This document shows positions 1 to 55,633 of a stretch of DNA of 55,633 bases, piece by piece. The notes under the pieces were generated by a model. The model was not told the DNA's origin, did no database searches, and worked only from the letters and a program-made list of their open reading frames with translations. Origin of the DNA: a virus (lineage: Duplodnaviria > Caudoviricetes); the IMG/VR virus record IMGVR_UViG_3300024239_000352, positions 1 through 55,633 of that record; one strand, given 5' to 3'. Both the position numbers and the translations under genes were made by a program. Numbering within the stretch: the first letter of the stretch is position 1; each line of letters opens with the position of its first letter.

Positions 1-1
1 T

Positions 2-3000
2 GTTCCTAACGTTTATAGACCAAAAGATCAACCTCTTCTGCCTTCTGAGCTGGCCAAGGTCGTCGACGATGGGTATCCTCGGTCAGCGACTGACGAGCAA
101 GCTTCGCAGAAAGAATCAGGCTTCTTCATAAAAGGTTCCGATCTTCCGACAGCCTATTCTGACGACGTCACCTCTCTTTCTGATTTCAAAAGAGGTAAAA
201 CCAAAAAGACAGGAACGGATGGCAACAAGCTTCTGAAAGACGCCACAAAGCCTGCTCCCGCCGGCTTAAGCGGCGGACACGTAAAGAAGTCAGGCGGGGA
301 CGCACCAGGAAATCCTGTTGGACCTTACGTCTCAAAGGTGCTTGAAAAGAACAGGTTCAACGCGTCGACCAATTTCGCCCCAGACGAAATGCTGCAACCA
401 CACACCAAGCTAGAGTCTCCTTCAATTTTTTCTGATCCTTCGTCCAAAGATCCAAGAGAGGTCTTTGAGAAACGTGCGAGATTCATGCCGCCGTCTCAGC
501 TTCAGTTTGGTGTCTCTGCACCTATCGACGATGATGCAAGAGGTTACGACTTTAGACGCTTGACAAGGATAGGTAACGTTCTTCAAATGAGAGCAACGGG
601 CGAGCTCAACTTTCTCGGGGGTAATCCGATAACCGACACCAGGGACCCTCTGGCTCAGCTTAGCGCCTTGGCTCCCGGCCTTGGTCAATTTGGTGCAGGT
701 GTTCCGCTGACCAGCGAATATCTCAACGTTGAAAACATCATTGCAGAGTTGGGCACCGATGATGGAAATGAAAAGAAGATATACAACAAAGAGTTGATTC
801 TGATGAACACTTTTGAAGGTGTGATAAATAACGTCTTCGACAAGTTCTCAGGATTCAGCGCGATCGGCATGCTTGCGACATGCCTAGCTTTGCTCGCCGC
901 TGTCCTTGTGGCTTTTGGAGCCTTGAGCTTGATTTTAGGTGACGGCAAGGTTGAAGGATTTCAAGTAAAAAGAGAAGCAGGCGGAGCAGGACGACCTGGT
1001 ATCGGATCTTTTTATGGCAATGGCGTCGGACCTGCCTCAGCAGACGATATCATCAGTGCATTTACACCCATTGGTGACTCTAGCCTGCTTCTTCGTTTTT
1101 TTGGAATCATGCCGACCAGGGTTGGTCTTGGTGAGGCCACCCGCAAAGGTATGCTAACATTCTTTGCTGTCGATGAAGACTTGAATCCGTTGAAGACGAT
1201 GCAGAGTCCAGGTTTTTACACGGTCATGGCCCGCTCCTTGGTGAGGTCAGCGGTCGCAATCGTTCTTGCCTTTAAGGATCTCGTTGAGCTGATCGCAACA
1301 GGCAATTTTGCCTCAAGCATTGAGCAGATATTTGAGGTCCTTGAGACCATGAAGACATCACGCTTCTTTGCGGCCATTAATATCTTTGCCCAGATAGGCA
1401 ATAACCTTACAGGGCCCGATGTCACCATCGACACACTCGACGCAGGAAGAAAGATTTCTGAGCTCGACGCCGCTGAAAAAGCTTATGGCAAGAGCAGAAT
1501 ACGAGCAAAAAATGTTATTTTAGGCAATCCAAACAAGTTAGCGTGGGCAACGAACAGAACACCCGACGCGTTGATGCTTCCTGCAAATGTTCACGAATTA
1601 TCGCTTGATGACGATTTAGGTTCGGGTCGTCTTTTGGTTGAAGATCCTTTGGCAACCACACGCTTTGAAATGACGACCAATGCATTTAATTCAAGGATAT
1701 CGACTGAAAAACGTGAAGAGATTGAGAAAAAATTCGACTCAGAGTTCATGCCGTTTTACTTTCACGACTTGAGGACGAATGAGATATTAGGCTTTCATGC
1801 ATTTTTGACGTCGCTAAATGATGATTACACGGCCAACTATGAGTCAATTGATGGTTTTGGACGCGTCGACCCGGTAAAGATTTATAAAAACACGAATAGA
1901 AAAATCGGTATCTCTTTCATCATCGCCGCCCTCGATGAACTTGACTTTGATTCGATGTGGCTTAAAATTAATAAATTGACAACGATGGTCTATCCGCAGT
2001 ACACACAAGGCAAAAGGCTGGGTGTTGAAATTAAAGAAAAAGGAACTTATCAGTTCACCAAACCTTTTACCCAGCAGATATCTGCTGCACCAATGATTAG
2101 GCTTCGATTAGGCGAACTATTCCGCAGTAATTATTCAAAGTTCAACATCGCAAGGATATTTGGAGTTATAGAACCAGGTGCTTCTGTTGGAGGACCCAAT
2201 AAAAGCAAGGTATTTGATGAAGGTGCGGCCGCCGCGAACGCGACGACAGACATCGGTAATCTACAAAAGCTTCCAACTATCACTGATCCTGCTTTCAAGG
2301 TCAAGCAAGGTTACAGGTTCAAGCCAGCTGACAGAACGTATAATTTAATCGACCCAGCGGCCTCAGGAGACAGACCTTCACAAATAAATCCATATACATT
2401 TGGCGTCTCACCAGCATTCATGCTCGAGATAACTAATCCTCTTGTTAACGACAAGGAGACAGGTCAGTCATATATTGAAGCTAAATTCGTTGAGCCTGAC
2501 GTTGAAGACACTAAATCAAGGGCAGCGTATGGACAGTATGAAGTAACATTGTTAGAGGCTGATGAAGATGGTGAACCTTTAAATAACGTGCTGAAAATTG
2601 GCGACGACAACATGCTTTTTAAAGTTTCAATCAGCGATTTACTCGAAATGTCACCCTCGACGTTCAAAAAATATAAGGAAGCTAACGGCATGGGATTGAA
2701 AGCGAATGCTGATTATGTTGCCAACGTGAAAGATTTTATCAACGAAAAAAACAATGCCATAACTAGGTCATTCAGGTCAGCCGGTGGAAAGGGCATAGCA
2801 GGCTTCATCGAAAGCCTCAGTTTTGATTGGTACAGCGCCACATGGGAGACGAAAGAAGGCAAGAGGGCTCCGAAGCTGTGCAAGGTGACGATGGCATTCG
2901 CACCAATACACGACATATCTCCAGGACTTGCAGCAGATGGCTACAATCGTGCACCGGTGTATCCTGTGGGCCCACACAACGCTGACTTAAAGACGCTGAT

Positions 3001-3019
3001 AAGCGAAAATGAGATATAA
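2..3019 (+). CDS. Large virion/baseplate protein with a tail-tube-like domain (5'-partial)
   Basis: The frame of ORF 338..3019 is open back to base 2. Segment MPFYFHDLRTNE..FHAFLTSLNDDY..GRVDPVKIYKNTNRKI and C-terminal GFIESLSFDW..P..CKVT..F.PIHD resemble tube-initiator/baseplate proteins; a LysM/tail-X gene follows. Confidence 0.6.
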   Translation, partial: VPNVYRPKDQPLLPSELAKVVDDGYPRSATDEQASQKESGFFIKGSDLPTAYSDDVTSLSDFKRGKTKKTGTDGNKLLKDATKPAPAGLSGGHVKKSGGDAPGNPVGPYVSKVLEKNRFNASTNFAPDEMLQPHTKLESPSIFSDPSSKDPREVFEKRARFMPPSQLQFGVSAPIDDDARGYDFRRLTRIGNVLQMRATGELNFLGGNPITDTRDPLAQLSALAPGLGQFGAGVPLTSEYLNVENIIAELGTDDGNEKKIYNKELILMNTFEGVINNVFDKFSGFSAIGMLATCLALLAAVLVAFGALSLILGDGKVEGFQVKREAGGAGRPGIGSFYGNGVGPASADDIISAFTPIGDSSLLLRFFGIMPTRVGLGEATRKGMLTFFAVDEDLNPLKTMQSPGFYTVMARSLVRSAVAIVLAFKDLVELIATGNFASSIEQIFEVLETMKTSRFFAAINIFAQIGNNLTGPDVTIDTLDAGRKISELDAAEKAYGKSRIRAKNVILGNPNKLAWATNRTPDALMLPANVHELSLDDDLGSGRLLVEDPLATTRFEMTTNAFNSRISTEKREEIEKKFDSEFMPFYFHDLRTNEILGFHAFLTSLNDDYTANYESIDGFGRVDPVKIYKNTNRKIGISFIIAALDELDFDSMWLKINKLTTMVYPQYTQGKRLGVEIKEKGTYQFTKPFTQQISAAPMIRLRLGELFRSNYSKFNIARIFGVIEPGASVGGPNKSKVFDEGAAAANATTDIGNLQKLPTITDPAFKVKQGYRFKPADRTYNLIDPAASGDRPSQINPYTFGVSPAFMLEITNPLVNDKETGQSYIEAKFVEPDVEDTKSRAAYGQYEVTLLEADEDGEPLNNVLKIGDDNMLFKVSISDLLEMSPSTFKKYKEANGMGLKANADYVANVKDFINEKNNAITRSFRSAGGKGIAGFIESLSFDWYSATWETKEGKRAPKLCKVTMAFAPIHDISPGLAADGYNRAPVYPVGPHNADLKTLISENEI

Positions 3020-3037
3020 TAATTACCACGAGGAAGC

Positions 3038-3337
3038 ATGCCAGCATTTAGTAGATACCTAAGGGACAGGGTTTCGTCAGACGGCAAAGGATTGGCGACG
3101 TCAGGCGCCATCGCCGTCATTAGATCTGCGATTCAGACAGGCGACGTTCCGATCGTTAAAACTTTGACGACGACTCAGGCAGACAGGCTTGACAGCCTTG
3201 CGGCAGCCCTGTACAATGACAGCAGATATTGGTGGGTTTTGGCCGCTGCTTCAAATATAGGATGGGGATTACAGGTTCCACCCGGGACAGTCATATTGGT
3301 GCCTGACATCAAGTCCGTCGAGGGGCTGGTCGCCTGA
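3038..3337 (+). CDS. Baseplate wedge / tail-X (LysM-like) protein
   Basis: DRLDSLAAALYNDSRYWWVLAAAS..VPPGTVILVP pattern; SD GAGGA. Confidence 0.75.
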   Translation: MPAFSRYLRDRVSSDGKGLATSGAIAVIRSAIQTGDVPIVKTLTTTQADRLDSLAAALYNDSRYWWVLAAASNIGWGLQVPPGTVILVPDIKSVEGLVA

Positions 3338-6300
3338 TGTCTTATTTCAACGACATAAATTCGTTTTATACCTTTTTACGTGAAGGCACGCTCGACAACA
3401 AATTTAAGCTGAGACAACAGCAGGGCGATAAAATCAGCCAGACAGACGCATCAGCGAAATTCGGCGAACAGATCAAGAAGCTGTACGTTGAGAAGATGTG
3501 CTCAGGAGAGCAAATAATCAAAGGCCTCATCGATTATGCGACTCCTGACAGTAAAAATTTTGACGCTGAGTTCGCAAAGGATTTAGGTTTTGTCTTCAAC
3601 ACGTTCTATCAAAAGGCCGGCCAGCTGAAGGCAGAGGTCTTGAACAACAAGGATTATTGGCAGTATCTCGACGGCGACGGCGACGTCCCAAAGCTGACGC
3701 CTCTTGAGGGCGATTTTTATGCGAGGCTGTGCGGCGCTGACCCTCCTCCCGGCGGCGGGGGCGGTCCTCCCATCGATTTGACCGTCAACCTTTTAAGGTC
3801 GCCAAAGTTGAATCCCAAGGGCAGAAATGTTAAGTCCGTTGACCTCTTCATGAACGCGATACCGTCTCTGTTCGCGTCCCAGATGGTGCCGTACTTTGAG
3901 GTTGAGTTTGAGTTTCCAAGAATACCAGACGGAGCAAAGCGCGGGGAAACTTCGATCAGGTTCCTAAATAGACCCTCATTGCTTCGTTTTTTATTGGGTT
4001 CAGAAATAGATGTCACGAAAATGCCGTTAACGGCTGCTGACCTCGCCATGATCGCTCCATTCAAAACAAAAAAGAAGGGAGACGATGGAAGGTATTTGAC
4101 GTCGGTTTTCGCCGGCACCGAGATGTTTACATCACCACAAACCCTTATCAACATGGATACGCTCAGCGGACCCAACACGGTCAGATTGAATCCTGCGCAG
4201 CCATTTCTTCCTCCTGCCACTTTGACGAACGGAAGCATTAGAATGGTCAACGCCGGAGCAGGAACGTTTGCCATGACTTATGCCGACGTTGAATTCAAGG
4301 TGCACGACCGCGCCCGTTTTGCAGAATTCTCAGAGTTTTTAAGGCAAGACAAATACACGAAGGACATAACCACGTGGATAACTTATGGTTGGTTGGCACC
4401 TCGGTCTCGAGGTTCAGAAGACGTTTACGCTCAGTTCATAAACGAGAACATGTTGGTCAAGCGAGCGTTCAGCCTGATGAACTCAAGCTTTTCTTTTGAT
4501 CCAACGGGTCAGGTCACGGTCAAACTAGGTCTCGTGACCCAGGGTGGATCGTCGATAGTCAACGAGCCACTGCAGTCGTTGGCATCCGACTTAAAGGGTA
4601 AGGACGTCATGTCGCAATACCATAGAGATCTAAAAAGGATTCGCAACAAGATATCCAAGGCAAGAAAGTATTTTGGGCAACCGAATGAAGGAACAAAGGA
4701 CATTCGAATGTATCAGGTCCTTGACGCTGCCGCTGGCGGTGCTGTCGAATTTGGCTTAAAACCAGAAGAGTTAGCCGAGATCAGCGACAACATGAAAGTC
4801 GCGATCGAAGCGAAGGACAATGGTCTTAGCGATAACGAAAGAGCAGAAGCGTTGAAGGCTGTTGAGGCGATCCGGGCGTTGGCTTCAGAGGAAAACTGGA
4901 ACAAGGTCAAAAACCTTGCCTCATCTTACGTTCAAGAAAAACTGAAATCATGCTCTGACGGTTCTTCTCCTGATCCGTTCATTCCTCTGCCTGATAAATT
5001 TTTCAACAAAGGAGCCGAAAAGATTCCTTTTTATTCCAACGATCTTGTCAGATCAACTTATGAAAGGATTCCGCCTATACCTGACAAGAAGGATAGGTTG
5101 CCTAAGAAGCCCGACATGTCGAAGGTGCCGACAGCTGAAAATAATCCCGAAGGCGGTGTCAAGCAGCTGTCACAGGAAGAGCTTGACAAAAAGAAACCTG
5201 AGCAGGCCGCAGTGCCGATCGTCACATTGGAGAGTTTGAAAATTTCAGGAGATTTGACGGGTTCGCTCGGCCTATCTTCACCCGTCACGCCGATAAAATC
5301 TCCTTCGAAATCTGCGCAAGGAAAAAATGTCGCCGCAAAAGAAAGCACAGCACCGACGACTTTTCAACGACGTATCGTTTCGTTAGGAAAGCTTTTTTGT
5401 GCCCTGTGTCTTCCCGCCATTCTTGGAGCCGCCAAAGAAGAAGGAATAACAGAGGTTCAGATTAATTTTTATCAATTCAACGAGTCGTGTGGACCATTAT
5501 CACTTCACAATATCGCCGAGTTTCCAATAGACTTTGATTCTTTTATCGATCAGTTCGGCTTCTATTGCCTGAAAAGAGGAGGTGACGTCATCACCTTGAA
5601 CGAATTTATGGAGTTCATCTCAACGTACGTCATCAGCGATAAAAGAGCGCCTGGTTATGGAATGAAGACGTATTATAACGCCTGGAACAGGGACAGCCCA
5701 GAACCAGTTGCGTGGAACGGTGATGCGAAGGAATTTGAATCGAAGATGGCGAAGTGGTTCCTCAAGTACAAGGAATGGAAATTGCCTGCCCTAACGATTG
5801 CAGTCGACTGCATGAAAGCAGGAGAAGACCCGGCGTCCAGATCTGACCTGTTGCTGTCGCTAGCTTCTACCGTGGCCCCGGTCAACAGCGGTCCCAATGT
5901 CAATATTGGAAAGGTAAAACGAATACATATTTTTGACGATTCTCTTGAGCAGTACTCTTTACTGAAGCAGAACCTGATCAAGCAAGAAGACGGAAGCTAC
6001 GTCGTCTATGGAACCGACCAAGAAAAACAGGCTTATTTGGACTGGAGACAGAGCCAGCAGTCTACCGCCACCATGGAAGGAAAGACAGCCAAGTTACCTG
6101 GTGGGTTGGCAATCGTCACCGGCGGTAAGGACGCCCTTCTTCAGTTGGTTCAAAGCATCATTCCAACGATTGATTTTGCGACCAATGGCACCATGATAAG
6201 CAACGCGACGCTGGCATCGAAGGTCGACGGCGTCGCAGGTTCTATGGCGATGCTTGGGACGACCTTTAAGGTCGACACACAGCCTTCTCCTAACGGCTTG

Positions 6301-6681
6301 ACGATGGCTGAGAACAATCTTCCGATGAGATTTTTGCCTGCACAATTGACGATGAATTCCATGGGCTGTCCGATCGCCGAGCTTTACCAAGAATTCTTTG
6401 TTAACTTCGGTACGGGAACCTCCATCGACACGACGTACAGGGTCACGCAGATCGTCCACAACTTCTCTCCTGGGAAGTTCGATACCAGCTGGACCTTTGG
6501 TTACTCCGATGGATATGGTAAGTTCTATGGAGCTGAAACCATGGGAGATTTGATGAAGCAGGTCGCGGGTTCTACGAACCCAGGAACGACGCCGACCGAC
6601 ACATCATCGAATGAACCTCCTGAAATTTTCACAGAGCAAAGACAGTCTAAGCAAAATAAAATTCCTCCAAATGGCAAATAA
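3337..6681 (+). CDS. Large virion protein, probable baseplate hub-like
   Basis: 1114-aa ORF coupled to the tail-X gene; C-terminal YRVTQIVHNFSPGKFDTSW resembles hub/late-control-D ends. Confidence 0.5.
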   Translation: MSYFNDINSFYTFLREGTLDNKFKLRQQQGDKISQTDASAKFGEQIKKLYVEKMCSGEQIIKGLIDYATPDSKNFDAEFAKDLGFVFNTFYQKAGQLKAEVLNNKDYWQYLDGDGDVPKLTPLEGDFYARLCGADPPPGGGGGPPIDLTVNLLRSPKLNPKGRNVKSVDLFMNAIPSLFASQMVPYFEVEFEFPRIPDGAKRGETSIRFLNRPSLLRFLLGSEIDVTKMPLTAADLAMIAPFKTKKKGDDGRYLTSVFAGTEMFTSPQTLINMDTLSGPNTVRLNPAQPFLPPATLTNGSIRMVNAGAGTFAMTYADVEFKVHDRARFAEFSEFLRQDKYTKDITTWITYGWLAPRSRGSEDVYAQFINENMLVKRAFSLMNSSFSFDPTGQVTVKLGLVTQGGSSIVNEPLQSLASDLKGKDVMSQYHRDLKRIRNKISKARKYFGQPNEGTKDIRMYQVLDAAAGGAVEFGLKPEELAEISDNMKVAIEAKDNGLSDNERAEALKAVEAIRALASEENWNKVKNLASSYVQEKLKSCSDGSSPDPFIPLPDKFFNKGAEKIPFYSNDLVRSTYERIPPIPDKKDRLPKKPDMSKVPTAENNPEGGVKQLSQEELDKKKPEQAAVPIVTLESLKISGDLTGSLGLSSPVTPIKSPSKSAQGKNVAAKESTAPTTFQRRIVSLGKLFCALCLPAILGAAKEEGITEVQINFYQFNESCGPLSLHNIAEFPIDFDSFIDQFGFYCLKRGGDVITLNEFMEFISTYVISDKRAPGYGMKTYYNAWNRDSPEPVAWNGDAKEFESKMAKWFLKYKEWKLPALTIAVDCMKAGEDPASRSDLLLSLASTVAPVNSGPNVNIGKVKRIHIFDDSLEQYSLLKQNLIKQEDGSYVVYGTDQEKQAYLDWRQSQQSTATMEGKTAKLPGGLAIVTGGKDALLQLVQSIIPTIDFATNGTMISNATLASKVDGVAGSMAMLGTTFKVDTQPSPNGLTMAENNLPMRFLPAQLTMNSMGCPIAELYQEFFVNFGTGTSIDTTYRVTQIVHNFSPGKFDTSWTFGYSDGYGKFYGAETMGDLMKQVAGSTNPGTTPTDTSSNEPPEIFTEQRQSKQNKIPPNGK

Positions 6682-6722
6682 ATGAAAACTACGGTCATGG
6701 TATGATACATCATGATGATACG

Positions 6723-7934
6723 ATGTCCATAGACAGGTTTTGTATTTCTGCAGGGGTTCTTGGTTCCGATCATCACATGACGATCGACTCTGATGGCATC
6801 AGCCTTAGCACCATGCCTCCTCACGACTGCTGGTTGCTCTCTGGACATTTTAGAAACGATGATCATCTTTGCTTAGACACATTACTGAAGCTCCATGGTG
6901 TCTGGTTCAATTCTCAACCTGATCAAAGATGGAAGAACATGATGGCATCCGTCGGCTGTGTTGAGGATGTTCCATGGTCAAAGGTTCTGCCGCCGAGTCA
7001 ATACAAGCTTCATGTAAAAAATCTAATAAAATCTGTCATTGCCAAATCAAAAGACATTTCTCAAGAATATTATAGAAACACGTGGCATCCATGCGGTGCT
7101 ATATTTCGCAGGTTGCGACCGGCCAAGATCGACACATCGACATACAAAAGCATCATTGACGCCGAAGGGCATGGAAACGGTGCATTGGAGACCTTCAAAC
7201 CATCGTCGGGAGGATACGCTTCTCAGGTGGTGTATGATCGTTTTGGAACGCGTACCGGAAGGTTGACCGTTGAGTCAGGTCCACAGATCTTGACGTTGAA
7301 AAAAGAGCATAAAAAGATCATAAAGTCTTATTACCAAGACGGACGCATAGTTTCACTCGATTTCGCAGCCCTCGAGGCCCGTGTCCTTCTTTTTGAAGCC
7401 GGTCATCAGCCTACCTCTAGCGACATCTACACACAGATTTCCAAAGATCTTTTTGAAGGCAGGGTTGAAAGATCCATCATCAAGGTGGCCGTGTTGAGTG
7501 AATTGTATGGGGCTTCTCGTGCTTCTTTGGATCACAGGTTGAACATGCCGTCAGCTGACCTTGACGTTTTCATAAAGTCGATCAAATCCTACTTCAAAAC
7601 GGCAATCCTGAAAGCACGCTTAAAAGAAGAGTTCGAAAAAAAAGGTAACATTACCAACAAGTTTGGTAGGCCTCTGTTCATCGATTCAAAAAATTCTGAT
7701 TATCTTCTTGTCAACACATACGCTCAAAGCACGGGTGCGGACATTTCTTTGCTGGGATTCTCTAAGATCACAGAGGCGTTAGGCTCTGACGGCATTCGTC
7801 CGCTTTTCGTTCTTCACGATGCCCTTATCCTTGATGTTCGACCTGATAGATTACGTGACGTGGAATCCATTACATCTATAAACATTTCAGGCTATGATCA
7901 TGGCTTTTCCATAAAGCCAGAGGTTATTGGATAA
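6723..7934 (+). CDS. Short family-A DNA polymerase-like protein (polymerase domain only)
   Basis: TRTGRL; motif A SLDFAALEAR; motif B K..LSELYG; NTYAQSTGAD; motif C LHDA. No exonuclease motifs. Alternative start 6702. Confidence 0.75.
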   Translation: MSIDRFCISAGVLGSDHHMTIDSDGISLSTMPPHDCWLLSGHFRNDDHLCLDTLLKLHGVWFNSQPDQRWKNMMASVGCVEDVPWSKVLPPSQYKLHVKNLIKSVIAKSKDISQEYYRNTWHPCGAIFRRLRPAKIDTSTYKSIIDAEGHGNGALETFKPSSGGYASQVVYDRFGTRTGRLTVESGPQILTLKKEHKKIIKSYYQDGRIVSLDFAALEARVLLFEAGHQPTSSDIYTQISKDLFEGRVERSIIKVAVLSELYGASRASLDHRLNMPSADLDVFIKSIKSYFKTAILKARLKEEFEKKGNITNKFGRPLFIDSKNSDYLLVNTYAQSTGADISLLGFSKITEALGSDGIRPLFVLHDALILDVRPDRLRDVESITSINISGYDHGFSIKPEVIG

Positions 7935-7943
7935 TTAAACTTC

Positions 7944-8216
7944 ATGAAACTTACACACGCAGCGCTTCGAAGATTGATCAAAGAAGAAATACAAAATCTT
8001 GCCGAGTCTGACGCCAACCTAGAGACCATCAAGAGTGACGTGTCGAATGTCCTGGACAACTTTGTCAAGTACAAGAGATATAGCGTCGCCAGCGTTATTT
8101 CTGCTGTTTATGCGTGGGCAAACGAGAAAAACGCTGATTTAAATACACGATCAGTAAACAAGGCACAGGACCTGACATCGCTCGCAGCCCAGCTAAGAAA
8201 ACAACACGGAATTTGA
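7944..8216 (+). CDS. Hypothetical late protein with LRRLIKEE/LAE tag
   Basis: ORF; ATAATTA at 7931. Confidence 0.7.
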   Translation: MKLTHAALRRLIKEEIQNLAESDANLETIKSDVSNVLDNFVKYKRYSVASVISAVYAWANEKNADLNTRSVNKAQDLTSLAAQLRKQHGI

Positions 8217-8258
8217 CTGATTGAACAATGACCCCATTTCCATGTTAAAATGGGAATT

Positions 8259-8855
8259 ATGTCATTAAGTCCCGAAGAGATCGCTGCAAATTTTGATAAG
8301 TTTCGTTCACTTTGCGAAAGGCTAGCCGATAGATCAACGGCTGCCCTCGCGCTCGTCGATCACTTTGCAGAAAGATTAGCTTTATGTCCAGCCTCGGGCC
8401 GTAAGGAATATCACCTTGCAGAACCAGGCGGTCTGGTGGACCACTCCCTTCGGGTCCTCGGCAATGCAATGAAGCTGTGCAAGGCTTTTGAGTACAATCT
8501 TCCCAAGGATTCTCTCATCATCGCTTGTCTCTTTCACGACATCGGCAAGCTCGGTGACCTAGAGCAAGAATACTACCTTCCACAGGATTCGGACTGGCAC
8601 CGCGACAAGCTCGGTGAGATGTACAAACACAACAAGGACATCAAGTACATGACCGTCCCACACCGCGGTGTCTGGTTGTGCCAACACTTTGGTCTGAAGC
8701 TCACCCAGGATGAATGGCTTGCCATCATGCTCAACGACGGTTGGGTCCTTCAGGAAAACAAGGCATATTGTCTAAAGGAAGGAACCCTCGTGAGCGTTGT
8801 TCAGACGGCTGATTATCTTGCAACAAAGCACGAGAAGGAAACGCTTGGTGGCTAA
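8259..8855 (+). CDS. HD-domain phosphohydrolase
   Basis: YHLAEPGGLVDHSL..LFHDIGK..VQTAD. Start 8259 is preferred over 8250 because of the TAAAAT box at 8246-8251. Confidence 0.85.
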   Translation: MSLSPEEIAANFDKFRSLCERLADRSTAALALVDHFAERLALCPASGRKEYHLAEPGGLVDHSLRVLGNAMKLCKAFEYNLPKDSLIIACLFHDIGKLGDLEQEYYLPQDSDWHRDKLGEMYKHNKDIKYMTVPHRGVWLCQHFGLKLTQDEWLAIMLNDGWVLQENKAYCLKEGTLVSVVQTADYLATKHEKETLGG

Positions 8856-8866
8856 TATTTAAAGTC

Positions 8867-9106
8867 ATGTCGGCCGACGATATTCTTCGCAAGTACATCA
8901 GGAACCTTATTGAAGAGGTTAGAGATACCCCACGTGTGGGTGATCAACTAAAAAATGCCGATGGTTCACCTGAAAGCGGAGATGACAACGATGATGAGAA
9001 TGAGAAAGAAGTAGACGAGATGAATGTCACAGCCCACATCGTCGGCCCGATGCTTCCTTTTGCAATGAAGACACCAGGGAAGAAAAAGAAACCCGGCTGG
9101 AGATAA
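8867..9106 (+). CDS. Hypothetical late protein with LRKYIRNLIEE tag
   Basis: ORF; ATATTTA at 8855. Confidence 0.65.
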   Translation: MSADDILRKYIRNLIEEVRDTPRVGDQLKNADGSPESGDDNDDENEKEVDEMNVTAHIVGPMLPFAMKTPGKKKKPGWR

Positions 9107-9415
9107 ATGAAAAATTTAATCCTTCCTTATACCGCCCTCTTTACGACGGGTGTAATCGGCGCTTTTGTCACAAAGAAGGTCCAAGGTGGATCACTTCCGA
9201 TATGGGCTCCCATCGGTCCATCAATCGTCAGCGGTCTTCTTTGGGGTTACATCTCTCGTCGTTCCCAAAACCTCAGCCTCATGTCGGTCCTCGTCGACGT
9301 CATCTACACGGCGGCGTTCGTCACAGGTTTCATCATCCTCGGTGATCGCCTTACACCTCTTCAGGTTGCCGGCTTCATCGTCTCACTCATCGGCGTCGCA
9401 ATGATGGCGGCATAA
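9107..9415 (+). CDS. Small 4-TM membrane protein (SMR/DMT-like)
   Basis: Four hydrophobic segments; ILGDRLTPLQVAG resembles DMT C-terminal hairpins. Confidence 0.6.
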   Translation: MKNLILPYTALFTTGVIGAFVTKKVQGGSLPIWAPIGPSIVSGLLWGYISRRSQNLSLMSVLVDVIYTAAFVTGFIILGDRLTPLQVAGFIVSLIGVAMMAA

Positions 9416-9510
9416 TCCTCACCTTCCTAATATTTAACATGTCGACCCTTCGACGCGGAATAGGATTAGGAATGAAAAACAACAACGTTTGTTCTGTCGG
9501 TCCCGACACC

Positions 9511-9540
9511 GTGCAAAGTTGACGCAAGGAATATTATAAC
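9511..9540 (+). promoter_or_regulatory. Sigma70-like promoter upstream of the SSB gene
   Basis: GTGCAA-N18-TATAAC, the same geometry as GTGCAA-N18-TATCAT (29376) and GTGTAA-N18-TAAAGT (36207). Confidence 0.5.
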
Positions 9541-9544
9541 AATA

Positions 9545-9665
9545 CAACCAACCGACACTGATGTAGGTTGACAACAGACTTGGATGTCTAACTGATGTGG
9601 CGAACCACATGCGGTGGTTCCACCTCGATTAGAGGTTCACAGCGGAAACGGAAAAGGAAAATATC
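9545..9665 (+). promoter_or_regulatory. Structured 5' leader of the SSB gene
   Basis: Consecutive hairpins CAACC..GGTTG, AGAC..GTCT, ATGTGG-CGAA-CCACAT (alternative GAACCAC..GTGGTTC) and ACCTC..GAGGT. Confidence 0.45.
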
Positions 9666-10514
9666 ATGGCAATCGATCTAGAAGCAATCAAGCGACGTGT
9701 GGCAGAGCTCAGCGGTGTGAAGAAGACCTCATCTGTTCAGATGTGGAAGCCTGGCCTAGGTGAGTATAAGATTCGGTGTCTCCCTTGGAAGAATGCTGGG
9801 GAGGGACAACCTTTCATGGAGAGGTGGTTCTATTACATCGGCGAGAATGCAGGCCTCCTGGCACCAAACCAATTTGGTAAGCCTGATCCCATCAATGATT
9901 TGATTCGTAAGCTATACAGCAGCGGTAAGCCTGACGATAGGACACTAGCAAAGAAGTTGGCACCAAAGATGCGATGCTATGCCCCCGTCATCGTCCGCGG
10001 TGAGGAAGACAAGGGCGTTCAGGTCTGGGCATTCGGTAAGATCGTCTATCAACGCATGCTAGGTTTCTTCCTCGATGAGGAGGTCGGTGACATCCTCGAT
10101 CCATCACAGGGATTCGACCTCAAGGTTACCATCTCAAAGGCGCAGGGTAAGCAATTCAATGACACGATGGTCGATCCAGCTCGTCGACCTTCAAAGCTTC
10201 ATGAGGATCAAAAGGTTGCCTCAGGCTGGCTCGAGGCAATTCCTAATCTCGACGACATGTATCGTCTAAAGTCGACGCAGGAGATTGAGGCTGTTCTCAA
10301 CAATTGGCTTAACGGAGGAGTTCCGGATGAACCATCATCCGTTGAAGTGACACGAGGACCAGCTCCACCCGATGCGCTAGCTGATCTGGTTGCTGAGGTC
10401 AAAGGATCTCCTGAGAAGGTGGTCGCAGCAAAAAAGCCAAAGAAGGCCGATGACGAAGAACAGCCTAAGAAGAAGTCACTCGACGACGCTTTCGCTGATC
10501 TGATGTCAGACTGA
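9666..10514 (+). CDS. Single-stranded DNA-binding protein (T4 gp32-like)
   Basis: WKP..KIRCLP; VIVRGEEDKGVQVWAFGK; GFDLKV; acidic tail LDDAFADLMSD. Confidence 0.85.
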   Translation: MAIDLEAIKRRVAELSGVKKTSSVQMWKPGLGEYKIRCLPWKNAGEGQPFMERWFYYIGENAGLLAPNQFGKPDPINDLIRKLYSSGKPDDRTLAKKLAPKMRCYAPVIVRGEEDKGVQVWAFGKIVYQRMLGFFLDEEVGDILDPSQGFDLKVTISKAQGKQFNDTMVDPARRPSKLHEDQKVASGWLEAIPNLDDMYRLKSTQEIEAVLNNWLNGGVPDEPSSVEVTRGPAPPDALADLVAEVKGSPEKVVAAKKPKKADDEEQPKKKSLDDAFADLMSD

Positions 10515-10526
10515 TAGTCCTTGAAG

Positions 10527-10558
10527 AAGCGGCCGGAGGTAAATCTTCCGGCCGCTTT
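10527..10558 (+). terminator. Rho-independent terminator after SSB
   Basis: AAGCGGCCGGAGG-taaat-CTTCCGGCCGCTT followed by T. Confidence 0.8.
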
Positions 10559-10591
10559 GTACTATTTCCAATCAAGATAGGATAATTGAGT

Positions 10592-11779
10592 ATGGCAAGA
10601 AGAGAAAAAACAGAAGAAGCCGAAGTTTCAACCAAAAAGTCTGAAGTCGACAGCATGATGAAAGACCTAATCTCCTCTATCAATAAGGAATTTGGTCAGC
10701 GTATAGCTTACAACTTGTCTGAGATGGATGCTCCAACGGTTGTTAAGCGCTGGATTGATACTGGTTCAGTTCAACTAAACTATGCTATCAGAAACGCCAT
10801 GGAAGGTGGTTATCCTGAGGGCCGCATCATTGAGATCAGCGGCCTTCCTTCCTCTGGCAAGTCTCACCTTGCCTACCACGCCGCAGCTATGGTTCAACAA
10901 CAGGGCGGTCTTGTCGTTTATATCGACACAGAAAATGCCACTCCCGTTTCCAAGCTGGCAGACATGGGCGTCGATGTTCGCAAGCGATTTGTTTATTGCG
11001 ACTCACACTGCACAGAGGAGGTCTTCTCCATCATCGAGTCGACCATCGTAAAAGCAAAGCAGATCCTGGAGAAGAACATCCCCATCCTCGTCATCTGGGA
11101 CTCGGTGGCAGCAACATCACCCAAGGCCGAGCTGGACGGCGACTATGACCAAAACTCCATCGGTCTTCAGGCGCGTGCAATCTCAAAGGGCATGCGAAAG
11201 ATCACAGGTGTCATCGGTCAGAATAACGTGACGCTCCTCTGCATCAATCAGCTTCGTGATAACATCGGCGTTATGCATGGCGATCCAGCTACAACACCCG
11301 GTGGAAAGGCGATTCCATTCCATTCATCGGTCCGCATTCGCCTCGGCAGTGGTAATCAAGTCAAGGACAAGGCAGGTAATCCTATCGGTATCCACACAAC
11401 AGTCACCATCAAGAAGAACAAGGTTGCCGCCCCTTTCCGCAAGTGTGAGTTTGACATCATCTTTGGAAAGGGCATCGTTGAAGATGAATACCTCTTCGAT
11501 GAGGTCAGGTCACACTGCAAGGCAAATGGTCCTGTAAAGCGTGACGGCCTTGAGATCAACATTAGCGGCGAAGGAGCATGGAAGGAACTCACTGTCATGA
11601 GCACAAAGACAGGTGAGATGATTGTAGAAAAGAAGTTCTACAAGTCTGAATTCGGTGCAATGTTGAAGGATCAAAGCTACAGGAGCCACCTGTTGACGGC
11701 GATCGATGCGGCGTTGGTTGTTTCAGGTGGTGAACCATCTGGTGAAGGTGACGGAGAGGGAGGAATGTCAGATGAGTGA
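10592..11779 (+). CDS. recA: RecA/UvsX recombinase
   Basis: GRIIEISGLPSSGKS; YIDTE; IWDSVAA; INQLR; TPGGKAIPFHSSVRI; KNKVAAPF. Confidence 0.95.
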   Translation: MARREKTEEAEVSTKKSEVDSMMKDLISSINKEFGQRIAYNLSEMDAPTVVKRWIDTGSVQLNYAIRNAMEGGYPEGRIIEISGLPSSGKSHLAYHAAAMVQQQGGLVVYIDTENATPVSKLADMGVDVRKRFVYCDSHCTEEVFSIIESTIVKAKQILEKNIPILVIWDSVAATSPKAELDGDYDQNSIGLQARAISKGMRKITGVIGQNNVTLLCINQLRDNIGVMHGDPATTPGGKAIPFHSSVRIRLGSGNQVKDKAGNPIGIHTTVTIKKNKVAAPFRKCEFDIIFGKGIVEDEYLFDEVRSHCKANGPVKRDGLEINISGEGAWKELTVMSTKTGEMIVEKKFYKSEFGAMLKDQSYRSHLLTAIDAALVVSGGEPSGEGDGEGGMSDE

Positions 11780-12218
11780 TACATACGTTCTTTGGGTAAA
11801 CTATGAAATTGAAGACCCCGACCTGTTACCAAAGTACCAGACACAGGGTTCATCAGGTTGTGACCTACGCTCATCAATCGATGCGGTCATTCCTGCCGGA
11901 AAGAGACAGATGGTACCCACTGGCCTAAAGGTAGAAATACCTGTAGGCTTCGAAGGTCAGGTACGACCTCGCAGCGGTTTGGCGGCAAAGCACGGCATCA
12001 CTGTCCTAAACACACCAGGAACAGTTGACTGCGACTACCGAGGTGAGATAAAGGTCATCCTGTTGAACACAAGTGACGAAGATTTTATCATCAAAAAAGG
12101 TGATAGGATTGCACAGCTCGTTTTTTCTCAGGTTTTTCGTGCCATCTTCAAGAAGGAAGAAGCGTTGACTTCAACTGAACGTGCTGAAGGAGGATTTGGT
12201 TCTACAGGAAGAGCTTGA
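11772..12218 (+). CDS. dut: Trimeric dUTPase
   Basis: GCDL, RPRSGLA, GTVDCDYRGE, RIAQL, RAEGGFGSTG motifs. Confidence 0.95.
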   Translation: MSDTYVLWVNYEIEDPDLLPKYQTQGSSGCDLRSSIDAVIPAGKRQMVPTGLKVEIPVGFEGQVRPRSGLAAKHGITVLNTPGTVDCDYRGEIKVILLNTSDEDFIIKKGDRIAQLVFSQVFRAIFKKEEALTSTERAEGGFGSTGRA

Positions 12219-13019
12219 TTAGCGACCTGTGGGAGCTTCATCGGGTGCGGTAGGGGATGAAGCTCCTGTTTTCTTCGCATCCACTGCTGGGGTCTTTGGA
12301 TAATGTGTTGCTGCAACATCCTCAGTGTATCCATAATCAAGAATTACGGCCCGCCCATCAGGCGTCTTGCCCCAGTGGTCTAAAACGGTTAGATCTGCTG
12401 ACATTAGTTTATTCGAACCTTTTTCGGCCTCTCCGGGCGCAGAATGTTTCGCGGTCGACGATGAATTTCCTAACTTTAGTTTATTCGAACCTCTTTCGGC
12501 CATATCGTAAACTTTCTTTGTGAATTCATGGGCCCCGCTGGGTAAGGACATCTTATTTTTTCTGGCGAATGTTGACACTGACGCTGTCAAATCTTGAACG
12601 AATTCCTGCCAATCGACTCCGGTTAGGCTTTTGAATTCATTCGTCGATGTAATAGGTTTTACTAGGTCTGAGATGACCCATTTTCCTTCCTTGTCAGCGT
12701 CATAAATTCTGGCCGCCACGTCGGCCGACGTGGGTTCTGCGTATACCTCTACTTCAGCTTTGTTTTGAGCGATGCCTTTTTCATTCCTGGCAATCTTTAA
12801 GACTTTCTTTGATGACAAAACGAATGCGATTCTTGAGCTACCTTGACCTAATGGCTCTAGATAATTCATCGCATAAGCTTGCATGATTGATTCATTTGGC
12901 AGAGATCTAAAATCTTTTAGATCGAAACGCCGACCGCCAAAACGGGTTTTTATCTTTCTCTTTGAACGAATTTTTTCTACTATCAATTGAAGATATTCCT
13001 GTAACAGCTCGTGATTCAT
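12219..13019 (-). CDS. Protein-kinase-like (APH/STK fold) protein with N-terminal LQEYLQLIVE tag
   Basis: LGQGSSR glycine loop; VLKIA lysine; QNKAE; DL...HWG; ILDYG. ATAATTA upstream on the minus strand. Confidence 0.7.
   Translation of the reverse strand: MNHELLQEYLQLIVEKIRSKRKIKTRFGGRRFDLKDFRSLPNESIMQAYAMNYLEPLGQGSSRIAFVLSSKKVLKIARNEKGIAQNKAEVEVYAEPTSADVAARIYDADKEGKWVISDLVKPITSTNEFKSLTGVDWQEFVQDLTASVSTFARKNKMSLPSGAHEFTKKVYDMAERGSNKLKLGNSSSTAKHSAPGEAEKGSNKLMSADLTVLDHWGKTPDGRAVILDYGYTEDVAATHYPKTPAVDAKKTGASSPTAPDEAPTGR
12404..12501. repeat. 26-bp direct repeat pair 72 bp apart inside the kinase gene
   Basis: TTAGTTTATTCGAACCT(T/C)TTTCGGCC at 12404 and 12476. Confidence 0.85.
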
Positions 13020-13084
13020 ATCGTTAATTATTCCTCAATTTTGCATGGTTGTACTAGGTAGTCAGTTTGTGTATAAATGAATTT

Positions 13085-14056
13085 ATGACATCACAACGTC
13101 CTGTTCTGATCATAGATGGACAAAACCTATTCATTAGATCATGGGCGGCTTATCCTCAGATGTCGTCTCATGGCTATCAGATGGGGGGTTGCATTGGATT
13201 TCTCAAGACTCTTCGTAGAATCGTGAATGAGTTGCAACCCTTGAAGATCTGTGTCGCTTGGGAAGGCGGCGGCTCCCAGAGAAGAAGGGCGATATATTCT
13301 GACTATAAGCTTGGTCGACGACCTGAAAAGTTAAACCGTTTTTACGGTGATGACATTCCTGATTCTGAAGAGAATAGAAAGCACCAGTTGGTCTCTCTGT
13401 TGGAGATGTTGAAGTTTGCGCCCGTTTGTCAGATTTATGCTTCTGACTGCGAAGGTGATGACATCATCGCTTACCTTTGCAAAGGTCCATATGTTCGTGA
13501 CAATAAGGTTATCGTCTCATCGGACAAAGACATGTATCAACTACTCGATGACAAAACCTACATTTACTCCCTTCACAAGAAGAAGGTATTGACTAATGAT
13601 GACATATTTGAAGAGTACAGGATCAGACCTCACAATTTCGCTATGGCGAAATCTCTATGTGGCGACGACGGCGACAACATTCCTGGCATCAAAGGGTTAG
13701 GTTTCAAGACAGTTGCAAAAAAATTTCCTTTTTTAGGTGGTGACTCTGAGATATTGCTCGAGGACGTCATTTCTTTTTGTCAAGCACACATCTCAGAGTC
13801 GACAGCATACAGACGTGTCGTCGATTGCAAGGCAGACCTGGAAAGAAATTGGAGGCTGATTTACCTCGATGGCAGCATGCTCTCTGCCTCACAAGTTTCC
13901 AAGGTGCAACATGCGATAGATACATTCAGACCCAAGGTTAATAAGATTGGCCTTATCAAGTCTTTAGTAAAAGAAGGAATAGGTGATTTTGACGCCGAGT
14001 CGTTCTTCTACGCATTCAACTGCGTCGAAGGTCTCAGCTTTGGAATCGGAGAATAA
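13085..14056 (+). CDS. 5'-3' exonuclease / flap endonuclease (T4 RNase H-like)
   Basis: LIIDGQN; YKLGR; EGDDIIA; SSDKD; GDDGDNIPGIKGLG. Confidence 0.92.
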   Translation: MTSQRPVLIIDGQNLFIRSWAAYPQMSSHGYQMGGCIGFLKTLRRIVNELQPLKICVAWEGGGSQRRRAIYSDYKLGRRPEKLNRFYGDDIPDSEENRKHQLVSLLEMLKFAPVCQIYASDCEGDDIIAYLCKGPYVRDNKVIVSSDKDMYQLLDDKTYIYSLHKKKVLTNDDIFEEYRIRPHNFAMAKSLCGDDGDNIPGIKGLGFKTVAKKFPFLGGDSEILLEDVISFCQAHISESTAYRRVVDCKADLERNWRLIYLDGSMLSASQVSKVQHAIDTFRPKVNKIGLIKSLVKEGIGDFDAESFFYAFNCVEGLSFGIGE

Positions 14057-14057
14057 A

Positions 14058-15467
14058 ATGCTAGAAAATGACAAGACAAGCAACGGCGCAAAGCAAACGT
14101 TCGGTACATATGGAAAATCTTTTCAAGAAAAGATTGGTCAGGCATTACTGACCGATCCGAAGTGGGCCGAACAGATGATGGAGGTCTTTGATTCTTCGTA
14201 TTTTGAGCTGAAGTACCTACAATTCCTTGCTGACAGGTATTTTTCATATTCAAAGAAGTACAAGGTGTTCCCAACGTTGCAGCTTCTTGTCACTATCATT
14301 AGAGAAGACCTAAAGGTAGGAACCGACATTATTCTTCGTGATCAAATCATTGAGTACCTTCAGCGAATGAAGGCGAATCCTGACCCAGGTGACCTTCAGT
14401 TCGTCAAGGAAAAGTCTTTGGAGTTCTGCAGAAAGCAGGCCCTCAAGAAAGCCCTTGAAGATGCCGTTGATCAAATGCAGGCCAATAAATACGAATCCAT
14501 CGTCGAATCGATTCGAAAAGCTGTTCAGGTTGGTACCGCCCCTTCAGTTGGTCACGACTTCTTCAATGAGATGGATGCCAGGTTCACCCGCTTGAAGCGG
14601 GACACCATTCCGACAGGTATTCCTGATCTTGACAAGAAAGAAATCCTCAACGGCGGGTCAGGCAAGGGAGAGCTGCTCTGCGTCGTTGGTGGTAGCGGTT
14701 CAGGCAAATCCCACTGGCTTACAATGATTGGGGCAAACGCCCTTCGGGAAGGAAAGAATGTTCTTCATTACACCTTTGAGCTGTCTGAAACAGCTGTCGG
14801 TATTCGCTACGATTCGAACCTTTGTGACATGGATTCAAACGAGGTCATGGACCACAAGGACGAGATCGTTGAAAAATACAAGAACATGAAGCTTGGTCGT
14901 CTATTCATCAAGGAGTATCCAACTAATACTGCCTCAGTTTTTACAGTCAGATCACACATTGAAAGGCTTGACCTCAAAGGATTCAAGCCCGATATCGTCA
15001 TCATTGATTACGCCGACATCATGAGGTCTTCACGACAATTCGATTCTCTTCGACACGAGCTCAAGTTAGTATATGAAGAGCTTAGAGGTCTGGCCATGGA
15101 AATAGGCATTCCAATCTGGACAGCTTCACAGTCCAACAAGGAAGGTGCCAATGCTGAAGTCATTGACATGACCAACATGTCTGAAGCATATGGTAAGGCC
15201 ATGATCTGTGACTTCATCATCTCAGTCTCTAGGCGTGCCCACGAGAAGGCCAGCGGATGGGGTCGACTTTTCGTGGCAAAGAATCGTGCTGGCCGCGACG
15301 GTCTCGTCTACCCAGCCAAGATCAATACAGCACAGAGTAAATTTGAGATTACGGGTTCAGCCGATGCACCTGAAGAGATAGCTGCCACCGATGAAGCAGA
15401 GCAGAAGAAAGCCTTACGCGCGAAGTGGAGGGAACTTAAGTCGGAATTTACCCCCAACAAATCATGA
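14058..15467 (+). CDS. DnaB-like (T4 gp41-like) replicative helicase
   Basis: GGSGSGKS Walker A; YTFEL; IIDYAD; WTASQ; KNRAG. Confidence 0.92.
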   Translation: MLENDKTSNGAKQTFGTYGKSFQEKIGQALLTDPKWAEQMMEVFDSSYFELKYLQFLADRYFSYSKKYKVFPTLQLLVTIIREDLKVGTDIILRDQIIEYLQRMKANPDPGDLQFVKEKSLEFCRKQALKKALEDAVDQMQANKYESIVESIRKAVQVGTAPSVGHDFFNEMDARFTRLKRDTIPTGIPDLDKKEILNGGSGKGELLCVVGGSGSGKSHWLTMIGANALREGKNVLHYTFELSETAVGIRYDSNLCDMDSNEVMDHKDEIVEKYKNMKLGRLFIKEYPTNTASVFTVRSHIERLDLKGFKPDIVIIDYADIMRSSRQFDSLRHELKLVYEELRGLAMEIGIPIWTASQSNKEGANAEVIDMTNMSEAYGKAMICDFIISVSRRAHEKASGWGRLFVAKNRAGRDGLVYPAKINTAQSKFEITGSADAPEEIAATDEAEQKKALRAKWRELKSEFTPNKS

Positions 15468-15528
15468 CAATCAGCAACTTTTGAAGTATAGTTATCAACC
15501 TCAAGTAAACCAAAAAGCGGAGATCAAG

Positions 15529-18111
15529 ATGAACACGTTCACATACAACGAAGCATACGAAGCGTCTTTAAAGTACTTCAACGATGACGAGCTTGCTGCC
15601 TCAGTTTTCGTGTCGAAGTACGCCTTGCGTGACAGCGAAGGAAACATTCTTGAAAAGACTCCAACAGACATGCACCTCCGCCTCGCCCGTGAGTTTGCTC
15701 GAATCGAAGCGAAGTATCCTAATCCGCTTTCTGAAAAAGAAATCTTTTGTCTTCTTGCTGATGTCGATCACATCGACATTTCTGAGCGTGCCGTGATGAC
15801 CTTAGAGCAACTTGCCTCGGCGTCACGCGGTGTTGGTGCGGTTGTTCCGCAGGGGTCTCCTATGTCCGCCATGGGCAATCCATATAAGCTGCAGTCTCTT
15901 TCAAACTGCTTCGTCATTGCATCACCTCAGGATTCTTATGGAGGCATTCTTTTTGCCGATCAGGAGCAAGCGCAGATCATGAAGCGGCGCGGGGGCGTCG
16001 GTTTCGACGTTTCGACTATTCGTCCGAAGGGGATGTTGACGGCCAACGCCGCAGGAACAACCGATGGCATCGGTGTCTTCATGGAACGTTTCTCCAACAC
16101 CTGCCGTGAGGTGGCGCAAGGAGGTCGTCGTGGTGCATTGATGCTTACGATCTCGGTGATGCACCCAGAGGTAGAGACCTTCATCAACATTAAGAGGGAC
16201 CTGAAGAAGGTAACAGGTGCAAACATCTCAGTTCGTCTCACCGACGAGTTCATGAATGCGGTCAAGGCTGATTCTGACTTCACGCTACGTTGGCCGGTTG
16301 AATCCTCAGTTGAGGAGGCTAAGGTCACCAAGGTCGTCAAGGCCCGGGAGATCTGGAGTCAAATCATCGATGCAGCCTGGACATCAGCCGAACCCGGCCT
16401 TCTCTTCTGGGACACAGTCAAGAAGATGACGCCCACTGAAGCGTACGCTTCAAAGGGCTATGCAAACGTCTCCACCAATCCATGTGCAGAACTCATCCTT
16501 AGCCCATATGACTCTTGTCGTCTGCTCCTCGTTAACCTCGCAAAGTTCGTTAAGGACACATATCTTCCTACAGCGTCGTTTGACTTCGATAGGTTCAAGA
16601 AGGTCTCAGCGAAGGCGCAGAAGCTGATGGATGACCTCGTCGACCTTGAGATCGAGGCAGTTGATGCAATCCTTGCAAAGATTGAAGCAGACCCAGAGTC
16701 ACCCGACGTCAAGCTTTCCGAGGTTAATCTTTGGAAGAAGATTCGGACAGCGGCAAGCGGAGCACGTCGAACTGGTCTTGGCATCACAGGAATTGGTGAT
16801 GCATTGGCATCGATCAATGTTGTTTATGGCACTCCGGAGTCGGTGAGCAAGACCGAAGAAATCTACAAGACATTAGCTCTTTCTGCCTATCGATCATCAG
16901 TTGATATGGCCAAGGATCGTGGTTCATTCCCGGTCTATGATTGGCAGCTTGAAAATGATAGCCCATTTTTGCAACGCCTCATGGAGGCTGACAAGGGTCT
17001 TTTCGTTGACTGGATGAAACATGGTCGTCGAAACATCGCCCTTCTTACTACAGCACCGGCAGGATCAGTCTCTTGCCTCACACAAACCACAAGTGGCATC
17101 GAACCCGCATATCTTCTTTCCTACACCCGTCGTAAGAAGATCAATCCAAACGATACGGCATCTCGAGTCGATTTCGTAGATCAACTCGGTGACAAGTGGC
17201 AGGAGTACAAGGTCTACCACCACGGCTTCAAGAGGTGGATGGATGCCACAGGCAAGACCGATGAACAGATTGCCGAGTCTCCGTACTGGAAGGCAACAAG
17301 CAATGACGTTGACTGGACCATGTCTGTCAAGCTACAAGCCGCCGCACAAAAGTGGGTCTGTCATGCCATCTCCAAGACGTGCAACCTTCCTAATGACGTA
17401 ACTCGTGAGGTTGTTGCAGACGTCTACATGACCGCATGGGAGGCAGGTTGCAAGGGATTCACAGTTTACCGCGATGGTTGCCGCACAGGTGTCCTAGTCC
17501 AGGATCCACCGAAGGAAGAAAAGAAGGCAGTCGATGACCAACCCGAGACCATGGTAGAAAACCACGCTCCAAAGCGCCCGAAGGAACTACCATGTGATAT
17601 TCACAGAATAAATGTGAAGGGTTCTGAGGGTCAGGAATCATACCTCGTCCTCGTCGGCAAGCTCGAGGACAAGCCCTACGAGATCTTCTGCGGCCTATCA
17701 TCACATGTTGAGGTACCGAAGAAGGTCAAGAGCGGACTCCTTGTCAAGAACGGTAAGAAGGATGGCGTTGCGACATACAACCTTCAGATCCCCCTCGGCG
17801 ACGATGATCAACTTGTCTTCAAGGACATCGTTGAGCTATTCTCCAACCCAAATCATGGTGCCTTCACAAGGTCACTTTCACTCGCACTTCGCCACGGTGT
17901 TCCTGTTCAATATGTCGTTGAACAGCTCCAGAAGGACAAACTCAGCGACATGCAGAGCTTCTCTAGGGTCCTTGCAAGGGTGCTGAAGGGATACATTCCT
18001 GATGGTGTCAAGTCAACGTCTGACAAGGTTTGCCCTGAATGTACGTCTAATTCTCTTGTCTACAAGGAAGGTTGTGTAACTTGCGCATCGTGTGGCTGGA
18101 GTAAGTGTTGA
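15529..18111 (+). CDS. nrdJ: Class II (B12-dependent) ribonucleotide reductase
   Basis: LSNCFV; GGRRGA; TNPCAE; APAGS; SGIEP; ISKTCN; KGFTVYRDG; C-terminal CPEC..CASCGWSKC; no beta subunit adjacent. Confidence 0.92.
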   Translation: MNTFTYNEAYEASLKYFNDDELAASVFVSKYALRDSEGNILEKTPTDMHLRLAREFARIEAKYPNPLSEKEIFCLLADVDHIDISERAVMTLEQLASASRGVGAVVPQGSPMSAMGNPYKLQSLSNCFVIASPQDSYGGILFADQEQAQIMKRRGGVGFDVSTIRPKGMLTANAAGTTDGIGVFMERFSNTCREVAQGGRRGALMLTISVMHPEVETFINIKRDLKKVTGANISVRLTDEFMNAVKADSDFTLRWPVESSVEEAKVTKVVKAREIWSQIIDAAWTSAEPGLLFWDTVKKMTPTEAYASKGYANVSTNPCAELILSPYDSCRLLLVNLAKFVKDTYLPTASFDFDRFKKVSAKAQKLMDDLVDLEIEAVDAILAKIEADPESPDVKLSEVNLWKKIRTAASGARRTGLGITGIGDALASINVVYGTPESVSKTEEIYKTLALSAYRSSVDMAKDRGSFPVYDWQLENDSPFLQRLMEADKGLFVDWMKHGRRNIALLTTAPAGSVSCLTQTTSGIEPAYLLSYTRRKKINPNDTASRVDFVDQLGDKWQEYKVYHHGFKRWMDATGKTDEQIAESPYWKATSNDVDWTMSVKLQAAAQKWVCHAISKTCNLPNDVTREVVADVYMTAWEAGCKGFTVYRDGCRTGVLVQDPPKEEKKAVDDQPETMVENHAPKRPKELPCDIHRINVKGSEGQESYLVLVGKLEDKPYEIFCGLSSHVEVPKKVKSGLLVKNGKKDGVATYNLQIPLGDDDQLVFKDIVELFSNPNHGAFTRSLSLALRHGVPVQYVVEQLQKDKLSDMQSFSRVLARVLKGYIPDGVKSTSDKVCPECTSNSLVYKEGCVTCASCGWSKC

Positions 18112-18130
18112 TGAATACTTATCGCAGACA

Positions 18131-18424
18131 ATGAAAGTCAACGACAAACAAATAAGAAAAGTAATAAAAGAGGAGCTTGCTAGAGGCATACCTGATTATG
18201 CCTTTGTGAGACCCGTTGAGAATGCTGTTGATTTATTAGTGAACGACTTGATTAAATGTCTCGTTGCTCACATCAATCAAACTTCACGAGATCCTCAGGC
18301 AAGAAACGCAAGATATGCTGCCGCCAACAGAATAGCGGCAGCGTTGCGTCGTGACCGTGAATTTACGAAAGTAATAGAAGATAAGTTAAAAGAGAAGCTT
18401 CTTATATTTTTTGATGAAGTATAA
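18131..18424 (+). CDS. Hypothetical late protein with IRKVIKEE tag
   Basis: ORF; ATACTTA at 18115. Confidence 0.7.
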   Translation: MKVNDKQIRKVIKEELARGIPDYAFVRPVENAVDLLVNDLIKCLVAHINQTSRDPQARNARYAAANRIAAALRRDREFTKVIEDKLKEKLLIFFDEV

Positions 18425-18475
18425 AAGATTACGCTGCTTATACTTGTATGCTTACTAGGCATATAATGCAATAAT

Positions 18476-19138
18476 ATGCCCTCCAACTCAAATAAAGTTG
18501 AGCTTATAGGAATTTATGGATCAGACGACATTCATGCCATGTCAGCCTGGACATCCACTTCACGTGATCTAACTAACGACAAGAAGAATAGAATTCCTTC
18601 TTTATTAAAGATGTTAGCTGAAAATGGACATGAAACACCATTTGAGAAATCTTCTTTACATTTTCTTGTGACGTCTGATATCAGCTCACACATCCATTTG
18701 ATTAAACACAGAATTGGTGTTTCTGTCAATGCTGAATCTGCGAGATACAAGGAGCTGAAGGATGACAAGTATTACGTCCCATGTGACTGGGATGATGAAG
18801 AAATGCAGGAATACACTCAGCATATGGAAGAAAGCCTTAAAAGATATCACACGGTGTTAAATCGATTGGTAGCCAAAGGCTTTTCAAGAAAAAGGGCAAA
18901 AGAGTCAGCCAGGCTATATCTTCCATACGGAAATCAACTAACAGCTGACGTCATGTTTAATTTTAGAAGTTTTTATCATTTCTTAAAATTAAGATATTCT
19001 GAGCATGCTCAGCTTGAAATTAGAAATATAGCAAGAGACATGCTATATTTGGTGCATGAGACAGGCAAATTTTCTCACACTCTGTCTGCTTTTAACCTTG
19101 TCATAAATGATCGACCTAGGCAACCTTTTGATTCTTGA
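18476..19138 (+). CDS. thyX: Flavin-dependent thymidylate synthase (near-canonical copy)
   Basis: GHETPFE; KHR..SVNAESARY; ESARLYLP; NFRSFYHFLKLR..HAQLEIR. Confidence 0.92.
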   Translation: MPSNSNKVELIGIYGSDDIHAMSAWTSTSRDLTNDKKNRIPSLLKMLAENGHETPFEKSSLHFLVTSDISSHIHLIKHRIGVSVNAESARYKELKDDKYYVPCDWDDEEMQEYTQHMEESLKRYHTVLNRLVAKGFSRKRAKESARLYLPYGNQLTADVMFNFRSFYHFLKLRYSEHAQLEIRNIARDMLYLVHETGKFSHTLSAFNLVINDRPRQPFDS

Positions 19139-19147
19139 TGTGAGTAG

Positions 19148-19753
19148 ATGTCAATGGCGAAGTTCATAGTAATTGAAGGACCTGATAGAGTCGGTAAAGC
19201 TACGCAGTGCAAGCTTCTTCATGATTATTTTACAAAATCAGGACTAAAATCAAAGGTAATCGAGGTGCCTGTTCATGACAATTTTACATACAACGTAATT
19301 TATTGGATGCTTGGAAATGGTTTAGCAAAAAAATTCCCAAAGATATTTCAGGTTACGCAGCATTGTAATAGGCACTTATTCCAATGGCAAAGTCTAAAAA
19401 AGCTAGATCATGATTATGATTATCTGATAATGGATAGGTGGAGTCTATCAACTGTCATCTATGGTGCAGCCAGCGGCGTGAATACAAATTTTACTGAAAA
19501 TCTATATAGGATGTTACGTGAGCCTGATCATACGATTGTGCTGTTAGGCAAAGCACACCAGCATGTTGCTGAAGACGTCTATGAAAAAGACACAGAGCTG
19601 CAACTAAAAGTAAAAGAGTTGTATCGTCAATGGGCAGAATCCCGACCAGGAAAAACCACGATTATAGATTGCAATGATTCACGTGAAAAGATTTTTGACA
19701 ACATAATTGATTGTCTTTTAGATGTTGATGTTATTGAAATGAGGAAAATATGA
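19148..19753 (+). CDS. tmk: Thymidylate kinase
   Basis: IVIEGPDRVGKAT; IMDRWSLS; adjacent to thyX. Confidence 0.85.
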   Translation: MSMAKFIVIEGPDRVGKATQCKLLHDYFTKSGLKSKVIEVPVHDNFTYNVIYWMLGNGLAKKFPKIFQVTQHCNRHLFQWQSLKKLDHDYDYLIMDRWSLSTVIYGAASGVNTNFTENLYRMLREPDHTIVLLGKAHQHVAEDVYEKDTELQLKVKELYRQWAESRPGKTTIIDCNDSREKIFDNIIDCLLDVDVIEMRKI

Positions 19754-20010
19754 GCTATAAAATTTCAGATGCCGTTGCTATGCGTATGATTCAAATTTTT
19801 CAAGAGGCTTTGCTTCTAGGAGTTGACGGTGCAGATTTGATGCGTCAAGTCAGGCTTGTCGTTTCGCCTGAAGACGCTGGTGTGCTTACTCTTGACCCTC
19901 AGTACGAGAAGCAAGTGTTTGATATGCATCAAAAATACCTTGAAGAAGCAGAAGCTCTTAAGTCAAAGTTAGACGATCAAAGCATAGTCAAATTAACATT
20001 TGATAATTAA
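19750..20010 (+). CDS. Hypothetical protein
   Basis: 86-aa ORF with ATGA overlap and SD GAGGA. Confidence 0.75.
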   Translation: MSYKISDAVAMRMIQIFQEALLLGVDGADLMRQVRLVVSPEDAGVLTLDPQYEKQVFDMHQKYLEEAEALKSKLDDQSIVKLTFDN

Positions 20011-20011
20011 A

Positions 20012-20083
20012 ATGAACTGGTATATTCTTTCTTTGTGTCTTCTTGTCATGATTGTTAGATTGCTTCTTCCTCCAAAAGATTAA
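20012..20083 (+). CDS. Putative 23-aa hydrophobic microprotein MNWYILSLCLLVMIVRLLLPPKD
   Basis: Small ORF absent from the track; single TM-like stretch; ATAATTA at 20003. Confidence 0.35.
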   Translation: MNWYILSLCLLVMIVRLLLPPKD

Positions 20084-20174
20084 AAAAGATGCGTTAGGGG
20101 GTTACCAAATCTTGAAAGGTGTTTATCATAATTTTGTTGAGGCACTAGAGGTTGCCTAATACAAAGGAGAAAAA

Positions 20175-20525
20175 ATGCTTACAAGATATCATGACACCTT
20201 TCGATCACCAACATTAGATTTGTTTGATTCTTTTGGTCTTTTTAGCGATCTAACTTCTTCTCGTACTCGCAGCGACACCATCGACGATGAAGGTATTAAG
20301 ATAGAAATGCCGGGTGTAAGATCAAACGATCTTGATGTGTCAGTTGAGGGTCGTACGCTTAAGATAGCTGGCAAATCAAGACACGGCAAAGAGTATTCAT
20401 ACACCTACTCTTTACGTAACGTTGTTGATGAGTCTTTGATTGAGGCCAAGTTACAAGATGGCCTGCTTGAGATTAAGCTTCCAAAAAAGCTTGAATCAAA
20501 GGCAAGAAAAATTACTGTCACGTAA
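20175..20525 (+). CDS. Small heat-shock protein (Hsp20)
   Basis: EMPGV..DLDV; AKLQDGLLEIKLPK; C-terminal I-x-V; SD AAGGAG. Confidence 0.92.
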   Translation: MLTRYHDTFRSPTLDLFDSFGLFSDLTSSRTRSDTIDDEGIKIEMPGVRSNDLDVSVEGRTLKIAGKSRHGKEYSYTYSLRNVVDESLIEAKLQDGLLEIKLPKKLESKARKITVT

Positions 20526-20548
20526 AGTGCATAATCGACTGTACCTTG

Positions 20549-20579
20549 ATAAAGGTTCGGACAGGTGCCGAACCTTTAT
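20549..20579. terminator. Probable bidirectional terminator between convergent hsp20 and endolysin
   Basis: ATAAAGGTTCGG-acaggtg-CCGAACCTTTAT, a perfect 12-bp stem. Confidence 0.75.
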
Positions 20580-21358
20580 AGTATTTTAAATGCCTCAAAG
20601 TGCATGCCATCAGGTCGATTAGGAAACCACCCTCCCCAATAAAATCCAAATTGAACGGCAATGTCGACCAGCTCTCTAACGCAACCCTTTTGACCAACAA
20701 TCGCTGGCTTCATTCCTAACCCATTCCACTGCGCATTGATATCGAATGCTGTTCCCCAGGCATGATTTGACAGCGATGTTCTGGAGCCTCTAATGAAACG
20801 AGGCACCCAAGAACCTCCCCACGTGATGATTCTGTCAGTTAAGCCCGCATCTTCCCATGCATGGAAAAGAGCAACAGTTTGATTGGCAATTTTTGAATGC
20901 ATCTGTATCATCCCACTTTTGCTTGCACCTGTGACTCCTGACAGTTGAGGTACGATAATCGACGTGATGTTGTTTGTAGCCCAGCTGTCTGTGATCCTGA
21001 TCGCTTCAGGATTACCCTTGATAGGCGTAGGAATGTATGAAAAATTTCCGAACATGTTTCTTCGTTCGATAAAAGAAAGATTTTTTACGCCAGGATTTTG
21101 AGGCCAATGTGGATTGGCGACATTGTCGTCGTCGTACGCTTCAGGATACTCAAACCTTTTGGCCATTTCAAATGTTTTGGGCCCGACGATACCGTCAGCA
21201 GTGAGTTTTTGAGCCCGTTGAAATTCCACTGTTTCGGTCAGCGTCACTTCATCGAAGATACCGTTGATGACAACGTCGCTGCCGTCATTGACGCCTCTAA
21301 GAAACGCCTGCCATCTTTCCACATCGTGTCCTGTGGATCCCTTTTTTAATAAAATCAT
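20576..21358 (-). CDS. Endolysin: peptidoglycan-binding domain plus M15-family peptidase
   Basis: LKKGSTG.DV..WQ..FQ...L.ADGIVGPKT; SNHAWGTAFD and DGMHFE zinc motifs. The ORF track labels it +, but it reads on the minus strand (CAT ending at 21358, TTA at 20576). Confidence 0.88.
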   Translation of the reverse strand: MILLKKGSTGHDVERWQAFLRGVNDGSDVVINGIFDEVTLTETVEFQRAQKLTADGIVGPKTFEMAKRFEYPEAYDDDNVANPHWPQNPGVKNLSFIERRNMFGNFSYIPTPIKGNPEAIRITDSWATNNITSIIVPQLSGVTGASKSGMIQMHSKIANQTVALFHAWEDAGLTDRIITWGGSWVPRFIRGSRTSLSNHAWGTAFDINAQWNGLGMKPAIVGQKGCVRELVDIAVQFGFYWGGWFPNRPDGMHFEAFKIL

Positions 21359-21382
21359 TTTTCCTCACCTATAATTAATGCG

Positions 21383-21995
21383 ATGGAAGATCTGCAGGAA
21401 AAAAAGAAGAAAAAAAAGATCAATCCAAAGTATCTCACCAAAGATGCCGACAAGATGAAAGATGAGATCGAAAAGCAGGCCGACAAGGATCCTGGTGATT
21501 CTTCGGCTTACAAATCACATCCAAAAGGCGATTGGAAGGCAGATTATTCGCCATCCGGGGAAAAGATACAAAACGAAGACATCAAAGTGGACGAGGAAAT
21601 TTAAAGACATGTACGGTGAAAACCTTGATCTTGAAGATGAACTTTTAGAATCCATAGAAGACTTTTTGCTGGAGGAGTTCGAAGACGATGCGTTGCTCCT
21701 TCGTGAGTTTATAGAAGAAGTTTTATGCGAAAAGAAGAAGGGCGGCTCTAACCCAACGAAGGCCTTAAAAAATAAGGCAGAAAAAACTGGAGCTCCGATG
21801 GGAGCTCTGCGTGCCATCTATAACAAAGGGCTTGCGGCCTGGAGAACAGGCCACAGACCAGGAACTTCTCCTCACCAGTGGGCGATGGGACGCGTCAATA
21901 GCGTTTTGGCAGGCGGCCCAGCGAGAAAGGTCGATGACGCCCAGTGGAAACAGATTCAAAAACATCGTGGAAAAAAACGAAAAAAGAACAAATAA
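21383..21995 (+). CDS. Basic late protein split by a 1-nt frameshift at GGGGAAAA (about 21557-21564); DUF5824-like
   Basis: ORFs 21383..21604 and 21462..21995 join as ..WKADYSPSG/KRYKTKTSKWT..; YNKGLAAWRTGHRPG..QWAMGRVNS. Confidence 0.6.
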
Positions 21996-22025
21996 AAATG
22001 AGGTCAACTGTGTATAATCAGCCTC

Positions 22026-22460
22026 ATGACTCCCGAAAAAGATGCTTATCTCCGAGGCAAATATCCAAAGATATTCACACGATCTGAACACGAAAAAGAG
22101 CCCATTGACCTGTGGGGTCTTGAATGTGGAGACGGATGGCATGATCTCATAGATTCTCTTTGCAACAAAATACAAAAGCATGTAGACCGCCGAGCTGCAG
22201 CCACCCAAGATGCGGCTGAACTTGAGAACGTGCAAGTCGTCGCTCAGCAGGTCAAGGAAAAATTCGGTGGTCTACGTTTCTATGTTTCAGGTGGAGATGA
22301 CATCACCGATGCCCTCATCTCTTTCGCAGAAACCATGTCCTTCAAGATCTGCGAAACATGCGGAAATTCTGCGACCCAAAAAAACGTAGGCACATGGATA
22401 CACACCTCCTGCGATCCATGCTTTGAAAAACGTGCATGGAGACAAAATGAGAAAGGTTGA
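22026..22460 (+). CDS. Conserved-looking phage protein with C-terminal zinc ribbon
   Basis: ECGDGW; QVKEKFGGLRFY; CETCG..CDPC. Confidence 0.75.
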   Translation: MTPEKDAYLRGKYPKIFTRSEHEKEPIDLWGLECGDGWHDLIDSLCNKIQKHVDRRAAATQDAAELENVQVVAQQVKEKFGGLRFYVSGGDDITDALISFAETMSFKICETCGNSATQKNVGTWIHTSCDPCFEKRAWRQNEKG

Positions 22461-23211
22461 GTTCAAAGATGGAATTGCTATTAATGGCGATAGTACTTCA
22501 ACAGATGTCGTTGAAGAAGTCAAAAAATGGGTAGGTGAAGCGGGCGGCGTACCTCTCATCGCAACCGATCCTCCGTATGGCAACATCGTCATGCAGCATT
22601 GGGATCGGACGAAGATGACCGACGATCAGTACGCCGACTACATGATTGGATGGACCCGACTCTGGTCCGAGGTCCTGCTACAAGGAGGAGCATTCTATGT
22701 CTGGGGAGGTCTTGGACTTCCTAATTTCAGGCCTTTTATCAAATACCTCACACGTGTTGAAGATGATAACTTTAAGATGGCCAATCTCATTACCTGGAGC
22801 AAGAAGCGCGCATATGGAGTCCAGAACAACTATCTCTTTACGCGTGAAGAACTCGCCTACTTCACCAAGGGAAACCCAAAAAAGCCGCTAAAGTTTAACA
22901 TTCCTCTCCTTGAAACCAAACGAGGTTACGCAGGGTACAATGAAAAGTATCCTGCCAAGAGCGAGTTCTACCGTCGAACCAATGTCTGGATGGACATCAA
23001 CGAGATCTTCAAGGGTAAGCTTCATCCCACCCAGAAGGCCGACAGGGTCGTTGAGATCCCTATCGAAGTCCACACAGATCCAGGTGACATCGTCCTCGAT
23101 CCCTTTGCCGGTAGCGGTTCGACTGCATTCGCTGCAAGAAGGTTGAATAGAAAATTTATTGTGATTGAAAAAGATGAAGAGATCTTTGGCAAGATGATTG
23201 AGAGGCTGTAA
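22447..23211 (+). CDS. Orphan N4C/N6A DNA methyltransferase (beta class)
   Basis: DPPY, then HPTQK and DPFAGSG. Confidence 0.92.
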   Translation: MRKVEFKDGIAINGDSTSTDVVEEVKKWVGEAGGVPLIATDPPYGNIVMQHWDRTKMTDDQYADYMIGWTRLWSEVLLQGGAFYVWGGLGLPNFRPFIKYLTRVEDDNFKMANLITWSKKRAYGVQNNYLFTREELAYFTKGNPKKPLKFNIPLLETKRGYAGYNEKYPAKSEFYRRTNVWMDINEIFKGKLHPTQKADRVVEIPIEVHTDPGDIVLDPFAGSGSTAFAARRLNRKFIVIEKDEEIFGKMIERL

Positions 23212-23465
23212 TGAAAACTGTAAAGAACAAACAAGTCGATCAAAAAACTTATCTCAAGAATTTGTTGGAGCAATTTACAAAGCTTCAGGCAGCATCAAAA
23301 AGCAAGATAGAAAAATATGAAGACTTATTAAAAAGAGAAGGCTCAAAGCGGTGGGACGAAAAAAAGTTTAAGAAGTCTCAACAGCGTTTAGAACAGGCTC
23401 GACTGGAATATGAACAGTCATTCGAGATTATCGACCAAATTAAGAATCAGCTCGGCCGGCTATAA
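23211..23465 (+). CDS. Hypothetical coiled-coil protein
   Basis: 84-aa ORF with TAATG coupling. Confidence 0.65.
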   Translation: MKTVKNKQVDQKTYLKNLLEQFTKLQAASKSKIEKYEDLLKREGSKRWDEKKFKKSQQRLEQARLEYEQSFEIIDQIKNQLGRL

Positions 23466-23476
23466 TAATTAAAGAC

Positions 23477-24439
23477 ATGTATCTTTCACCAAAAAGAGTA
23501 AGAGTTGGGAGCAGGGTTGCCATTGTAGCTCCTTCAGCAACATTTTCAACTGAAGAACTTGCAGCAGGAATGGACGCAATTCGAGAAGCTGGATTGGAGC
23601 CTGTCGCTGGTCCTTGCGTAAGAAACTTAAGAACTGTGTCGTATCAACGTGCGGCGACTCCTCAGGAAAGAGCCGATGAATTAAATTGGGCATTTATGAC
23701 ACCCGACATGTCGGCTGTTATAGCTGTTCGAGGTGGTGAAGGGTCGGCTGCCGTGCTGCCGCACCTGAATTATGGCATGATTAGGAAATCACAAAAAGTT
23801 TTCGTTGGCAAGTCAGACAACACTTCGATTTCAATGGGGCTCTTATCTAAGTCTAATTTAATCTCTGTTTGCTCGCGGGGAGCTGCGATTCGATGCGACA
23901 AAGGGGCAGAGATCAGAGAGTCAGATTATCAATCACTAAGATGGACGTTGGAGCTTCTCATGTCCAGTGAACAATGGGACGATAAACCTTTAAAACACAA
24001 TCAACACTTTGCCAGGACGGTGTCATCAGGAATCGCTACAGGTGTAGCCGTAGGAGGTAACGCCGATACATTTTCAAGATTAATTGGAACTGACTATCTC
24101 CCTGAGCTAAATGGTGCCATTCTTTTTTTGGAGGATGTAGATGAAACTGCAGGCTCTTTGTCAAAGATTTTTTTACACATGAAGCTTTCAGGTGTTTTAA
24201 ACAGCGTCAATGGTATTGTTTTGGGAGAATTTGCGAAATCTGATGCTTCAAAGTCAAAAAATTACGTGTATGAGAACGTGATAAAAGAGTATTTCGCCGA
24301 TGGTCCTCCTTGCTCGTATGGATATAGCTTTTCTCATGGAAATTATACGTGCCCTATTCCTATAGGTTCGCATGTCAGACTGGACGCCGATACGGGTCAG
24401 TTAGAGTTTGACTTTAGAATGTCACCAGCAATAAAGTAA
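23477..24439 (+). CDS. S66 peptidase (LD-carboxypeptidase / MccF-like)
   Basis: VAIVAPS; RGGEG; GKSDNT (Ser); GGN; LFLED (Glu); FSHG (His). Confidence 0.88.
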   Translation: MYLSPKRVRVGSRVAIVAPSATFSTEELAAGMDAIREAGLEPVAGPCVRNLRTVSYQRAATPQERADELNWAFMTPDMSAVIAVRGGEGSAAVLPHLNYGMIRKSQKVFVGKSDNTSISMGLLSKSNLISVCSRGAAIRCDKGAEIRESDYQSLRWTLELLMSSEQWDDKPLKHNQHFARTVSSGIATGVAVGGNADTFSRLIGTDYLPELNGAILFLEDVDETAGSLSKIFLHMKLSGVLNSVNGIVLGEFAKSDASKSKNYVYENVIKEYFADGPPCSYGYSFSHGNYTCPIPIGSHVRLDADTGQLEFDFRMSPAIK

Positions 24440-24440
24440 T

Positions 24441-25271
24441 ATGAAATTAGCATGGGCAACAGATATACACCTCGATTGTGTTAACGATGCAGTTGCATGT
24501 GTTGAAAAATTGGCAGAATCATCAATGGGTTGTGATGGAGTCGTTATTTCAGGCGACCTATCTACAAGCCCTTTGATCGTAGATCACTTAAGGTTATTAA
24601 ATGATTGCATACAAAAACCAATTTATTTCGTGTTAGGCAATCATGATTATTATTATTCTGACATTATCTCGACAAGAAAGCGTGTCGTAGAAGTATGTCG
24701 TAACCTACCTTTCTGTAGGTACTTGGGATCGACTTCATATATTAACGTCGGTAGATCTACTGCAATTGTTGGATCAGACGGATGGTACGATGCGTTGAAC
24801 GGCAACCCTGATAGCAGCGAACTAATAATGAATGATTGGCTAATGATTGCTGATTTTAAATTGTCGATTAAAAACAACCTAAGAGGAAAATCAATCGACA
24901 GAAATGTTGTGGCACATGTCGCAAGACAAATTTGCAAGGCGTCGGTTGATCACATAGCAAGAGGAATAAAATCAGTTGTGAACGATGTTGATAAAATCAT
25001 AATCATCACGCACGTGCCTCCTTTTGTTGAATCTTACACCAACTCAAAGTTCAAAGGATCACCCGACGAAAACATTGTGCCGTGGTACACATCTCGAATC
25101 ATGGGTGAGATGTTACGCTCTGCGGCTAAAACATATCAGCACATACAGTTTACAGTTTTGTCCGGGCACACTCATAGCCCATTTGAAGGAAACATCTTTC
25201 ATAATTTGCATGCAAAAGTTGGGAAATCACAGTATGGAGCGCCACAGATCGTTGGGTATATCGATACTTAA
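24441..25271 (+). CDS. Calcineurin-like metallophosphoesterase
   Basis: DIH; GD; GNHD; THVPP; GHTH. Confidence 0.9.
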   Translation: MKLAWATDIHLDCVNDAVACVEKLAESSMGCDGVVISGDLSTSPLIVDHLRLLNDCIQKPIYFVLGNHDYYYSDIISTRKRVVEVCRNLPFCRYLGSTSYINVGRSTAIVGSDGWYDALNGNPDSSELIMNDWLMIADFKLSIKNNLRGKSIDRNVVAHVARQICKASVDHIARGIKSVVNDVDKIIIITHVPPFVESYTNSKFKGSPDENIVPWYTSRIMGEMLRSAAKTYQHIQFTVLSGHTHSPFEGNIFHNLHAKVGKSQYGAPQIVGYIDT

Positions 25272-25290
25272 AATTCAAGGAGGAAATGCC

Positions 25291-25827
25291 ATGAAGAAGG
25301 CACTTCTCTTGAATTGTAACGGTGAACCTCTTCATTTCGTTGACGGAATACGTGCAATCAAATTGATGCTGAAAGGCAGAGTCGAAGTCGCATCGGGCAT
25401 TACAGGTGAACCATCATTTTGGGATGATGTTGTTTCTTCACCTTCATATGGCTTTAAGTTGCCGGCCGTCATTAGGCTAAAATACTATGTCAACAAAAGA
25501 ACCTACAAAAGACCACCTAGATTTCAAAAAAGAGTTCTTTTTAATCGTGACTCTTGGAAATGTCAATACTGCGGATTACAGTTACAACATCCGATGATAA
25601 CGATTGACCATGTCCATCCAATTTCAAGAGGCGGAAAGACTAATTGGAAGAATTGCGTTGTAGCATGTAAAAAATGTAATAGTTTTAAGGGTGACAAAAC
25701 TCTTGAAGAGGTAGGTATGAGATTGCTCAAGGTTCCTACAGAACCTACAGCATTTCATTATTGGGATATGCTAAAGTCTTCTGCTTGGCACCGCGACTGG
25801 ACTTTGTTTGTGTCTTTCAATGAATAA
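25291..25827 (+). CDS. HNH endonuclease (McrA-like)
   Basis: LLLN..EPL; RD..CQYCG; TIDHVHP.SRGG..W.NCV.AC..CN..KG; SD AAGGAGG. Confidence 0.9.
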   Translation: MKKALLLNCNGEPLHFVDGIRAIKLMLKGRVEVASGITGEPSFWDDVVSSPSYGFKLPAVIRLKYYVNKRTYKRPPRFQKRVLFNRDSWKCQYCGLQLQHPMITIDHVHPISRGGKTNWKNCVVACKKCNSFKGDKTLEEVGMRLLKVPTEPTAFHYWDMLKSSAWHRDWTLFVSFNE

Positions 25828-25884
25828 TTATTTGCAAAAATAACAACGCTAAAACATATTTAGTCGTGTAGGAGTCATTTTTTC

Positions 25885-27054
25885 ATGCAATTGAAGCTTG
25901 AAGAGCTACAGAAAGTCGTTAAAAGCGTCGTAAACGACGAAAAATATTCTCATGCGCTGAAGCAAGAGATTAGCCGTGCTGTTGGAGCAAAGGTCGTTAC
26001 GACGCATAGCGTAACTGTCATGGCCGAGAGCGCCAACTACCAGCTTGACATTTTTGAGAAGACAGGCAGGTCAATGCCTCACGCGAAGGCTTCTATATTA
26101 CTGAAACACGTGAATTCTGACAGCGTTGAAGTAAGAAAGCTTGTTGCAAGATTACTTCCTGAAAGCCATGTCAAAGCGATGATCGATGATCGACACCCAG
26201 CAGTACGGGCTGTCTTGGTCAAAAGATTGCCTCTTGACCTTGCTTCGAAGCTCGCAACGAGGCACAAGTCTGACGACAATGTTCAGACGCAGTATCGTTT
26301 AAGAAAACTGACAGAGTCAGTCAAGGTCGACGACAAAGAATTTGACATGTATGGTGACATGCATGTCGAAGACGCCTTTGATGGCCTCGAACATCCTGGT
26401 CTGACAGACGAATGGTATAATACACTGGCCCACAGGATTATCAATGGTCCAACTGCCTACGGAAACAATCTTGAAGGCAATTGGGAAGAAAAGATAGCGA
26501 AGAACATTTGTGATAGCTACAAATCTCAAGGCATTGAGGTTGATCATGAAAAGCTATTAGATGCCGTCTATGACCACATGGAGATGCGCGACGCCGACAT
26601 AATAAAGGCCAGCGAGAACAGAAGAGGTTCATCGGGAGGCAGCGTTGATGAGTCCGTGCTAAAAGGCATCGTTAGAAGTCTTCGATTACACGAGAATCTT
26701 GACGAGCCTTTTATGCCTATCATATCAGAAGAAATAGACCTCGTCGAGTCTTTGGTTGAGTCGGTAATGCCTTCTAGGAATTACATTGAAAAATTTGAAG
26801 AGCTTTTTGAAGTCACCAAGGAAGCAACTTATAACGTTGGAAAAAAACAAGGCATAAATGAGGGTTACTCCAAGGTTATCGCTCCTTCAACAGCTACGGT
26901 TCCATATGGAAATTTAAGAGCTGTTGATGAAAAAGCCTTGAATGCGTATGTAAAGAATTGGAATTTGCAGCGGTCGTTAAAGAATCAACCTTACAAGATA
27001 TCATGGTCCCCTGCCGCTGCATCAAGCGTGAAGTTTCACTTGGAGGTCGTATGA
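25885..27054 (+). CDS. Late protein with HEAT/LRV-like repeats and several LxE sites
   Basis: SDSVEVRKLVARLLP..DDRHPAVRAVLVKRLP; ATATTTA at 25856. Confidence 0.6.
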   Translation: MQLKLEELQKVVKSVVNDEKYSHALKQEISRAVGAKVVTTHSVTVMAESANYQLDIFEKTGRSMPHAKASILLKHVNSDSVEVRKLVARLLPESHVKAMIDDRHPAVRAVLVKRLPLDLASKLATRHKSDDNVQTQYRLRKLTESVKVDDKEFDMYGDMHVEDAFDGLEHPGLTDEWYNTLAHRIINGPTAYGNNLEGNWEEKIAKNICDSYKSQGIEVDHEKLLDAVYDHMEMRDADIIKASENRRGSSGGSVDESVLKGIVRSLRLHENLDEPFMPIISEEIDLVESLVESVMPSRNYIEKFEELFEVTKEATYNVGKKQGINEGYSKVIAPSTATVPYGNLRAVDEKALNAYVKNWNLQRSLKNQPYKISWSPAAASSVKFHLEVV

Positions 27055-27605
27055 AACGAAAGCAGCTTTCTGAGGATGTTTATGTCGTTATCGAACCGAA
27101 CAGCGATGTCATATTCGATAACATGATGGCTGAGTGGAAAGGTTTACCTTACTGTCAGCTGTCTGTCGTTTTGTCACATTTGAAGTTTCTTGCGACCCTT
27201 CATGAGAATCATCATTGGACATGTATGGGAGATCCCTTTTATGGTGATCATCTTCTTTTTTCAAGACTATACGAAGCGGTCGACGCAGAAATTGATCCTG
27301 TTGCTGAAAAAGCAGTCGGACTGGCCAGCACTTCAAACGTTGATCCGCTGATCATTCATTCGCAGATCGTGAAGCTTCTTTCTGGTGTCGGCTCTGCTTC
27401 TATGATTCCCCAATCGTCTGATCTTGCAAGAAAATCTCTTGTTGCCGAAATGAACTTTTTGAAAGTGATTGACAGCTGCAGGTCGTCATTGGAAGAGTGT
27501 GGAATGCTATCGAATGGAGTAGACAACATGCTTCAGGACATTGCTGATAAGCATGAAGGGCATGTTTATCTGCTAAAACAGAGATGCTCAAAGCCAGCGG
27601 TGTGA
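27051..27605 (+). CDS. Dps / ferritin-like protein
   Basis: HENHHW...G..FYGDHLLFSRLYE..D..AE; HEGHVYLL; SD GGAGG. Confidence 0.82.
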   Translation: MKRKQLSEDVYVVIEPNSDVIFDNMMAEWKGLPYCQLSVVLSHLKFLATLHENHHWTCMGDPFYGDHLLFSRLYEAVDAEIDPVAEKAVGLASTSNVDPLIIHSQIVKLLSGVGSASMIPQSSDLARKSLVAEMNFLKVIDSCRSSLEECGMLSNGVDNMLQDIADKHEGHVYLLKQRCSKPAV

Positions 27606-27608
27606 AAA

Positions 27609-28103
27609 ATGAAAATTACATTGAATCAATTAAAACAACTAATAGCTGAAGAGGTTTCTTTAGCTAAAACTAACGACAAAGATCCACAGCGTTTTCTTCA
27701 TGGCTTTGATTCCGGTAATCCCATGGATGATGAAGGCTCCATGCTAAAATCAAGAATGTCTAACATAAAGGACATGGCGTCGACAATCTGCGATCTTCTT
27801 GAAAACGGTGATCAAGTGCCAGCGTGGTGTCAAGACCTCGTCGCAGGTGCCCACCGCGATCTTGAACACGTCAAGGATTATATGCTAGGCGATCAAAAAA
27901 TGCGTGACAAAAAAGCCAAGCAGCAGATGCAGCCCAATCCAATGCCGACAACTGTTCCAATGGTTGCCAGTGAGGCTTACATGCGTAAGTTTAGCAGGCT
28001 TACTGAGAGCTTCGCAAGAATAACAGAAAAAGAAATGCAGGCTTGGAAAAATGGCGATTGGGGCTATGTCCAAGGCGATGATTCTGAACCAGAAGACCTG
28101 TAG
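27609..28103 (+). CDS. Hypothetical late protein with MKITLNQLKQLIAEE tag
   Basis: ORF; EGSM..S; PAWCQ..V; second site LTES. Confidence 0.7.
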   Translation: MKITLNQLKQLIAEEVSLAKTNDKDPQRFLHGFDSGNPMDDEGSMLKSRMSNIKDMASTICDLLENGDQVPAWCQDLVAGAHRDLEHVKDYMLGDQKMRDKKAKQQMQPNPMPTTVPMVASEAYMRKFSRLTESFARITEKEMQAWKNGDWGYVQGDDSEPEDL

Positions 28104-28111
28104 AGTTTTTT

Positions 28112-29365
28112 ATGGGTGGCAATACAACAGCAATCGATAGGACCACAGGCAAGGTCGTCGACTTCATGGGACGGCCTGGGTATGCCGATAAAGTCGATTT
28201 TACTAAGATAGACAGAGACACTTTTCGTGCCGATGTTATTGCTGCCTTTAAAAAACTTGATAAACTACATGAAGAAAATTATGGTGAACCAATCTGGGAT
28301 CCAAAGAAAAGAGATTCTTTGTTATCATCAGGGCAAGCTTTCAATGGATCTTCTGAGCACTTGTTCAATAGCAAGATCTCCGATAAGGATTTCACAAAAT
28401 ACAAACCATTGGTTGGTGACATCGATCTAACGATTCCTGCAGAAAAAGCCGAGACGTTGTTTGAGCTACTGGCATCGCTTGAGCAGGCGCAAATTATACC
28501 AAGAAAAATATGGTACATAGGACAGAATAAGAAATCGCATTCAGGCGAACAGATAAATTCGTTGTTTGCTTACAAGTATGCGCCGAAGCTACCGCCGTTG
28601 TTTCTTCAGGTGGACTTCGAGGCCGTCGAATATGAGAAGGGCAAACCTACACAGTTTGCCAAGTTTAGTCATTCTTCTTCATGGGAAGATATCCAGCAAG
28701 GAATAAAGGGAGTCTTTCACAAGTATCTCTTGAGATCTTTGACCACATCTTCAGCGCAGCCCGATGCCATATTGTTGGCCTCCAACAGCCCACTTTATCC
28801 TCCTTCAGCTGTGAAAATAGCTAAGAAGACAAGCGCTGTGAAGTTGTTATCATTCGCAGTTCAGTATGGGCTAAGATCAGCAGTAGAGCTACAGCATTAC
28901 CCAGATTTGCCTGAAGTTCCACCCAGGTTGGTGGGTAAACCTGTTGTTATAAATGGAAAGTTAGCATACAAAGAAACGTCCACAGGCGAATCTTCATACG
29001 TGACTAATCTTTCACAGATATTTTCTTTGCTGTTCGGCAAAGAACCTACCCCTGCCGAGGTCGCATCTTTCGGTTCTTTTACTGGCGTTCTTGACGTCAT
29101 GTCAACATATTTCACCGATGATCAAGTCGCTGCAATTTACGAAGATTTTGTGTATGAAAAGCTATTTGGTCGAGGAGCTCAACGATTGGATGCAAAAAGT
29201 CCTGACGTAGATCGAGCTGCAAAAATGGGAGCCGTTGAGATGTTTAGAAAAACATTCCCTTTTCTGCCTGAAGTTGATCAGCAGGTTCTTGATGCTTATT
29301 ATGGATCTTACAAGATTCGCAAGGAATCGCTGCTCAGGGCCTATATTTCTTTGTTGATTAGTTAA
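28112..29365 (+). CDS. Putative Pol-beta-fold nucleotidyltransferase
   Basis: MGGN start; GSS..VGDIDL; LQVDF; C-terminal ESLLRAYISLLI tag. Confidence 0.55.
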   Translation: MGGNTTAIDRTTGKVVDFMGRPGYADKVDFTKIDRDTFRADVIAAFKKLDKLHEENYGEPIWDPKKRDSLLSSGQAFNGSSEHLFNSKISDKDFTKYKPLVGDIDLTIPAEKAETLFELLASLEQAQIIPRKIWYIGQNKKSHSGEQINSLFAYKYAPKLPPLFLQVDFEAVEYEKGKPTQFAKFSHSSSWEDIQQGIKGVFHKYLLRSLTTSSAQPDAILLASNSPLYPPSAVKIAKKTSAVKLLSFAVQYGLRSAVELQHYPDLPEVPPRLVGKPVVINGKLAYKETSTGESSYVTNLSQIFSLLFGKEPTPAEVASFGSFTGVLDVMSTYFTDDQVAAIYEDFVYEKLFGRGAQRLDAKSPDVDRAAKMGAVEMFRKTFPFLPEVDQQVLDAYYGSYKIRKESLLRAYISLLIS

Positions 29366-29375
29366 AAACCTGTTC

Positions 29376-29405
29376 GTGCAAACCTGTTGCTGCATGAAGT
29401 ATCAT
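29376..29405 (+). promoter_or_regulatory. Sigma70-like promoter
   Basis: GTGCAA-N18-TATCAT, ending 10 nt before ATG 29415. Confidence 0.5.
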
Positions 29406-29414
29406 TGTTCTTAA

Positions 29415-29984
29415 ATGAATGTTTATTTCTCGTCTGACAATCATTACTTTCATGCAAACATTATTAAATACTGCGGTAGACCACACGCTAGTGTAGACGA
29501 GATGAACACCGCGATGGTCAGCAATTGGAATTCTACTGTAGGTGATGACGATGTCGTGTTTCATCTCGGCGATCTTTCGGCGGGACTAAAAGGACGCGAA
29601 AACGATCTGTGCAGACTAATTGGATCCCTAAAAGGAACGAAAATCCTCATTAGAGGCAACCATGATCACCAGCCAGATGACTGGTATGTGCAGGCAGGAT
29701 TTAGGTCTGTCCATGACTCGTTGAATCTTGGTGGAGTGCTGCTGATTCACTATCCGTTACATGAAGCTTTTTCTAGAGGATTTATTCCTGATAAACTTGG
29801 TGTCGTTGAGCAAGTCGTGCACGGGCATGTTCACAGGTGTGACATCGACGAGTTTGAGAATCATTACAATGTCGCCGTCGACAGAAATAATTTTACTCCC
29901 GTCTCGGCCAAAAATGCCATCAAGTCGCATGCTCTTTTTTCAAATTTTATGTCAGTGCAAGAAGCTTTCTTGTCTTGTAAATGA
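29415..29984 (+). CDS. Calcineurin-like phosphoesterase
   Basis: SDNH; HLGD; GNHD; HYP; HGHVH; NVAVD. Confidence 0.9.
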   Translation: MNVYFSSDNHYFHANIIKYCGRPHASVDEMNTAMVSNWNSTVGDDDVVFHLGDLSAGLKGRENDLCRLIGSLKGTKILIRGNHDHQPDDWYVQAGFRSVHDSLNLGGVLLIHYPLHEAFSRGFIPDKLGVVEQVVHGHVHRCDIDEFENHYNVAVDRNNFTPVSAKNAIKSHALFSNFMSVQEAFLSCK

Positions 29985-30009
29985 CGTCGTGAGGATGTAA
30001 TATCATCAT

Positions 30010-31092
30010 ATGAACAGGGCAGTTTGTTTTGACGATGTTCTTTTGGTCCCGCAGTATTCAGAAATTGAATCACGCTCAAGCGTTGATCTGTCAGTTCCTG
30101 GATTTGATACGTCATTTATGAACCTTGTTGAAGGAAAGCCTCATCTTACGTGTCCAATTGTCGGATCACCAATGGACACGGTGATAGGTCCAGTTGCAGC
30201 TGCCGTCCTTGCGGATGTGGGAGGATTCGGTGTCTTGCATCGATATTGCTCGATCGAAGAAACACGCCAGGCGTATCTTGAAACGACATCGATGGGCAAG
30301 ACATCATCAAACAACGTTATGGTGGCGATTGGTGCAACAGGCGATTATCTTGAACGCGCCGCTGCTTTATATTCTGTTGGGTGTCGCGCTTTTTGTGTTG
30401 ATGTTGCACACGGCCATCACGTAAATGTAAAGAATGCGCTTTCCGCTCTTCGATCAAGATTTGGCAAATCTGTTCATATCATGACAGGCAACGTCGCGAC
30501 CCTCGAGGCATTCAACGCATTGGCCGACTGGGGTTCTGATTCGATTCGTGTTGGGGTAGGCGGTGGTTCAATGTGCACGACTCGTGTCAGGACAGGTCAC
30601 GGGATTCCAACGTTGCAATCAGTAATCGATTGCGCAAAGTCGGATCGTGACGTCTACATAATCGCCGATGGAGGCATTCGAAACTCTGGTGACGCAGTGA
30701 AAGCCCTCGCAGCCGGTGCCGACATGGTGATGCTAGGCTCAATCCTTGCAGGCCATGATGAATCCCCAGGTGAGATTGTTGATAAGCGCGGTGTTCCGCA
30801 CAGTCCTAACTGGAAGAATGACATTCCGCTTTTCAAAAAATTTCGAGGAATGGCTTCACGCGAAGCGCAGCTTGAATGGCGTGGAAAGGTTTCCGTTGTT
30901 GAAGGCGATTCAACGCTTGTACCATATAAGGGCTCAATGAGACAAACCCTGATCGAATTGATGGATGGAGTCCGATCAGGGCTATCTTATTCAGGCGCCA
31001 GGACCATTAGAGAACTTCGGGCCAAGGCAAAATTTATTGGCGTTTCTTCAAGCGGTGTTAGAGAAAATGGATCACACGGTAAGAATTCTTGA
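30010..31092 (+). CDS. IMPDH/GMP reductase family enzyme (probably GMP reductase)
   Basis: FDDVLLVP; SPMDTV; DVAHGH; GGSMCTTR; ADGG; RGMAS. No CBS domains and no Arg-Tyr flap dyad. Confidence 0.85.
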
Positions 31093-31710
31093 TTACTTTT
31101 CAGATGGCCACTTACCTATAGCTTTATGCATCATCCATGCTGCCGCTGCGGCAGGTTCTTTTGCCCAACCTGAAACTTTTTGCATCTTTTGAGCAAAAGT
31201 TTTTGTTCCTTTAAGTATTTTTTGTGCCGCTTTTTTTGAAGGACCTTTTCTTTTCTTTGATTCATTCATTCCGCACTCACACATGGATTCATTCATTCCG
31301 CACTCATCACAGACCTTATCAGCCTCTTTTAAGTACTCTTCTGATGCTTCTTCAGAAGCCATAGTATACCAATTTGAATCCGAGGTATCGCTGCATCCAC
31401 ACGATCCTGCTGCAGGCATTTGGTTGCAGTGCGGACATTCTTCACCACATCCACATGAGCCGTCTACAACCATCATTCCGCAATCATCGCAACAATCGGA
31501 GTCATCTTCTCCGACGCTAAGCACGCCTTCTTCATCTTCATAACCTTCATTAGATTCATCACATCCACACATGCCTTCAACGACAGGCATTTCACAGTCA
31601 GGACATGTTTCTTCATCACGAACGCCTACGGCTCCAACGGAGGTTATGCCTGGCACTTCGCCGATAGGTGTACCAAATTTTTCATTTAAAAGGCTGCTGT
31701 AATCTTTCAT
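31093..31710 (-). CDS. Cys-rich acidic late protein with a basic C-terminal domain
   Basis: Repeated CxxC..CxC units; N-terminus MKDYSSLLNE; ATATTTA upstream on the minus strand. Confidence 0.7.
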   Translation of the reverse strand: MKDYSSLLNEKFGTPIGEVPGITSVGAVGVRDEETCPDCEMPVVEGMCGCDESNEGYEDEEGVLSVGEDDSDCCDDCGMMVVDGSCGCGEECPHCNQMPAAGSCGCSDTSDSNWYTMASEEASEEYLKEADKVCDECGMNESMCECGMNESKKRKGPSKKAAQKILKGTKTFAQKMQKVSGWAKEPAAAAAWMMHKAIGKWPSEK

Positions 31711-31757
31711 GTCCCTTAAATATAGACAGAATCTAAAAAAACGTTATAATATTTCTT

Positions 31758-32711
31758 ATGAAATCTATATTAGTGACAGGTGCTGCAGGTTTCATAGGCA
31801 GCTATCTTGTAGAGCATCACTTACAGATAGGCGATAAAGTATATGGAGTTGACAATTTTTGTTCTTCTAGCCCTGTCTCAAGGCATCACAGAAGCGCTGT
31901 TTCTAACAAGAATTATACGTTCAGCAGGCAGGACATAGCATCTTCTGCATTTATTCAAACGCATGCACATCTGTCTTTTGACCTGATCTATAATTTTGCT
32001 TGTCCTGCCTCACCGCCTATCTATCAAAATGTTCCAATTGAAACGATGATGACATGTGTCGTAGGAACAAACAACGCGCTGTCTTTGGCGTCAGCCAAAA
32101 CCGTCTTTGTTCAGGCGTCGACGTCGGAGGTCTACGGCGACCCAATGGTGCATCCTCAACCAGAAGCCTATAGGGGCTGTGTCAACTCATATGGGCCCAG
32201 ATCATGTTATGATGAAGGTAAACGTGCCGCTGAAGCCTTATGCTTTGATCACACACATAAACGAGGCATCGACGCGAGGCTAGTTAGAATATTCAATACG
32301 TACGGCCCTAGGATGGACCCTCACGACGGCAGAGTCATAACAAATATGATTGGCCAAACATTGGCGGGAAAGCCGATGACAATCTACGGAGATGGTTTCC
32401 AGTCACGTTCTTTTTGTTATGTCACTGACATGATTAGAGGCATTCTTGCGTTAGGCAATCTTTCAAGCAATCCGAACACACCTATAAATGTTGGTAACCC
32501 TAGCGAATTTACGATCATTGAATTGGCTGAAAAAATCAAATTAAGATTGGGAGGAAGCATAGAATTTCTTCCTCTTCCAAAAGACGATCCAAAACAACGA
32601 CAACCTGACATAACGCTTGCCAAAAAAATACTGGATTGGGAGCCAAGAATTGACCTAGATATTGGATTGGATCGAATGATCGAGTACATGAGAGCGACCA
32701 ATGACGCATGA
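31758..32711 (+). CDS. NAD-dependent epimerase/dehydratase, UDP-glucuronate decarboxylase-like
   Basis: TGAAGFIG; ACPASP; ASTSEVYGDP; CYDEGKR; RIFNTYGPRM; DDPKQRQPDI. Confidence 0.9.
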   Translation: MKSILVTGAAGFIGSYLVEHHLQIGDKVYGVDNFCSSSPVSRHHRSAVSNKNYTFSRQDIASSAFIQTHAHLSFDLIYNFACPASPPIYQNVPIETMMTCVVGTNNALSLASAKTVFVQASTSEVYGDPMVHPQPEAYRGCVNSYGPRSCYDEGKRAAEALCFDHTHKRGIDARLVRIFNTYGPRMDPHDGRVITNMIGQTLAGKPMTIYGDGFQSRSFCYVTDMIRGILALGNLSSNPNTPINVGNPSEFTIIELAEKIKLRLGGSIEFLPLPKDDPKQRQPDITLAKKILDWEPRIDLDIGLDRMIEYMRATNDA

Positions 32712-33003
32712 GCTGATTATTTTCGCTGCTTTTCAATGTGGTTTTTTCCTTGGTTTTGTGCTTAGTCGTATTACAAAAAATAGTTCTTCGAATTCGCAAG
32801 AAGAGCCTAAGGTGCGTTTTGGTAGTCGAAATGAAACGATGACGAAAATGAAGATTTTGAAGATCGATGAAGCAAGGTACGTCACAAAAGTTTCAGACGA
32901 CAAATTCGTCAAGACAGGAAACGAACTAGGCAAGACCTCCGCTGTCGATGATGACATAGGTTCATCTGTTTCTAGGCTTGCACAACTGAAGCAACGTAAG
33001 TAA
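32701..33003 (+). CDS. Small single-TM membrane protein
   Basis: N-terminal hydrophobic helix; C-terminal VSRLAQLKQRK. Confidence 0.65.
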   Translation: MTHELIIFAAFQCGFFLGFVLSRITKNSSSNSQEEPKVRFGSRNETMTKMKILKIDEARYVTKVSDDKFVKTGNELGKTSAVDDDIGSSVSRLAQLKQRK

Positions 33004-33016
33004 TAATAGCAATTCA

Positions 33017-33847
33017 ATGGATCTAAACGTTGTCCACAGGGGCACAGCCCTTGACTTGCTTTGTTCGATTCCTAATGAATCAATCGATCTTATCTACACC
33101 GATCCTCCGTTCGGCACAGGAAACACACAGACGATGGACCGGAAGAAGGCCGGGAAAACCGTCTCTAAAATTGAGTATAGCGATAAGTACGAGAATTACC
33201 TCGATTTTCTTGAGCCTCACCTGATTGAAATGCACAGGGTTCTGAAACCTACTGGTACCATGTACCTCCACATGGACTGGAGGTGGGTACACTATGCTAA
33301 GGTGATGTGTGATGGAATCTTTGGAATGGAAAACTTCCTCAACGAGGTTGTTTGGTCCTACAACTTTGGTGGACGAGGAAAGGATCGTTGGCCTCAGAAG
33401 CATGACACCATCCTTGTCTACACCAAGGAGATGGGCAAGCACACTTTCAATTGGAAAGATATAGACAGGATTCCATATGCCGCACCAGAGCTACAGTATG
33501 TTGGTAGATCGAGGGAAGAGGCAGAGAAAAGAATAGCTGAAGGTCAGGTTCCAACAGACGTGTGGAGCATGAGCATCGTAGGAACAGCGTCCAAAGAGAG
33601 AATAGGATACCCCAACCAGAAACCAATTAAATTAATGAAGCGTGCAATTGTTGCATCGTCAAATGAAGGAGACATTGTTCTTGATCCTTTTGGAGGGTCG
33701 GGTTCAACAGCGGCCGCGGCTATGGAAGCAAATAGAAAATTCATTACAGGTGATTCAAGCCCAGACGCAATCCAAACAATGCGCAACAGGTTTACAGGGC
33801 TTGACGTAAAATTTATAGAAAGTAAATTAGGAGAAAACAATGGCTAA
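33017..33847 (+). CDS. Orphan N4C/N6A DNA methyltransferase (beta class)
   Basis: IYTDPPF; YPNQKP; DPFGGSG. Confidence 0.92.
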   Translation: MDLNVVHRGTALDLLCSIPNESIDLIYTDPPFGTGNTQTMDRKKAGKTVSKIEYSDKYENYLDFLEPHLIEMHRVLKPTGTMYLHMDWRWVHYAKVMCDGIFGMENFLNEVVWSYNFGGRGKDRWPQKHDTILVYTKEMGKHTFNWKDIDRIPYAAPELQYVGRSREEAEKRIAEGQVPTDVWSMSIVGTASKERIGYPNQKPIKLMKRAIVASSNEGDIVLDPFGGSGSTAAAAMEANRKFITGDSSPDAIQTMRNRFTGLDVKFIESKLGENNG

Positions 33848-34844
33848 AGGTTTAGACGTCGGTACATCATTCATCGTTCTTGCATCTGAGGGTTCAAAGG
33901 GCAAGGTGGTCTACAAGGACTTCCGGGACGCATTCTACGTCCTCAAGCCAACAACACCGATCGCCGCCAAGATGATCGAAAAGGGTTTGGCTGGCAAGAC
34001 ATTTGTCAAGGACACTGATGGTTCATTCATCCTCCTCGGCTCCGACGCAATCGAAAAGGCCGTGGAGAGAAACGACTCGGCGAAGCGTCCAATGTACCGT
34101 GGTGTCGTATCATCCAAGGAAAAGGATGCCCGTCGCATTTTGACATACATCCTCAAGGAGGTCGCAGCCTCACCCTCCGAGCCCGGTGAAAAGCTAGTCT
34201 TCTGCGTCCCTGCTCAACCAATCGATCAAGAAGACGACGATTTCGACGTTGGTTACCATGAGGACGTCATCGTCAAGCTCCTCGCCGAGGTCGGTTACGA
34301 TGCTCGTGCCATCAACGAGGCCGAGGCGCTTTGCTACTCTGAACTCGACAAGGATGACTACACAGGTGTCTGCCTCTCATGGGGCGCAGGTATGGTCAAC
34401 GTCTGCGTCATGCTCAACGGTGAACCTGTGGTCAAGTTCTCCACCACAAAGTCCGGTGATTGGGTCGATCGTATGTCCGCAGTCGCGACAGGTGAGACAG
34501 ATTCAATTGTCCAGGCCGAAAAAGAGTCAGGAGAGTTCACCGTCGGTCAACCCAACGATAACCAGGTCCTCGCCGCTGTGGCAGCCTATTATGAACGTCT
34601 TATCGACTACACTACGAAGCAACTTGCAGCGGCGATGGACGGCCACAAGTCACTTCCAAAATTCAAGGGTGATCTTCCAGTCGTGGTTGCAGGTGGTACA
34701 TCCAAGGCCAAGGGATTCGTCGACATGTTTGCTTCAAAGTTGAAGGACAATGGCTTCCCACTTCCTGTCAAAGAGGTACGCCACGCAGCAGATCCCCTAC
34801 ATGCCGTTGCTCGTGGATGTTTAATCGCAGCCCAGGTGATGTAA
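33840..34844 (+). CDS. Actin-like ATPase, volactin-like
   Basis: GLDVGT (phosphate 1); RPM; VPAQP; INEAEA (connect 1); SWGAGMVN (phosphate 2); VAGGTS (adenosine); DPLHAVARG (connect 2). Confidence 0.85.
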   Translation: MAKGLDVGTSFIVLASEGSKGKVVYKDFRDAFYVLKPTTPIAAKMIEKGLAGKTFVKDTDGSFILLGSDAIEKAVERNDSAKRPMYRGVVSSKEKDARRILTYILKEVAASPSEPGEKLVFCVPAQPIDQEDDDFDVGYHEDVIVKLLAEVGYDARAINEAEALCYSELDKDDYTGVCLSWGAGMVNVCVMLNGEPVVKFSTTKSGDWVDRMSAVATGETDSIVQAEKESGEFTVGQPNDNQVLAAVAAYYERLIDYTTKQLAAAMDGHKSLPKFKGDLPVVVAGGTSKAKGFVDMFASKLKDNGFPLPVKEVRHAADPLHAVARGCLIAAQVM

Positions 34845-34873
34845 AAATTAAAGATTAGGAGTACAATAGCAAC

Positions 34874-35239
34874 ATGGATAAGCTTGAAGAGATGTACAAT
34901 CAGCAGCGGGACTTCAACATTCTGCTTCGTGACGAGAGACAGTATCCAGATTTTCCACTGGATCTTTCTCTGAAAAAGAACCAGCAGATCCTCAAGGGAC
35001 TCGCCCACGAATGCATGCATGAGCTCTTTGAGGCAAATCACCTGCTAAAGAACAGTAAGAACCACCGCGTCACAGACATCAAAGATTTCGATCGTGAATC
35101 CTACAAGGAAGAGCTCGTCGACGCCCTACACTACTTCTTCGGCATTGTAATTTATAGCGGAATTTCGGCCGAAGAACTTCATGAGGCTTTCATGAAGAAA
35201 GGCGCAATCAACGTTCAGCGTGTAAAGAATGGATATTAA
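34874..35239 (+). CDS. All-alpha NTP pyrophosphatase (dimeric dUTPase/MazG-like)
   Basis: HELFEA..K.H; KEELVDALHY; K..IN..R...GY. Confidence 0.8.
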   Translation: MDKLEEMYNQQRDFNILLRDERQYPDFPLDLSLKKNQQILKGLAHECMHELFEANHLLKNSKNHRVTDIKDFDRESYKEELVDALHYFFGIVIYSGISAEELHEAFMKKGAINVQRVKNGY

Positions 35240-35255
35240 ATGTTAGGATAAGAAC

Positions 35256-36203
35256 ATGACAAAGCCTATCGATTGGGCGAATCTGCCTGACGCATTGAAG
35301 CGTCAGGCAGATTTTTCATCCCTATTTTTTGACAACAGCAAGATTAGCCTAGAACAGAAGAAAGAGCTTCTGAAGACTTTCATTCTGTCTTTACATTCAG
35401 AGACGACAGGAATCTGTGAGGCTATCGACTATAAAGAGCATAGGCTTCAGAATAAGCCTGTTGATGTTCAGAAAATTCTTTATAAATCGGTTGATGCATA
35501 TCGCTATATTTTAGCGATGTTGAATCTCTGGGGTATTAGCGCTTCAACATTTGAGATGGCGTTGGCCCAGAAGGACGATTTTCTTCACTATCGATATAGA
35601 CTTTCTCAAAAGAGGTGGGAAGGGCAGCCCGTCGTACTGTTTGACATGGATGATGTCCTTGCTGAATTTAGGAAATCGTTCTGCGGGTATGTCACCGCGT
35701 TGACAGATCACTTCATCGATCCCGAAAGCGATGAGTACTACAACGTTAGGGAGTTCAAGAGACTAAACATCAATAGCGAAAATTTCTTCAAGAAATTCAT
35801 CGACGGACACGGATTTCTGTTGCTTGAAAGGAACGACCAGTACTTTAATTTACTTCAGCATTTAAAGTCCCAGGGCTACTGGATTCAGATTGTGACGGCC
35901 CGCCCTGAAACAAATCTGACGTGCTTTTATGACACTTACTCCTGGCTGGCCCGCCACGGTGTCGATGCCGATGGCGTTGCATTCACACCTGAAAAATTCG
36001 TCTGGTTGTCTGAACAGCCTTTTTACGCAAGGGGCAGGTACTTTGCTGTAGATGATTCAGCGAAGCATGCTGCCGAGTATGCCAAACACGGCGTCGTCAC
36101 GATTGTGCCTGAAAAACCTTATAACAAAGAGGTTAACGGGGTAAACAACGTTGTGTATGTTCCGCGGAACGCGAATCCTGTAGAATTCATTCCAGTTTTA
36201 TAA
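35256..36203 (+). CDS. Degenerate dNTP-PPase-like domain fused to a HAD 5'-nucleotidase-like domain
   Basis: N-terminal ILYKSVDAYRY replaces EELVD; C-terminal FDMDDVL, IVTAR, K, VDDS HAD motifs. Confidence 0.75.
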   Translation: MTKPIDWANLPDALKRQADFSSLFFDNSKISLEQKKELLKTFILSLHSETTGICEAIDYKEHRLQNKPVDVQKILYKSVDAYRYILAMLNLWGISASTFEMALAQKDDFLHYRYRLSQKRWEGQPVVLFDMDDVLAEFRKSFCGYVTALTDHFIDPESDEYYNVREFKRLNINSENFFKKFIDGHGFLLLERNDQYFNLLQHLKSQGYWIQIVTARPETNLTCFYDTYSWLARHGVDADGVAFTPEKFVWLSEQPFYARGRYFAVDDSAKHAAEYAKHGVVTIVPEKPYNKEVNGVNNVVYVPRNANPVEFIPVL

Positions 36204-36206
36204 TAA

Positions 36207-36236
36207 GTGTAAATTTGTTCCCAACAAGGATAAAGT
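36207..36236 (+). promoter_or_regulatory. Sigma70-like promoter for the ThyX paralogue
   Basis: GTGTAA-N18-TAAAGT, then SD GAGGT before ATG 36253. Confidence 0.5.
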
Positions 36237-36252
36237 CATTCGAGGTATCAAA

Positions 36253-37182
36253 ATGTCAACAATCAAGAACGGTTTTGGTGGAATCAAGGTAACTTTGCTG
36301 GACGCGGGCAATCCTAAGCCCTTTGAGATGTTTTGGAACTGGTATCGTGAGACATGGTACTCGTTGCGAAATCAAGAGTTTGATCCAAACGATCACAAGC
36401 ACATCGAGGCTGCGAAGGAGGTCGTCGATGGTAAGGCACTTCCTGTTCCTCAGGAAGCACTTAACTTTCAGATTCGTGTCGAGGGCTTGAGCCGTGTAGC
36501 CCTTGCTCAGTTCACTCGCGGCCGTGTTGGCTGGGCATACTGCGTCACTTCGCAGATGCCTGAGAAGGTGGACCACGACGTCATCGTTCCAATGAACATC
36601 TATGAATCTGAGTTTGGCGACGATGCTAGAAAGCTTGTCGAGGATTCGCAGCGACTCTACGACAAGATGGTGGCTGCCGGCGTTCCACCACAGGATTGTC
36701 GATACCTTCTTATTCATGGTCAGACGACGAACTTGGCATGCGTCGTCAACTTCATGGCCCTTCGTGGCTACTTTGGTCGACGATGTGAGAACGGTCTGAC
36801 CGATGAGCTCAACCTGATCGGTCGGCTTATCCTGCATGAGCTGCGGCAGGCTCACCTGAACGCTGACGGTACCGACAAGGTCCATGGATCAGGTTGGTCT
36901 TACCTGATGACGAAGCTTGAGGCGATGGGCGCCGACAAGGTCTGTCTCAACAACGACAAGGTCTTCGGCAACACGGGTCGATCGCCTTCAGCCGGCGACT
37001 GGGTTCCATCGACTGTCAACGAGAAGAATCCATGTGACTGGAGGTTCGATAAGTCAGCTTGGTTCTTTGAGCTACAGAAGCTGCCGGCACACCTGCTCTT
37101 CCCAGGAGAGAAGGAGATGATTCAGGACTGGCAGACGATTGGCTTCGATGGTCGACTTCGTAAGGTCGGAACGAAGAAGTAA
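36253..37182 (+). CDS. Divergent ThyX-fold protein (second paralogue)
   Basis: FQIRVEGLSR..QFTRGR....SQMP; GVPPQDCRYLL..TN; NFMAL..YF.RR. Signature residues are altered. Confidence 0.78.
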   Translation: MSTIKNGFGGIKVTLLDAGNPKPFEMFWNWYRETWYSLRNQEFDPNDHKHIEAAKEVVDGKALPVPQEALNFQIRVEGLSRVALAQFTRGRVGWAYCVTSQMPEKVDHDVIVPMNIYESEFGDDARKLVEDSQRLYDKMVAAGVPPQDCRYLLIHGQTTNLACVVNFMALRGYFGRRCENGLTDELNLIGRLILHELRQAHLNADGTDKVHGSGWSYLMTKLEAMGADKVCLNNDKVFGNTGRSPSAGDWVPSTVNEKNPCDWRFDKSAWFFELQKLPAHLLFPGEKEMIQDWQTIGFDGRLRKVGTKK

Positions 37183-37187
37183 AGATT

Positions 37188-37251
37188 TTTGGACGGTCTT
37201 GACTAGTTTGAATATGTATTTACATGAAAAGAAAATTCAAGACCGTCCAAA
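37188..37251 (+). promoter_or_regulatory. 15-bp perfect inverted repeat enclosing the homing-endonuclease start codon
   Basis: TTTGGACGGTCTTGA (37188-37202) and TCAAGACCGTCCAAA (37237-37251); ATG 37224 and ATATGTA/TATTTA lie in the loop. Confidence 0.75.
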
Positions 37252-38051
37252 TCACTTGTGAACAATGTGGGAAAATATCTTTAAAACAAAAAGGCCGCCG
37301 ATTTTGTAATACGTCTTGCGCGAATAAATGGTTGCATGCCCATGGCAAACTGAGCGCAAAAGCAATCATTGGAATGAATATGTCGTTGGAATCGCTGATT
37401 CAGCGATATGGAGATCTGTTAGGTCTTCAAAAATACGAAGAATTCATTAAAATAATGAGTGCTGCCACATCTGGGCAGAAAAATCCAATGTATGGTAAAA
37501 ATTACCAAACACATGGATTAAAAAAAGAGGGTGAAAAAAGAAGAGGAAAAACTGAAGTTGAACACTACGGTTTAGAGAAAGCGAAAGAAATTTCAAAGAA
37601 AAAGTCAGAAGCTTCATCTGGAAAAAACAACTCCATGTATGGTAAGCCCTCACCGAAATTATCGGGTAAAGGAACCAAAGGCTACTATAAAGGACATTAC
37701 TTTAGAAGTTTATTAGAGCTTTTGTGTATGAAACACTTAGAAGAAGATGGAATAGATCTAAATGACATCGATTATGAAAATTTTGTGATAAAATATGTTT
37801 CTTACGATGGTCGTCAAAGGACATATAGACCTGATTTTTTTATTCCAAGCAGAAATCAATTAGTTGAGGTAAAACCTTTTAGATTGATTTCTACCCCCTT
37901 GAATACACTTAAGTTCGAAGCTGCTCTTTCTTTTTGTAAAGAAAGAAACATTGAGTTTAAAGTTTTGACAGAAAAGTCTTTTACTTTATCAAAAGAAGAC
38001 GCAGTAAAAGATCAGAATGTCGTTCTTTTGGAGGCAAAAAATGAGAAATAA
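37224..38051 (+). mobile_element. Free-standing homing endonuclease (NUMOD3-like repeats plus PD-(D/E)xK nuclease)
   Basis: CEQC..FCNTSC; GQKNPMYGK and GKNNSMYGK; FRSLLE; YRPDF; VEVKP; AT-rich. Confidence 0.8.
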
Positions 38052-38587
38052 TGAGGTATTGGCCCGTCAGAAGATTATTATCTTCGACGGGCCAGATTGA
38101 AGGGTGTGGCAAAACACACATGGCAAAGGAGCTTGCCAAAATTACTAATATCGCTTACTTTAAAAATATTGACGAACACAAGTACTTTCTCAGCGATCCA
38201 AACTACTTCATCAACGCCATCAGGTATGTCGACACGTACTTCACATCTTACTTGGAGGCGTCAGGTGCGTCGATCATTCTCGATCGTGCCTGGCCTTCTG
38301 AGTGGATCTACAGCAAGGCCGTCGGTCGTTCAACAGATCTTGAGGTTCTAAAGGATCTCGATAGGCGGCATGCTCGCTTAGGAACAAAGCTGATTATTCC
38401 ATGGCGATCCGACTATACAAAGGTGAAGGATGACTACGATGTCGTCAACCAAAAAATCAATTTAATTCATGACTTGTATCACGAATTTGCAAATTCATGG
38501 ACACAATGTGATGTCTTATTGTTGAACGTAGACAACGAAGATTTGAACGAAGAAATGCAACAAATTACAGGATTTATCAACACATGA
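38041..38587 (+). CDS. Deoxynucleotide monophosphate kinase with a 4-nt interruption (TGAA) in the P-loop
   Basis: SD GGAGG at 38030; MRNNEVLARQKIIIFDGPD-TGA-A-GCGKT..; ILDRAWPSEWIYS. Confidence 0.75.
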
Positions 38588-39144
38588 ATAGAATTACAAA
38601 AGACATTGGACCGTATGTAAAGGTCACATTTAAGCGCCAATTACCCTACTCAATTCCTGGTCAATGTGTCAAGCTCGACGGAAAGTGGTTCGCAATTTAC
38701 GAAGTCAATCCAGGTGATTTTAGTATCTTGGTCAACAAGAATTCACATTATGCTGAAAATGACCCTCAGGAAATTTCAGAACCCCTGGGAGAAGGTTTTA
38801 CAGCCTCGCTGTGCAAACGTGCCATTGTCGTAGGAGGAGGCACAGGAATTGGCGCCGTCATGCCGGTCATCAAGAACAGAAATCGGCATGGTCTTTCAAC
38901 TGATGTGATTTTTTATACCCGAGGCGACATTTCTCCCATTAGGTTGGATCAGGCTACCATTGGTATGTGCAGGAATGTAATTTTCTGGGACACGACAAAA
39001 CAAGGTCGTCCTTCGACGCCGCTGGAGCCTCTTGTCGATAAGCAGGCTGAATCGACCATCTTCGTCGCAGGCCCAAAGTCACTTGTTACAGCGACTGAAG
39101 AGGCAGCTCGCAACTACAATTTTGATTGTTACACTAATTTTTGA
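38584..39144 (+). CDS. FNR-family NAD(P)H/flavin oxidoreductase
   Basis: PGQ; PLGEGF; VGGGTGI; FVAGP; terminal aromatic residue (TNF). Confidence 0.75.
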   Translation: MNRITKDIGPYVKVTFKRQLPYSIPGQCVKLDGKWFAIYEVNPGDFSILVNKNSHYAENDPQEISEPLGEGFTASLCKRAIVVGGGTGIGAVMPVIKNRNRHGLSTDVIFYTRGDISPIRLDQATIGMCRNVIFWDTTKQGRPSTPLEPLVDKQAESTIFVAGPKSLVTATEEAARNYNFDCYTNF

Positions 39145-39163
39145 AAAGTACATAAGTACTTTT
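39144..39163. promoter_or_regulatory. Palindrome, candidate operator
   Basis: AAAAGTAC-ATAA-GTACTTTT directly upstream of a small RHH-like gene. Confidence 0.5.
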
Positions 39164-39182
39164 GAACCTGAAAGAGATACAT

Positions 39183-39353
39183 ATGACCATGAAACAATCG
39201 AAGATCTCGTTAAATGAAGAGACTCATCGAATGCTGAAGGTGTACTGTGCGAAGCACGGATTATTGATGAGTCAATTCGTTTCGGAGATCATTCGAGAGA
39301 GGATTGGCTATGTGGACGACAAAAACGGTTCAGGAGATGCCGACAACCCCTAA
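39183..39353 (+). CDS. Small ribbon-helix-helix-like DNA-binding protein
   Basis: SKISLNEETHRMLKVYCAKHGLLMSQFVSEIIRE. Confidence 0.65.
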   Translation: MTMKQSKISLNEETHRMLKVYCAKHGLLMSQFVSEIIRERIGYVDDKNGSGDADNP

Positions 39354-39969
39354 ACTGATGGGGATCTATCAAATCACTAATATAGTCAACGGGAAAAGGT
39401 ATATTGGAAAAAGCAAGAATATACGTAGGCGGTGGATGGAGCACATTCGCAATAATCGAATAGGAAATTCAGTTAATAAACACTTCCAATGTGCTTGGAC
39501 CATGTATGGTGAAGATAAATTTTTATTTGAAGTTCTTGAACAAATCCAAGATGAAGCTCAGCTTGGATTGAGAGAAAAGATTCTTGTAGAAGAGAAAATG
39601 CCTGAGTATAATGTCTCTATTGTAGACGAAGGTCAATGGACTTTAACAAACGAAAAAATTGAGAAATGTCGACAAATTAGACTTAATGCTGATCCTTCTT
39701 GGAACAAGAAGATAGGTAATTCTCTTCGTGGAAAAAAGAAAAGTGACGAACATGTAAGTAAGATGCGAAAAAGTCTTACTGGAAGGAAAGCAACCCCTGA
39801 ACAGATCGAGAAAATTCGTAAGGCTTCAACAGGTCGACTTGTTTCTGAGGATGCAAAAAAGAAAATTGCAGACAAGGCAAAAGGAAATCAAAGATGGAAG
39901 CTTCGAACGCCACAGTGGCGGGAGAACATGATTGCAGGCGTCAAGAAAAGATGGGAAAGGTACAGAAAA
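39337..39969 (+). mobile_element. GIY-YIG homing endonuclease with NUMOD3-like repeats, in frame with the downstream NDT gene
   Basis: GIYQITNIVNGKRYIG..RW..H; FEVLE; YN; SDEHVSKMRKS..G repeats; no stop before 39970. Confidence 0.85.
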
Positions 39970-40446
39970 ATGAAAAATGAAAATACTTTTGGTAAAAAAC
40001 TTGCATGCTATCTCGCTAGCGGTTGGTTTTCGCCCGATCAGGACAAGCAGCTGACAAAGCTCGAAAATGTATTTGACAGTCGAGCTGAGTGGATCTCTTT
40101 GGCTTCGCCACGAAGGATCTTCGTCTGCCCACCAGACGCATCCCTGGAGGTCCAAGACAGCGTCTTCAACGGCAATGTTGAGCACATCAAGAAGGCAGAT
40201 TTCTGTCTCGTCAACACGACATATCGTGATATCGGTACGATTTGGGAGGCTGGCGCTGCATATGCCTATGGCACAAAGATCGTTTACTTCTGCGAAAATC
40301 TTCCACCTGGTGCAAAGTTCAATTTGATGCTTAGTAGAAGCGGCATCAAGGTTTGCACTACATTCGAACAGCTCGAGGACTACCTTGAAAGGTGCAAGGC
40401 TGCCGGTGAGATGTTGTACGAACCCTACGACAAGGAAATTGAGTGA
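39970..40446 (+). CDS. Nucleoside 2-deoxyribosyltransferase / nucleotide N-hydrolase (NDT/RCL/MilB-like)
   Basis: YLASGWFS; N..HI..AD; DIGTIWEAGAAYA; FNLML; own ATG at 39970. Confidence 0.82.
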   Translation: MKNENTFGKKLACYLASGWFSPDQDKQLTKLENVFDSRAEWISLASPRRIFVCPPDASLEVQDSVFNGNVEHIKKADFCLVNTTYRDIGTIWEAGAAYAYGTKIVYFCENLPPGAKFNLMLSRSGIKVCTTFEQLEDYLERCKAAGEMLYEPYDKEIE

Positions 40447-40472
40447 GCTAATTCATAGCTAAAATAACTTCG

Positions 40473-40502
40473 AAGGCCATTGTGAAAATCGATGGCCTTT
40501 TT
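40473..40502 (+). terminator. Rho-independent terminator
   Basis: AAGGCCATTG..CGATGGCCTT followed by a T run. Confidence 0.7.
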
Positions 40503-40526
40503 AGCATTTGTATATATGTATTTTTC

Positions 40527-41447
40527 ATGGACACAATAGATACACCAAAAATTGTATGCGAGATTTGCAATACTGCATTTACACACAAGAACACACAGAT
40601 AAGAACGTGCAGTAAAAAATGCAGTTATGAACTGAGAAATAAAACAAGACATCATGTAAAGCATGAACCTGTTCAAAAGAAATGTATTGAATGTCTTGAA
40701 ACCTTCCAAGACTATAGTAAAAAGAAGTTAGTGATCAAATGCCAAAATTGTGTTTATGCAAACATGGCATCAAAAAGAAAACAGAATGGAAGTTATCATC
40801 AAACAGACGAAAGAAAATTACAGCAAAGCCTGCTGATGAAACGTCTTCATCAGGAAAGAGATTTTATCTCTGATGAAGGCATACGTCAATTGTCAGAGAA
40901 AGCTAAAAGCAGGTGGCAGTCAGATGATTATAGGTCGAGTGTCAAGAAACGCAGCCTAGAGAAATATGGCGTAGAGCATTGGACGAAAACTGAAGAGGCC
41001 AGGAAACAACTCAGCGAAAGATCAAAAAAATATAGGGCCTCAGATGAAACGAAGCAGAAGATGAGGGTTAGTGCTGCTAAACGCCTACGTGAAGGTCGTA
41101 ATTTGCACCCATTCCACGGTAAGGGTGGGTACAGACAAGACATTGATCTTTACGTAAGAAGCAGATGGGAGGCTAACTTTGCGAGATATTTGCTTTTGAC
41201 GAATCAAAAATTTGAGTATGAAAAAGTGAGTTTTTCGCTTCGAGATGGAAGAACATATACACCTGATTTCAAAGTTGAAAATATGCTGTATGAAATCAAA
41301 GGATGGTGGACACAAGCTGCAAAAGAAAAATTTGAAATCTTTAAGGAAGATTATCCCGAAGCCGTCGTGCAAATAATAGACGAGGCAAGGTACAATCAGA
41401 TCCAGGATCAGTATGCTGCTTTGATTCCAAACTGGGAATATAAATGA
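40527..41447 (+). mobile_element. Free-standing homing endonuclease (zinc fingers, NUMOD3-like, PD-(D/E)xK)
   Basis: CEIC..CSKKC; CIEC..CQNC; RSRWEANFA; YTPDF; EIKG; ATGA overlap with dnaE. Confidence 0.8.
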
Positions 41448-44400
41448 CCAACATTCTTAGGCCACCTGCGCAGTTCATCAGCCTTCACTCGCACTCACAT
41501 TTCAGTACTTATGATGGGTTAGGGCAACCATCAGATCACATTGATTTTTGTGTCCAAAATGGATTGTCAGGTTGGTCTCTTACCGACCATGGCAACGGCA
41601 ACGGATTGGCCCATGCTCACGCTCACGCCAAGAAGATCATCAAGTCGAAGGGGCACAAGTTTAGGCAACTCTACGGTGTTGAGTTCTACTTCGTTCCTGA
41701 CTTGGCCGATTGGAAGATCAGGTACGACCTCTCCAAGAAAGAGGACTCGAAGAAGGGCGACGATGAAGAAGAAGCAGGCCTGGTCGTTGAGGACGCTGAT
41801 GAGACACGTTCCGACGGAGATCGATTCGTCGATGTCAACAAGCGTTACCACCTTGTGGTTGTCGCAAAGAACAGTGTAGGTCTTTCCAACCTGTTCACTC
41901 TCGTCAAGAAGAGCTACGTCGACGGTTTCTACAAGTTTCCTCGAATCGACTTCAAACTTCTCAAAGAACACGGCGAAGGCCTTGTTGTCTCGACTGCATG
42001 CGTCGGTGGCTATCCCAGCGGCGTCATCTACAGCGAGTTTGGCGACAAGAAGTTCGCCGAGCTTGATCCTTCGCTGGTCGACGACGAAGTCGTGAGGAAC
42101 AGGATCAGAAACAAGCTGGAGAACGTCGTCGATCGCTTCGTCGATTGTGTTGGACACGAAAACTTCTTCCTGGAGCTTCAGTTCAACAAGCTGCCTGCCC
42201 AGGACCTGACCAACAGGATGATGATCGAGACGGCGGCATCAACGGGTTGTAAGCTTCTTTCCACCGCAGACTCACACTATCCAGAACCTGCCCTGTGGGA
42301 GGCCAGGGAGATCTATCGGCAGCTGCAACCTGGTCGCATGAAGATTGGTGTAGAGCCTAAGCCTCTTCCTAAGTTTGAGGAGCTGAAGTGTGAGCTGTAT
42401 CCGAAGAACGCTCAGCAGATGTGGGACGAATATCTAGGCCGTCGCGAAGCCTATGATTGGTACAAAGGAACAGAAGACGCCGTCCGCACCTCCATGGAGA
42501 ATGGCCACGATATCGCCTGGAACCTTTGTGAGGAGATCTGGTTCGACACTTCGGCCAAGCTTCCTACCTTCGGAACACCTGAAAAATCAGGTTTCAAACA
42601 ACTCGTTGACCTCGTCAAGGAAGGTTTGGTCGCTGAGGGTCTCGACAAGAAGCCTGACTACGTTGCCCGTGCCAAGATGGAGTTGGACGACATCAAGTAC
42701 CTGAAGTCTGAGGACTACTTCTTGACCCTGCAGAAGGTGTTCAAGCTGGCCGAAAATCGAACGTTGCCAGGTTCAGGTCGTGGCTCAGGCGCCGGTTCGC
42801 TTGTCAACTACCTGCTAGGCATTACCCACGTCGATCCCCTCAAGTATGACCTGCTGTGGGAAAGGTTCATGGGGCGGCACAGGGTCGGATATCCCGATAT
42901 CGACACAGACGTCGGTGACCGTGACAAGCTGATCGAAGCAGCCAGAGAAATCTTCGGCAATGACGCTGTCGTCCCGGTTTCCAACTTCAATACCTTGAAG
43001 CTGAAGTCGCTCGTCAAGGACGTCTCCAAGTTTTACGGAGTTCCTTTCGATGAGGTCAACGCTGTCACAGGCCCACTCGAGCGTGAAGTGGAGCAGAAGT
43101 CGCGTGATCCCAACATGGAAAAGTCCATGTTCGTCCTGAAGCACGAGGACTGCATGGAGCACTCCGAGAACTATAGGAACTTCATGGAAAAGTATCCTCA
43201 GGTCGAAGAGAAGATCAGGACGTTATTCATGATGAACCGCTCAGTCGGCCGCCATGCCGGTGGTGTCCTGATCTGTCCTCAGCTCGAGAAGCACATGCCT
43301 CTCATCACTGTTCGAGGTGAGCTTCAGACACCATGGACCGAAGGTGTCAACATTCGAAATCTTGAGGAGAACGGATTCCTCAAGTTCGACTTCCTCGGCA
43401 TCAAGCAGATGAAGATGGTGGAGGATTGCATCGCCCGAATCCTGAAGCGCGAGCTGGGTCGTGAGCCGATCTTCGAAGAGATCAAGAAGTTCTACGATGA
43501 GAAGCTCAACTGTCGATACGTCGAACCGAACGACGACAAGGTCCTGAACCACGTCTATCGCAGCAATCGATGGCCAGGCATCTTCCAGTTCACATCTGAA
43601 GGCGCCCGGAAGTTCTGTCACGAGGTCCAGCCGACATCGATCGAGGACATCGGTGTCGTCACGGCAATCTATCGTCCAGGTCCACTCAAGGCCAACGTTC
43701 ACAAGAAATACGTCGAAGCAAAGAAGGACGCATCCAAGGCACAGTACGATCACCCGACCATCAAGGATGTCCTTGGCACGACCTACGGGTTCATTGCCTT
43801 CCAGGAGCAATTCATGATGTTGGCACAGAAGCTCGCCGGATTCTCACCAGGTGAATCCGACAAGATGCGCAAGACTCTTGTCAAGAAGGACCTGACGTCC
43901 CTTGGCAAGAAGTCCGAAGAGAAAGAGGCATTGGAAAAGAAGTTCATCGATGGCTGCATCACAGTCAGCGGCATGGAAAGGTTCAAGGCGAAGGAGCTGT
44001 TCGACAAGATCGCGTTCTTCTCGTTGTATGGTTTCAACAAGTCCCACGCAATTGCCTACGCAATCGATTCGTACTACGGCGCCTGGTTGATGACCTACTA
44101 TGAGACCGATTGGTTGGCAACATGCCTTCAGTCTGAAAATGCCAACGTTGAAGGCCTGGCATGGATGATCTCCGAGATCAAGCAACTTGGCTACAAGACG
44201 TCGACGCCTGACATCAACCACTCTACGAACGAATGGACGTGGTCCGAGAAGCTTCACGCTTTCGTCCCGCCCCTGTCTTCGCTGAAGGGAGTCGGTGAGT
44301 CAGCCGTCGAGGAGATCATTGCAAATCGTCCATACAAGTCGATCGAGGACATGTTGTGGACGCCGGATGGCGTGTGGCGCCACTCCAAGTTCAACAAGAA

Positions 44401-44965
44401 GGCCATCGATGCCCTGCTGAAGATGGAGGCCTTTGAGTCATTGAGGGATCCTGAAACGTGTATCTGGGGCAACTACAGACAGCTCCACTTTGCAATCGTT
44501 GAAAACATGGATACCATCAAAAAATCCACAAAAAAAGATCCGCTGTCTGGTCAGAAGAAATTCTTTGAATTATTGGAGTCGTCACGAGAGATGCCCGATT
44601 GGACCCGTATTGAGAAGATTGAGAATAAGATTTCTTGCTCCGGCACGATGGACATTAGCATGTGTGTTGAGTATGATATACTGCAACGTTTGCAGAACAA
44701 GGGAATTAGGTCTCTTGACGAGATTGATGGAACAGATATTTACTGGTTTGTCGTAAAGAACTCCATTCCAAAGACGACAAAGAATGGAAAGGCATACCTG
44801 CTGTTGGAGGCATTGAGTCCTTCAGGCAAGGTTTCAAAGATCTTCTGTTGGAAATGGGATGGAGAACGGCAGATTGTGCCTTACACGCTGTGTTTGGCTG
44901 AGGTTTCTAAGTCTGACTTTGGAATGTCCACTACATTTTGGAAATTGAATGAGGTTGATCAATGA
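41444..44965 (+). CDS. dnaE: DNA polymerase III alpha subunit (family C)
   Basis: PHP motifs HSHS..DG, TDHG, GVE, ADSHY; GRGSGAGS; PDIDTD; LKFDFLG; FQEQ; FNKSHA. Confidence 0.95.
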   Translation: MTNILRPPAQFISLHSHSHFSTYDGLGQPSDHIDFCVQNGLSGWSLTDHGNGNGLAHAHAHAKKIIKSKGHKFRQLYGVEFYFVPDLADWKIRYDLSKKEDSKKGDDEEEAGLVVEDADETRSDGDRFVDVNKRYHLVVVAKNSVGLSNLFTLVKKSYVDGFYKFPRIDFKLLKEHGEGLVVSTACVGGYPSGVIYSEFGDKKFAELDPSLVDDEVVRNRIRNKLENVVDRFVDCVGHENFFLELQFNKLPAQDLTNRMMIETAASTGCKLLSTADSHYPEPALWEAREIYRQLQPGRMKIGVEPKPLPKFEELKCELYPKNAQQMWDEYLGRREAYDWYKGTEDAVRTSMENGHDIAWNLCEEIWFDTSAKLPTFGTPEKSGFKQLVDLVKEGLVAEGLDKKPDYVARAKMELDDIKYLKSEDYFLTLQKVFKLAENRTLPGSGRGSGAGSLVNYLLGITHVDPLKYDLLWERFMGRHRVGYPDIDTDVGDRDKLIEAAREIFGNDAVVPVSNFNTLKLKSLVKDVSKFYGVPFDEVNAVTGPLEREVEQKSRDPNMEKSMFVLKHEDCMEHSENYRNFMEKYPQVEEKIRTLFMMNRSVGRHAGGVLICPQLEKHMPLITVRGELQTPWTEGVNIRNLEENGFLKFDFLGIKQMKMVEDCIARILKRELGREPIFEEIKKFYDEKLNCRYVEPNDDKVLNHVYRSNRWPGIFQFTSEGARKFCHEVQPTSIEDIGVVTAIYRPGPLKANVHKKYVEAKKDASKAQYDHPTIKDVLGTTYGFIAFQEQFMMLAQKLAGFSPGESDKMRKTLVKKDLTSLGKKSEEKEALEKKFIDGCITVSGMERFKAKELFDKIAFFSLYGFNKSHAIAYAIDSYYGAWLMTYYETDWLATCLQSENANVEGLAWMISEIKQLGYKTSTPDINHSTNEWTWSEKLHAFVPPLSSLKGVGESAVEEIIANRPYKSIEDMLWTPDGVWRHSKFNKKAIDALLKMEAFESLRDPETCIWGNYRQLHFAIVENMDTIKKSTKKDPLSGQKKFFELLESSREMPDWTRIEKIENKISCSGTMDISMCVEYDILQRLQNKGIRSLDEIDGTDIYWFVVKNSIPKTTKNGKAYLLLEALSPSGKVSKIFCWKWDGERQIVPYTLCLAEVSKSDFGMSTTFWKLNEVDQ

Positions 44966-45750
44966 GCAATAATTTTCCTGAGAAAATCGCCGATAGAGAA
45001 AAGTACATCTATGAACAGGTCCTAGCTGGCAATTTTGATGCCGAATGGGTGCCGTTGGAGCACACGGCCGGCGGTAGAACAATAAAGTTCAATGTAATGA
45101 AGGACGCGCTGAAGATTGATGGTGTCAGGGTCAACGTTTCAGCCGAGCTGCAACAAAAGCTGGCTGACGTTTTTGGTGCGTCGCTTTTGACAGCACACAT
45201 CGCCGACTTGATGTTCATCAACGCCGTTCACAGGATTGAACCGTGTCCGATGCAGATTTCTTCGACAGTGGCGTCGATGGTAAAGCACAGCCAAATGGTC
45301 GACACGAAGGTAGGCCAGAATCCAACAGGGCTTGTTGCTTCTCCTGGAAAACACTGGATTCTCGATAAGAAGCTAGATTACAATACTTCTAAATCTTGCA
45401 ACTACGGTTGGCATTTCGTAGGAACAAATTACAAAGGAATTAAAGGACACCCTGCCGCTTCAAAGCAGAACAAGTTGAACGGTGCACCCATATCGGTGAT
45501 TCAGCCAAACGCTTGTGCTCACGACATGAAACATTCTGATTATTCGCAGATCTGTCAGTTAGTTTCACAGATCTGCTGGATTGATGGTGTTGAATACAGG
45601 CTGTCTAACATTTTACAAGATCCTTCCAGATGTGACCTCGTCACCGCAGGCGGACCTTTAATTTACGTTAGACAACCAGGAACTATGCCTATTGTTGGTA
45701 CATCTGTGTTATTTCCTGTTAAGATTACTTCCAATAAAGGAATTGTGTGA
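44962..45750 (+). CDS. Hypothetical protein
   Basis: 262-aa ORF; NYGWH..IQP..H..DYSQ motif. Confidence 0.7.
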   Translation: MSNNFPEKIADREKYIYEQVLAGNFDAEWVPLEHTAGGRTIKFNVMKDALKIDGVRVNVSAELQQKLADVFGASLLTAHIADLMFINAVHRIEPCPMQISSTVASMVKHSQMVDTKVGQNPTGLVASPGKHWILDKKLDYNTSKSCNYGWHFVGTNYKGIKGHPAASKQNKLNGAPISVIQPNACAHDMKHSDYSQICQLVSQICWIDGVEYRLSNILQDPSRCDLVTAGGPLIYVRQPGTMPIVGTSVLFPVKITSNKGIV

Positions 45751-45754
45751 TTAT

Positions 45755-45949
45755 ATGCCGACGTATGAGTATGAGTGCAAGTCATGTAGTCATCAACTTG
45801 AGGCGGAGCAATCGATCAACGATGACCCTCTTGTGACCTGCCCACAATGCCATGCTGATTTCTTGAGAAGATTGATCAGCAGATCTTCGTTTGTGTTGAA
45901 AGGTTCAGGCTGGGCGGCAGACAATTATTCTTCAACGGGTGCAAAATGA
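45755..45949 (+). CDS. FmdB-family zinc-ribbon protein
   Basis: MPTYEYECKSC..CPQC..RLIS..FVLKGSGW. Confidence 0.88.
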   Translation: MPTYEYECKSCSHQLEAEQSINDDPLVTCPQCHADFLRRLISRSSFVLKGSGWAADNYSSTGAK

Positions 45950-46908
45950 GAATACTAGTGACAGGCGGTGCTGGCTTCATTGGAAGCAACTTTGTCAAGA
46001 AGTGTGTCGAAATTAATCATTGCGTCGATGTAGTCGACAATCTTTCGAATGGACATGTCAACTTTGTGCCTAGTTGTTTGAGGCAAGACAACTTTTTTAT
46101 TAGTTCATTTGATTCCGATGGTGTTTTGCAAAGAATTAGAGAAAAAAATTATGATGTTGTTGTTCATCTAGCCGCTGTTCCTCGTGTCAGCTATTCTGTT
46201 GAATATCCATTTGAAACCCATGAAACGAACGTGACTGCGACATTACGTTTATTAGAAGCATGTCGAGGTAACATCAAGAGGTTTGTATTCGCTTCATCTT
46301 CGTCAGTGTACGGCGGCGCCGATGTTTTGCCAACACCTGTTACAGCAAAGAAGGATCCAAAATCACCTTATGCCTTACAGAAGTCTATTGTAGAAGATTA
46401 TTTGAAACTATACAACGATCTTTATGGATTAGATTCTGTTTCTTTACGTTTTTTTAATGTTTTTGGTCCAAATCAGTTAGGCGATTCACCTTATGCGACA
46501 GCAGTGTCTTCATGGCTAAATGCAATTATGCGAGGACAATCAATGAGGTCTGATGGAGATGGTTCACAATCACGTGACATGTGTTACGTTGACAATGTTG
46601 TCGACGCGTGTTTACGTTCATGTGTAGCCAACTCCAGCCTAGGGGCCCTCGCCCTCAACATTGCGTGCGGTGACAGAACGACGAACAAAGAAATCTTGCA
46701 ATATTTATTGAATAAATTTCCTCATGCAAAATATCATGATGCTCCGTGGAGAGCTGGTGATGTCATGCATACCCAGGCAGATATTTCTTTGACAGAAAAC
46801 GTTTTAGGATACAAGCCTCTTGTAAGATTCTGGGAGGGGTTAGACAAGACGATACGATGGCATGAAGAAAATTGGGAAGAAATTTTATCATTATCTGAAA
46901 ACACATAA
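45946..46908 (+). CDS. NAD-dependent NDP-sugar epimerase (GalE/WbpP-like)
   Basis: TGGAGFIG; ASSSSVYG; SPYALQK; LRFFNVFGP; RAGDV. Confidence 0.9.
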   Translation: MRILVTGGAGFIGSNFVKKCVEINHCVDVVDNLSNGHVNFVPSCLRQDNFFISSFDSDGVLQRIREKNYDVVVHLAAVPRVSYSVEYPFETHETNVTATLRLLEACRGNIKRFVFASSSSVYGGADVLPTPVTAKKDPKSPYALQKSIVEDYLKLYNDLYGLDSVSLRFFNVFGPNQLGDSPYATAVSSWLNAIMRGQSMRSDGDGSQSRDMCYVDNVVDACLRSCVANSSLGALALNIACGDRTTNKEILQYLLNKFPHAKYHDAPWRAGDVMHTQADISLTENVLGYKPLVRFWEGLDKTIRWHEENWEEILSLSENT

Positions 46909-46916
46909 GAGGTAAC

Positions 46917-47480
46917 ATGAATAATCCTGTTTTTATAATCTACACAGGTCCGATGATGTCAGCGAAGACCACAGGATTGTTGTCTACTGTGGACAGATAC
47001 AAATATCAAGGAAAAAAAGTTATCGTTTTTAAGCCTAACATCGATGACAGGTACAGTGTCAATGAGGTCTGCACCCATAGCGGATGGAAGATGCCTGCCG
47101 TTTGTGTCAAGTCCGGTACAGATATTCTTGAAAAACTTGCCGACATGGACGACACACCTCAGGTCGTTGCCGTCGATGAGGCGTTCATGATTGCTGGAAT
47201 TGCCGATGTTTTAATCTGGTTATACAGGACAGGTTATTCAATCGTCGTATCTTCTCTTGATTTGTCTGCGACAGGTAAACCTTTTCCAGAGGTTGAAAAA
47301 ATGTTGCCTTGGGCAACACATGTCGAAAAAAGAAGCGCAGTTTGTGTCGTCTGTAGCAAAGATGCCTTTTTTACTTACAAGAAACAGATGAACGACAACG
47401 AGATTGAAATAGGCGGATCTGAGCTATATGAACCGAGATGTCTTAGATGCCATCCAATAGTTTTTGAAGCAGGAAAGTAA
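46917..47480 (+). CDS. tdk: Thymidine kinase
   Basis: GPMMSAKT; KPNIDDRY; VDEA; CVVC..IGG...YEPRCLRC. Confidence 0.9.
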   Translation: MNNPVFIIYTGPMMSAKTTGLLSTVDRYKYQGKKVIVFKPNIDDRYSVNEVCTHSGWKMPAVCVKSGTDILEKLADMDDTPQVVAVDEAFMIAGIADVLIWLYRTGYSIVVSSLDLSATGKPFPEVEKMLPWATHVEKRSAVCVVCSKDAFFTYKKQMNDNEIEIGGSELYEPRCLRCHPIVFEAGK

Positions 47481-47481
47481 C

Positions 47482-47895
47482 ATGCAAAGACCCAGCTGGT
47501 CTGAGACCTGGATGTCGATTGCAAAAGAAATCTCCAAAAGATCTTATGACCCTCAGCTTCAGGTAGGTGCGATTATTGTCTCAGAGGACAACACAAGAAT
47601 GCTGTCTATCGGCTACAACGGTAATTATAAAGGTGGCCCTAATCAAAGAGAATCAACTGATCCTGGTATGGGTGGTTTAATTCATGCTGAAGTAAATGCG
47701 TTGGTCAAGTGCGATTTTAATTTTTCAAAGAAAAAGCATATGTACATCACGCATTCACCATGCAGAGATTGTGCGAAGCTAATTGTCAATGCTGAAATAG
47801 CAAAAGTTGTGTATGGAATTAAGTACAGGGATCTTTCTGGCCTAGAAATACTTAAGTCTGCAGGCGTCAGTGTATTTAATGCTTTGGAAACATAA
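47482..47895 (+). CDS. dCMP deaminase
   Basis: RPSW; VGA; GYNG; HAEVNA; SPCRDC. Confidence 0.92.
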   Translation: MQRPSWSETWMSIAKEISKRSYDPQLQVGAIIVSEDNTRMLSIGYNGNYKGGPNQRESTDPGMGGLIHAEVNALVKCDFNFSKKKHMYITHSPCRDCAKLIVNAEIAKVVYGIKYRDLSGLEILKSAGVSVFNALET

Positions 47896-47908
47896 TTAGA
47901 TTGGACCA

Positions 47909-48193
47909 ATGAAAACCATCAAAGATCAAGAGCTCATCAACATGATGCGCGAAGAGTGGACTAGAAAGGTAAAACTTCTTTCCGAATTTACCAATTTGTT
48001 ATTGCAGACGAAGGTTGATGATAAGCTCGTCAATCCTATAGACGATGAGCTTAATGTTGTCAACAAGAAAAGCAAGGTTAAGTACAAGGTAGTTTCAGTA
48101 GGCACCAACTCTGTGGAGCTAGCACCTCCTGAAGGTGGTGAAGTTTTCACGGTGAATGCAGAAGATTTGGAGGATGATTATGGCCTTAAGTGA
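47909..48193 (+). CDS. Hypothetical late protein with LINMMREE/LSE tag
   Basis: ORF; ATAATTA at 47892. Confidence 0.65.
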   Translation: MKTIKDQELINMMREEWTRKVKLLSEFTNLLLQTKVDDKLVNPIDDELNVVNKKSKVKYKVVSVGTNSVELAPPEGGEVFTVNAEDLEDDYGLK

Positions 48194-48896
48194 CAAAGAG
48201 ATTCTTGATGGGATGCTAAAAGGCATTGTAAAAGATGCCGTCAATAGTTCTGTAAAAAATGCGCAGCTACCCACGCTTGATGAAGCCTATCGTCATGAAC
48301 CAAAACCATTCAAGCAAGTCTCAGAATTAATTTCACAGAAAACAAAAAACTCTCATACCGAATTATACAAGGGATATATCGAATCCTTTAATAAGACGTC
48401 TGCAGAGTTGGATACTGTTGAAAGAGTGGACGTCAACTCCAGGCATTCACAATTTAGATCATTAAAGCTAGATGAGGTATTCAATCTCAATGCAATTTGG
48501 CTGCATGAATTGTATTTTGCCAACTGCTTTGACCCGCATAGCGAAGTAACGATGGATTCGATGTCTTTTCTTAGAATAGAAAGAGATTTTGGATCATTTG
48601 AAGATTGGCAACGTGATTTCATGGCCTGCGCACAGTCTTGTCAAAACGGATGGGCTGTCATGGGTTATCATGCTTTCTTGAAGAAGTATATCAACGTGAT
48701 GATTGACGGACACACCGGCAACATTCCGTTAGGATTTCATCCTATCATTGTCGTTGACATGTGGGAGCATGCATACTTCAGGGATTATCTAACTGACAAG
48801 AAGAGTTATCTTATTTCGCAGATGCGTGAGTTTAATTGGTCGACGATAGAAGATCGCCTAAAGAAGGCAGAGTCTATGGCTGGGGTTCTCAAATGA
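48180..48896 (+). CDS. Fe/Mn superoxide dismutase-like protein with N-terminal extension
   Basis: H.ELYKGY; LHELYF; IERDFGSFE; GW; VDMWEHAY. Confidence 0.85.
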   Translation: MALSDKEILDGMLKGIVKDAVNSSVKNAQLPTLDEAYRHEPKPFKQVSELISQKTKNSHTELYKGYIESFNKTSAELDTVERVDVNSRHSQFRSLKLDEVFNLNAIWLHELYFANCFDPHSEVTMDSMSFLRIERDFGSFEDWQRDFMACAQSCQNGWAVMGYHAFLKKYINVMIDGHTGNIPLGFHPIIVVDMWEHAYFRDYLTDKKSYLISQMREFNWSTIEDRLKKAESMAGVLK

Positions 48897-49468
48897 CAAA
48901 GAAAATTAAACTCAATGAGCTTAAACGTTTAATAGCCTCTGAGGCAAGAAAGATAATATCAGAAGCTAAAAAATCAGAAGAAACGGGTGAGGATTCAGTC
49001 GATGCTCAGATTGACCAATATTTTGCCAATTATGAGTTAGAAGGCAAGAATTCAAAAAACGAGGGCATGGATTTTAGACGTTTTATGCGGCGTTTTTTGA
49101 ATGAGGCTGAAGAAGAGCCTGAAGAAGAGGACAAAGAAGAACCGAAAGAAGAAGAGTCTAAAGAAGAAGAACCTGAGAAGGTTGAGAAAAAGAAGTTGAC
49201 ATCAGACGATATTGATGTTGATTCGTTCGTCGATAGTGTCGTGAGACTAGTGAACAATTACGACGCTCTGCTTGAGGTAAGAAACACTATTTTACGTCGT
49301 GCTGTCAACTTTTTATTAAAGGGTTATGAACCTACCGTTGCAGATTCATTTGAAGAAAGCCTGCTTGATCGCCACGGAATGGAAATAGGAAAAAGCAAGC
49401 AAGAAAAACAGGACGAGGACTTTGTAGCACCGCCAGCTGACAGGGCAGGTGCATCACCAGGCGGATGA
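48893..49468 (+). CDS. Acidic late protein with LKRLIASE..IISE tag
   Basis: ORF; Glu-rich linker; FLNE site. Confidence 0.7.
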   Translation: MTKKIKLNELKRLIASEARKIISEAKKSEETGEDSVDAQIDQYFANYELEGKNSKNEGMDFRRFMRRFLNEAEEEPEEEDKEEPKEEESKEEEPEKVEKKKLTSDDIDVDSFVDSVVRLVNNYDALLEVRNTILRRAVNFLLKGYEPTVADSFEESLLDRHGMEIGKSKQEKQDEDFVAPPADRAGASPGG

Positions 49469-49773
49469 TGAGACCTGATATATTTGCAGATAAAAAATGT
49501 ATACATGTAAAGCTAAGTAAAGAAGTTCATTCTGCTCTTCGTGCAAAGCTTTTTAAGCACAGCATTTCAATGCAAGACTTGTTTGAGGAATGCGCTCGAT
49601 TGGTCGCAACCGAAACCGTGAAGGGACAAAACATAGTCGAAGCAATCGTTAATAGAAAGATAAAAGAGACCATTGAAGGCCTAAAGAAGAAAAAAGATAA
49701 ATCGTTAGGTGAGCTCGACGCTGACACCCTGTACAGCATGATCAATGGTGACTCTGATTCAAAGGAAGCATGA
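49465..49773 (+). CDS. Ribbon-helix-helix-like protein
   Basis: IHVKLSKEVHSALRAKLFKHSISMQDLFEE. Confidence 0.55.
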   Translation: MMRPDIFADKKCIHVKLSKEVHSALRAKLFKHSISMQDLFEECARLVATETVKGQNIVEAIVNRKIKETIEGLKKKKDKSLGELDADTLYSMINGDSDSKEA

Positions 49774-50051
49774 AAACAGACATCAGATCAATAGTAGAAA
49801 GCATTACTGAAAAGGCGTTGTCAACATCAGCGTCTTTTTTGGCCTTATGTGACGCCGTGCAGAGCATAGCATCTGAATCAAAGAAGATTGCAGAAATGCT
49901 TCTTGCAGTAAATGAAAGAGTCAACAGACACGAAAAAGCTTTGTTTGCAATGTACAGCGTGATTGAAAAAAGCAATCAGAACACGAAGAAAGACAGCATT
50001 GATTTTGCTGATCTCACAAAAGAAAAAAACGCGAGCAGAAAACCTAATTAA
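49770..50051 (+). CDS. Hypothetical coiled-coil protein
   Basis: 93-aa ORF with ATGA overlap. Confidence 0.65.
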   Translation: MKTDIRSIVESITEKALSTSASFLALCDAVQSIASESKKIAEMLLAVNERVNRHEKALFAMYSVIEKSNQNTKKDSIDFADLTKEKNASRKPN

Positions 50052-50053
50052 TC

Positions 50054-50443
50054 ATGATTAAATCAATAAAGGATTTCATAAAAAAATATTGGATGATTTT
50101 TCTTGGCTTCTTTGGAGGCTTCGGGGCATTCTTTCTTTTGAGCAGTGAAAAGAAAGAAAAGCCTGTGACAGCCAAGGGTGTCAGAGGATCAGGAAAACAA
50201 TTGTCTGACGACGTGGATGGTGCCATTTCTTCACAAAACCAACAAACGGCCGAAGAGATTAAAAAGCACCAGGCGGCGATGCAGGCATTGAATGAAAAAT
50301 ATGAAGCTTTAAAGCAAAAATTGAATGACGCTGAACAAGCAGAGTGTGATAGGATATTAAAAGACACAAAGAAAAATCCTTTAGCACTTGCTGAAGAGCT
50401 TTCAAAGATAACGGGTGCAAAGATTATTCTTCCAGAGGAATGA
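50054..50443 (+). CDS. N-terminally anchored coiled-coil membrane protein (i-spanin-like)
   Basis: WMIFLGFFGGFGAFFLL TM, then coiled coil. Confidence 0.5.
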   Translation: MIKSIKDFIKKYWMIFLGFFGGFGAFFLLSSEKKEKPVTAKGVRGSGKQLSDDVDGAISSQNQQTAEEIKKHQAAMQALNEKYEALKQKLNDAEQAECDRILKDTKKNPLALAEELSKITGAKIILPEE

Positions 50444-50946
50444 TGAAAAAGCTAATTGCAACAACTTTAATCGCTAGCATGCTGACGACTACTTCTGCTT
50501 ATTCACAGGAACAGCCTATTGAATTACCTCAAGTCGATTTGGTCGATGGTGAGGTTGATCCTGGCTCGGCAGTCTCACCTATGAAGAAGCTACAAAAAGC
50601 ACCTTTTTCTGGTGTGCTGCTGTCGCCAAAGTTGTTAGCGATCGTCTTGGCTAAACTAAAATCAATCGATGACAGAACAAAGCTCGCAGCTTCGGAGGCG
50701 ACAGAGAAGGCCAATGAAGTGTGCAGAAGCGAAAAATCTTTATCACAGATTCAAAACGACACGCAGGTCAAGATCCTAAACGCTAGAATAGCTGACAACG
50801 AAAGAATCATGACCATGTATGAAAAATCGCTTGAAGAGGAAAGGCAGTCGCAGACAGATCCGGGCGTCTGGATTGGATTGGGCGCAATTGGTGGCGCCGC
50901 CGTGACAGTTTTGACAGTTTTCGCAGTGGCGCAATCAATGAAGTAA
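50440..50946 (+). CDS. Signal-peptide coiled-coil protein with C-terminal TM (spanin-like partner?)
   Basis: MMKKLIA..SAYS signal; C-terminal WIGLGAIGGAAVTVLTVFAVA. Confidence 0.5.
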   Translation: MMKKLIATTLIASMLTTTSAYSQEQPIELPQVDLVDGEVDPGSAVSPMKKLQKAPFSGVLLSPKLLAIVLAKLKSIDDRTKLAASEATEKANEVCRSEKSLSQIQNDTQVKILNARIADNERIMTMYEKSLEEERQSQTDPGVWIGLGAIGGAAVTVLTVFAVAQSMK

Positions 50947-50987
50947 ATGTTCACCGTGGCCCATATTTAGTACACAAAGGGTCATTT

Positions 50988-51266
50988 ATGTCTGAAGAAA
51001 GCAAAGAACCTTCCATTGAATCCATTGAAAAAGTAAAGCCTTCTTGGTTCTGGATTAAAAATAGTAAAGGCGAAGCTTCTGTTTCTGTCACATTTTTGAC
51101 TATCGCTTTTCTTGCAACGACGGCATCATACGTTACGTCGATGTTTGAGAAACTTGGGCCTTTCGTCCCTAGGCAATTCGACGCAGGCGCCTGCTCTGCC
51201 TATTTTATTCCTCTTTTGACCTTATACTTCGGTCGCAGATGGACTGAAGCTAAGAAGGGAACCTGA
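50988..51266 (+). CDS. Two-TM holin-like protein
   Basis: Two hydrophobic segments; LYFGRRWTE; ATATTTA at 50963. Confidence 0.45.
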   Translation: MSEESKEPSIESIEKVKPSWFWIKNSKGEASVSVTFLTIAFLATTASYVTSMFEKLGPFVPRQFDAGACSAYFIPLLTLYFGRRWTEAKKGT

Positions 51267-51267
51267 A

Positions 51268-52299
51268 GTGCAAAACGGATCAAATAAAAGATCTGACCTA
51301 CGTATTTTGGTCAAAAGATTGCTGGAGGACAAATCTTTGGGGCAGGAATTGGCCAACATCGTAAAGGTCAACCCTGTCGTCGATCCATCGGCAGCCCTAA
51401 CCGACCCAAGTAATCCGGATTTCAAACCCGCCACCAAACCTGAGCTTTTGGCCTCATTATCGGCCATCGTCTCTGGAATCGATGACGAAAAAATACCTGA
51501 TGTGTATGACGCAATTAAACATTCAATGACCGTTGATATAGACGAAAGTGATGAGGACGTTAAGATGAGCAACAAAAAGGTTGAAGAGTCTTTAAGACAG
51601 CAAGTCAGAAAGATCATTCGTGAGTCAAATGTGAAAAGTGAAGAAATGAGGCTTGAAGAAACCGTTAGAAGCCAGGTTAGAAAAGCAATTAAGGAAATGT
51701 TTCTTTCTGAGACAGCGCCAACGACACCGCTGCAGAAGAAGCCCCGAAAAAGACTTCCTTCAGCTGCTGAACAAGAGGCAGCTGCTGAAAAGTGGCGTGC
51801 CACGGCCGAGCAGGATGCAGCCGCCCAGGCAGCATACTTAAGTGAAAAACAACCGACGATGGGTCGTCCTGGTCAAAGTGGATTACCTGTGCCTGACGAA
51901 AAGTACTTTAAATTGTCTCCTGCGGCGCGGGCTGCCCTTGACAGTTTGTTCGCCGACCCAGTCAAAATGAGCAAGAAGAATTTAACCGTGGAAGATGTCG
52001 AAGGCACGGGTTTGTTGGAGCTCGCCCGCGAGTTTGGTTTTGCCAACCCAAATGGCGTCCTTCAATGGATCAACAGGATCTTGCCAAAAATGCGTAGACG
52101 CATTGAAAACCTTGAGACGGTTGAACTCATCAAGCTAGAGACCATGAACAAATACATCGCTGGCCTCATTACAGCGAGGAAGATTTCTCCCGAGCAAGCC
52201 GCTTCGTGGCGAAATAACCCAGAGATAATCGAGGTCCTCGAGGACAATAAAGATTTTAGAATCATGTTCGACAAGGCGCTGACGAAGGCCGGCATGTGA
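51268..52299 (+). CDS. Hypothetical late protein with internal LRQQVRKIIRE tags
   Basis: ORF; tandem EESLRQQVRKIIRES and EETVRSQVRKAIKEMFLSE. Confidence 0.7.
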   Translation: MQNGSNKRSDLRILVKRLLEDKSLGQELANIVKVNPVVDPSAALTDPSNPDFKPATKPELLASLSAIVSGIDDEKIPDVYDAIKHSMTVDIDESDEDVKMSNKKVEESLRQQVRKIIRESNVKSEEMRLEETVRSQVRKAIKEMFLSETAPTTPLQKKPRKRLPSAAEQEAAAEKWRATAEQDAAAQAAYLSEKQPTMGRPGQSGLPVPDEKYFKLSPAARAALDSLFADPVKMSKKNLTVEDVEGTGLLELAREFGFANPNGVLQWINRILPKMRRRIENLETVELIKLETMNKYIAGLITARKISPEQAASWRNNPEIIEVLEDNKDFRIMFDKALTKAGM

Positions 52300-53057
52300 T
52301 GGAATCAGGCAGGTCGATAGTCGCGGCTGTTCAGTACAAGCCTGAGCTGCTCGATGTTCACAAAAACATCGCTGCGGCTCAGCAGTACGCTTTTGAAGCG
52401 GCCGGCAAAGGTGCCAAGGTTGTTGTCCTTCCTGAATTGTGTCTTAGCGGTTATGCGATCAATTCCAAAGCCGAGGCTGCGTCTGTTTCTCAGGAAAGAA
52501 ATGGATATCAGACCGAGGCATTCATTCCAATTGCAAAGAAGTTTGATTGTAAAATCGTTTTTGGCTATGTTGAGCTTCATGAAGGCAATTTTTATAACTC
52601 AGCAGCCGTTGTAGGCCCACGAGGCCTCGAGGCCAACACACAGAAACACAACCTATGGGGTCCTGATGCCCTGTGGGCTACACCATCTGAAGCGTTGAGC
52701 CCTATAGTTCCGACCTCGGCCGGACGATTGGGTGTGCTTATCTGTCGCGACGCTGTAAACAATTACAGGGAAACCTATAAATTTTACAAGAATGAGGCCA
52801 GGTTCTACAAGAAAGGCTCGGTAGACACCATCGCACTTTTGACAAACTGGGGTTCTGATTACGGTTATCCCGACAGCGGATGGATAGAGCTAGCTGAAGA
52901 GACCGGCGCTAACATCATTGTTTCAAACAGGATTGGAAAAGAAAGGGATCTAAAATTCAAAGGAGGATCGTGTGTCATAGATAGAACTCGAAAAGTCTGG
53001 ACACATGGTTCCTCTTTTAAGGAAGCTGCCGTTGTGGGAGGAGTTGTGCTGCTGTGA
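52296..53057 (+). CDS. Carbon-nitrogen hydrolase (nitrilase superfamily)
   Basis: VLPEL; YNSA; QKHNL; LICRD (E-K-C triad); SNRIG; FKGGS. Confidence 0.88.
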   Translation: MMESGRSIVAAVQYKPELLDVHKNIAAAQQYAFEAAGKGAKVVVLPELCLSGYAINSKAEAASVSQERNGYQTEAFIPIAKKFDCKIVFGYVELHEGNFYNSAAVVGPRGLEANTQKHNLWGPDALWATPSEALSPIVPTSAGRLGVLICRDAVNNYRETYKFYKNEARFYKKGSVDTIALLTNWGSDYGYPDSGWIELAEETGANIIVSNRIGKERDLKFKGGSCVIDRTRKVWTHGSSFKEAAVVGGVVLL

Positions 53058-53437
53058 AGAAGCTAAACCAGCTTCATGAAGAGTTCATCGACAAGGCCCG
53101 CCGTCCAATGGCTTTTGGCAAGCTTCCAATAATTCCTGTCGAAGGAGACGTTGCGATCATTCCCGTTGAGAAGTGGGTCACAACGAGAGATCCCATGTCG
53201 CTAAAAAAGACCTTCAAGTTCATGAAGGTGGAGCAAAGAAACTTCTTCGTCAAAAAGCTTTTTCAGTATGAGCTAGAAACCCAACACAACGCAACACTCA
53301 TCGTCGATGAAGATCAGGTTGTTGTCAAGCTTGTCACCAAAGACATAAATCAGATAACAGAGCTTGACAAAGAATATGCAAAATTTGCTGATGTCCTTTA
53401 CAAAGACGTAGTATATAATTCTCAGAATGCTACCTGA
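53054..53437 (+). CDS. Pterin-4a-carbinolamine dehydratase-like protein
   Basis: W....LKKTFKF..FV....E...HNA.L..V.L.T.D...ITELD...A...D; N-terminal QLHEE. Confidence 0.7.
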   Translation: MKKLNQLHEEFIDKARRPMAFGKLPIIPVEGDVAIIPVEKWVTTRDPMSLKKTFKFMKVEQRNFFVKKLFQYELETQHNATLIVDEDQVVVKLVTKDINQITELDKEYAKFADVLYKDVVYNSQNAT

Positions 53438-53825
53438 ATTTGATGCTCCTCCAAAGGAGCTTATGAGCACAGACCTTAAAGACGTTATCCCTGACGAAGA
53501 AGCGCTAAAAGCATACCAAGAGTCTTTTATTTCCATCATGTTGATGACGAACAGCACGTCTCAAGCTTTGATGGGAAGTCTTCTTGGAATTGAGATCTCG
53601 AATGCAACGAAGCTTGACGTCAAGATTCCTCTTGACGAAGCTTTTGCTTTTCTATCTCATGTTATATCAGCATCACAACAACAGTTTATCAATAGCATAG
53701 TTTTAAATTTTGGAGATGAAATTACAAAGGTTTCCGGACCTTTTTTGATGTCGGGCATGAAGATTGTTGAGTTAGATGCAGTCAATAAAACATGTGTGCT
53801 TGCCATGGACCTAATTAAGCAATAA
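53427..53825 (+). CDS. Hypothetical protein
   Basis: 132-aa ORF; TATAAT ending 8 nt upstream. Confidence 0.65.
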   Translation: MLPEFDAPPKELMSTDLKDVIPDEEALKAYQESFISIMLMTNSTSQALMGSLLGIEISNATKLDVKIPLDEAFAFLSHVISASQQQFINSIVLNFGDEITKVSGPFLMSGMKIVELDAVNKTCVLAMDLIKQ

Positions 53826-53837
53826 CCGAGGACAGCG

Positions 53838-54347
53838 ATGAAGAAGACAGCTAAAACAATAGATTCGTATCTGAACAACATCATTCAAGAGACTGTCAGG
53901 TCGACGCTTCGAAAGCGTCTCTTACATGAACAGGATGATGCACCCGCTATAGACCCTGCGAAGCCAGGTGAAGATGAGGAGGAAAAGCTAAAAAAGGGCG
54001 AGATAACCTCTGATGACATCATCGAAAAGCTGAATGCGATTAGGGCAGGTAAGTCTTTTAAAGATCAACAGATCTCTTCTTCATTAGAATCATACGTTAA
54101 TGAAATGAGCAAGGCTGAAAAGACAGCTCTTTTTGCCTTCTTGAAAGGAATTTCACAGATAGTCACAGGTGAAATTGCCCCTGCTCAGGCAATGGATCCG
54201 TCAGAGGACGTCGCCGGCATAGAGATGAAGAAAGTTTCAGGGGCAGAAAAGATCGTGATCAAGCCTACGATGAAAAAGCCTGGTGAGACGAAGGCTTCTA
54301 AAGAAGACACGTCAGGTCCTGTTCCAATTAAGCCTAAGTCTAAGTGA
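53838..54347 (+). CDS. Hypothetical late protein with LNNIIQE..LLHE tag
   Basis: ORF; CTAATTA at 53811; IIEKLNAIRAGKSFKD. Confidence 0.7.
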   Translation: MKKTAKTIDSYLNNIIQETVRSTLRKRLLHEQDDAPAIDPAKPGEDEEEKLKKGEITSDDIIEKLNAIRAGKSFKDQQISSSLESYVNEMSKAEKTALFAFLKGISQIVTGEIAPAQAMDPSEDVAGIEMKKVSGAEKIVIKPTMKKPGETKASKEDTSGPVPIKPKSK

Positions 54348-54381
54348 TGTAAAGTTACATAAATCGATGTAGGATGACGTC

Positions 54382-54582
54382 ATGCAGATCGAAAACCCAA
54401 TCAAAATGAACGTTGACCTTCCCAAGGGAGGCACGCTTGAGCTTGAGCTGACCGACAAGTTTTTGCAGGTCGTAAGAGATCAATTCATGTTGCAAACGAT
54501 CTCTGAGGTCAAAGAAGAGCACATACGTATGTATATTTGGGGCGCGTTCAAAAACGCCCTTGATAAAGCTGAATTAGGTTGA
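54382..54582 (+). CDS. Hypothetical protein
   Basis: 66-aa ORF; ATGTAA-N17-TAGGAT upstream. Confidence 0.6.
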   Translation: MQIENPIKMNVDLPKGGTLELELTDKFLQVVRDQFMLQTISEVKEEHIRMYIWGAFKNALDKAELG

Positions 54583-54586
54583 AGCC

Positions 54587-54865
54587 ATGTCACAAAAATC
54601 TCTTCTTGAATACGTTCAACTTTTCGTTGAACAGAAACTACGAGAAACTCAGTTAGCTGATGGCACGACAGTTGAATGGGGGTCTGACAAGCACTTGACA
54701 GAGCTCGAGCGACAGATCGCAGAAATTCAACACAAGAGACAAAAGTCTTCACGCGGTTCCTCAGCACGGGCTGACTACAAACGTGTTGAAACAAGACTGC
54801 GAGCTGAACTAAAATCGGCCAAGCGACACGCTGAGAGAAGGCTTCAAGAAAAAGAGGAAAAATGA
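54587..54865 (+). CDS. Hypothetical protein with LLEYVQLFVE..LRE tag
   Basis: 92-aa ORF. Confidence 0.65.
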   Translation: MSQKSLLEYVQLFVEQKLRETQLADGTTVEWGSDKHLTELERQIAEIQHKRQKSSRGSSARADYKRVETRLRAELKSAKRHAERRLQEKEEK

Positions 54866-55633
54866 GAGCAGCACTTGCCGAGGGCGGCGCCGTTGGTCAT
54901 TTGATGCACCTATACGACAACAGGGACATGTCGTTTCAGGAGATGAAAAGGATATTGACATCTGCGGCGACCGGCAAGCTTGAAAAGACGACTGAAAAGC
55001 TCGATGGGTTAAATCTTGTTTTTACATGGAATGCCACAGAGGGTGCCATTAGAATTGCTCGAGCGGCAGGCGACATCAAAAGAGGAGGCATGTCTGTAGA
55101 ACAGCTGGCGGCAAAATTTGCAGGAAGAGGATCGTTGCAAAAAGCATTTGATCTGGCCAGCAGAACATTACAAGGTGCCATCTCTTCACTGTCAGCACAA
55201 GACAACCAGACCATTTTTGGTGAATCGGGTCAAAAATGGTATTCGATTGAGGTCGTTTACACGGGTAATCCAAATGTCATAAACTACGATTCTAACTCGA
55301 TCGTCTTTCATGGTTGGCCTGTTTTTGAGATAGACGAGACTGGGATCGTTCAACCCTCAGATGACGCATCTGGAGTTGAAATTTTGACACGAAACATCGA
55401 TAAGATGCAGAAGGCCGTGAAGCTTCGTGATTGGAAGCTTCGAGGCCCTGCGGTCGTTACCCTCAGCAAGTTGGCTGACAAGTCTGTCCTGTCTGAGGTC
55501 TTTCAAAGAATCGATGAGGCCGTCACAGCTGCGGGTCTCGATGACTCAGCGACGGTCGGGCAGTACCTCGCTGCCATGCTTCAGTACGACATGGAGACGA
55601 TGGGAATCCCCGGTCCTTACGTCCAATGGTCAT
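54862..55633 (+). CDS. KxDG nucleotidyltransferase / RNA-ligase-like protein (3'-partial)
   Basis: Not in the ORF track. Reads MRAALAEGGAVGHLMHLYD..TEKLDGLNL..IEVVY..NVINY and appears open to the window end. Confidence 0.65.
   Translation, partial: MRAALAEGGAVGHLMHLYDNRDMSFQEMKRILTSAATGKLEKTTEKLDGLNLVFTWNATEGAIRIARAAGDIKRGGMSVEQLAAKFAGRGSLQKAFDLASRTLQGAISSLSAQDNQTIFGESGQKWYSIEVVYTGNPNVINYDSNSIVFHGWPVFEIDETGIVQPSDDASGVEILTRNIDKMQKAVKLRDWKLRGPAVVTLSKLADKSVLSEVFQRIDEAVTAAGLDDSATVGQYLAAMLQYDMETMGIPGPYVQWS

What the first reader, a model, noticed from the sequence alone, without database searches (positions are those of the whole stretch)
33840..34844. Phage-encoded actin resembling haloarchaeal volactin
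All five actin-fold motifs are present. The pattern MAKGLDVGT, RPM..G, PA.PID, INE..A..YSEL, TG..S.GAGM.NVC, GDW.D, V.GGTS, PL.AVARG matches, from memory, the volactin family better than MreB or ParM. The well-studied jumbo-phage cytoskeletons are tubulin (PhuZ). An actin with core-gene-like codon usage next to the replication operon could position replication compartments or capsids, or remodel host shape.
Basis: partly seen in the sequence, partly recalled or inferred. Interest (0 to 1): 0.75.

Follow-up and report, generated by a model that had tools for sequence, protein, structure and literature searches.

The report
Jumbo-phage volactin actin with membrane partner
An uncultured giant bacteriophage carries a genuine, very strongly conserved actin gene of the "volactin" family plus a small membrane-anchored partner gene, so it probably builds its own membrane-tethered filaments inside the infected cell.

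Summary
ORF 33840..34844 (+, 334 aa) matches Pfam Volactin PF25216 end to end (E 1.2e-64, 219 bits against a cutoff of 35). MreB and Salactin score below their cutoffs. It aligns over residues 1-332 at 36-39% identity with chromosomal volactins of 65 haloarchaeal loci. The AlphaFold model (pLDDT 95.6) matches filament-forming actins best: BeeR, MamK and MreB.

The window is an IMG/VR phage contig with a CheckV completeness of 17%. Relatives reach 198-298 kb. They have no tubulin and no chimallin over cutoff.

It has a hydrophobic N-terminal helix, a linker and a conserved basic C-terminal domain, and it accompanies the actin in 79 of 80 viral loci. A controlled complex prediction supports binding of its tail to the actin (ipSAE 0.73; best control 0.00).

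The actin is under extreme purifying selection. Similar tails end the neighbour genes of bacterial and haloarchaeal volactins, but that evidence is weak.

My reading is a membrane-tethered phage actin cytoskeleton whose cellular role is unknown. No paper I could search describes it. Databases already auto-label such proteins, and this scan noted the same module earlier on other genomes.

The parts
32701..33003 (+). Partner gene. It encodes a 100-aa protein with an N-terminal hydrophobic helix, a variable linker and a conserved basic C-terminal domain. I read it as the membrane anchor or adaptor of the actin.
   Evidence: An HMM of its C-terminal domain hits 79 of 80 viral loci. The one miss, L063, starts inside the actin gene and has no upstream DNA. 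It also hits 4 of 4 MAG phage contigs that have upstream DNA. In the other loci it ends 0-100 nt before the actin start. No Pfam family is shared by the members: 16 families each match 1 of 32. It has no PHROG match.
32710..32766 (+). Hydrophobic N-terminal helix of the partner (residues about 4-22), a putative membrane anchor.
   Evidence: The best 19-aa Kyte-Doolittle window is at least 1.6 in 55 of 84 partners, this one included. Twenty-seven others score 1.17-1.59 and two are cut off by contig ends. G18 is invariant within a 'LG(Y/F)..GR' motif.
32854..33000 (+). Conserved C-terminal domain of the partner (residues about 52-100), with consensus I.IDD.KFVT.V.TD..LG...DDI..S..KLAQLKK.K. It is the predicted actin-binding tail.
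   Evidence: I55, L93 and K97 are invariant in 32 sequences. Residues 68-99 form the predicted interface.
33017..33847 (+). N6/N4 DNA methyltransferase gene lying between the partner and the actin. It is not part of the module. It is an insertion in this genome.
   Evidence: Pfam N6_N4_Mtase, E 9.5e-50. No methylase lies between partner and actin in the 76 viral loci examined. Its stop codon overlaps the actin start.
33829..33833 (+). Shine-Dalgarno sequence (AGGAG) of the actin gene.
   Evidence: Read directly. It lies 6 nt before the ATG.
33840..34844 (+). Volactin-family actin gene (334 aa).
33855..33866 (+). Phosphate-1 motif (D6-V-G8-T9).
   Evidence: D6, G8 and T9 are invariant in 32 diverse members.
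34377..34400 (+). Phosphate-2 motif (S180-W-G-A-G-M-V-N187).
   Evidence: S180, G182, G184 and N187 are invariant. Inteins are inserted at or near this site in related genes.
34455..34469 (+). G206-D-W-V-D210 motif.
   Evidence: G206, D207 and D210 are invariant.
34692..34700 (+). Adenosine motif (G285-G286-T287).
   Evidence: G285 and G286 are invariant and T287 is at least 90% conserved.

Best explanation
ORF 33840..34844 encodes a genuine ATP-binding actin of the volactin family (Pfam PF25216), carried by an uncultured jumbo phage of bacteria. It works together with the small protein encoded at 32701..33003.

I propose the following mechanism. The partner sits in the cytoplasmic membrane through its N-terminal hydrophobic helix. 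Its conserved basic C-terminal tail docks onto the actin, against the first beta-hairpin and in the groove formed by helix 160-168, hairpin 193-195 and the C-terminal helix 322-333. ATP-dependent actin filaments are thereby tethered to the membrane, possibly by their ends. The phage makes this module during infection to organise the infected cell. These phages have neither the PhuZ tubulin nor the chimallin shell.

Shown here: family membership, the fold, intact nucleotide-binding motifs, extreme purifying selection and near-universal pairing with the partner.

Supported by a model only: binding of the tail.

Inferred: polymerisation, membrane insertion and topology, end-binding, and the cellular role. 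That role could be positioning of replication or assembly sites, or reshaping of the host.
For: **Family.**
- PF25216 scores E 1.2e-64 over its full length.
- The protein is 36-39% identical over residues 1-332 to 65 haloarchaeal loci, against 20-23% to MreB and salactin.

**Fold.**
- AF2 gives pLDDT 95.6 and pTM 0.92.
- The best PDB matches are the BeeR filament (TMq 0.73) and MamK (0.72). MreB makes up most of the next twenty or so listed ranks (TMq 0.60-0.69). The one non-polymerising protein among them is EutJ at rank 25. All are at E<=1e-12.

**Motifs.** The nucleotide-binding residues are invariant in 32 members.

**Selection.**
- Actin dN is 0.05-0.16 with synonymous sites saturated. 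dN/dS is 0.058 in the one pair where it could be computed. Seven hand-picked loci of 80 were examined.
- The actin is 75-93% identical across 79 viral rows. Neighbouring genes in the same loci are mostly 25-88% identical (10 of 80 loci).

**Spread.**
- 1,792 database proteins match at E<=1e-3. The best 120 are all 81-98% identical.
- 309 IMG/VR stretches encode a relative.
- There is one copy in each of 5 long records.

**Partner.**
- It is present in 79 of 80 viral loci.
- It is the only constant neighbour, while the cassette's surroundings differ.

**Binding.** The median ipSAE is 0.73 (runs 0.73, 0.72, 0.74), against 0.00 for the best of 3 controls. That mark was reached by 58 of 80 solved complexes and 2 of 110 mismatched pairs. 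Contacts agree at 89% or more between runs, and the partner's pLDDT is at least 65.

**No alternative cytoskeleton.**
- Tubulin is found in 0 of 5 long relatives and 0 of 1 window.
- Chimallin is over cutoff in 0 of 5 and 0 of 1. The phiKZ positive control scores 1121 bits.

**Precedent.**
- Volactin forms dynamic filaments that touch the membrane by their tips (PMC10869688, passages).
- Its gene neighbours a CdpA-like membrane protein (PMC12126565, passages).
Against: - Nothing here shows polymerisation. I could not model a filament because the complex-prediction cap is one job.
- The complex score is a model's own confidence. I used my own alignments, so its calibration holds only roughly. 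The partner's pLDDT is modest (66-68).
- Only 55 of 84 partners pass the strict 1.6 hydropathy criterion for a transmembrane helix. Twenty-seven score 1.17-1.59.
- Topology rests on a weak charge bias: a median net charge of +1 in the 15 residues after the helix.
- In the viral structure library the best matches are Hsp70 nucleotide-binding domains (TMq up to 0.63, identity 16% or less), which are non-polymerising ASKHA proteins.
- The partner HMM finds nothing near the two distant GenBank huge-phage actins, and nothing at E<0.01 in 65 haloarchaeal loci.
- The genomic context varies, so it does not reveal the role.
- In this window a methylase gene separates partner and actin.
- The host is unknown.
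Confidence: 0.6

Rival explanations
1. It is a DNA-moving actin of the ParM/AlpC type. Filaments push or carry phage genomes, for replication-site placement or plasmid-like segregation, through an adaptor that binds phage DNA.
For: The CGP3 prophage has a co-transcribed adaptor and actin pair, AlpA/AlpC, needed for efficient phage DNA replication (PMC4446434, abstract). In this window and in L062/L034 the cassette lies among replication genes. One family member, P0155, has a weak N-terminal ParB-HTH match (21.1 bits, below its 22.6 cutoff). One Omnitrophota locus has a ParA-like gene nearby.
Against: The partner has a hydrophobic N-terminus and no DNA-binding domain. No Pfam family is shared by the 32 members and it has no PHROG match. 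No iteron-like repeat array lies near the cassette in window 31000-35500. The only multi-copy repeats lie inside coding sequence. In other lineages the cassette is not in a replication module. A membrane anchor does not exclude a second, DNA-binding partner that I did not find.
Confidence: 0.15
2. It is a host-shape or division takeover device. The membrane-tethered actin acts like MreB/RodZ or FtsA to change host cell shape, size or division, for example to enlarge the cell for a jumbo-phage burst, rather than to position phage material.
For: Volactin itself affects cell shape in Haloferax: the rod-to-disk transition is delayed on depletion (PMC10869688, passages). MreB and the MreB-RodZ complex are among the fold matches. 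The partner is membrane-directed. One family member is fused to envelope-polysaccharide domains (Wzz, GNVR, ParA-like).
Against: There is no direct evidence. The Pfam MreB score is below its cutoff (20.9 against 27). The host is unknown. This is a variant of the best explanation's unknown final step rather than a true alternative.
Confidence: 0.2
3. It is a non-polymerising ASKHA ATPase, such as a chaperone-like or kinase-like enzyme, that merely shares the actin fold.
For: In the viral structure library the top hits are Hsp70-type proteins. EutJ appears at rank 25 in the PDB search.
Against: The 22 rows listed above EutJ in the PDB search (ranks 1-24, two ranks left out by the tool) are all polymerising actins or models of them: BeeR, MamK and MreB. 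The curated Volactin HMM matches over its full length, and the founding member of that family forms filaments in vivo. The protein has no substrate-binding or lid domain, being 334 aa of actin core only. Near-total surface conservation across phages is typical of filament formers; this last point is an inference.
Confidence: 0.05

Closest known systems
Volactin (VolA, HVO_2015) of Haloferax volcanii with its CdpA-like neighbour HVO_2016 (PMC10869688; PMC12126565)
   Same: They share the Pfam family PF25216 and align end to end at 36-39% identity with haloarchaeal orthologues. [quoted passage not shown] DUF7139 was found in 3 of 3 tested, and 57 of 65 haloarchaeal loci have such an ORF. The C-terminal tails look alike ('VD.QV.GLK.LKGG' and 'VDDQT.KL.ELR' against 'DDI..S..KLAQLKK'). 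The profile comparison lands on that motif.
   Different: This one is viral, not chromosomal, and the hosts are probably bacteria, given the PolIII-alpha, DnaB and RecA type replication genes. It lies in a different major subclade of the family. The partner has one hydrophobic helix and about 100 aa, not four transmembrane segments and about 300 aa. It matches no DUF7139 model. Tail homology is unproven: hhalign E 0.0014 and probability 17.6%, and 0 of 65 haloarchaeal loci at HMM E<0.01.
AlpC/AlpA of Corynebacterium glutamicum prophage CGP3 (PMC4446434, abstract)
   Same: It is a phage-borne actin that is co-transcribed with a small adaptor encoded upstream and that binds that adaptor. It is linked to phage DNA replication.
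   Different: AlpA binds DNA, whereas this partner is membrane-directed. AlpC belongs to a different actin family; I did not compare the sequences. CGP3 is a small temperate prophage and these are jumbo phages.
PhuZ tubulin spindle and chimallin nucleus of phiKZ-like jumbo phages (PMC7950403, passages; PMC4244570, search listing)
   Same: It is a jumbo-phage-encoded cytoskeletal polymer presumed to organise the infected cell.
   Different: The protein superfamily differs: actin, not tubulin. No tubulin or chimallin over cutoff is present in the window or in 5 long relatives.
ParM/ParR plasmid partition, MreB/RodZ, MamK and BeeR (solved structures 5ljv, 2wus, 8r2n, 4czm and others)
   Same: They share the actin fold at TM about 0.65-0.73. 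The predicted docking of a partner helix in the groove beside the C-terminal helix resembles, from my recall and not tested here, how ParR binds ParM at filament ends.
   Different: Sequence identity is only 13-22%. The Pfam MreB score is below its cutoff. There is no centromere or DNA-binding adaptor.

Membership tests
Volactin family (Pfam PF25216) | A full-length match to the curated HMM above its gathering score. | tested here: met
   219.3 bits against a cutoff of 35, E 1.2e-64, residues 1-331 on profile positions 1-321 of 321. The genome search gives the same result.
Volactin family (Pfam PF25216) | It is closer to bona fide chromosomal haloarchaeal volactins than to salactin or MreB. 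| tested here: met
   Identity is 36-39% to 65 haloarchaeal rows, against 22-23% to 2 salactins and 20-23% to 5 MreBs. Salactin scores 23.6 bits and MreB 20.9, both below cutoff. FastTree separates all volactin-family rows from salactin and MreB at 96*. In the better-modelled tree the position of salactin is unresolved.
Volactin family (Pfam PF25216) | Orthology with HVO_2015, meaning the same subclade as the haloarchaeal genes. | tested here: not met
   The window lies in a 21-row subclade (96*). The haloarchaeal genes, the named bacterial genes and two GenBank huge-phage genes lie in a separate 31-row subclade (95*).
Volactin family (Pfam PF25216) | It forms dynamic filaments in vivo. | not testable with these tools
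   This was shown only for H. volcanii VolA (PMC10869688, passages).
Volactin family (Pfam PF25216) | An adjacent CdpA-like (DUF7139) membrane protein. | tested here: not met
   The phage partner has no DUF7139 match. The arrangement is analogous. The profile-profile hit is weak and limited to the tail.
Polymerising actins (actin/MreB/ParM/MamK superfamily) | Five conserved nucleotide-binding motifs and the four-subdomain actin fold. | tested here: met
Polymerising actins (actin/MreB/ParM/MamK superfamily) | ATP-dependent polymerisation. | not testable with these tools
   No filament model or assay was possible.
MreB (Pfam PF06723) | A match above the gathering score. | tested here: not met
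   20.9 bits against a cutoff of 27, over residues 77-126 only.
ParMRC/AlpACS-type DNA partition systems | A DNA-binding adaptor and centromere-like repeats beside the actin gene. | tested here: not met
   The partner has no DNA-binding family. There is no iteron array in window 31000-35500.
Nucleus-forming jumbo phages (chimallin plus PhuZ) | Chimallin (PF25677) and the PhuZ tubulin (PF00091). | tested here: not met
   Tubulin is found in 0 of 5 long relatives and 0 of 1 window. Chimallin is over cutoff in 0 of 5 and 0 of 1. One sub-threshold match (16.6-18.1 bits) occurs in G002. The phiKZ control is positive. The window is only about 17% of a genome.

The most novel reading that the evidence does not exclude
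Volactin-type actins come with an ancient, portable actin-binding tail, a short acidic-then-basic amphipathic C-terminal peptide. Evolution has attached it to different anchors. In this jumbo-phage clade the anchor is a single membrane helix. In haloarchaea it is the four-pass CdpA-like HVO_2016. In bacteria and other huge phages it is a soluble domain. The phage module would then be a third kind of phage cytoskeleton, after PhuZ and AlpC. Its membrane-tethered actin filaments would organise infection in jumbo phages that lack a phage nucleus. It would also predict how archaeal volactin is anchored by its tips.
Probability: 0.35. Interest if true: 0.85.

Novelty: new variant of a known kind. 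Interest (0 to 1): 0.7.

Why it matters
Phage cell biology knows one well-studied phage cytoskeleton, the PhuZ tubulin with the chimallin nucleus, and one prophage actin, AlpC. This is a different system. It is an actin of the recently named volactin family. It is as conserved as the core replication enzymes, widespread in uncultured jumbo phages and always paired with a small membrane-directed partner.

If the pair does build membrane-tethered filaments, that would show a second way for large phages to organise an infected cell. The two-gene system (about 100 aa and 334 aa) is small enough to test in E. coli or in vitro.

The shared tail motif would also give a testable hypothesis for how volactin filaments attach to the membrane in Haloferax, through HVO_2016. 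The published work leaves that question open.

Tried and rejected
- **Context by exact protein look-up.** I obtained context from the search for related loci instead.
- **The search for related loci with the 32-row alignment A1.** It failed because the alignment was too diverse. I used the narrower 7-row alignment A2.
- **Sequence search of the PDB.** Nothing was significant. The best was 8r2n at E 0.06.
- **PHROGs.** The actin gave only E 0.019 and 0.067 hits to families of unknown function. The partner gave none.
- **Homology between the phage partner and haloarchaeal DUF7139 proteins.** hhalign gave only a 22-column hit (E 0.0014, probability 17.6%). The HMM gave 0 of 65 at E<0.01. I therefore treat tail homology as a lead, not a finding.
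- **Host identification.** I did not attempt it beyond noting that the five close hits in MAGs carry inconsistent labels: bacterium, Chitinophagia, Flavobacteriales, Alphaproteobacteria and Thermoplasmatales. All lie on contigs of 2-9.5 kb, and the four with upstream DNA carry the phage cassette. One database protein is labelled Chlamydiae. I read these as mis-binned phage fragments. I did not use the sequencing-run tools.
- **Promoters.** Sigma-70-like sites are not enriched: 6 found against 7.9 expected. I make no operon claim beyond the tight co-directional packing.
- **Recent capture from haloarchaea.** Rejected by the tree.
- **Papers.**
  - 'volactin' found 17 papers, 14 listed. None concerns phages, by title or abstract start.
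  - 'actin-like' with 'huge phages' found 5 papers. In the one I opened, the term occurs only in the reference list.
  - 'phage-encoded actin' found 2 papers.
  - 'jumbo phage' with 'actin homolog' found 1 review. Its passages mention MreB only.
  - 'salactin' with 'phage' found none.
  - 'actin-like proteins', 'Alp7A' and 'phage' together found 13 papers.
  - Supplements are closed. Supplementary Note 5 and Fig. 8 of PMC10869688 cover the sequence and structure analysis of volactin and may bear on its distribution. I could not see them.
Full report
**1. The observation.**

- The ORF listing finds an ATG-started ORF at exactly 33840..34844 on the + strand, 334 aa.
The eighth is off by one residue.
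- Pfam's curated Volactin model PF25216 matches residues 1-331 over all 321 profile positions at E 1.2e-64. The score is 219.3 bits against a cutoff of 35.
- Salactin (23.6 bits) and MreB (20.9 bits) stay below their cutoffs.
- PHROGs and a sequence search of the PDB give nothing significant.
- The gene has an AGGAG Shine-Dalgarno 6 nt before the ATG. Its start overlaps the stop codon of the upstream gene.

**2. What the window is.**

- It is a complete IMG/VR virus record of 55,633 bp with a CheckV completeness of 17%. I infer from this a genome of roughly 300 kb.
- Its genes are a replication and nucleotide-metabolism set. It contains:
  - a family-A polymerase fragment, RecA, DnaB-like helicase, class-II-type RNR and PolIII-alpha;
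  - an IMPDH/GMP-reductase-like gene and an epimerase;
  - an N6/N4 DNA methylase, a dUTPase_2-like gene, NT5C and ThyX;
  - several homing-endonuclease-like genes.
- There are no tRNAs.
- A tblastn of the actin against 50,697 phage records hits only two. Both are unannotated 'uncultured phage' genomes of 485 and 595 kb, at 36.6% and 31.8% identity.

**3. Spread and conservation.**

- The word-indexed protein search finds 1,792 proteins at E<=1e-3 among 5,316 candidates. The best 120 are all 81-98% identical and sit on contigs of up to 284 kb.
- In IMG/VR, 309 of 332 pattern-matched stretches encode a relative. The 80 that were kept are 75-93% identical.
- They include records of 297,894 bp (direct terminal repeats, 100% complete), 224,357 bp (100%) and 197,309 bp (96%).
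- Each of 5 long records has exactly one copy.
- The exhaustive search of 50%-identity representatives gives 979 clusters at E<=1e-3 and 289 at E<=1e-30. The best representative is only 57% identical. The whole 75-98% group therefore collapses into one or two clusters of a large, diverse family.
- For seven hand-picked loci of the 80, actin dN is 0.05-0.16 while synonymous sites are saturated. dN/dS is 0.058 in the one pair where it could be computed.
- In 10 of the 80 loci examined for synteny, neighbouring genes are mostly 25-88% identical. The actin is as conserved as RecA, DnaB and RNR, or more so.

**4. Fold.**

- With a 32-row alignment, AlphaFold2 gives pLDDT 95.6 and pTM 0.92.
- Against solved structures, the 22 rows listed above rank 25 are all polymerising actins or models of them. 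They are the BeeR filament (TMq 0.73), MamK (0.72) and many MreBs.
- EutJ, eukaryotic actin, crenactin, FtsA and PilM follow.
- In fairness, the viral predicted-structure library behaves differently. Its best rows are Hsp70 nucleotide-binding domains (TMq up to 0.63, identity 16% or less), with a few phage actin-like proteins such as Bacillus phage G Gp506. That library holds no close relative.
- The nucleotide-binding residues are invariant in the 32 diverse members: D6, G8, T9, S180, G182, G184, N187, G206, D207, D210, G285, G286 and G326.

**5. Relation to named volactins.**

A scan of one genome per prokaryotic species found 398 relatives, of which 80 were kept.
- Sixty-five are from haloarchaea, for example Haloferax gibbonsii. 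They are 36-39% identical over residues 1-332.
- Ten are labelled as bacteria (Acidobacteria, Omnitrophota, Planctomycetia, Desulfobacterales, Fermentibacteria and Patescibacteria), at 35-41% identity.
- Five are 71-76% identical, on short MAG contigs with inconsistent labels.
- The four of those five that have upstream DNA carry the phage cassette and phage-like neighbours. I read them as mis-binned phage fragments.

How the tree rows were chosen:
- I kept only near-full-length matches.
- I kept only representatives of 315-400 aa (91 of 150).
- I then applied a redundancy filter, leaving 131 of 259 rows.
- For the second tree I hand-picked 61 of those 131 rows.

What the trees show:
- The IQ-TREE quick tree used LG+C20+F+G4.
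- The window lies in a short-branched viral clade of 9 rows (95*). P0121 is its sister (99*).
- Both sit inside a 21-row subclade (96*).
- Haloarchaeal volactins form one compact twig (99*) in a different 31-row subclade (95*). That subclade also holds the named bacterial genes and both GenBank huge-phage genes.
- Salactin's position is unresolved in that tree. FastTree separates it at 96*.

The gene is therefore a member of the volactin family, not an orthologue of the Haloferax gene and not a recent capture from haloarchaea. Phage members occupy at least three positions in the tree. The ESM Atlas already auto-names clusters 'Volactin domain-containing protein'. Two of them are 93-100% viral (Uroviricota).

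**6. The partner gene.**

- In every synteny comparison, a homologue of the small ORF 32701..33003 sits just upstream of the actin. I recorded this, and the idea of a membrane adaptor, in my notebook, before I looked at earlier notes.
- An HMM of its C-terminal domain hits 79 of 80 viral loci. The single miss, L063, begins inside the actin gene.
- The HMM also hits 4 of 4 MAG phage contigs that have upstream DNA.
- The architecture is an N-terminal hydrophobic helix with 'LG(Y/F)..GR', a variable linker and a conserved tail of about 45 aa ending 'DDI..S..KLAQLKK.K'.
- The protein evolves fast overall (dN 0.54-0.78) but keeps that tail.
- No Pfam family is shared by the 32 members and there is no PHROG match.
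- The strict hydropathy criterion (1.6 or more over 19 aa) is met in 55 of 84 partners, including this window's. Twenty-seven score 1.17-1.59 and two are truncated.
- The cassette's surroundings differ between lineages:
  - here it follows the epimerase gene;
  - in L062 and L034 it lies between recA-side genes and primase/helicase;
  - in the G002 lineage it lies after RuvB-like, glycosyltransferase and thioredoxin genes and before a subtilase.
- The partner is thus the only constant neighbour.
- In this window alone, a DNA methylase gene (33017..33847) lies between the two genes. In L066 a 95-aa ORF does.

**7. Does the partner bind the actin?**

- I ran one controlled complex prediction: the actin alignment with partner residues 48-100.
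- It gave ipSAE 0.73, 0.72 and 0.74, against 0.00 for the best of 3 controls.
- That mark was reached by 58 of 80 solved complexes and 2 of 110 mismatched pairs.
- The runs share 89% or more of their contacts, and the partner's pLDDT is 66-68.
- The counts hold only roughly because I used my own alignments.
- The interface uses partner residues 68-99 and actin residues 17-28, 50-66, 99-108, 166-174, 193-195 and 318-333.
- Read against the model's secondary structure, the tail helix lies in the groove bordered by helix 160-168, hairpin 186-202 and the C-terminal helix. The preceding stretch runs along the first beta-hairpin.
- From recall, not tested here, that groove is where ParR binds ParM and where many actin-binding proteins bind actin. 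It is largely buried inside filaments, which would make the partner an end-binder.
- That would fit the published picture of volactin filaments touching the membrane by their tips (PMC10869688, passages).

**8. Is the tail older than the phage?**

- In haloarchaea the gene upstream of volactin on the same strand is a multi-pass membrane protein of about 300 aa. It is DUF7139 in 3 of 3 tested, and such an ORF is present in 57 of 65 loci.
- The literature calls the Haloferax one (HVO_2016) CdpA-like and notes that it lies next to volactin. CdpA proteins are described as a transmembrane domain, a disordered linker and a small C-terminal domain (PMC12126565, passages).
- Their C-terminal regions carry 'VD.QV.GLK.LKGG' and 'VDDQT.KL.ELR' motifs.
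- Profile-profile comparison aligns the phage tail to exactly that motif, but weakly: 22 columns, E 0.0014 and probability 17.6%.
- With HMMER's filters off, I searched 14,308 six-frame segments of the cellular and distant-phage loci.
  - Every listed hit at E<=10 lies in a gene adjacent to the actin.
  - Those genes are the bacterial downstream proteins in L090 (E 5e-5), L087, L088 and L131, and ten haloarchaeal DUF7139 proteins.
  - Only L090 is individually significant, and the haloarchaeal hits are not independent of one another.
- By eye, the ORF upstream of the LR745208 actin also ends with such a tail, although it has no hydrophobic N-terminus.
- I regard a shared, portable volactin-binding tail as a good hypothesis, not a result.

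**9. Other cytoskeleton and rival readings.**

- Tubulin is absent from 5 of 5 long relatives and from the window.
- Chimallin is over cutoff in none. One match of 16.6-18.1 bits occurs in a 220-aa ORF about 1 kb upstream of the actin in G002. The search works on phiKZ.
- A ParM/AlpC-type DNA-moving role is not excluded. However, the partner lacks any DNA-binding family and no iteron array lies near the cassette.
- A host-shape role is a variant of the unknown last step.
- A non-polymerising enzyme is unlikely.

**10. Novelty and earlier notes.**

- None of my searches found a paper describing a phage volactin or this pair.
- The closest studied phage system is AlpA/AlpC (PMC4446434, abstract).
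- Databases already auto-label the family in viruses.
- This scan had already noted the same module on other genomes. Two follow-up reports reached a similar reading.
- Those notes gave me the CdpA-like lead, which I checked myself.
- My family assignment, partner census, selection analysis, trees and complex test were all done on this window's own sequences.
- I class the finding as a new variant of a known kind (phage-encoded actin with an adaptor; volactin family), of high but not unique interest.

Noticed in passing
window 33017-33847: An N6/N4 DNA methyltransferase gene sits between the partner gene and the actin gene, and its stop overlaps the actin start. No methylase lies there in the 76 viral loci examined. 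It looks like a lineage-specific insertion into the cassette.
   Followed up: partly
proteins P0122, P0133, P0151 (relatives; no window coordinates): Volactin-family genes of about 700 aa carry inteins (Intein_splicing, LAGLIDADG_3, Hint_2). These are inserted at or near the phosphate-2 and GDW motifs. It holds for 3 of 3 tested. About 13 further two-stretch members of about 530-770 aa were not tested.
   Followed up: partly
proteins P0175 and P0155 (relatives): Fusions of the volactin domain occur. In P0175 it is fused to Wzz, GNVR and a ParA/MinD-like ATPase, an envelope-polysaccharide co-polymerase type. In P0155 it carries a weak N-terminal ParB-HTH match (21.1 bits, below cutoff). Several other members have long unannotated N-terminal extensions.
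   Followed up: no
window 31093-31710 (- strand): This is a Cys- and acid-rich 205-aa ORF on the opposite strand with internal direct repeats (46-nt and 21-nt families). It is conserved next to the IMPDH-like gene in L002, L004 and L009 (46-47% identity). It has no Pfam or PHROG match.
   Followed up: no
L004, L009, L062 (relatives of window 10586-11779, 15391-18111, 41444-44965): In relatives, the core genes PolIII-alpha, RNR and RecA appear as two or three separate ORF pieces with endonuclease-like ORFs between them. This suggests split genes, inteins or homing-endonuclease insertions. It was seen only in the synteny table.
   Followed up: no
window 37224-38051, 39304-40446, 40482-41447: These are three homing-endonuclease-like genes. 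One combines TnsA-like, NUMOD3 and Endo-I domains. One is a GIY-YIG domain fused to a nucleoside 2-deoxyribosyltransferase. One is Endo-I-like. They lie between ThyX and PolIII-alpha.
   Followed up: no
L080 8493-9155 (G002, about 1 kb upstream of its actin): A 220-aa ORF gives a sub-threshold match to the phiKZ chimallin family (16.6-18.1 bits against a cutoff of 27, profile positions 117-214 only). It is probably chance, but its position beside the actin cassette is worth noting.
   Followed up: partly
L087, L088, L090, L091 (bacterial loci): A conserved protein of about 175 aa is encoded just downstream of the bacterial volactin-family gene. It has no Pfam match in the 2 tested. In L090 it ends with a tail matching the phage partner's C-terminal domain (E 5e-5). 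L131 has a ParA-like gene and a coiled-coil protein upstream.
   Followed up: partly
L082-L086; protein P0062: Short contigs in MAGs labelled bacterium, Chitinophagia, Flavobacteriales, Alphaproteobacteria, Thermoplasmatales and Chlamydiae encode the phage-clade actin, at 71-76% identity for L082-L086 and 88% for P0062. L082-L085 also carry the partner gene. These are likely phage fragments mis-binned into cellular genomes.
   Followed up: partly
window 34874-36203: A dUTPase_2/MazG-like gene and an NT5C-type nucleotidase with a long N-terminal extension follow the actin. I saw only the Pfam matches.
   Followed up: no

What the first reader, a model, noticed from the sequence alone, without database searches (positions are those of the whole stretch)
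34874..44965. Candidate novel DNA-base-modification operon built on a rewired ThyX paralogue, directly upstream of dnaE
Seen: contiguous genes for an all-alpha dNTP pyrophosphatase, an inactive-looking copy fused to a HAD phosphatase, a ThyX-fold protein, a dNMP kinase, an FNR-type reductase and an NDT/N-hydrolase, followed by the replicative polymerase. A complete ordinary dTTP route exists elsewhere in the window (thyX, tmk, dut, tdk, dCMP deaminase), so this set is redundant unless it handles a different nucleotide. Established: T4 (hmC) and SPO1 (hmU) use this logic (destroy the canonical dNTP, modify the dNMP, phosphorylate it with a dedicated kinase), but with ThyA-fold enzymes. Inference: a flavin/ThyX-based route to a non-canonical pyrimidine, possibly a cytosine derivative because T synthesis is retained.
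Basis: partly seen in the sequence, partly recalled or inferred. Interest (0 to 1): 0.9.

Follow-up and report, generated by a model that had tools for sequence, protein, structure and literature searches.

The report
Rewired second ThyX nucleotide module
An uncultured giant freshwater phage carries, beside its normal thymidylate genes and just before its DNA polymerase, a widely conserved set of nucleotide enzymes built round a rewired second ThyX and its own kinase, which probably makes an unusual pyrimidine for the phage DNA, although no chemistry has been measured.

Summary
Window 34874-44965 encodes, on one strand: a small MazG/dimeric-dUTPase-type pyrophosphatase; a degenerate copy of it fused to an NT5C (HAD) 5'-deoxynucleotidase; a 309-aa ThyX-fold protein (ThyX2); a TMPK/dNK-fold kinase (KIN2); an FNR/Fre-like reductase; a nucleoside deoxyribosyltransferase (NDT); then DnaE. 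A canonical dut, thyX-tmk, tdk and dCMP deaminase lie elsewhere in the window.

ThyX2 is a phage-only family. KIN2 follows it in 54 of 61 non-redundant loci, including unrelated T4-like phages. ThyX2 co-occurs with a canonical ThyX in 4 of 5 long records. It keeps the dNMP-phosphate and R174-type residues. It has lost H53, the RHR histidine and R90/Y91, and E144 is now Gln. The FNR-like gene is accessory (11 of 25 loci).

Best reading (0.55): a pre-replicative route to a C5-modified pyrimidine dNTP on a ThyX scaffold. The base (dUMP or dCMP) and the group added (hydroxymethyl, methyl or hydroxyl) are unresolved.

This scan has already reported the same family on other DNA several times. I found no description in print.

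The parts
34874..35239 (+). g1: 121-aa all-alpha NTP pyrophosphatase (MazG / dimeric dUTPase-dCTPase type)
   Evidence: Pfam dUTPase_2 1.1e-6. PHROG 12184 'nucleotide pyrophosphohydrolase' 5e-13. Acidic E..E and EE..D motifs are visible in the translation. A MazG-family gene lies within 4 kb of ThyX2 in 15 of 25 loci that have at least 3 kb on both sides.
35256..36203 (+). g2: degenerate g1-like N-domain fused to an NT5C (HAD) 5'(3')-deoxyribonucleotidase
   Evidence: Pfam NT5C, residues 125-296. PHROG 2643 5'-3' deoxyribonucleotidase. The N-terminal domain is 25% identical to g1, E 2e-4. The HAD DxDxV motif and the later DD motif are seen in the translation.
36253..37182 (+). g3: ThyX2, a rewired ThyX-fold protein with a C-terminal extension of about 100 aa
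   Evidence: Pfam Thy1 66.3 bits, but TIGR02170 41.8 against a cut-off of 87.9. AF2 pLDDT 91; Foldseek to T. maritima and M. tuberculosis ThyX with probability 1.0 and about 15% identity. Residue map from A1/A2.
37224..38051 (+). g4: free-standing homing-endonuclease-like gene (TnsA-N/NUMOD3); a mobile insert, not part of the pathway
   Evidence: Pfam. Present between ThyX2 and KIN2 only in the window, L007, L012 and L026. A contig of run X5 joins 37186 to 38026 without it.
38041..38587 (+). g5: KIN2, a TMPK/dNK-fold kinase. The reading frame changes after 38099 at a 4-nt stop-containing insert inside the Walker A motif.
   Evidence: frames and relatives. (identical in contigs of X2-X4; no gap in X5). 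(fold of the intact relative L025). KIN2 lies within 2.6 kb downstream of ThyX2 in 54 of 61 loci.
38584..39144 (+). g6: compact FNR/Fre/PyrK-like NAD(P)H:flavin reductase; accessory
   Evidence: NCBIfam PRK06222 2.9e-7 and LuxG 3e-3, all below cut-off. Atlas structure TM 0.79-0.85 to PyrK/SudB/FNR proteins. GGTGIGA motif and C-terminal N-Y/F in A3. Found in 11 of 25 loci by BLAST clustering, plus an FNR-like protein after KIN2 in L089.
39162..39353 (+). g7: 63-aa RHH-like protein that travels with the GIY-YIG element
   Evidence: Weak Pfam 56B_RHH 0.0056. Found again only in L004 and weakly in L011.
39304..40446 (+). g8: in-frame fusion of a GIY-YIG endonuclease (residues 19-102) and a nucleoside 2-deoxyribosyltransferase (residues about 232-380; DNA 39997-40446)
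   Evidence: Pfam. The NDT half matches PDB 6evs N-deoxyribosyltransferase at 2e-11, with the GT.WE.G catalytic Glu kept. NDT stands alone (145-190 aa) in most relatives and is fused (381-393 aa) in L004, L025 and L028. NDT lies within 4 kb of ThyX2 in 19 of 25 loci.
40482..41447 (+). g9: second free-standing endonuclease-like gene (endonuclease I-like); a mobile insert
   Evidence: Pfam, weak. Homologues lie before DnaE in L008, L011, L012 and L050. A contig of X5 joins 40460 to 41474 without it.
41444..44965 (+). DnaE-type replicative polymerase, 1173 aa, uninterrupted here
   Evidence: ORF. tblastn to phage DnaE genes at 25-30% identity. Follows the module in clade A relatives.
18476..19753 (+). 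Canonical ThyX1 (18476-19138) and tmk (19148-19753): the parallel synthase-kinase pair
   Evidence: Pfam Thy1 125.9 bits and Thymidylate_kin 50.9 bits. ThyX1 aligns to T. maritima ThyX with H53, (K)HR, E-S-x-R-Y, R147 and R174 in place.

Best explanation
The region is a conserved nucleotide-pool module of uncultured phages. Its core is a two-gene unit, ThyX2 plus its own kinase KIN2, which parallels the ordinary ThyX1 plus Tmk pair in the same genome.

Proposed pathway:
1. ThyX2 binds a pyrimidine deoxynucleoside monophosphate. dUMP is somewhat more likely and dCMP is possible. It modifies C5 using its flavin, by one of two routes: a one-carbon transfer that ends as hydroxymethyl or methyl, or an O2-dependent hydroxylation.
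2. KIN2 phosphorylates the product, a host NDP kinase finishes it, and the adjacent DnaE incorporates it.
3. The small MazG/dimeric-dUTPase-type pyrophosphatase and the MazG'-NT5C nucleotidase pull the competing canonical nucleotide down to the monophosphate and nucleoside level.
4. The NDT recycles the deoxyribose.
5. Where present, the Fre/FNR-like protein supplies reduced flavin to a ThyX2 that has lost the residues canonical ThyX uses for NADPH and folate.

Shown: gene content, fold, residue changes, conservation and co-occurrence.
Inferred: substrate, product, the roles of the helper enzymes, and incorporation into DNA.
For: (1) Family. 149 relatives at E<=1e-3, 44-93% identical among the 120 listed, most about 308 aa, with none named beyond 'hypothetical' or 'ThyX'. 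24 cluster representatives at E<=1e-30 among 1.84 billion. No relative in 185,579 species genomes by pattern scan. No match above 37% identity in 50,697 phage records.

(2) ThyX fold: AF2 pLDDT 91; Foldseek probability 1.0 to TM0449 and Mtb ThyX.

(3) Residues.
- Kept: S80-R81, Q86 (=Q75), R89 and R91 (=R78, R80), S100 (=S88), R150 (=R147), N166, R177 (=R174) and E68.
- Changed in every one of the 26 A1 sequences: H53 to L63, E144 to Q147, R90-Y91 to M102-P103.
- The His of RHR is Gly in 25 of the 26 (Ala in one), and the Arg of N-x-R is also replaced.
- New invariant motifs appear in a C-terminal extension.
- H53 and E144 are the folate-site positions mutated in PDB 4gtf, 4kar and 4gtc-e (titles).

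(4) KIN2 lies within 2.6 kb downstream of ThyX2 in 54 of 61 non-redundant loci with at least 800 nt downstream. This includes a T4-like (Gp23) clade whose other neighbours differ.

(5) A canonical ThyX is also present in 4 of 5 long records, one of them T4-like. ThyA is present in 0 of 5. ThyX1-tmk adjacency is seen in the window.

(6) Helper genes recur. NDT is within 4 kb in 19 of 25 loci and is also present elsewhere in the T4-like record. MazG-type genes are within 4 kb in 15 of 25. In the most distant clade a YfbR-like HD 5'-deoxynucleotidase stands where the HAD nucleotidase would be (L091, L095, L099). That is a non-homologous replacement of the same activity.

(7) The KIN2 fold is closest to SPbeta YorR, TMP kinases and deoxynucleoside kinases.

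(8) Precedent. Phages use a dimeric dUTPase/dCTPase, then a TS-homologue, then a phage dNMP kinase to make 5hodCTP. The ThyA-fold 5hodCMP synthase uses a loosely bound flavin and O2 (PMC13326640, sections 24 and 28 read; bioRxiv 10.64898/2026.10.06.757002, passages).
Against: - No chemical or signal-level evidence for a modified base. All public runs holding this DNA are kept as assembled contigs only.
- The kinase in this window, and in 3 of 59 relatives, is out of frame at the Walker A motif unless 4 nt are skipped. So the module may be dispensable or decaying here.
- The FNR-like gene is absent from 14 of 25 loci by clustering.
- No glycosyltransferase or other DNA-level tailoring gene is consistently linked. 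GT1/GT2 genes in G001 and G002 mostly lie over 100 kb away, and the DXD transferase is in one locus only.
- KIN2 cannot be told apart from a deoxynucleoside kinase by fold.
- NDT plus nucleotidase is also what a plain salvage route would need.
- The phage keeps a full dTTP route, so any replacement of T could only be partial.
Confidence: 0.55

Rival explanations
1. Ordinary auxiliary nucleotide supply and pool cleaning. ThyX2 is a second, divergent thymidylate synthase (for another reductant, folate form or condition) and KIN2 a second TMP kinase. The pyrophosphatase, nucleotidase and NDT only sanitise and salvage dNTP precursors for a large genome.
For: ThyX2 still scores over the Pfam Thy1 threshold and keeps the phosphate-binding and R174-type residues. 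In the most distant clade it sits beside a dUTPase and a dCMP deaminase, the normal dUMP suppliers (dcd within two genes in 5 of 7 such loci). The window is rich in ordinary nucleotide genes. Relatives also carry Fpg/Nei and Nth-like glycosylases, and the window a superoxide dismutase, which fits damage control.
Against: A canonical ThyX with its own tmk is retained next to ThyX2 in 4 of 5 long records from two unrelated phage types. The catalytic and folate-site residues H53, R90, Y91 and E144 are replaced in all 26 A1 sequences, and the RHR His in all 26 (Gly in 25, Ala in one). ThyX2 fails the NCBIfam thyX equivalog cut-off, 41.8 against 87.9.
Confidence: 0.15
2. A salvage and transglycosylation route. 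The nucleotidase makes deoxynucleosides, the NDT swaps the base (possibly for a free unusual base), and KIN2 acts as a deoxynucleoside kinase. ThyX2 works on the resulting monophosphate, so the kinase acts before ThyX2, not after.
For: The NDT half is closest to a true nucleoside deoxyribosyltransferase (6evs, 2e-11) with its catalytic Glu. The KIN2 profile and fold match deoxynucleoside kinases and NDUFA10 as well as TMP kinases. NDT co-occurs with ThyX2 in 5 of 5 long records. A nucleotidase activity is kept by two unrelated folds.
Against: The tightest linkage is ThyX2-KIN2, not NDT-KIN2. KIN2 carries the D-R motif of TMP kinases. The phage has its own tdk. In T4-like phages NDT lies about 60 kb from ThyX2.
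Confidence: 0.12
3. In this particular phage the module is a decaying remnant invaded by mobile endonucleases. The kinase is a pseudogene and the cluster no longer works as a unit.
For: Three endonuclease genes are inserted in 7 kb. The kinase Walker A motif is interrupted by a stop-containing 4-nt insert that is reproduced in contigs of four runs from two studies.
Against: Downstream of the insert the kinase frame stays open for 162 codons and is 58-68% identical to intact relatives. The same kind of insert at the same codon occurs in two other lineages, and skipping it restores exactly the motif of the nearest intact relatives. ThyX2 is 93% identical to its nearest relative and keeps every invariant residue.
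Confidence: 0.1
4. The product is not a DNA precursor but a nucleotide-derived small molecule, such as an antimetabolite or signal, as with the ThyX paralogue PolB in polyoxin synthesis or the MilA/MilB pair.
For: The only described neofunctionalised ThyX paralogue works in nucleoside-antibiotic synthesis (PMC5954106 passage). An NDT-family enzyme next to a TS-like enzyme recalls MilA/MilB (MilA is mentioned in PMC13326640 section 24; MilB is recalled).
Against: The family is restricted to phages. It is placed directly before the replicative polymerase in clades A and D. It has a dedicated kinase that carries the product towards the triphosphate.
Confidence: 0.05

Closest known systems
Canonical flavin-dependent thymidylate synthase ThyX/FDTS (T. 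maritima TM0449, M. tuberculosis ThyX; PF02511)
   Same: Same fold (Foldseek probability 1.0, TM by target up to 0.76). Same dNMP-phosphate residues (R78, R80, S88, R147 equivalents), R174 and Q75 equivalents.
   Different: About 15% identity. The PDB profile search reaches ThyX only at E about 1e-3. H53, H79, R90, Y91 and the N-x-R arginine are replaced and E144 is Gln. A conserved C-terminal extension of about 100 aa is present. ThyX2 coexists with a canonical ThyX and is always paired with its own kinase.
PolB, the ThyX paralogue of polyoxin biosynthesis (UMP/dUMP C5-methylase)
   Same: A neofunctionalised ThyX paralogue that coexists with a housekeeping ThyX (PMC5954106 passage).
   Different: PolB is bacterial, works in a secondary-metabolite cluster and still methylates with folate. 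ThyX2 is phage-only and sits with replication genes.
T4 (gp56 dCTPase, gp42 dCMP hydroxymethylase, gp1 dNMP kinase) and SPO1-type hmU pathways
   Same: The same logic: pyrophosphatase of the dimeric dUTPase/dCTPase kind, TS-like enzyme, dedicated kinase, dCMP deaminase, and (in SPO1-type phages, recalled) a dTMP nucleotidase.
   Different: Those use ThyA-fold enzymes. Here ThyA is absent (0 of 5 records) and the enzyme has the ThyX fold. An NDT and a flavin reductase have no counterpart. dTTP synthesis is kept.
5-hydroxy-dCMP synthase pathway (RB69 gp48, DLP3 gp80, HY126 AfhB) leading to arabinosylated 5-hydroxycytosine
   Same: A thymidylate-synthase-type scaffold using a flavin and O2 instead of folate chemistry, followed by a phage dNMP kinase (PMC13326640, section 24). 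ThyX2 has lost folate-site residues and in some phages has a flavin reductase beside it.
   Different: Those enzymes have the ThyA fold with a D169N signature. That paper does not mention ThyX (0 occurrences). None of its arabinose-5-phosphate isomerase, kinase or uridylyltransferase genes turned up among the window ORFs that I scanned.

Membership tests
ThyX / FDTS thymidylate synthase (EC 2.1.1.148) | ThyX fold and a Pfam Thy1 score above the gathering threshold | tested here: met
   66.3 bits against 24.8. Foldseek probability 1.0 to 1o26, 3hzg and others.
ThyX / FDTS thymidylate synthase (EC 2.1.1.148) | NCBIfam TIGR02170 thyX equivalog cut-off | tested here: not met
   41.8 bits against a cut-off of 87.9.
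ThyX / FDTS thymidylate synthase (EC 2.1.1.148) | ThyX motif R-H-R-x7-8-S-x-R-Y | tested here: not met
   It reads R-G-R ... S-Q-M-P. M and P are invariant in 26 of 26 family members, and the middle residue is Gly in 25 of 26 (Ala in P0047). ThyX1 of the same window has K-H-R ... S-A-R-Y.
ThyX / FDTS thymidylate synthase (EC 2.1.1.148) | His53 and Glu144 of the folate/NADPH site (T. maritima numbering) | tested here: not met
   H53 becomes L63 and E144 becomes Q147, both invariant. Their role in the folate site is taken from PDB entry titles and from recall.
ThyX / FDTS thymidylate synthase (EC 2.1.1.148) | Makes dTMP from dUMP with CH2-THF and NAD(P)H | not testable with these tools
   Needs an enzyme assay or thyA complementation.
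Pre-replicative pyrimidine replacement pathway (T4 / SPO1 / RB69 kind) | dNTP pyrophosphatase of the all-alpha dUTPase/dCTPase kind encoded with the pathway | tested here: met
   g1 hits dUTPase_2 and PHROG 12184. Substrate unknown.
Pre-replicative pyrimidine replacement pathway (T4 / SPO1 / RB69 kind) | ThyA-fold synthase homologue | tested here: not met
   PF00303 is found in 0 of 5 long records that carry ThyX2. The synthase here has the ThyX fold.
Pre-replicative pyrimidine replacement pathway (T4 / SPO1 / RB69 kind) | Dedicated nucleotide kinase linked to the synthase | tested here: met
   KIN2 is downstream in 54 of 61 loci. TMPK/dNK fold. dNMP or nucleoside specificity is not resolved, and the frame is interrupted in this window.
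Pre-replicative pyrimidine replacement pathway (T4 / SPO1 / RB69 kind) | Non-canonical base present in virion DNA | not testable with these tools
   Only assembled contigs of the runs were available.
Nucleoside 2-deoxyribosyltransferase (PF05014) | Pfam score above threshold and the catalytic Glu of the GT.WE.G motif | tested here: met
   43 bits against 28.8. Aligned to 6evs with the motif kept.
NT5C 5'(3')-deoxyribonucleotidase (HAD) | Pfam score above threshold and HAD motif I, D-x-D-x-V/T | tested here: met
   28.5 bits against 24.8. The motif is read in the translation.
FNR / Fre-type flavin reductase | Two-domain FNR fold with a glycine-rich NAD(P)H motif and a C-terminal aromatic residue | tested here: met
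   Atlas structure TM 0.79-0.85 to PyrK/SudB/FNR clusters. GGTGIGA motif and terminal N-Y/F are conserved in 16 sequences.
FNR / Fre-type flavin reductase | Curated family score; R-x-Y-S flavin motif | tested here: not met
   No Pfam hit. All NCBIfam hits are far below cut-off. The motif position reads x-Y/W-F-A-I without a conserved Arg.

The most novel reading that the evidence does not exclude
ThyX2 is a C5-hydroxylase on the ThyX scaffold. It has lost the folate/NADPH-site residues but kept the dNMP site and the flavin site. It takes reduced flavin from the neighbouring Fre-like reductase (or from a host reductase) and uses O2 to make 5-hydroxy-dUMP or 5-hydroxy-dCMP, which KIN2 and DnaE carry into DNA. 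That would be a second, convergent origin of the flavin/O2 hydroxypyrimidine chemistry just described for ThyA-fold enzymes of RB69-like phages. The two NDP-sugar SDR enzymes of the window and the glycosyltransferases of relatives might then decorate the hydroxyl group.
Probability: 0.17. Interest if true: 0.9.

Novelty: new variant of a known kind. Interest (0 to 1): 0.7.

Why it matters
All characterised phage routes to C5-modified pyrimidines start from ThyA-fold enzymes. A ThyX-fold counterpart would have several consequences.
- It would widen the enzymology of DNA hypermodification.
- It would give a marker gene pair (ThyX2 + KIN2) for predicting modified DNA in uncultured freshwater and marine phages, including giant ones.
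- It could supply new nucleotide-modifying enzymes.
- It would matter for metagenomics, because modified DNA biases library preparation and long-read base-calling.
- It would matter for understanding how these phages escape restriction and CRISPR.

The family can be tested directly with the published in vivo assay: express synthase plus kinase in E. coli, then run LC-MS on plasmid nucleosides.

Tried and rejected
- Near-identical DNA in cultured phages: none (megablast). The kinase has no tblastn hit in 50,697 phage records. The DnaE has only 25-30% relatives.
- PDB by sequence. ThyX2 alone gives nothing at E<=0.01. With the family profile the top hits are spurious designer PPR repeats matching a 24-residue stretch, and ThyX appears only at about 1e-3. 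g1 gives only insignificant hits.
- hhalign of the family against the single ThyX1 sequence failed to align. I replaced it with a MAFFT alignment that includes four annotated phage ThyX proteins.
- Complex prediction with two copies of ThyX2 plus the FNR-like protein: verdict 'no answer', score 0.00, controls not run. This says nothing either way.
- The look-up of sequencing runs: no RNA holder listed. All 20 runs are kept as contigs, so neither expression nor base-calling anomalies could be examined.
- Promoter and terminator scan of 33800-45200: counts are at or below shuffled expectation, so there is no evidence on operon boundaries.
- DXD glycosyltransferase (PF04488): 0 of 5 long records. 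It is a one-locus neighbour (L095), so I rejected it as part of the module.
- The glutamine-synthetase-like gene next to ThyX2 in clade B is a GlnII-type enzyme (446 bits). I treat it as a metabolic gene, not an amide-forming tailoring enzyme.
- Literature searches for a ThyX paralogue in phage DNA modification found none. PMC8989533, PMC5954106 and PMC7824862 were read as passages only. PMC13326640 was read as abstract, sections 24, 27 and 28, and a term search. The two bioRxiv items were seen as passages (10.64898/2026.10.06.757002) or as a search listing only (10.1101/2022.08.31.505936). I did not ask for supplements. Supplementary figures S5 and S8 of PMC13326640 (dNMP kinase comparison, flavin spectra) could bear on the kinase and flavin comparisons.
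- I could not get model coordinates, so all residue mapping rests on sequence alignment.

Full report
**What the window is.**
The window is a whole IMG/VR virus record of 55.6 kb, estimated 17% complete, so it is a fragment of a phage of roughly 300 kb. A relative reached later (G001) is 318 kb and 93% complete. No cultured phage is close:
- megablast finds nothing;
- ThyX2 matches ordinary phage ThyX proteins only at 25-36% identity over its core;
- the DnaE has only 25-30% relatives.

Contigs from lake, freshwater and subsurface metagenomes of 13 studies hold parts of the region.

**The observation.**
- g1 (34874-35239) belongs to the all-alpha pyrophosphatase group that includes dimeric dUTPases.
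- g2 (35256-36203) is an NT5C-type HAD deoxynucleotidase. Its first 125 residues are a diverged copy of g1 (25% identity) in which part of the acidic metal motif is lost.
- g3 (36253-37182) is ThyX-like.
- g5 is a P-loop kinase.
- g6 (38584-39144) has an FNR/PyrK/Fre-like fold.
- The C-terminal half of g8 is a nucleoside deoxyribosyltransferase with its catalytic glutamate.
- DnaE follows.

The ordinary dTTP route is also in the window: trimeric dUTPase, ThyX1 directly followed by tmk, tdk and dCMP deaminase.

- two free-standing endonuclease genes (g4, g9);
- a GIY-YIG endonuclease fused in frame to the NDT, with a small RHH gene before it;
- a break in the kinase frame.

Contigs of a run from another study join 37186 to 38026 and 40460 to 41474. 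Alleles without g4 and without g9 therefore exist, and these genes are mobile inserts.

**ThyX2 as a protein.**
The family alignment of 26 sequences (44-86% identical to the window protein) has 59 invariant columns. The AlphaFold model is confident (pLDDT 91) and matches solved ThyX structures with probability 1.0 at about 15% identity. By sequence, however, the family profile reaches PDB ThyX only at E about 1e-3, and the protein fails the NCBIfam thyX equivalog threshold.

I mapped residues in two steps: ThyX1 against T. maritima ThyX (chain index minus 12 gives the usual numbering), then ThyX1 and four annotated phage ThyX proteins against ThyX2.
- Kept: the S-R pair, Q75, R78, R80, S88, R147, N of N-x-R, R174 and E58 equivalents. 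These are the residues that hold the nucleotide phosphate and polarise the pyrimidine, and some flavin contacts (roles recalled from the ThyX literature).
- Replaced in every one of the 26 sequences: H53 (Leu), E144 (Gln), R90 (Met) and Y91 (Pro).
- Also replaced: the His of R-H-R (Gly in 25 of 26, Ala in one) and the Arg of N-x-R.
- H53 and E144 are the positions mutated in the folate-complex entries listed.
- Added: about 100 residues at the C-terminus, mostly loops in the model, with an invariant D-x-V-F-G-x-T-G-R motif.

A search of 1.84 billion cluster representatives finds 24 at E<=1e-30, then a graded series of more distant ThyX-like proteins. Some of these share the extension but not the R-G-R / S-Q-M-P pattern. 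No relative was found in 185,579 species genomes by pattern scan, so the family appears to be phage-only.

**Conservation of the neighbourhood.**
I collected 17 IMG/VR and 80 metagenome loci, called ORFs, clustered them by BLAST and removed duplicates. Of 95 loci with a ThyX2 ORF (the window included), 75 were non-redundant.

KIN2 lies within 2.6 kb downstream of ThyX2 in 54 of 61 loci that have at least 800 nt downstream. The seven misses are one locus with an insert (L036) and six loci of the most distant clade. In one of those six (L099) KIN2 lies upstream instead. In three others (L094, L095, L097) the gene family directly upstream of ThyX2, scanned in L095, has a dTMP-kinase-like P-loop.

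Within 4 kb, among 25 loci with at least 3 kb on each side:

| Gene | Loci |
|---|---|
| NDT | 19 |
| MazG-type | 15 |
| DnaE | 12 |
| FNR-like | 11 (one more FNR-like protein follows KIN2 in L089) |

Five gene orders can be told apart:
- the window's DnaE-type giant phages;
- a clade with a GlnII-type glutamine synthetase before ThyX2;
- a T4-like clade (Gp23 capsid) where only ThyX2-KIN2 is shared and an AdoMet decarboxylase follows;
- a clade with the order DnaE fragment, MazG'-NT5C, NDT, ThyX2, KIN2, FNR-like, epimerase, dCMP deaminase;
- a distant clade with NDT, a YfbR-like HD 5'-deoxynucleotidase, ThyX2, and then dUTPase and/or dCMP deaminase.

The HAD nucleotidase is thus replaced by an unrelated HD nucleotidase. 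This is the best sign that a dNMP phosphatase activity belongs functionally with ThyX2.

A canonical ThyX is present as well in 4 of 5 long records, including the T4-like one, while ThyA is present in none. NDT is found in 5 of 5 and dCMP deaminase in 4 of 5.

**What this supports.**
The symmetry ThyX1-tmk and ThyX2-KIN2 is kept in two unrelated phage lineages that each retain the canonical enzyme. This argues that ThyX2 makes a monophosphate that is not dTMP and needs its own kinase. The pyrophosphatase family of g1 is the one that T4-like phages use as dCTPase/dUTPase at the head of their modified-cytosine routes (bioRxiv 10.64898/2026.10.06.757002, passage). The position before the replicative polymerase fits a DNA precursor.

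This is the known logic of T4, SPO1 and RB69-type phages, but with a ThyX-fold enzyme. Within the searched library I found no paper describing such an enzyme. A 2018 review names PolB as the known neofunctionalised ThyX paralogue. A jumbo-phage survey treats ThyX only as a thymidylate or modified-pyrimidine synthase in general terms.

**What stays open.**

*The base.*
- For dUMP: the R174-type arginine is retained, and ThyX2 is next to dUTPase and dCMP deaminase in the distant clade (dcd within two genes in 5 of 7 loci).
- For dCMP: only the argument that dTTP synthesis is kept. Phages that replace thymine only partly keep a thymidylate synthase too (recalled).

*The chemistry.*
- A one-carbon transfer ending in hydroxymethyl needs no net reductant. 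Methylation does.
- Both folate-site positions are lost, and a Fre-like reductase is present in part of the family. A ThyA-fold enzyme of RB69 and DLP3 has recently been shown to hydroxylate dCMP with a loosely bound flavin and O2 (PMC13326640, section 24). Together these make O2-dependent C5-hydroxylation a serious alternative.
- That paper does not mention ThyX.

*The kinase.* Its fold is closest to SPbeta YorR, TMP kinases and deoxynucleoside kinases. I cannot exclude that it acts on a nucleoside made by the nucleotidase and NDT.

*Tailoring at the DNA level.* The window has two NDP-sugar SDR enzymes (a 4,6-dehydratase/UDP-xylose-synthase-like one at 31758 and a GalE/TviC-like one at 45946). 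Relatives have GT1 and GT2 genes, nearly all far from the module. No glycosyltransferase is linked to it.

**The kinase break.**
- The native start (ATG 38041, behind a GGAGG) reads through the first beta-strand and G-P-D, then meets TGA. The rest of the Walker A motif and the whole enzyme continue in the +1 frame.
- Compared with intact relatives there are exactly 4 extra bases after the Asp codon.
- Contigs of three runs from the study of the source sample are identical here. A 98%-identical contig from another study has no gap there. So this is not an assembly slip.
- The same kind of insert at the same codon (TGA plus one base) is present in 3 of 59 relatives' kinases, representing two further lineages: L026, and L012/L053.
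- Skipping the 4 bases restores exactly the motif of the nearest intact relatives: G-P-D-G-C-G-K-T as in L025 and G-P-D-N-C-G-K-T as in L011. A simple +1 shift would add a residue inside the P-loop.
- In L012/L053 the Asp codon recurs 4 bases downstream. In the window and L026 the landing triplet differs in its third base.
- Three of the four interrupted genes have the g4-type endonuclease directly upstream. One relative (L007) has the endonuclease with an intact motif.
- This resembles, in miniature, the T4 gene 60 bypass element that travels with a homing endonuclease (search listing and abstract of bioRxiv 10.1101/2022.08.31.505936; the immunity role is recalled).

For the present finding this means the kinase of this window is either recoded or dead.

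**Verdict.**
- The module is a new variant of a known kind of system, and it is widespread in uncultured phages.
- Earlier notes of this scan describe the same family on other genomes. My tests agree with them on the ThyX2-kinase pairing and the NDT association.
- One of those notes led me to the 5-hydroxycytosine paper, which I then read myself.
- No experiment exists. The decisive test is the published in vivo assay with ThyX2 and an intact KIN2.

Noticed in passing
window 38041-38110; also L026:2470-2570, L012:11864-11960, L053:1658-1750: A 4-nt insert (TGA plus one base) sits right after the Asp codon of the kinase Walker A motif in 4 of 60 KIN2 genes from three lineages. Skipping it restores exactly the motif of the nearest intact relatives. 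Three of the four have the g4-type homing endonuclease directly upstream. It is reproduced in contigs of four runs from two studies. It may be a miniature analogue of the T4 gene 60 bypass / mobA cassette, or an endonuclease-immunity scar.
   Followed up: partly
window 39304-40446; L004, L025, L028: A GIY-YIG endonuclease is fused in frame to the N-terminus of the NDT (380-393 aa), whereas most relatives have a stand-alone NDT of 145-190 aa. An internal Met just before the NDT domain could still give the free enzyme.
   Followed up: partly
window 37187-38025 and 40461-41473: Contigs of run X5 (another study) join across both free-standing endonuclease genes, so endonuclease-free alleles of the same phage type circulate.
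   Followed up: yes
window 33840-34844: An actin-fold protein just upstream of the module, with only weak hits to salactin, MamK and BeeR models (2e-8 at best). 89% identical in L003.
   Followed up: no
window 31758-32711 and 45946-46908: Two NDP-sugar SDR enzymes (dTDP-glucose dehydratase/UDP-xylose-synthase-like and GalE/TviC-like 4-epimerase). The second follows DnaE in several relatives. Their target is unknown and no glycosyltransferase lies in the window.
   Followed up: partly
L009:7196-7993 (21 loci); L091:7848-8534: A phage Fpg/Nei-family DNA glycosylase lies just upstream of the MazG gene in clades A and B. A weak endonuclease III-like protein follows ThyX2 in L091. The window fragment itself has no Fpg/Nei.
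   Followed up: partly
L068:5935-6951 and seven other loci: A GlnII-type glutamine synthetase (446 bits) lies directly upstream of ThyX2 in one clade.
   Followed up: no
L016:7711-8088 and other T4-like loci: An S-adenosylmethionine decarboxylase gene lies two genes downstream of ThyX2-KIN2 in the T4-like clade.
   Followed up: no
window 48156-48896, 30010-31092, 8250-8855: The fragment also encodes a superoxide dismutase, a GMP-reductase/IMPDH-family protein without CBS domains, and a small HD-domain protein of unknown substrate.
   Followed up: no
L004, L008, L010, L047 (DnaE region): The DnaE gene of several relatives is split into two to four pieces by inserted ORFs of about 320-360 aa. 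The window's DnaE is uninterrupted.
   Followed up: no

Follow-up and report, generated by a model that had tools for sequence, protein, structure and literature searches.

Flavin-dependent thymidylate synthases (ThyX/FDTS; EC 2.1.1.148) bind FAD, convert dUMP to dTMP with CH2-THF and NADPH, and form homotetramers whose active sites lie where subunits meet. The histidine of their HETPFE motif, His53 in the T. maritima enzyme (TM0449, PDB 1o26), has a folate-stacking role. In the same enzyme, dUMP is activated by R174 and methylene transfer is driven by S88, R90 and Y91; the Y91A mutant is >100-fold slower (PMC8316439). Streptomyces cacaoi has, besides a normal thyX, a second ThyX-fold gene for PolB, which methylates UMP and dUMP at C5 (PDB 4p5a and 4p5b). 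In PolB the catalytic residues of ThyX are retained, identity to the T. maritima enzyme is 38%, and methylation still relies on FAD, NADPH and CH2-THF; its phosphate clamp comprises the equivalents of R90 and R147 together with Q75-region residues, and the R90 equivalent contacts O4 (PMC5003785). PolB was the only neofunctionalised ThyX paralogue in the literature searched, in which the ThyX fold appeared only in thymidylate production and PolB's UMP methylation.

To our knowledge, the phage pathways in print for modified pyrimidine precursors all run via ThyA-fold paralogues. These modified-dNMP makers are T4 gp42 dCMP hydroxymethylase, the dUMP hydroxymethylases and the 5-hydroxy-dCMP synthases of RB69, DLP3 and RL38J1, and they share a gene set: a TS paralogue besides the true TS, a dedicated kinase and an NTP pyrophosphatase (PMC13326640, PMC8989533). 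The 5-hydroxy-dCMP synthases bind flavin and need dNMP kinases; in the gene tables of their phages the synthase and a Tmk-like kinase are separated by two to three locus tags (DLP3_078/080, RB69p045/048, RL38J1_214/216), and the RB69 dCTPase is at p028 (PMC13326640).

Here we describe a second ThyX-like gene in an uncultured giant tailed phage, analysed over a window of 55,633 nucleotides (the whole stretch of DNA studied; Table 1). Its rebuilt active site, strong conservation and constant nucleotide kinase point to an unusual DNA pyrimidine as its probable product, and we put at roughly 55% the probability that it is a flavoenzyme with a new function, supplying phage DNA with a pyrimidine dNMP other than that of thymine. 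The set of TS paralogue, kinase and pyrophosphatase recurs in the window, which is a likeness in working and not family membership. The ThyA fold is unrelated, and a search of five relatives for ThyA (PF00303) gave no match. The window showed no glycosyltransferase.

Table 1. Coordinates of the two ThyX copies and associated genes in the window
Feature	Position	Strand	Details
Second ThyX-like ORF	36253..37182	+	309 aa; rewired ThyX-fold protein
ThyX core of second copy	36253..36867	+	about residues 1-205
Conserved C-terminal extension of second copy	36868..37179	+	about residues 206-309
Canonical ThyX (comparator)	18476..19138	+	220 aa; Pfam Thy1 E 2.2e-36, 125.9 bits
Canonical tmk, adjoining thyX	19148..19753		Tmk Pfam E 1.9e-13
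Stand-alone all-alpha NTP pyrophosphatase, MazG/dimeric-dUTPase type	34874..35239	+	Pfam dUTPase_2 E 1.1e-6
NTP-pyrophosphatase-like/nucleotidase fusion	35256..36203	+	Pfam NT5C E 1.6e-6; AF2 pLDDT 91.4
Free-standing homing endonuclease	37224..38051	+	Pfam Tn7_TnsA-like_N E 6.5e-11, NUMOD3, Phage_endo_I; GC 0.34
Small P-loop nucleotide kinase, Tmk/dNK type	38051..38587	+	PHROG 761 'thymidylate kinase' E 1.3e-5
Short FNR/PyrK-like NAD(P)H-flavin reductase-like protein	38584..39144	+	186 aa; NCBIfam PRK06222 E 2.9e-7
GIY-YIG + nucleoside 2-deoxyribosyltransferase/DNPH1-type, one frame	39304..40446	+	Pfam GIY-YIG E 2.9e-11, Nuc_deoxyrib_tr E 5.7e-11

Motif replacement, conservation and selection

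The only Pfam match of the second copy was Thy1 (PF02511), over residues 65-200 (E 3.9e-18; 66.3 bits against a gathering score of 24.8), and its score against the NCBIfam thyX equivalog TIGR02170 lay below the cut-off (41.8 vs 87.9 bits). The canonical copy exceeds that cut-off, at 106 bits, and matches PDB ThyX entries at E 6e-13. The ThyX signature RHR-x7/8-S-x-R-Y is absent from the second copy, which reads RGR-x8-SQMP. When the two copies are aligned, GHETPFE of the canonical protein becomes ALPVPQE, KHR becomes RGR, SARY becomes SQMP, NFRSFYHF..LR becomes NFMALRGYF..RR and HAQLEIR becomes GLTDELN. The original prediction had listed these changes correctly but took RHR as the starting motif, where this phage's canonical copy has KHR.

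A homologue search at E <= 1e-3 found 149 proteins; the 120 listed, 44-93% identical, were the family representatives in which residue conservation was scored. In the LPVPQE region, L63 is found in 113 of 116 (the other three have I), P64 in 115/116 and E68 in 117/117. The RGR motif is similarly fixed (R89 117/117, G90 113/117, R91 117/117), as is SQMP (S100 117/117, Q101 116/117, M102 119/119, P103 118/119), and in the C-terminal part of the core R150, R177, D184 and E185 are each present in 119/119 and G181 in 118/119. The predicted alteration of the active-site motifs thus extends across the family, and the near-invariance of the replacements shows that they did not arise by chance drift. 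The second copy is 89 aa longer than the canonical one and continues for about 105 aa past the end of the Pfam match, in agreement with the predicted extension of some 100 aa; invariant residues of this region are D235, G239, G242, R243, F265, S268, E273, L282, E286 and M289.

Selection was estimated by the Nei-Gojobori method from those pairs whose dS was <2 (15 of 105). The dN/dS of the second copy ranged from 0.058 to 0.157 (median 0.096), as expected for the maintained, non-decaying gene that had been proposed. The core gave 0.083 and the extension 0.102; the extension is as constrained as the core.

These data bear on a first alternative, in which the ThyX-fold protein catalyses nothing and instead senses or sequesters nucleotides, or else poisons the host ThyX as a subunit or inhibits it. 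Several catalytic residues are indeed gone while the fold and its oligomer-forming scaffold are retained. Nonetheless, the replaced positions are themselves invariant and there are newly invariant polar residues (H108, D148, H155, E179, D184, R243, E273 and E286), a combination that indicates a rebuilt rather than a relaxed active site. With omega at about 0.1 and a constant linkage to a kinase (see below), we consider a non-catalytic role unlikely.

Fold and active-site mapping

The AF2 model of the second copy (pLDDT 90.6) has ThyX as its top Foldseek match (E 6.6e-9 to 1e-7; TM 0.64-0.75 on the target). By VIA, the top match is T. maritima ThyX 1o26 (Z 14.3, rmsd 2.7 A, 202 of 218 residues), with 47 ThyX/PolB entries at Z >= 11, PolB itself at Z 14.0, and the following entry at only Z 2.0. 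The scaffold is therefore that of ThyX, as had been predicted. Sequence searches of the PDB were weak, and it was the fold search that settled the identity: phmmer with the single second-copy protein did not find ThyX in the PDB; the family profile reached it at E 1e-3, ranked below spurious repeat matches to designed PPR proteins; and when the family was compared by hhalign with the canonical sequence alone, there was no match. In the ESM Atlas the whole protein retrieved Thy1 clusters only, and the extension by itself yielded nothing beyond one low-scoring cluster of fragments from this family.

The second copy is about 15% identical to T. maritima ThyX. Residues were mapped by sequence alignments, in T. 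maritima numbering. Eight positions are kept in 117-119 of 117-119 family members: Q75 (Q86 in the second copy), R78 (R89), R80 (R91), S88 (S100), R147 (R150), N163 (N166), R174 (R177) and E182 (E185). These include the equivalents of the base-activating Arg174 and the phosphate-binding Arg147. Six others carry a different residue to which the family is now fixed (H53 to L, R74 to A, H79 to G, R90 to M, Y91 to P, H178 to G), and the R165 position is M or A, variable within the family. Among the FAD contacts of T. maritima ThyX, H79, R165, N169 and H178 are changed in the second copy, and flavin binding is uncertain. As in PolB, a second ThyX-fold gene seems to have gained a new nucleotide role. 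Unlike PolB, which requires Arg98 and Tyr99 of its substrate-recognition peptide (PMC5003785), the phage protein has M102 and P103 at these positions.

The fold, the Pfam Thy1 match and the retained equivalents of R174, S88 and R147 would also suit a second dUMP-to-dTMP thymidylate synthase with altered cofactor handling, through a partner reductase or another one-carbon donor. Against this, R90 and Y91 are invariantly M and P, in an enzyme type where Y91A makes the methylene step >100-fold slower (PMC8316439); H53 is L; the TIGR02170 cut-off is missed; a canonical ThyX stands alongside in 5/6 records; and the gene has its own kinase despite the canonical tmk. We judge a second thymidylate synthase distinctly unlikely. 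Automatic annotation labels the family proteins either 'thymidylate synthase ThyX' or 'hypothetical protein', and the 'ThyX' label is probably wrong.

Lineage and coexistence with canonical ThyX

The 5/6 records with both types of protein are the window and 4 of the 5 large relatives; the rewired ThyX is an addition to the canonical enzyme and no replacement for it. The window phage also keeps thyX, tmk, tdk and dCMP deaminase, which point to no particular replaced base. In the tree, the rewired clade has an SH-aLRT of 99, and all non-RHR ThyX-likes are split from the canonical proteins at 99. A tree constrained to unite the second copy with the thyX of the same phage was worse by 54 lnL (p-AU 0.024). 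The rewired ThyX is an old, virus-only lineage and no recent duplicate.

The family comprises 24 clusters (50% identity) at E <= 1e-30, and the sister clade is larger still. A pattern scan of 185,579 species genomes gave no relative, none of the 41 matching GenBank phage records covered 80% of the second copy, and no DNA-level match to the sequence was found. Papers on the rewired ThyX family were absent from the literature searched.

Neighbouring genes and a proposed pathway

Relative to ThyX/FDTS, the second copy differs not only in its added C-terminal residues but in always having its own kinase: a homologue of the small kinase lies downstream of the ThyX-like gene in 16/16 loci, and its GKT and DR motifs are invariant in the family. 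Similarity to Tmk is weak at the sequence level. Pfam Thymidylate_kin is matched by 10/15 members (best E 2e-7), a PDB profile search gave Tmk 5xbh at E 6.8e-4 and YorR at 0.017, and against kinase families the window copy itself reached E 0.01 at best (AAA_28 0.01, dNK 0.063).

Upstream, the stand-alone pyrophosphatase matches PHROG 12184 'nucleotide pyrophosphohydrolase' (E 5e-13) and has a homologue in the flank of 10/17 loci. The fusion gene, present in 11/17 loci, combines an all-alpha NTP-pyrophosphatase-like four-helix domain (residues about 1-120) with a HAD 5'(3')-deoxyribonucleotidase domain, and its top Foldseek matches are the deoxyribonucleotidases 3bwv, 4mum and 1mh9. The fusion N-terminal domain gave no match to Pfam or to PDB sequences; its link to MazG-like proteins comes from the family HMM only, which also matches stand-alone MazG-like ORFs at E 1e-5 to 1e-10. 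Further downstream, a GIY-YIG homing endonuclease (residues 19-102) shares one frame with a transferase domain (residues 236-340) that matches the N-deoxyribosyltransferase 6evs in the PDB (E 1.8e-11). In relatives the transferase-like gene stands alone, at 144-156 aa, and it is found in 12/17 loci. A promoter and terminator scan of 33800..41500 gave nothing usable (7 promoter-like elements vs 12.1 expected; 9 terminator-like vs 6.7).

Two-component flavin-dependent systems pair an oxygenase with a Fre/LuxG-type reductase, although we know of no ThyX-fold protein for which oxygenase chemistry has been shown. The resemblance at this locus is a short FNR/LuxG/PyrK-like reductase gene found after the kinase, both in the window and in 7/16 loci. 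Its product carries the motifs GPxGxGF, GGTGIGA and AGPK and is also matched by PyrK-type and LuxG NCBIfam models; in a PDB profile search the best match was PyrK (9e-5), and most of the 30 matches listed were FNR-superfamily reductases. In contrast to the two-component systems, the reductase is not constant here: it is absent across the whole of a 318-kb, 93%-complete relative (G002), and so appears inessential to the module.

A pyrimidine modified within a polymer (phage DNA or tRNA; cf. TrmFO on tRNA) and not as a free mononucleotide would fit the loss of R74 and R90, two arginines of the clamp for a free 5'-phosphate (PMC5003785), and a large extension that could bind nucleic acid, but is very unlikely given that the constant neighbours are free-nucleotide enzymes (kinase, NTP pyrophosphatase, 5'-nucleotidase) and that Pfam and the ESM Atlas detected no nucleic-acid-binding domain in the extension.

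In our preferred reading, a modified dNMP made for phage DNA, the second copy would be a ThyX-fold enzyme that has abandoned thymidylate production. A pyrimidine deoxynucleoside monophosphate would still bind in the old ThyX pocket, held by the retained sugar- and phosphate-holding arginines and activated through the base-activating arginine, whilst the residues for folate-dependent methylene transfer have presumably been given up and about 105 conserved residues gained. The likeliest reactions would be flavin-assisted placement of a non-methyl group on C5, or use of a cytosine instead of a uracil nucleotide as substrate. The dedicated adjoining Tmk-like kinase would phosphorylate the product en route to phage DNA; the NTP pyrophosphatase, the pyrophosphatase-nucleotidase fusion and the deoxyribosyltransferase-like protein may remove the competing normal nucleotide; and the short FNR-like reductase, where present, could provide reduced flavin. 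What the analysis shows directly is the fold, the conserved residues, the purifying selection, the linkage of the genes and the presence of a canonical ThyX alongside; binding of a nucleotide, use of flavin, the kinase step, pool editing and the modified base itself are inferred. More tentatively, and with less than even confidence, the widespread virus-only clade and its sister clade of histidine-less ThyX-likes might make an undescribed pyrimidine deoxynucleotide that replaces part or all of a normal base in the DNA of freshwater and subsurface jumbo phages, one candidate being a 5-hydroxy or other non-methyl C5 derivative from folate-free flavin chemistry.

The family is large and constrained, and it combines a rebuilt pocket with a dedicated kinase and pool-clearing neighbours, which makes it a concrete lead towards novel nucleotide chemistry and perhaps towards a new DNA base in phages that are abundant but uncultured. 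If true, this would be the first DNA-modification pathway on a ThyX scaffold, the ThyX-fold counterpart of T4 gp42 and the ThyA-fold 5-hydroxy-dCMP synthases. The family also informs our view of how evolution can repurpose flavin-dependent methylene transfer. A modified base, if any, would affect how these phages respond to restriction and to CRISPR targeting, and how they can be sequenced.

Codon usage and mobile insertions

The C/G-ending codons noted by eye in the second copy were borne out by calculation: its GC3 is 0.613 (rank 2/72 ORFs; dnaE 0.659, actin-like 0.588, recA 0.550), against 0.335 for canonical thyX (rank 66/72 ORFs) and 0.322 for tmk. The conclusion drawn from them, high expression, was not supported, as the contrast is peculiar to this phage; among 20 sequencing runs, none was listed as an RNA data set carrying this DNA. 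In four relatives with both genes the GC3 of the two ThyX copies is alike (0.117/0.138, 0.775/0.752, 0.468/0.516 and 0.530/0.536), from which we attribute the contrast here to the AT-rich thyX-tmk block (18092..20525; GC 0.37-0.40 vs 0.45 for the whole window). The block looks like a swapped-in cassette, and the canonical ThyX genes across these phages are very dissimilar to one another. GC3 and conservation of window genes were not significantly correlated (Spearman 0.37, p 0.10, n=21).

The free-standing homing endonuclease is inserted between the ThyX-like gene and the kinase, with the same insertion in two other loci, L010 and L018, and is outside the pathway. The window kinase has an odd N-terminus, common to the L010 kinase. 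We rejected the endonuclease as its cause, because L018 has the endonuclease yet a normal N-terminus, and because an endonuclease-less contig from run X5 still aligns from 38026 onward. In contigs from runs X5 and X6, 37186 is joined to 38026, skipping 839 bases.

Identity and conservation of the second ThyX gene

Both ThyX copies in the window exceed the Pfam Thy1 cut-off of 24.8 bits (canonical, 125.9 bits; second copy, 66.3 bits). With the NCBI thyX equivalog model (cut-off 87.9), the canonical copy passes at 106 bits and the second copy fails at 41.8 bits. All of the active-site motif changes listed in the original prediction, such as RHR to RGR and SARY to SQMP, were present in our alignments of the two copies, and the C-terminal extension, put there at roughly 100 residues, covers ~105 residues past the end of the Pfam match. 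One point needs correcting: where the signature has RHR, the phage's own canonical copy has KHR.

A word-index search gave 149 homologues of the second copy. The best 120 of these (44–93% identity) are mostly complete at ~290–340 aa, with ~10 shorter fragments. Every one comes from a metagenome, and the labels are either absent, 'hypothetical protein' or, three times, 'thymidylate synthase ThyX'. In the alignment of the best 120, the altered residues (L63, 113/116; G90, 113/117; M102, 119/119; P103, 118/119; G181, 118/119; T183, 117/119) are fixed as firmly as the retained ones (E68, R89, R91 and S100, each 117/117; R150, R177 and E185, each 119/119). The family has also acquired polar residues that are invariant or nearly so, namely H108 and H155 (118/119 for both), D148, E179 and D184 (each 119/119), and R243, E273 and E286 (each 120/120).

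We calculated dN/dS from 15 genes, from the window and 14 related viral loci, omitting L006 and L017 (same ORF tables as L005 and L007, respectively) and L012 (cut by the contig end). For the 15 of 105 pairs with dS <2, dN/dS was 0.058–0.157 (median 0.096), with 0.083 for the core and 0.102 for the extension. The second copy is under strong purifying selection over its full length, and is a maintained gene rather than one in decay, as had been proposed.

Predicted fold and residue mapping

An AlphaFold2 model made from 28 family members (pLDDT 90.6, pTM 0.89) has the predicted ThyX fold. The top Foldseek matches in the PDB were ThyX entries and PolB (E 6.6e-9 to 1e-7, ~15% identity). A second structural aligner covered 202 of the 218 residues of Thermotoga maritima ThyX (1o26; Z 14.3, rmsd 2.7 Å) and gave Z of at least 11 for 47 ThyX/PolB entries, the next-best entry having Z 2.0. 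In a viral structure library, the only full-length matches were two proteins, both from uncultured phages (39% identity, TM 0.84; 20%, TM 0.76).

To map residues, the canonical copy was aligned to the T. maritima chain and the two window copies to each other. The chain has 12 additional N-terminal residues; this offset puts H, RHR, S-G-R-Y, R and R at 53, 78–80, 88–91, 147 and 174, and the corrected positions agree with the residue names in the literature. The second copy retains Q75, R78, R80, S88, R147, N163, R174 and E182. It has replaced H53 (L), R74 (A), H79 (G), R90 (M) and Y91 (P), as well as R165 (M or A), N169 (G), H178 (G) and Q180 (T); at the E86 position it has T, with E in 43/117 relatives. 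In ThyX, H53 stacks against the folate; the FAD contacts of the T. maritima enzyme include H79, R165, N169 and H178, all of them changed here.

For the remaining roles we used published assignments. According to PMC8316439, R174 activates dUMP and S88, R90 and Y91 promote methylene transfer from the flavin carbinolamine. In PolB, as described in PMC5003785, the phosphate is clamped by the equivalents of Arg98, Ser96 and Arg166, the first of which makes a contact to O4 as well; we took PolB numbering in this stretch as the T. maritima number + 8. Together, the mapping and these roles give a pattern in which the frame that holds the nucleotide and activates the base has been kept, the folate and methylene-transfer apparatus has been removed, and both a group of fixed polar residues and the C-terminal extension have been gained.

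Relation to canonical ThyX

A full-library profile search found 1624 proteins, among them canonical ThyX, at E ≤ 1e-3, with 308 at ≤ 1e-10 and 24 at ≤ 1e-30. In a tree of 67 rows, a branch with SH-aLRT 99 sets the 16 rewired proteins, in two subclades, apart from the rest. They adjoin 26 other histidine-less ThyX-like proteins (motifs RTR, RQR or RAR), and these 42 rows are separated from the 25 canonical ThyX with SH-aLRT 99. Grouping the window's rewired protein with the phage's own ThyX cost 54 log-likelihood units (p-AU 0.024, for a group named after seeing the tree). The second rewired subclade keeps S80, R81, Q86, R89, S100, R150, R177, D184, E185, E273 and E286; R91, M102 and P103 are not kept. 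The RTR, RQR or RAR group is a larger sister clade (P0148–P0266) of the rewired family; its members are ThyX-fold proteins of 270–350 aa without the signature histidines, unnamed or auto-named, with GGRDNDW or KDNDL where S.RY is expected.

Whole-record searches of five large relatives found canonical (129–162 bits) and rewired ThyX (59–70 bits) together in four, the fifth record being only 28% complete, and ThyA in none of the five. The rewired ThyX is thus an addition to canonical ThyX, not a replacement.

The two window copies differ in GC3 as had been guessed (second copy, 0.613, rank 2/72; canonical, 0.335, rank 66/72). The reading of C/G-ending codons as high expression is not supported, since the two genes have nearly equal GC3 in each of four relatives. 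The contrast is better explained by exchange of an AT-rich thyX-tmk cassette (18092..20525), probably recent. Among related phages, canonical ThyX genes differ greatly from one another, as would be expected if such exchange had occurred repeatedly. The island has a GC content of 0.37–0.40 (window, 0.45) and GC3 of 0.32–0.34, and contains three small ORFs besides canonical thyX and tmk.

Gene neighbourhood

Neighbourhoods were compared gene by gene across 17 related viral loci.

ThyX genes of the window and neighbours of the second copy
Feature	Position	Strand	Remarks
Canonical ThyX	18476..19138	+	220 aa
All-alpha NTP pyrophosphatase	34874..35239	+	upstream of ThyX-like gene; 10/17 loci
Fusion protein	35256..36203	+	11/17 loci
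Rewired ThyX-fold protein	36253..37182	+	309 aa
P-loop kinase	38051..38587	+	downstream of ThyX-like gene
FNR-like reductase	38584..39144	+	186 aa; after kinase; 7/16 loci
ORF with nucleoside 2-deoxyribosyltransferase/DNPH1-type domain	39304..40446	+	after reductase; 12/17 loci; PDB 6evs, E 1.8e-11

A kinase homologue follows the ThyX-like gene in all 16 loci with downstream DNA (14 distinct), usually abutting or overlapping the ThyX-like stop codon. This small P-loop protein, in which GKT and DR motifs are invariant, matches PHROG 761 'thymidylate kinase' (E 1.3e-5); 10 of 15 family members match Pfam Thymidylate_kin (best E 2e-7), and Tmk ranks first in a profile search of the PDB (E 6.8e-4). 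Just before the P-loop, the window (38051..38120) and L010 (11880–11960) have a variant N-terminus, ..RLLS[SL]TGQI..CGKT; the other 13 members have a hydrophobic first strand there, ..IIIxDGPDxCGKT.

The C-terminal half of the fusion protein has a predicted 5'(3')-deoxyribonucleotidase fold. The four-helix domain at its N-terminus shares ancestry with the stand-alone pyrophosphatase, as shown by matches of the fusion family HMM to those ORFs (E 1e-5 to 1e-10). For the reductase, the best PDB matches of the family profile (PyrK, 9e-5) were FNR-superfamily reductases, as were most of the 30 listed; the protein also hit PRK06222 (2.9e-7) and a LuxG model in NCBIfam, and has the motifs GPxGxGF, GGTGIGA and AGPK. 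It was found nowhere in the 93%-complete relative G002, and with its patchy occurrence among the loci we regard it as an accessory part.

Homing endonucleases also occur in this region. In the window, as in L010 and L018, a TnsA-like/NUMOD3 enzyme (37224..38051, GC 0.34) separates the ThyX-like gene from the kinase by insertion. An endonuclease-less allele is represented by contigs from two lake/freshwater sequencing runs, X5 and X6, each from its own study, in which 37186 is followed directly by 38026 and 839 bases are missing. The deoxyribosyltransferase-like domain is in frame with a GIY-YIG endonuclease in the window and in L004 (392 aa); other relatives with the gene have the domain alone (144–156 aa).

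Proposed function

Given this anatomy and gene company, we favour, with a probability of about 0.55, a rewired ThyX that acts on free pyrimidine deoxynucleotides. The product would require the dedicated kinase, and competing nucleotides would be removed by the pyrophosphatase, the nucleotidase and perhaps a glycosidase. Retention of the R174 equivalent would favour uracil as the base. Cytosine would fit with the missing arginine contact to O4 and with the acidic residues E179 and D184 that the family has gained.

We consider a non-catalytic binder and a second thymidylate synthase both unlikely, and an enzyme acting on polymers more so.

An enzyme of free deoxynucleotides would share its pathway logic with phage T4 (gp42, gp1, gp56) and with the newly described ThyA-fold 5-hydroxy-dCMP synthases. 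According to PMC13326640, the latter bind flavin, and in gene tables of their phages the locus tags of the synthase and a Tmk-like kinase are two or three apart. In the literature searched we found no published description of the rewired family, and PolB was the sole repurposed ThyX paralogue (PMC5003785; PMC5954106). No GenBank phage record or species genome had a full-length relative of the second copy.

The phage and other genes of the window

The window covers 55.6 kb of the genome of an uncultured virus (17% complete by CheckV estimate), and the 318-kb length of a near-complete relative makes it a jumbo phage. Almost every gene is on the + strand. The genes include bacterial-type RecA, DnaE polymerase, DnaB-like helicase, gp32, ribonucleotide reductase and peptidoglycan hydrolases, with a long run of nucleotide-metabolism genes. 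RecA, DnaE and the hydrolases point to a bacterial host for this Volactin-bearing phage; its Volactin-family actin-like protein (33840..34844; Pfam PF25216, E 1.2e-64) is 89% identical to the L003 copy.

The window dnaE is unsplit (41444..44965); in L004 (13382–19806), L008 (12596–17422) and L019 (13191–16895) it is broken into two or three parts by intervening ORFs (inteins or endonuclease insertions). Two NDP-sugar epimerase/dehydratase genes (31758..32711 and 45946..46908) lie on either side of the replication/nucleotide region, the second following dnaE in several relatives (L006, L007, L008, L017, L018); no glycosyltransferase was detected within the window. A GMP-reductase/IMPDH-family gene (30010..31092; Pfam E 5e-87) and a carbon-nitrogen hydrolase with pterin-4a-carbinolamine dehydratase (52296..53437) are auxiliary genes not usual in phages. 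The window also has two genes for N6/N4 DNA methyltransferases (22423..23211 and 33017..33847; Pfam N6_N4_Mtase, E 2.5e-34 and 9.5e-50).
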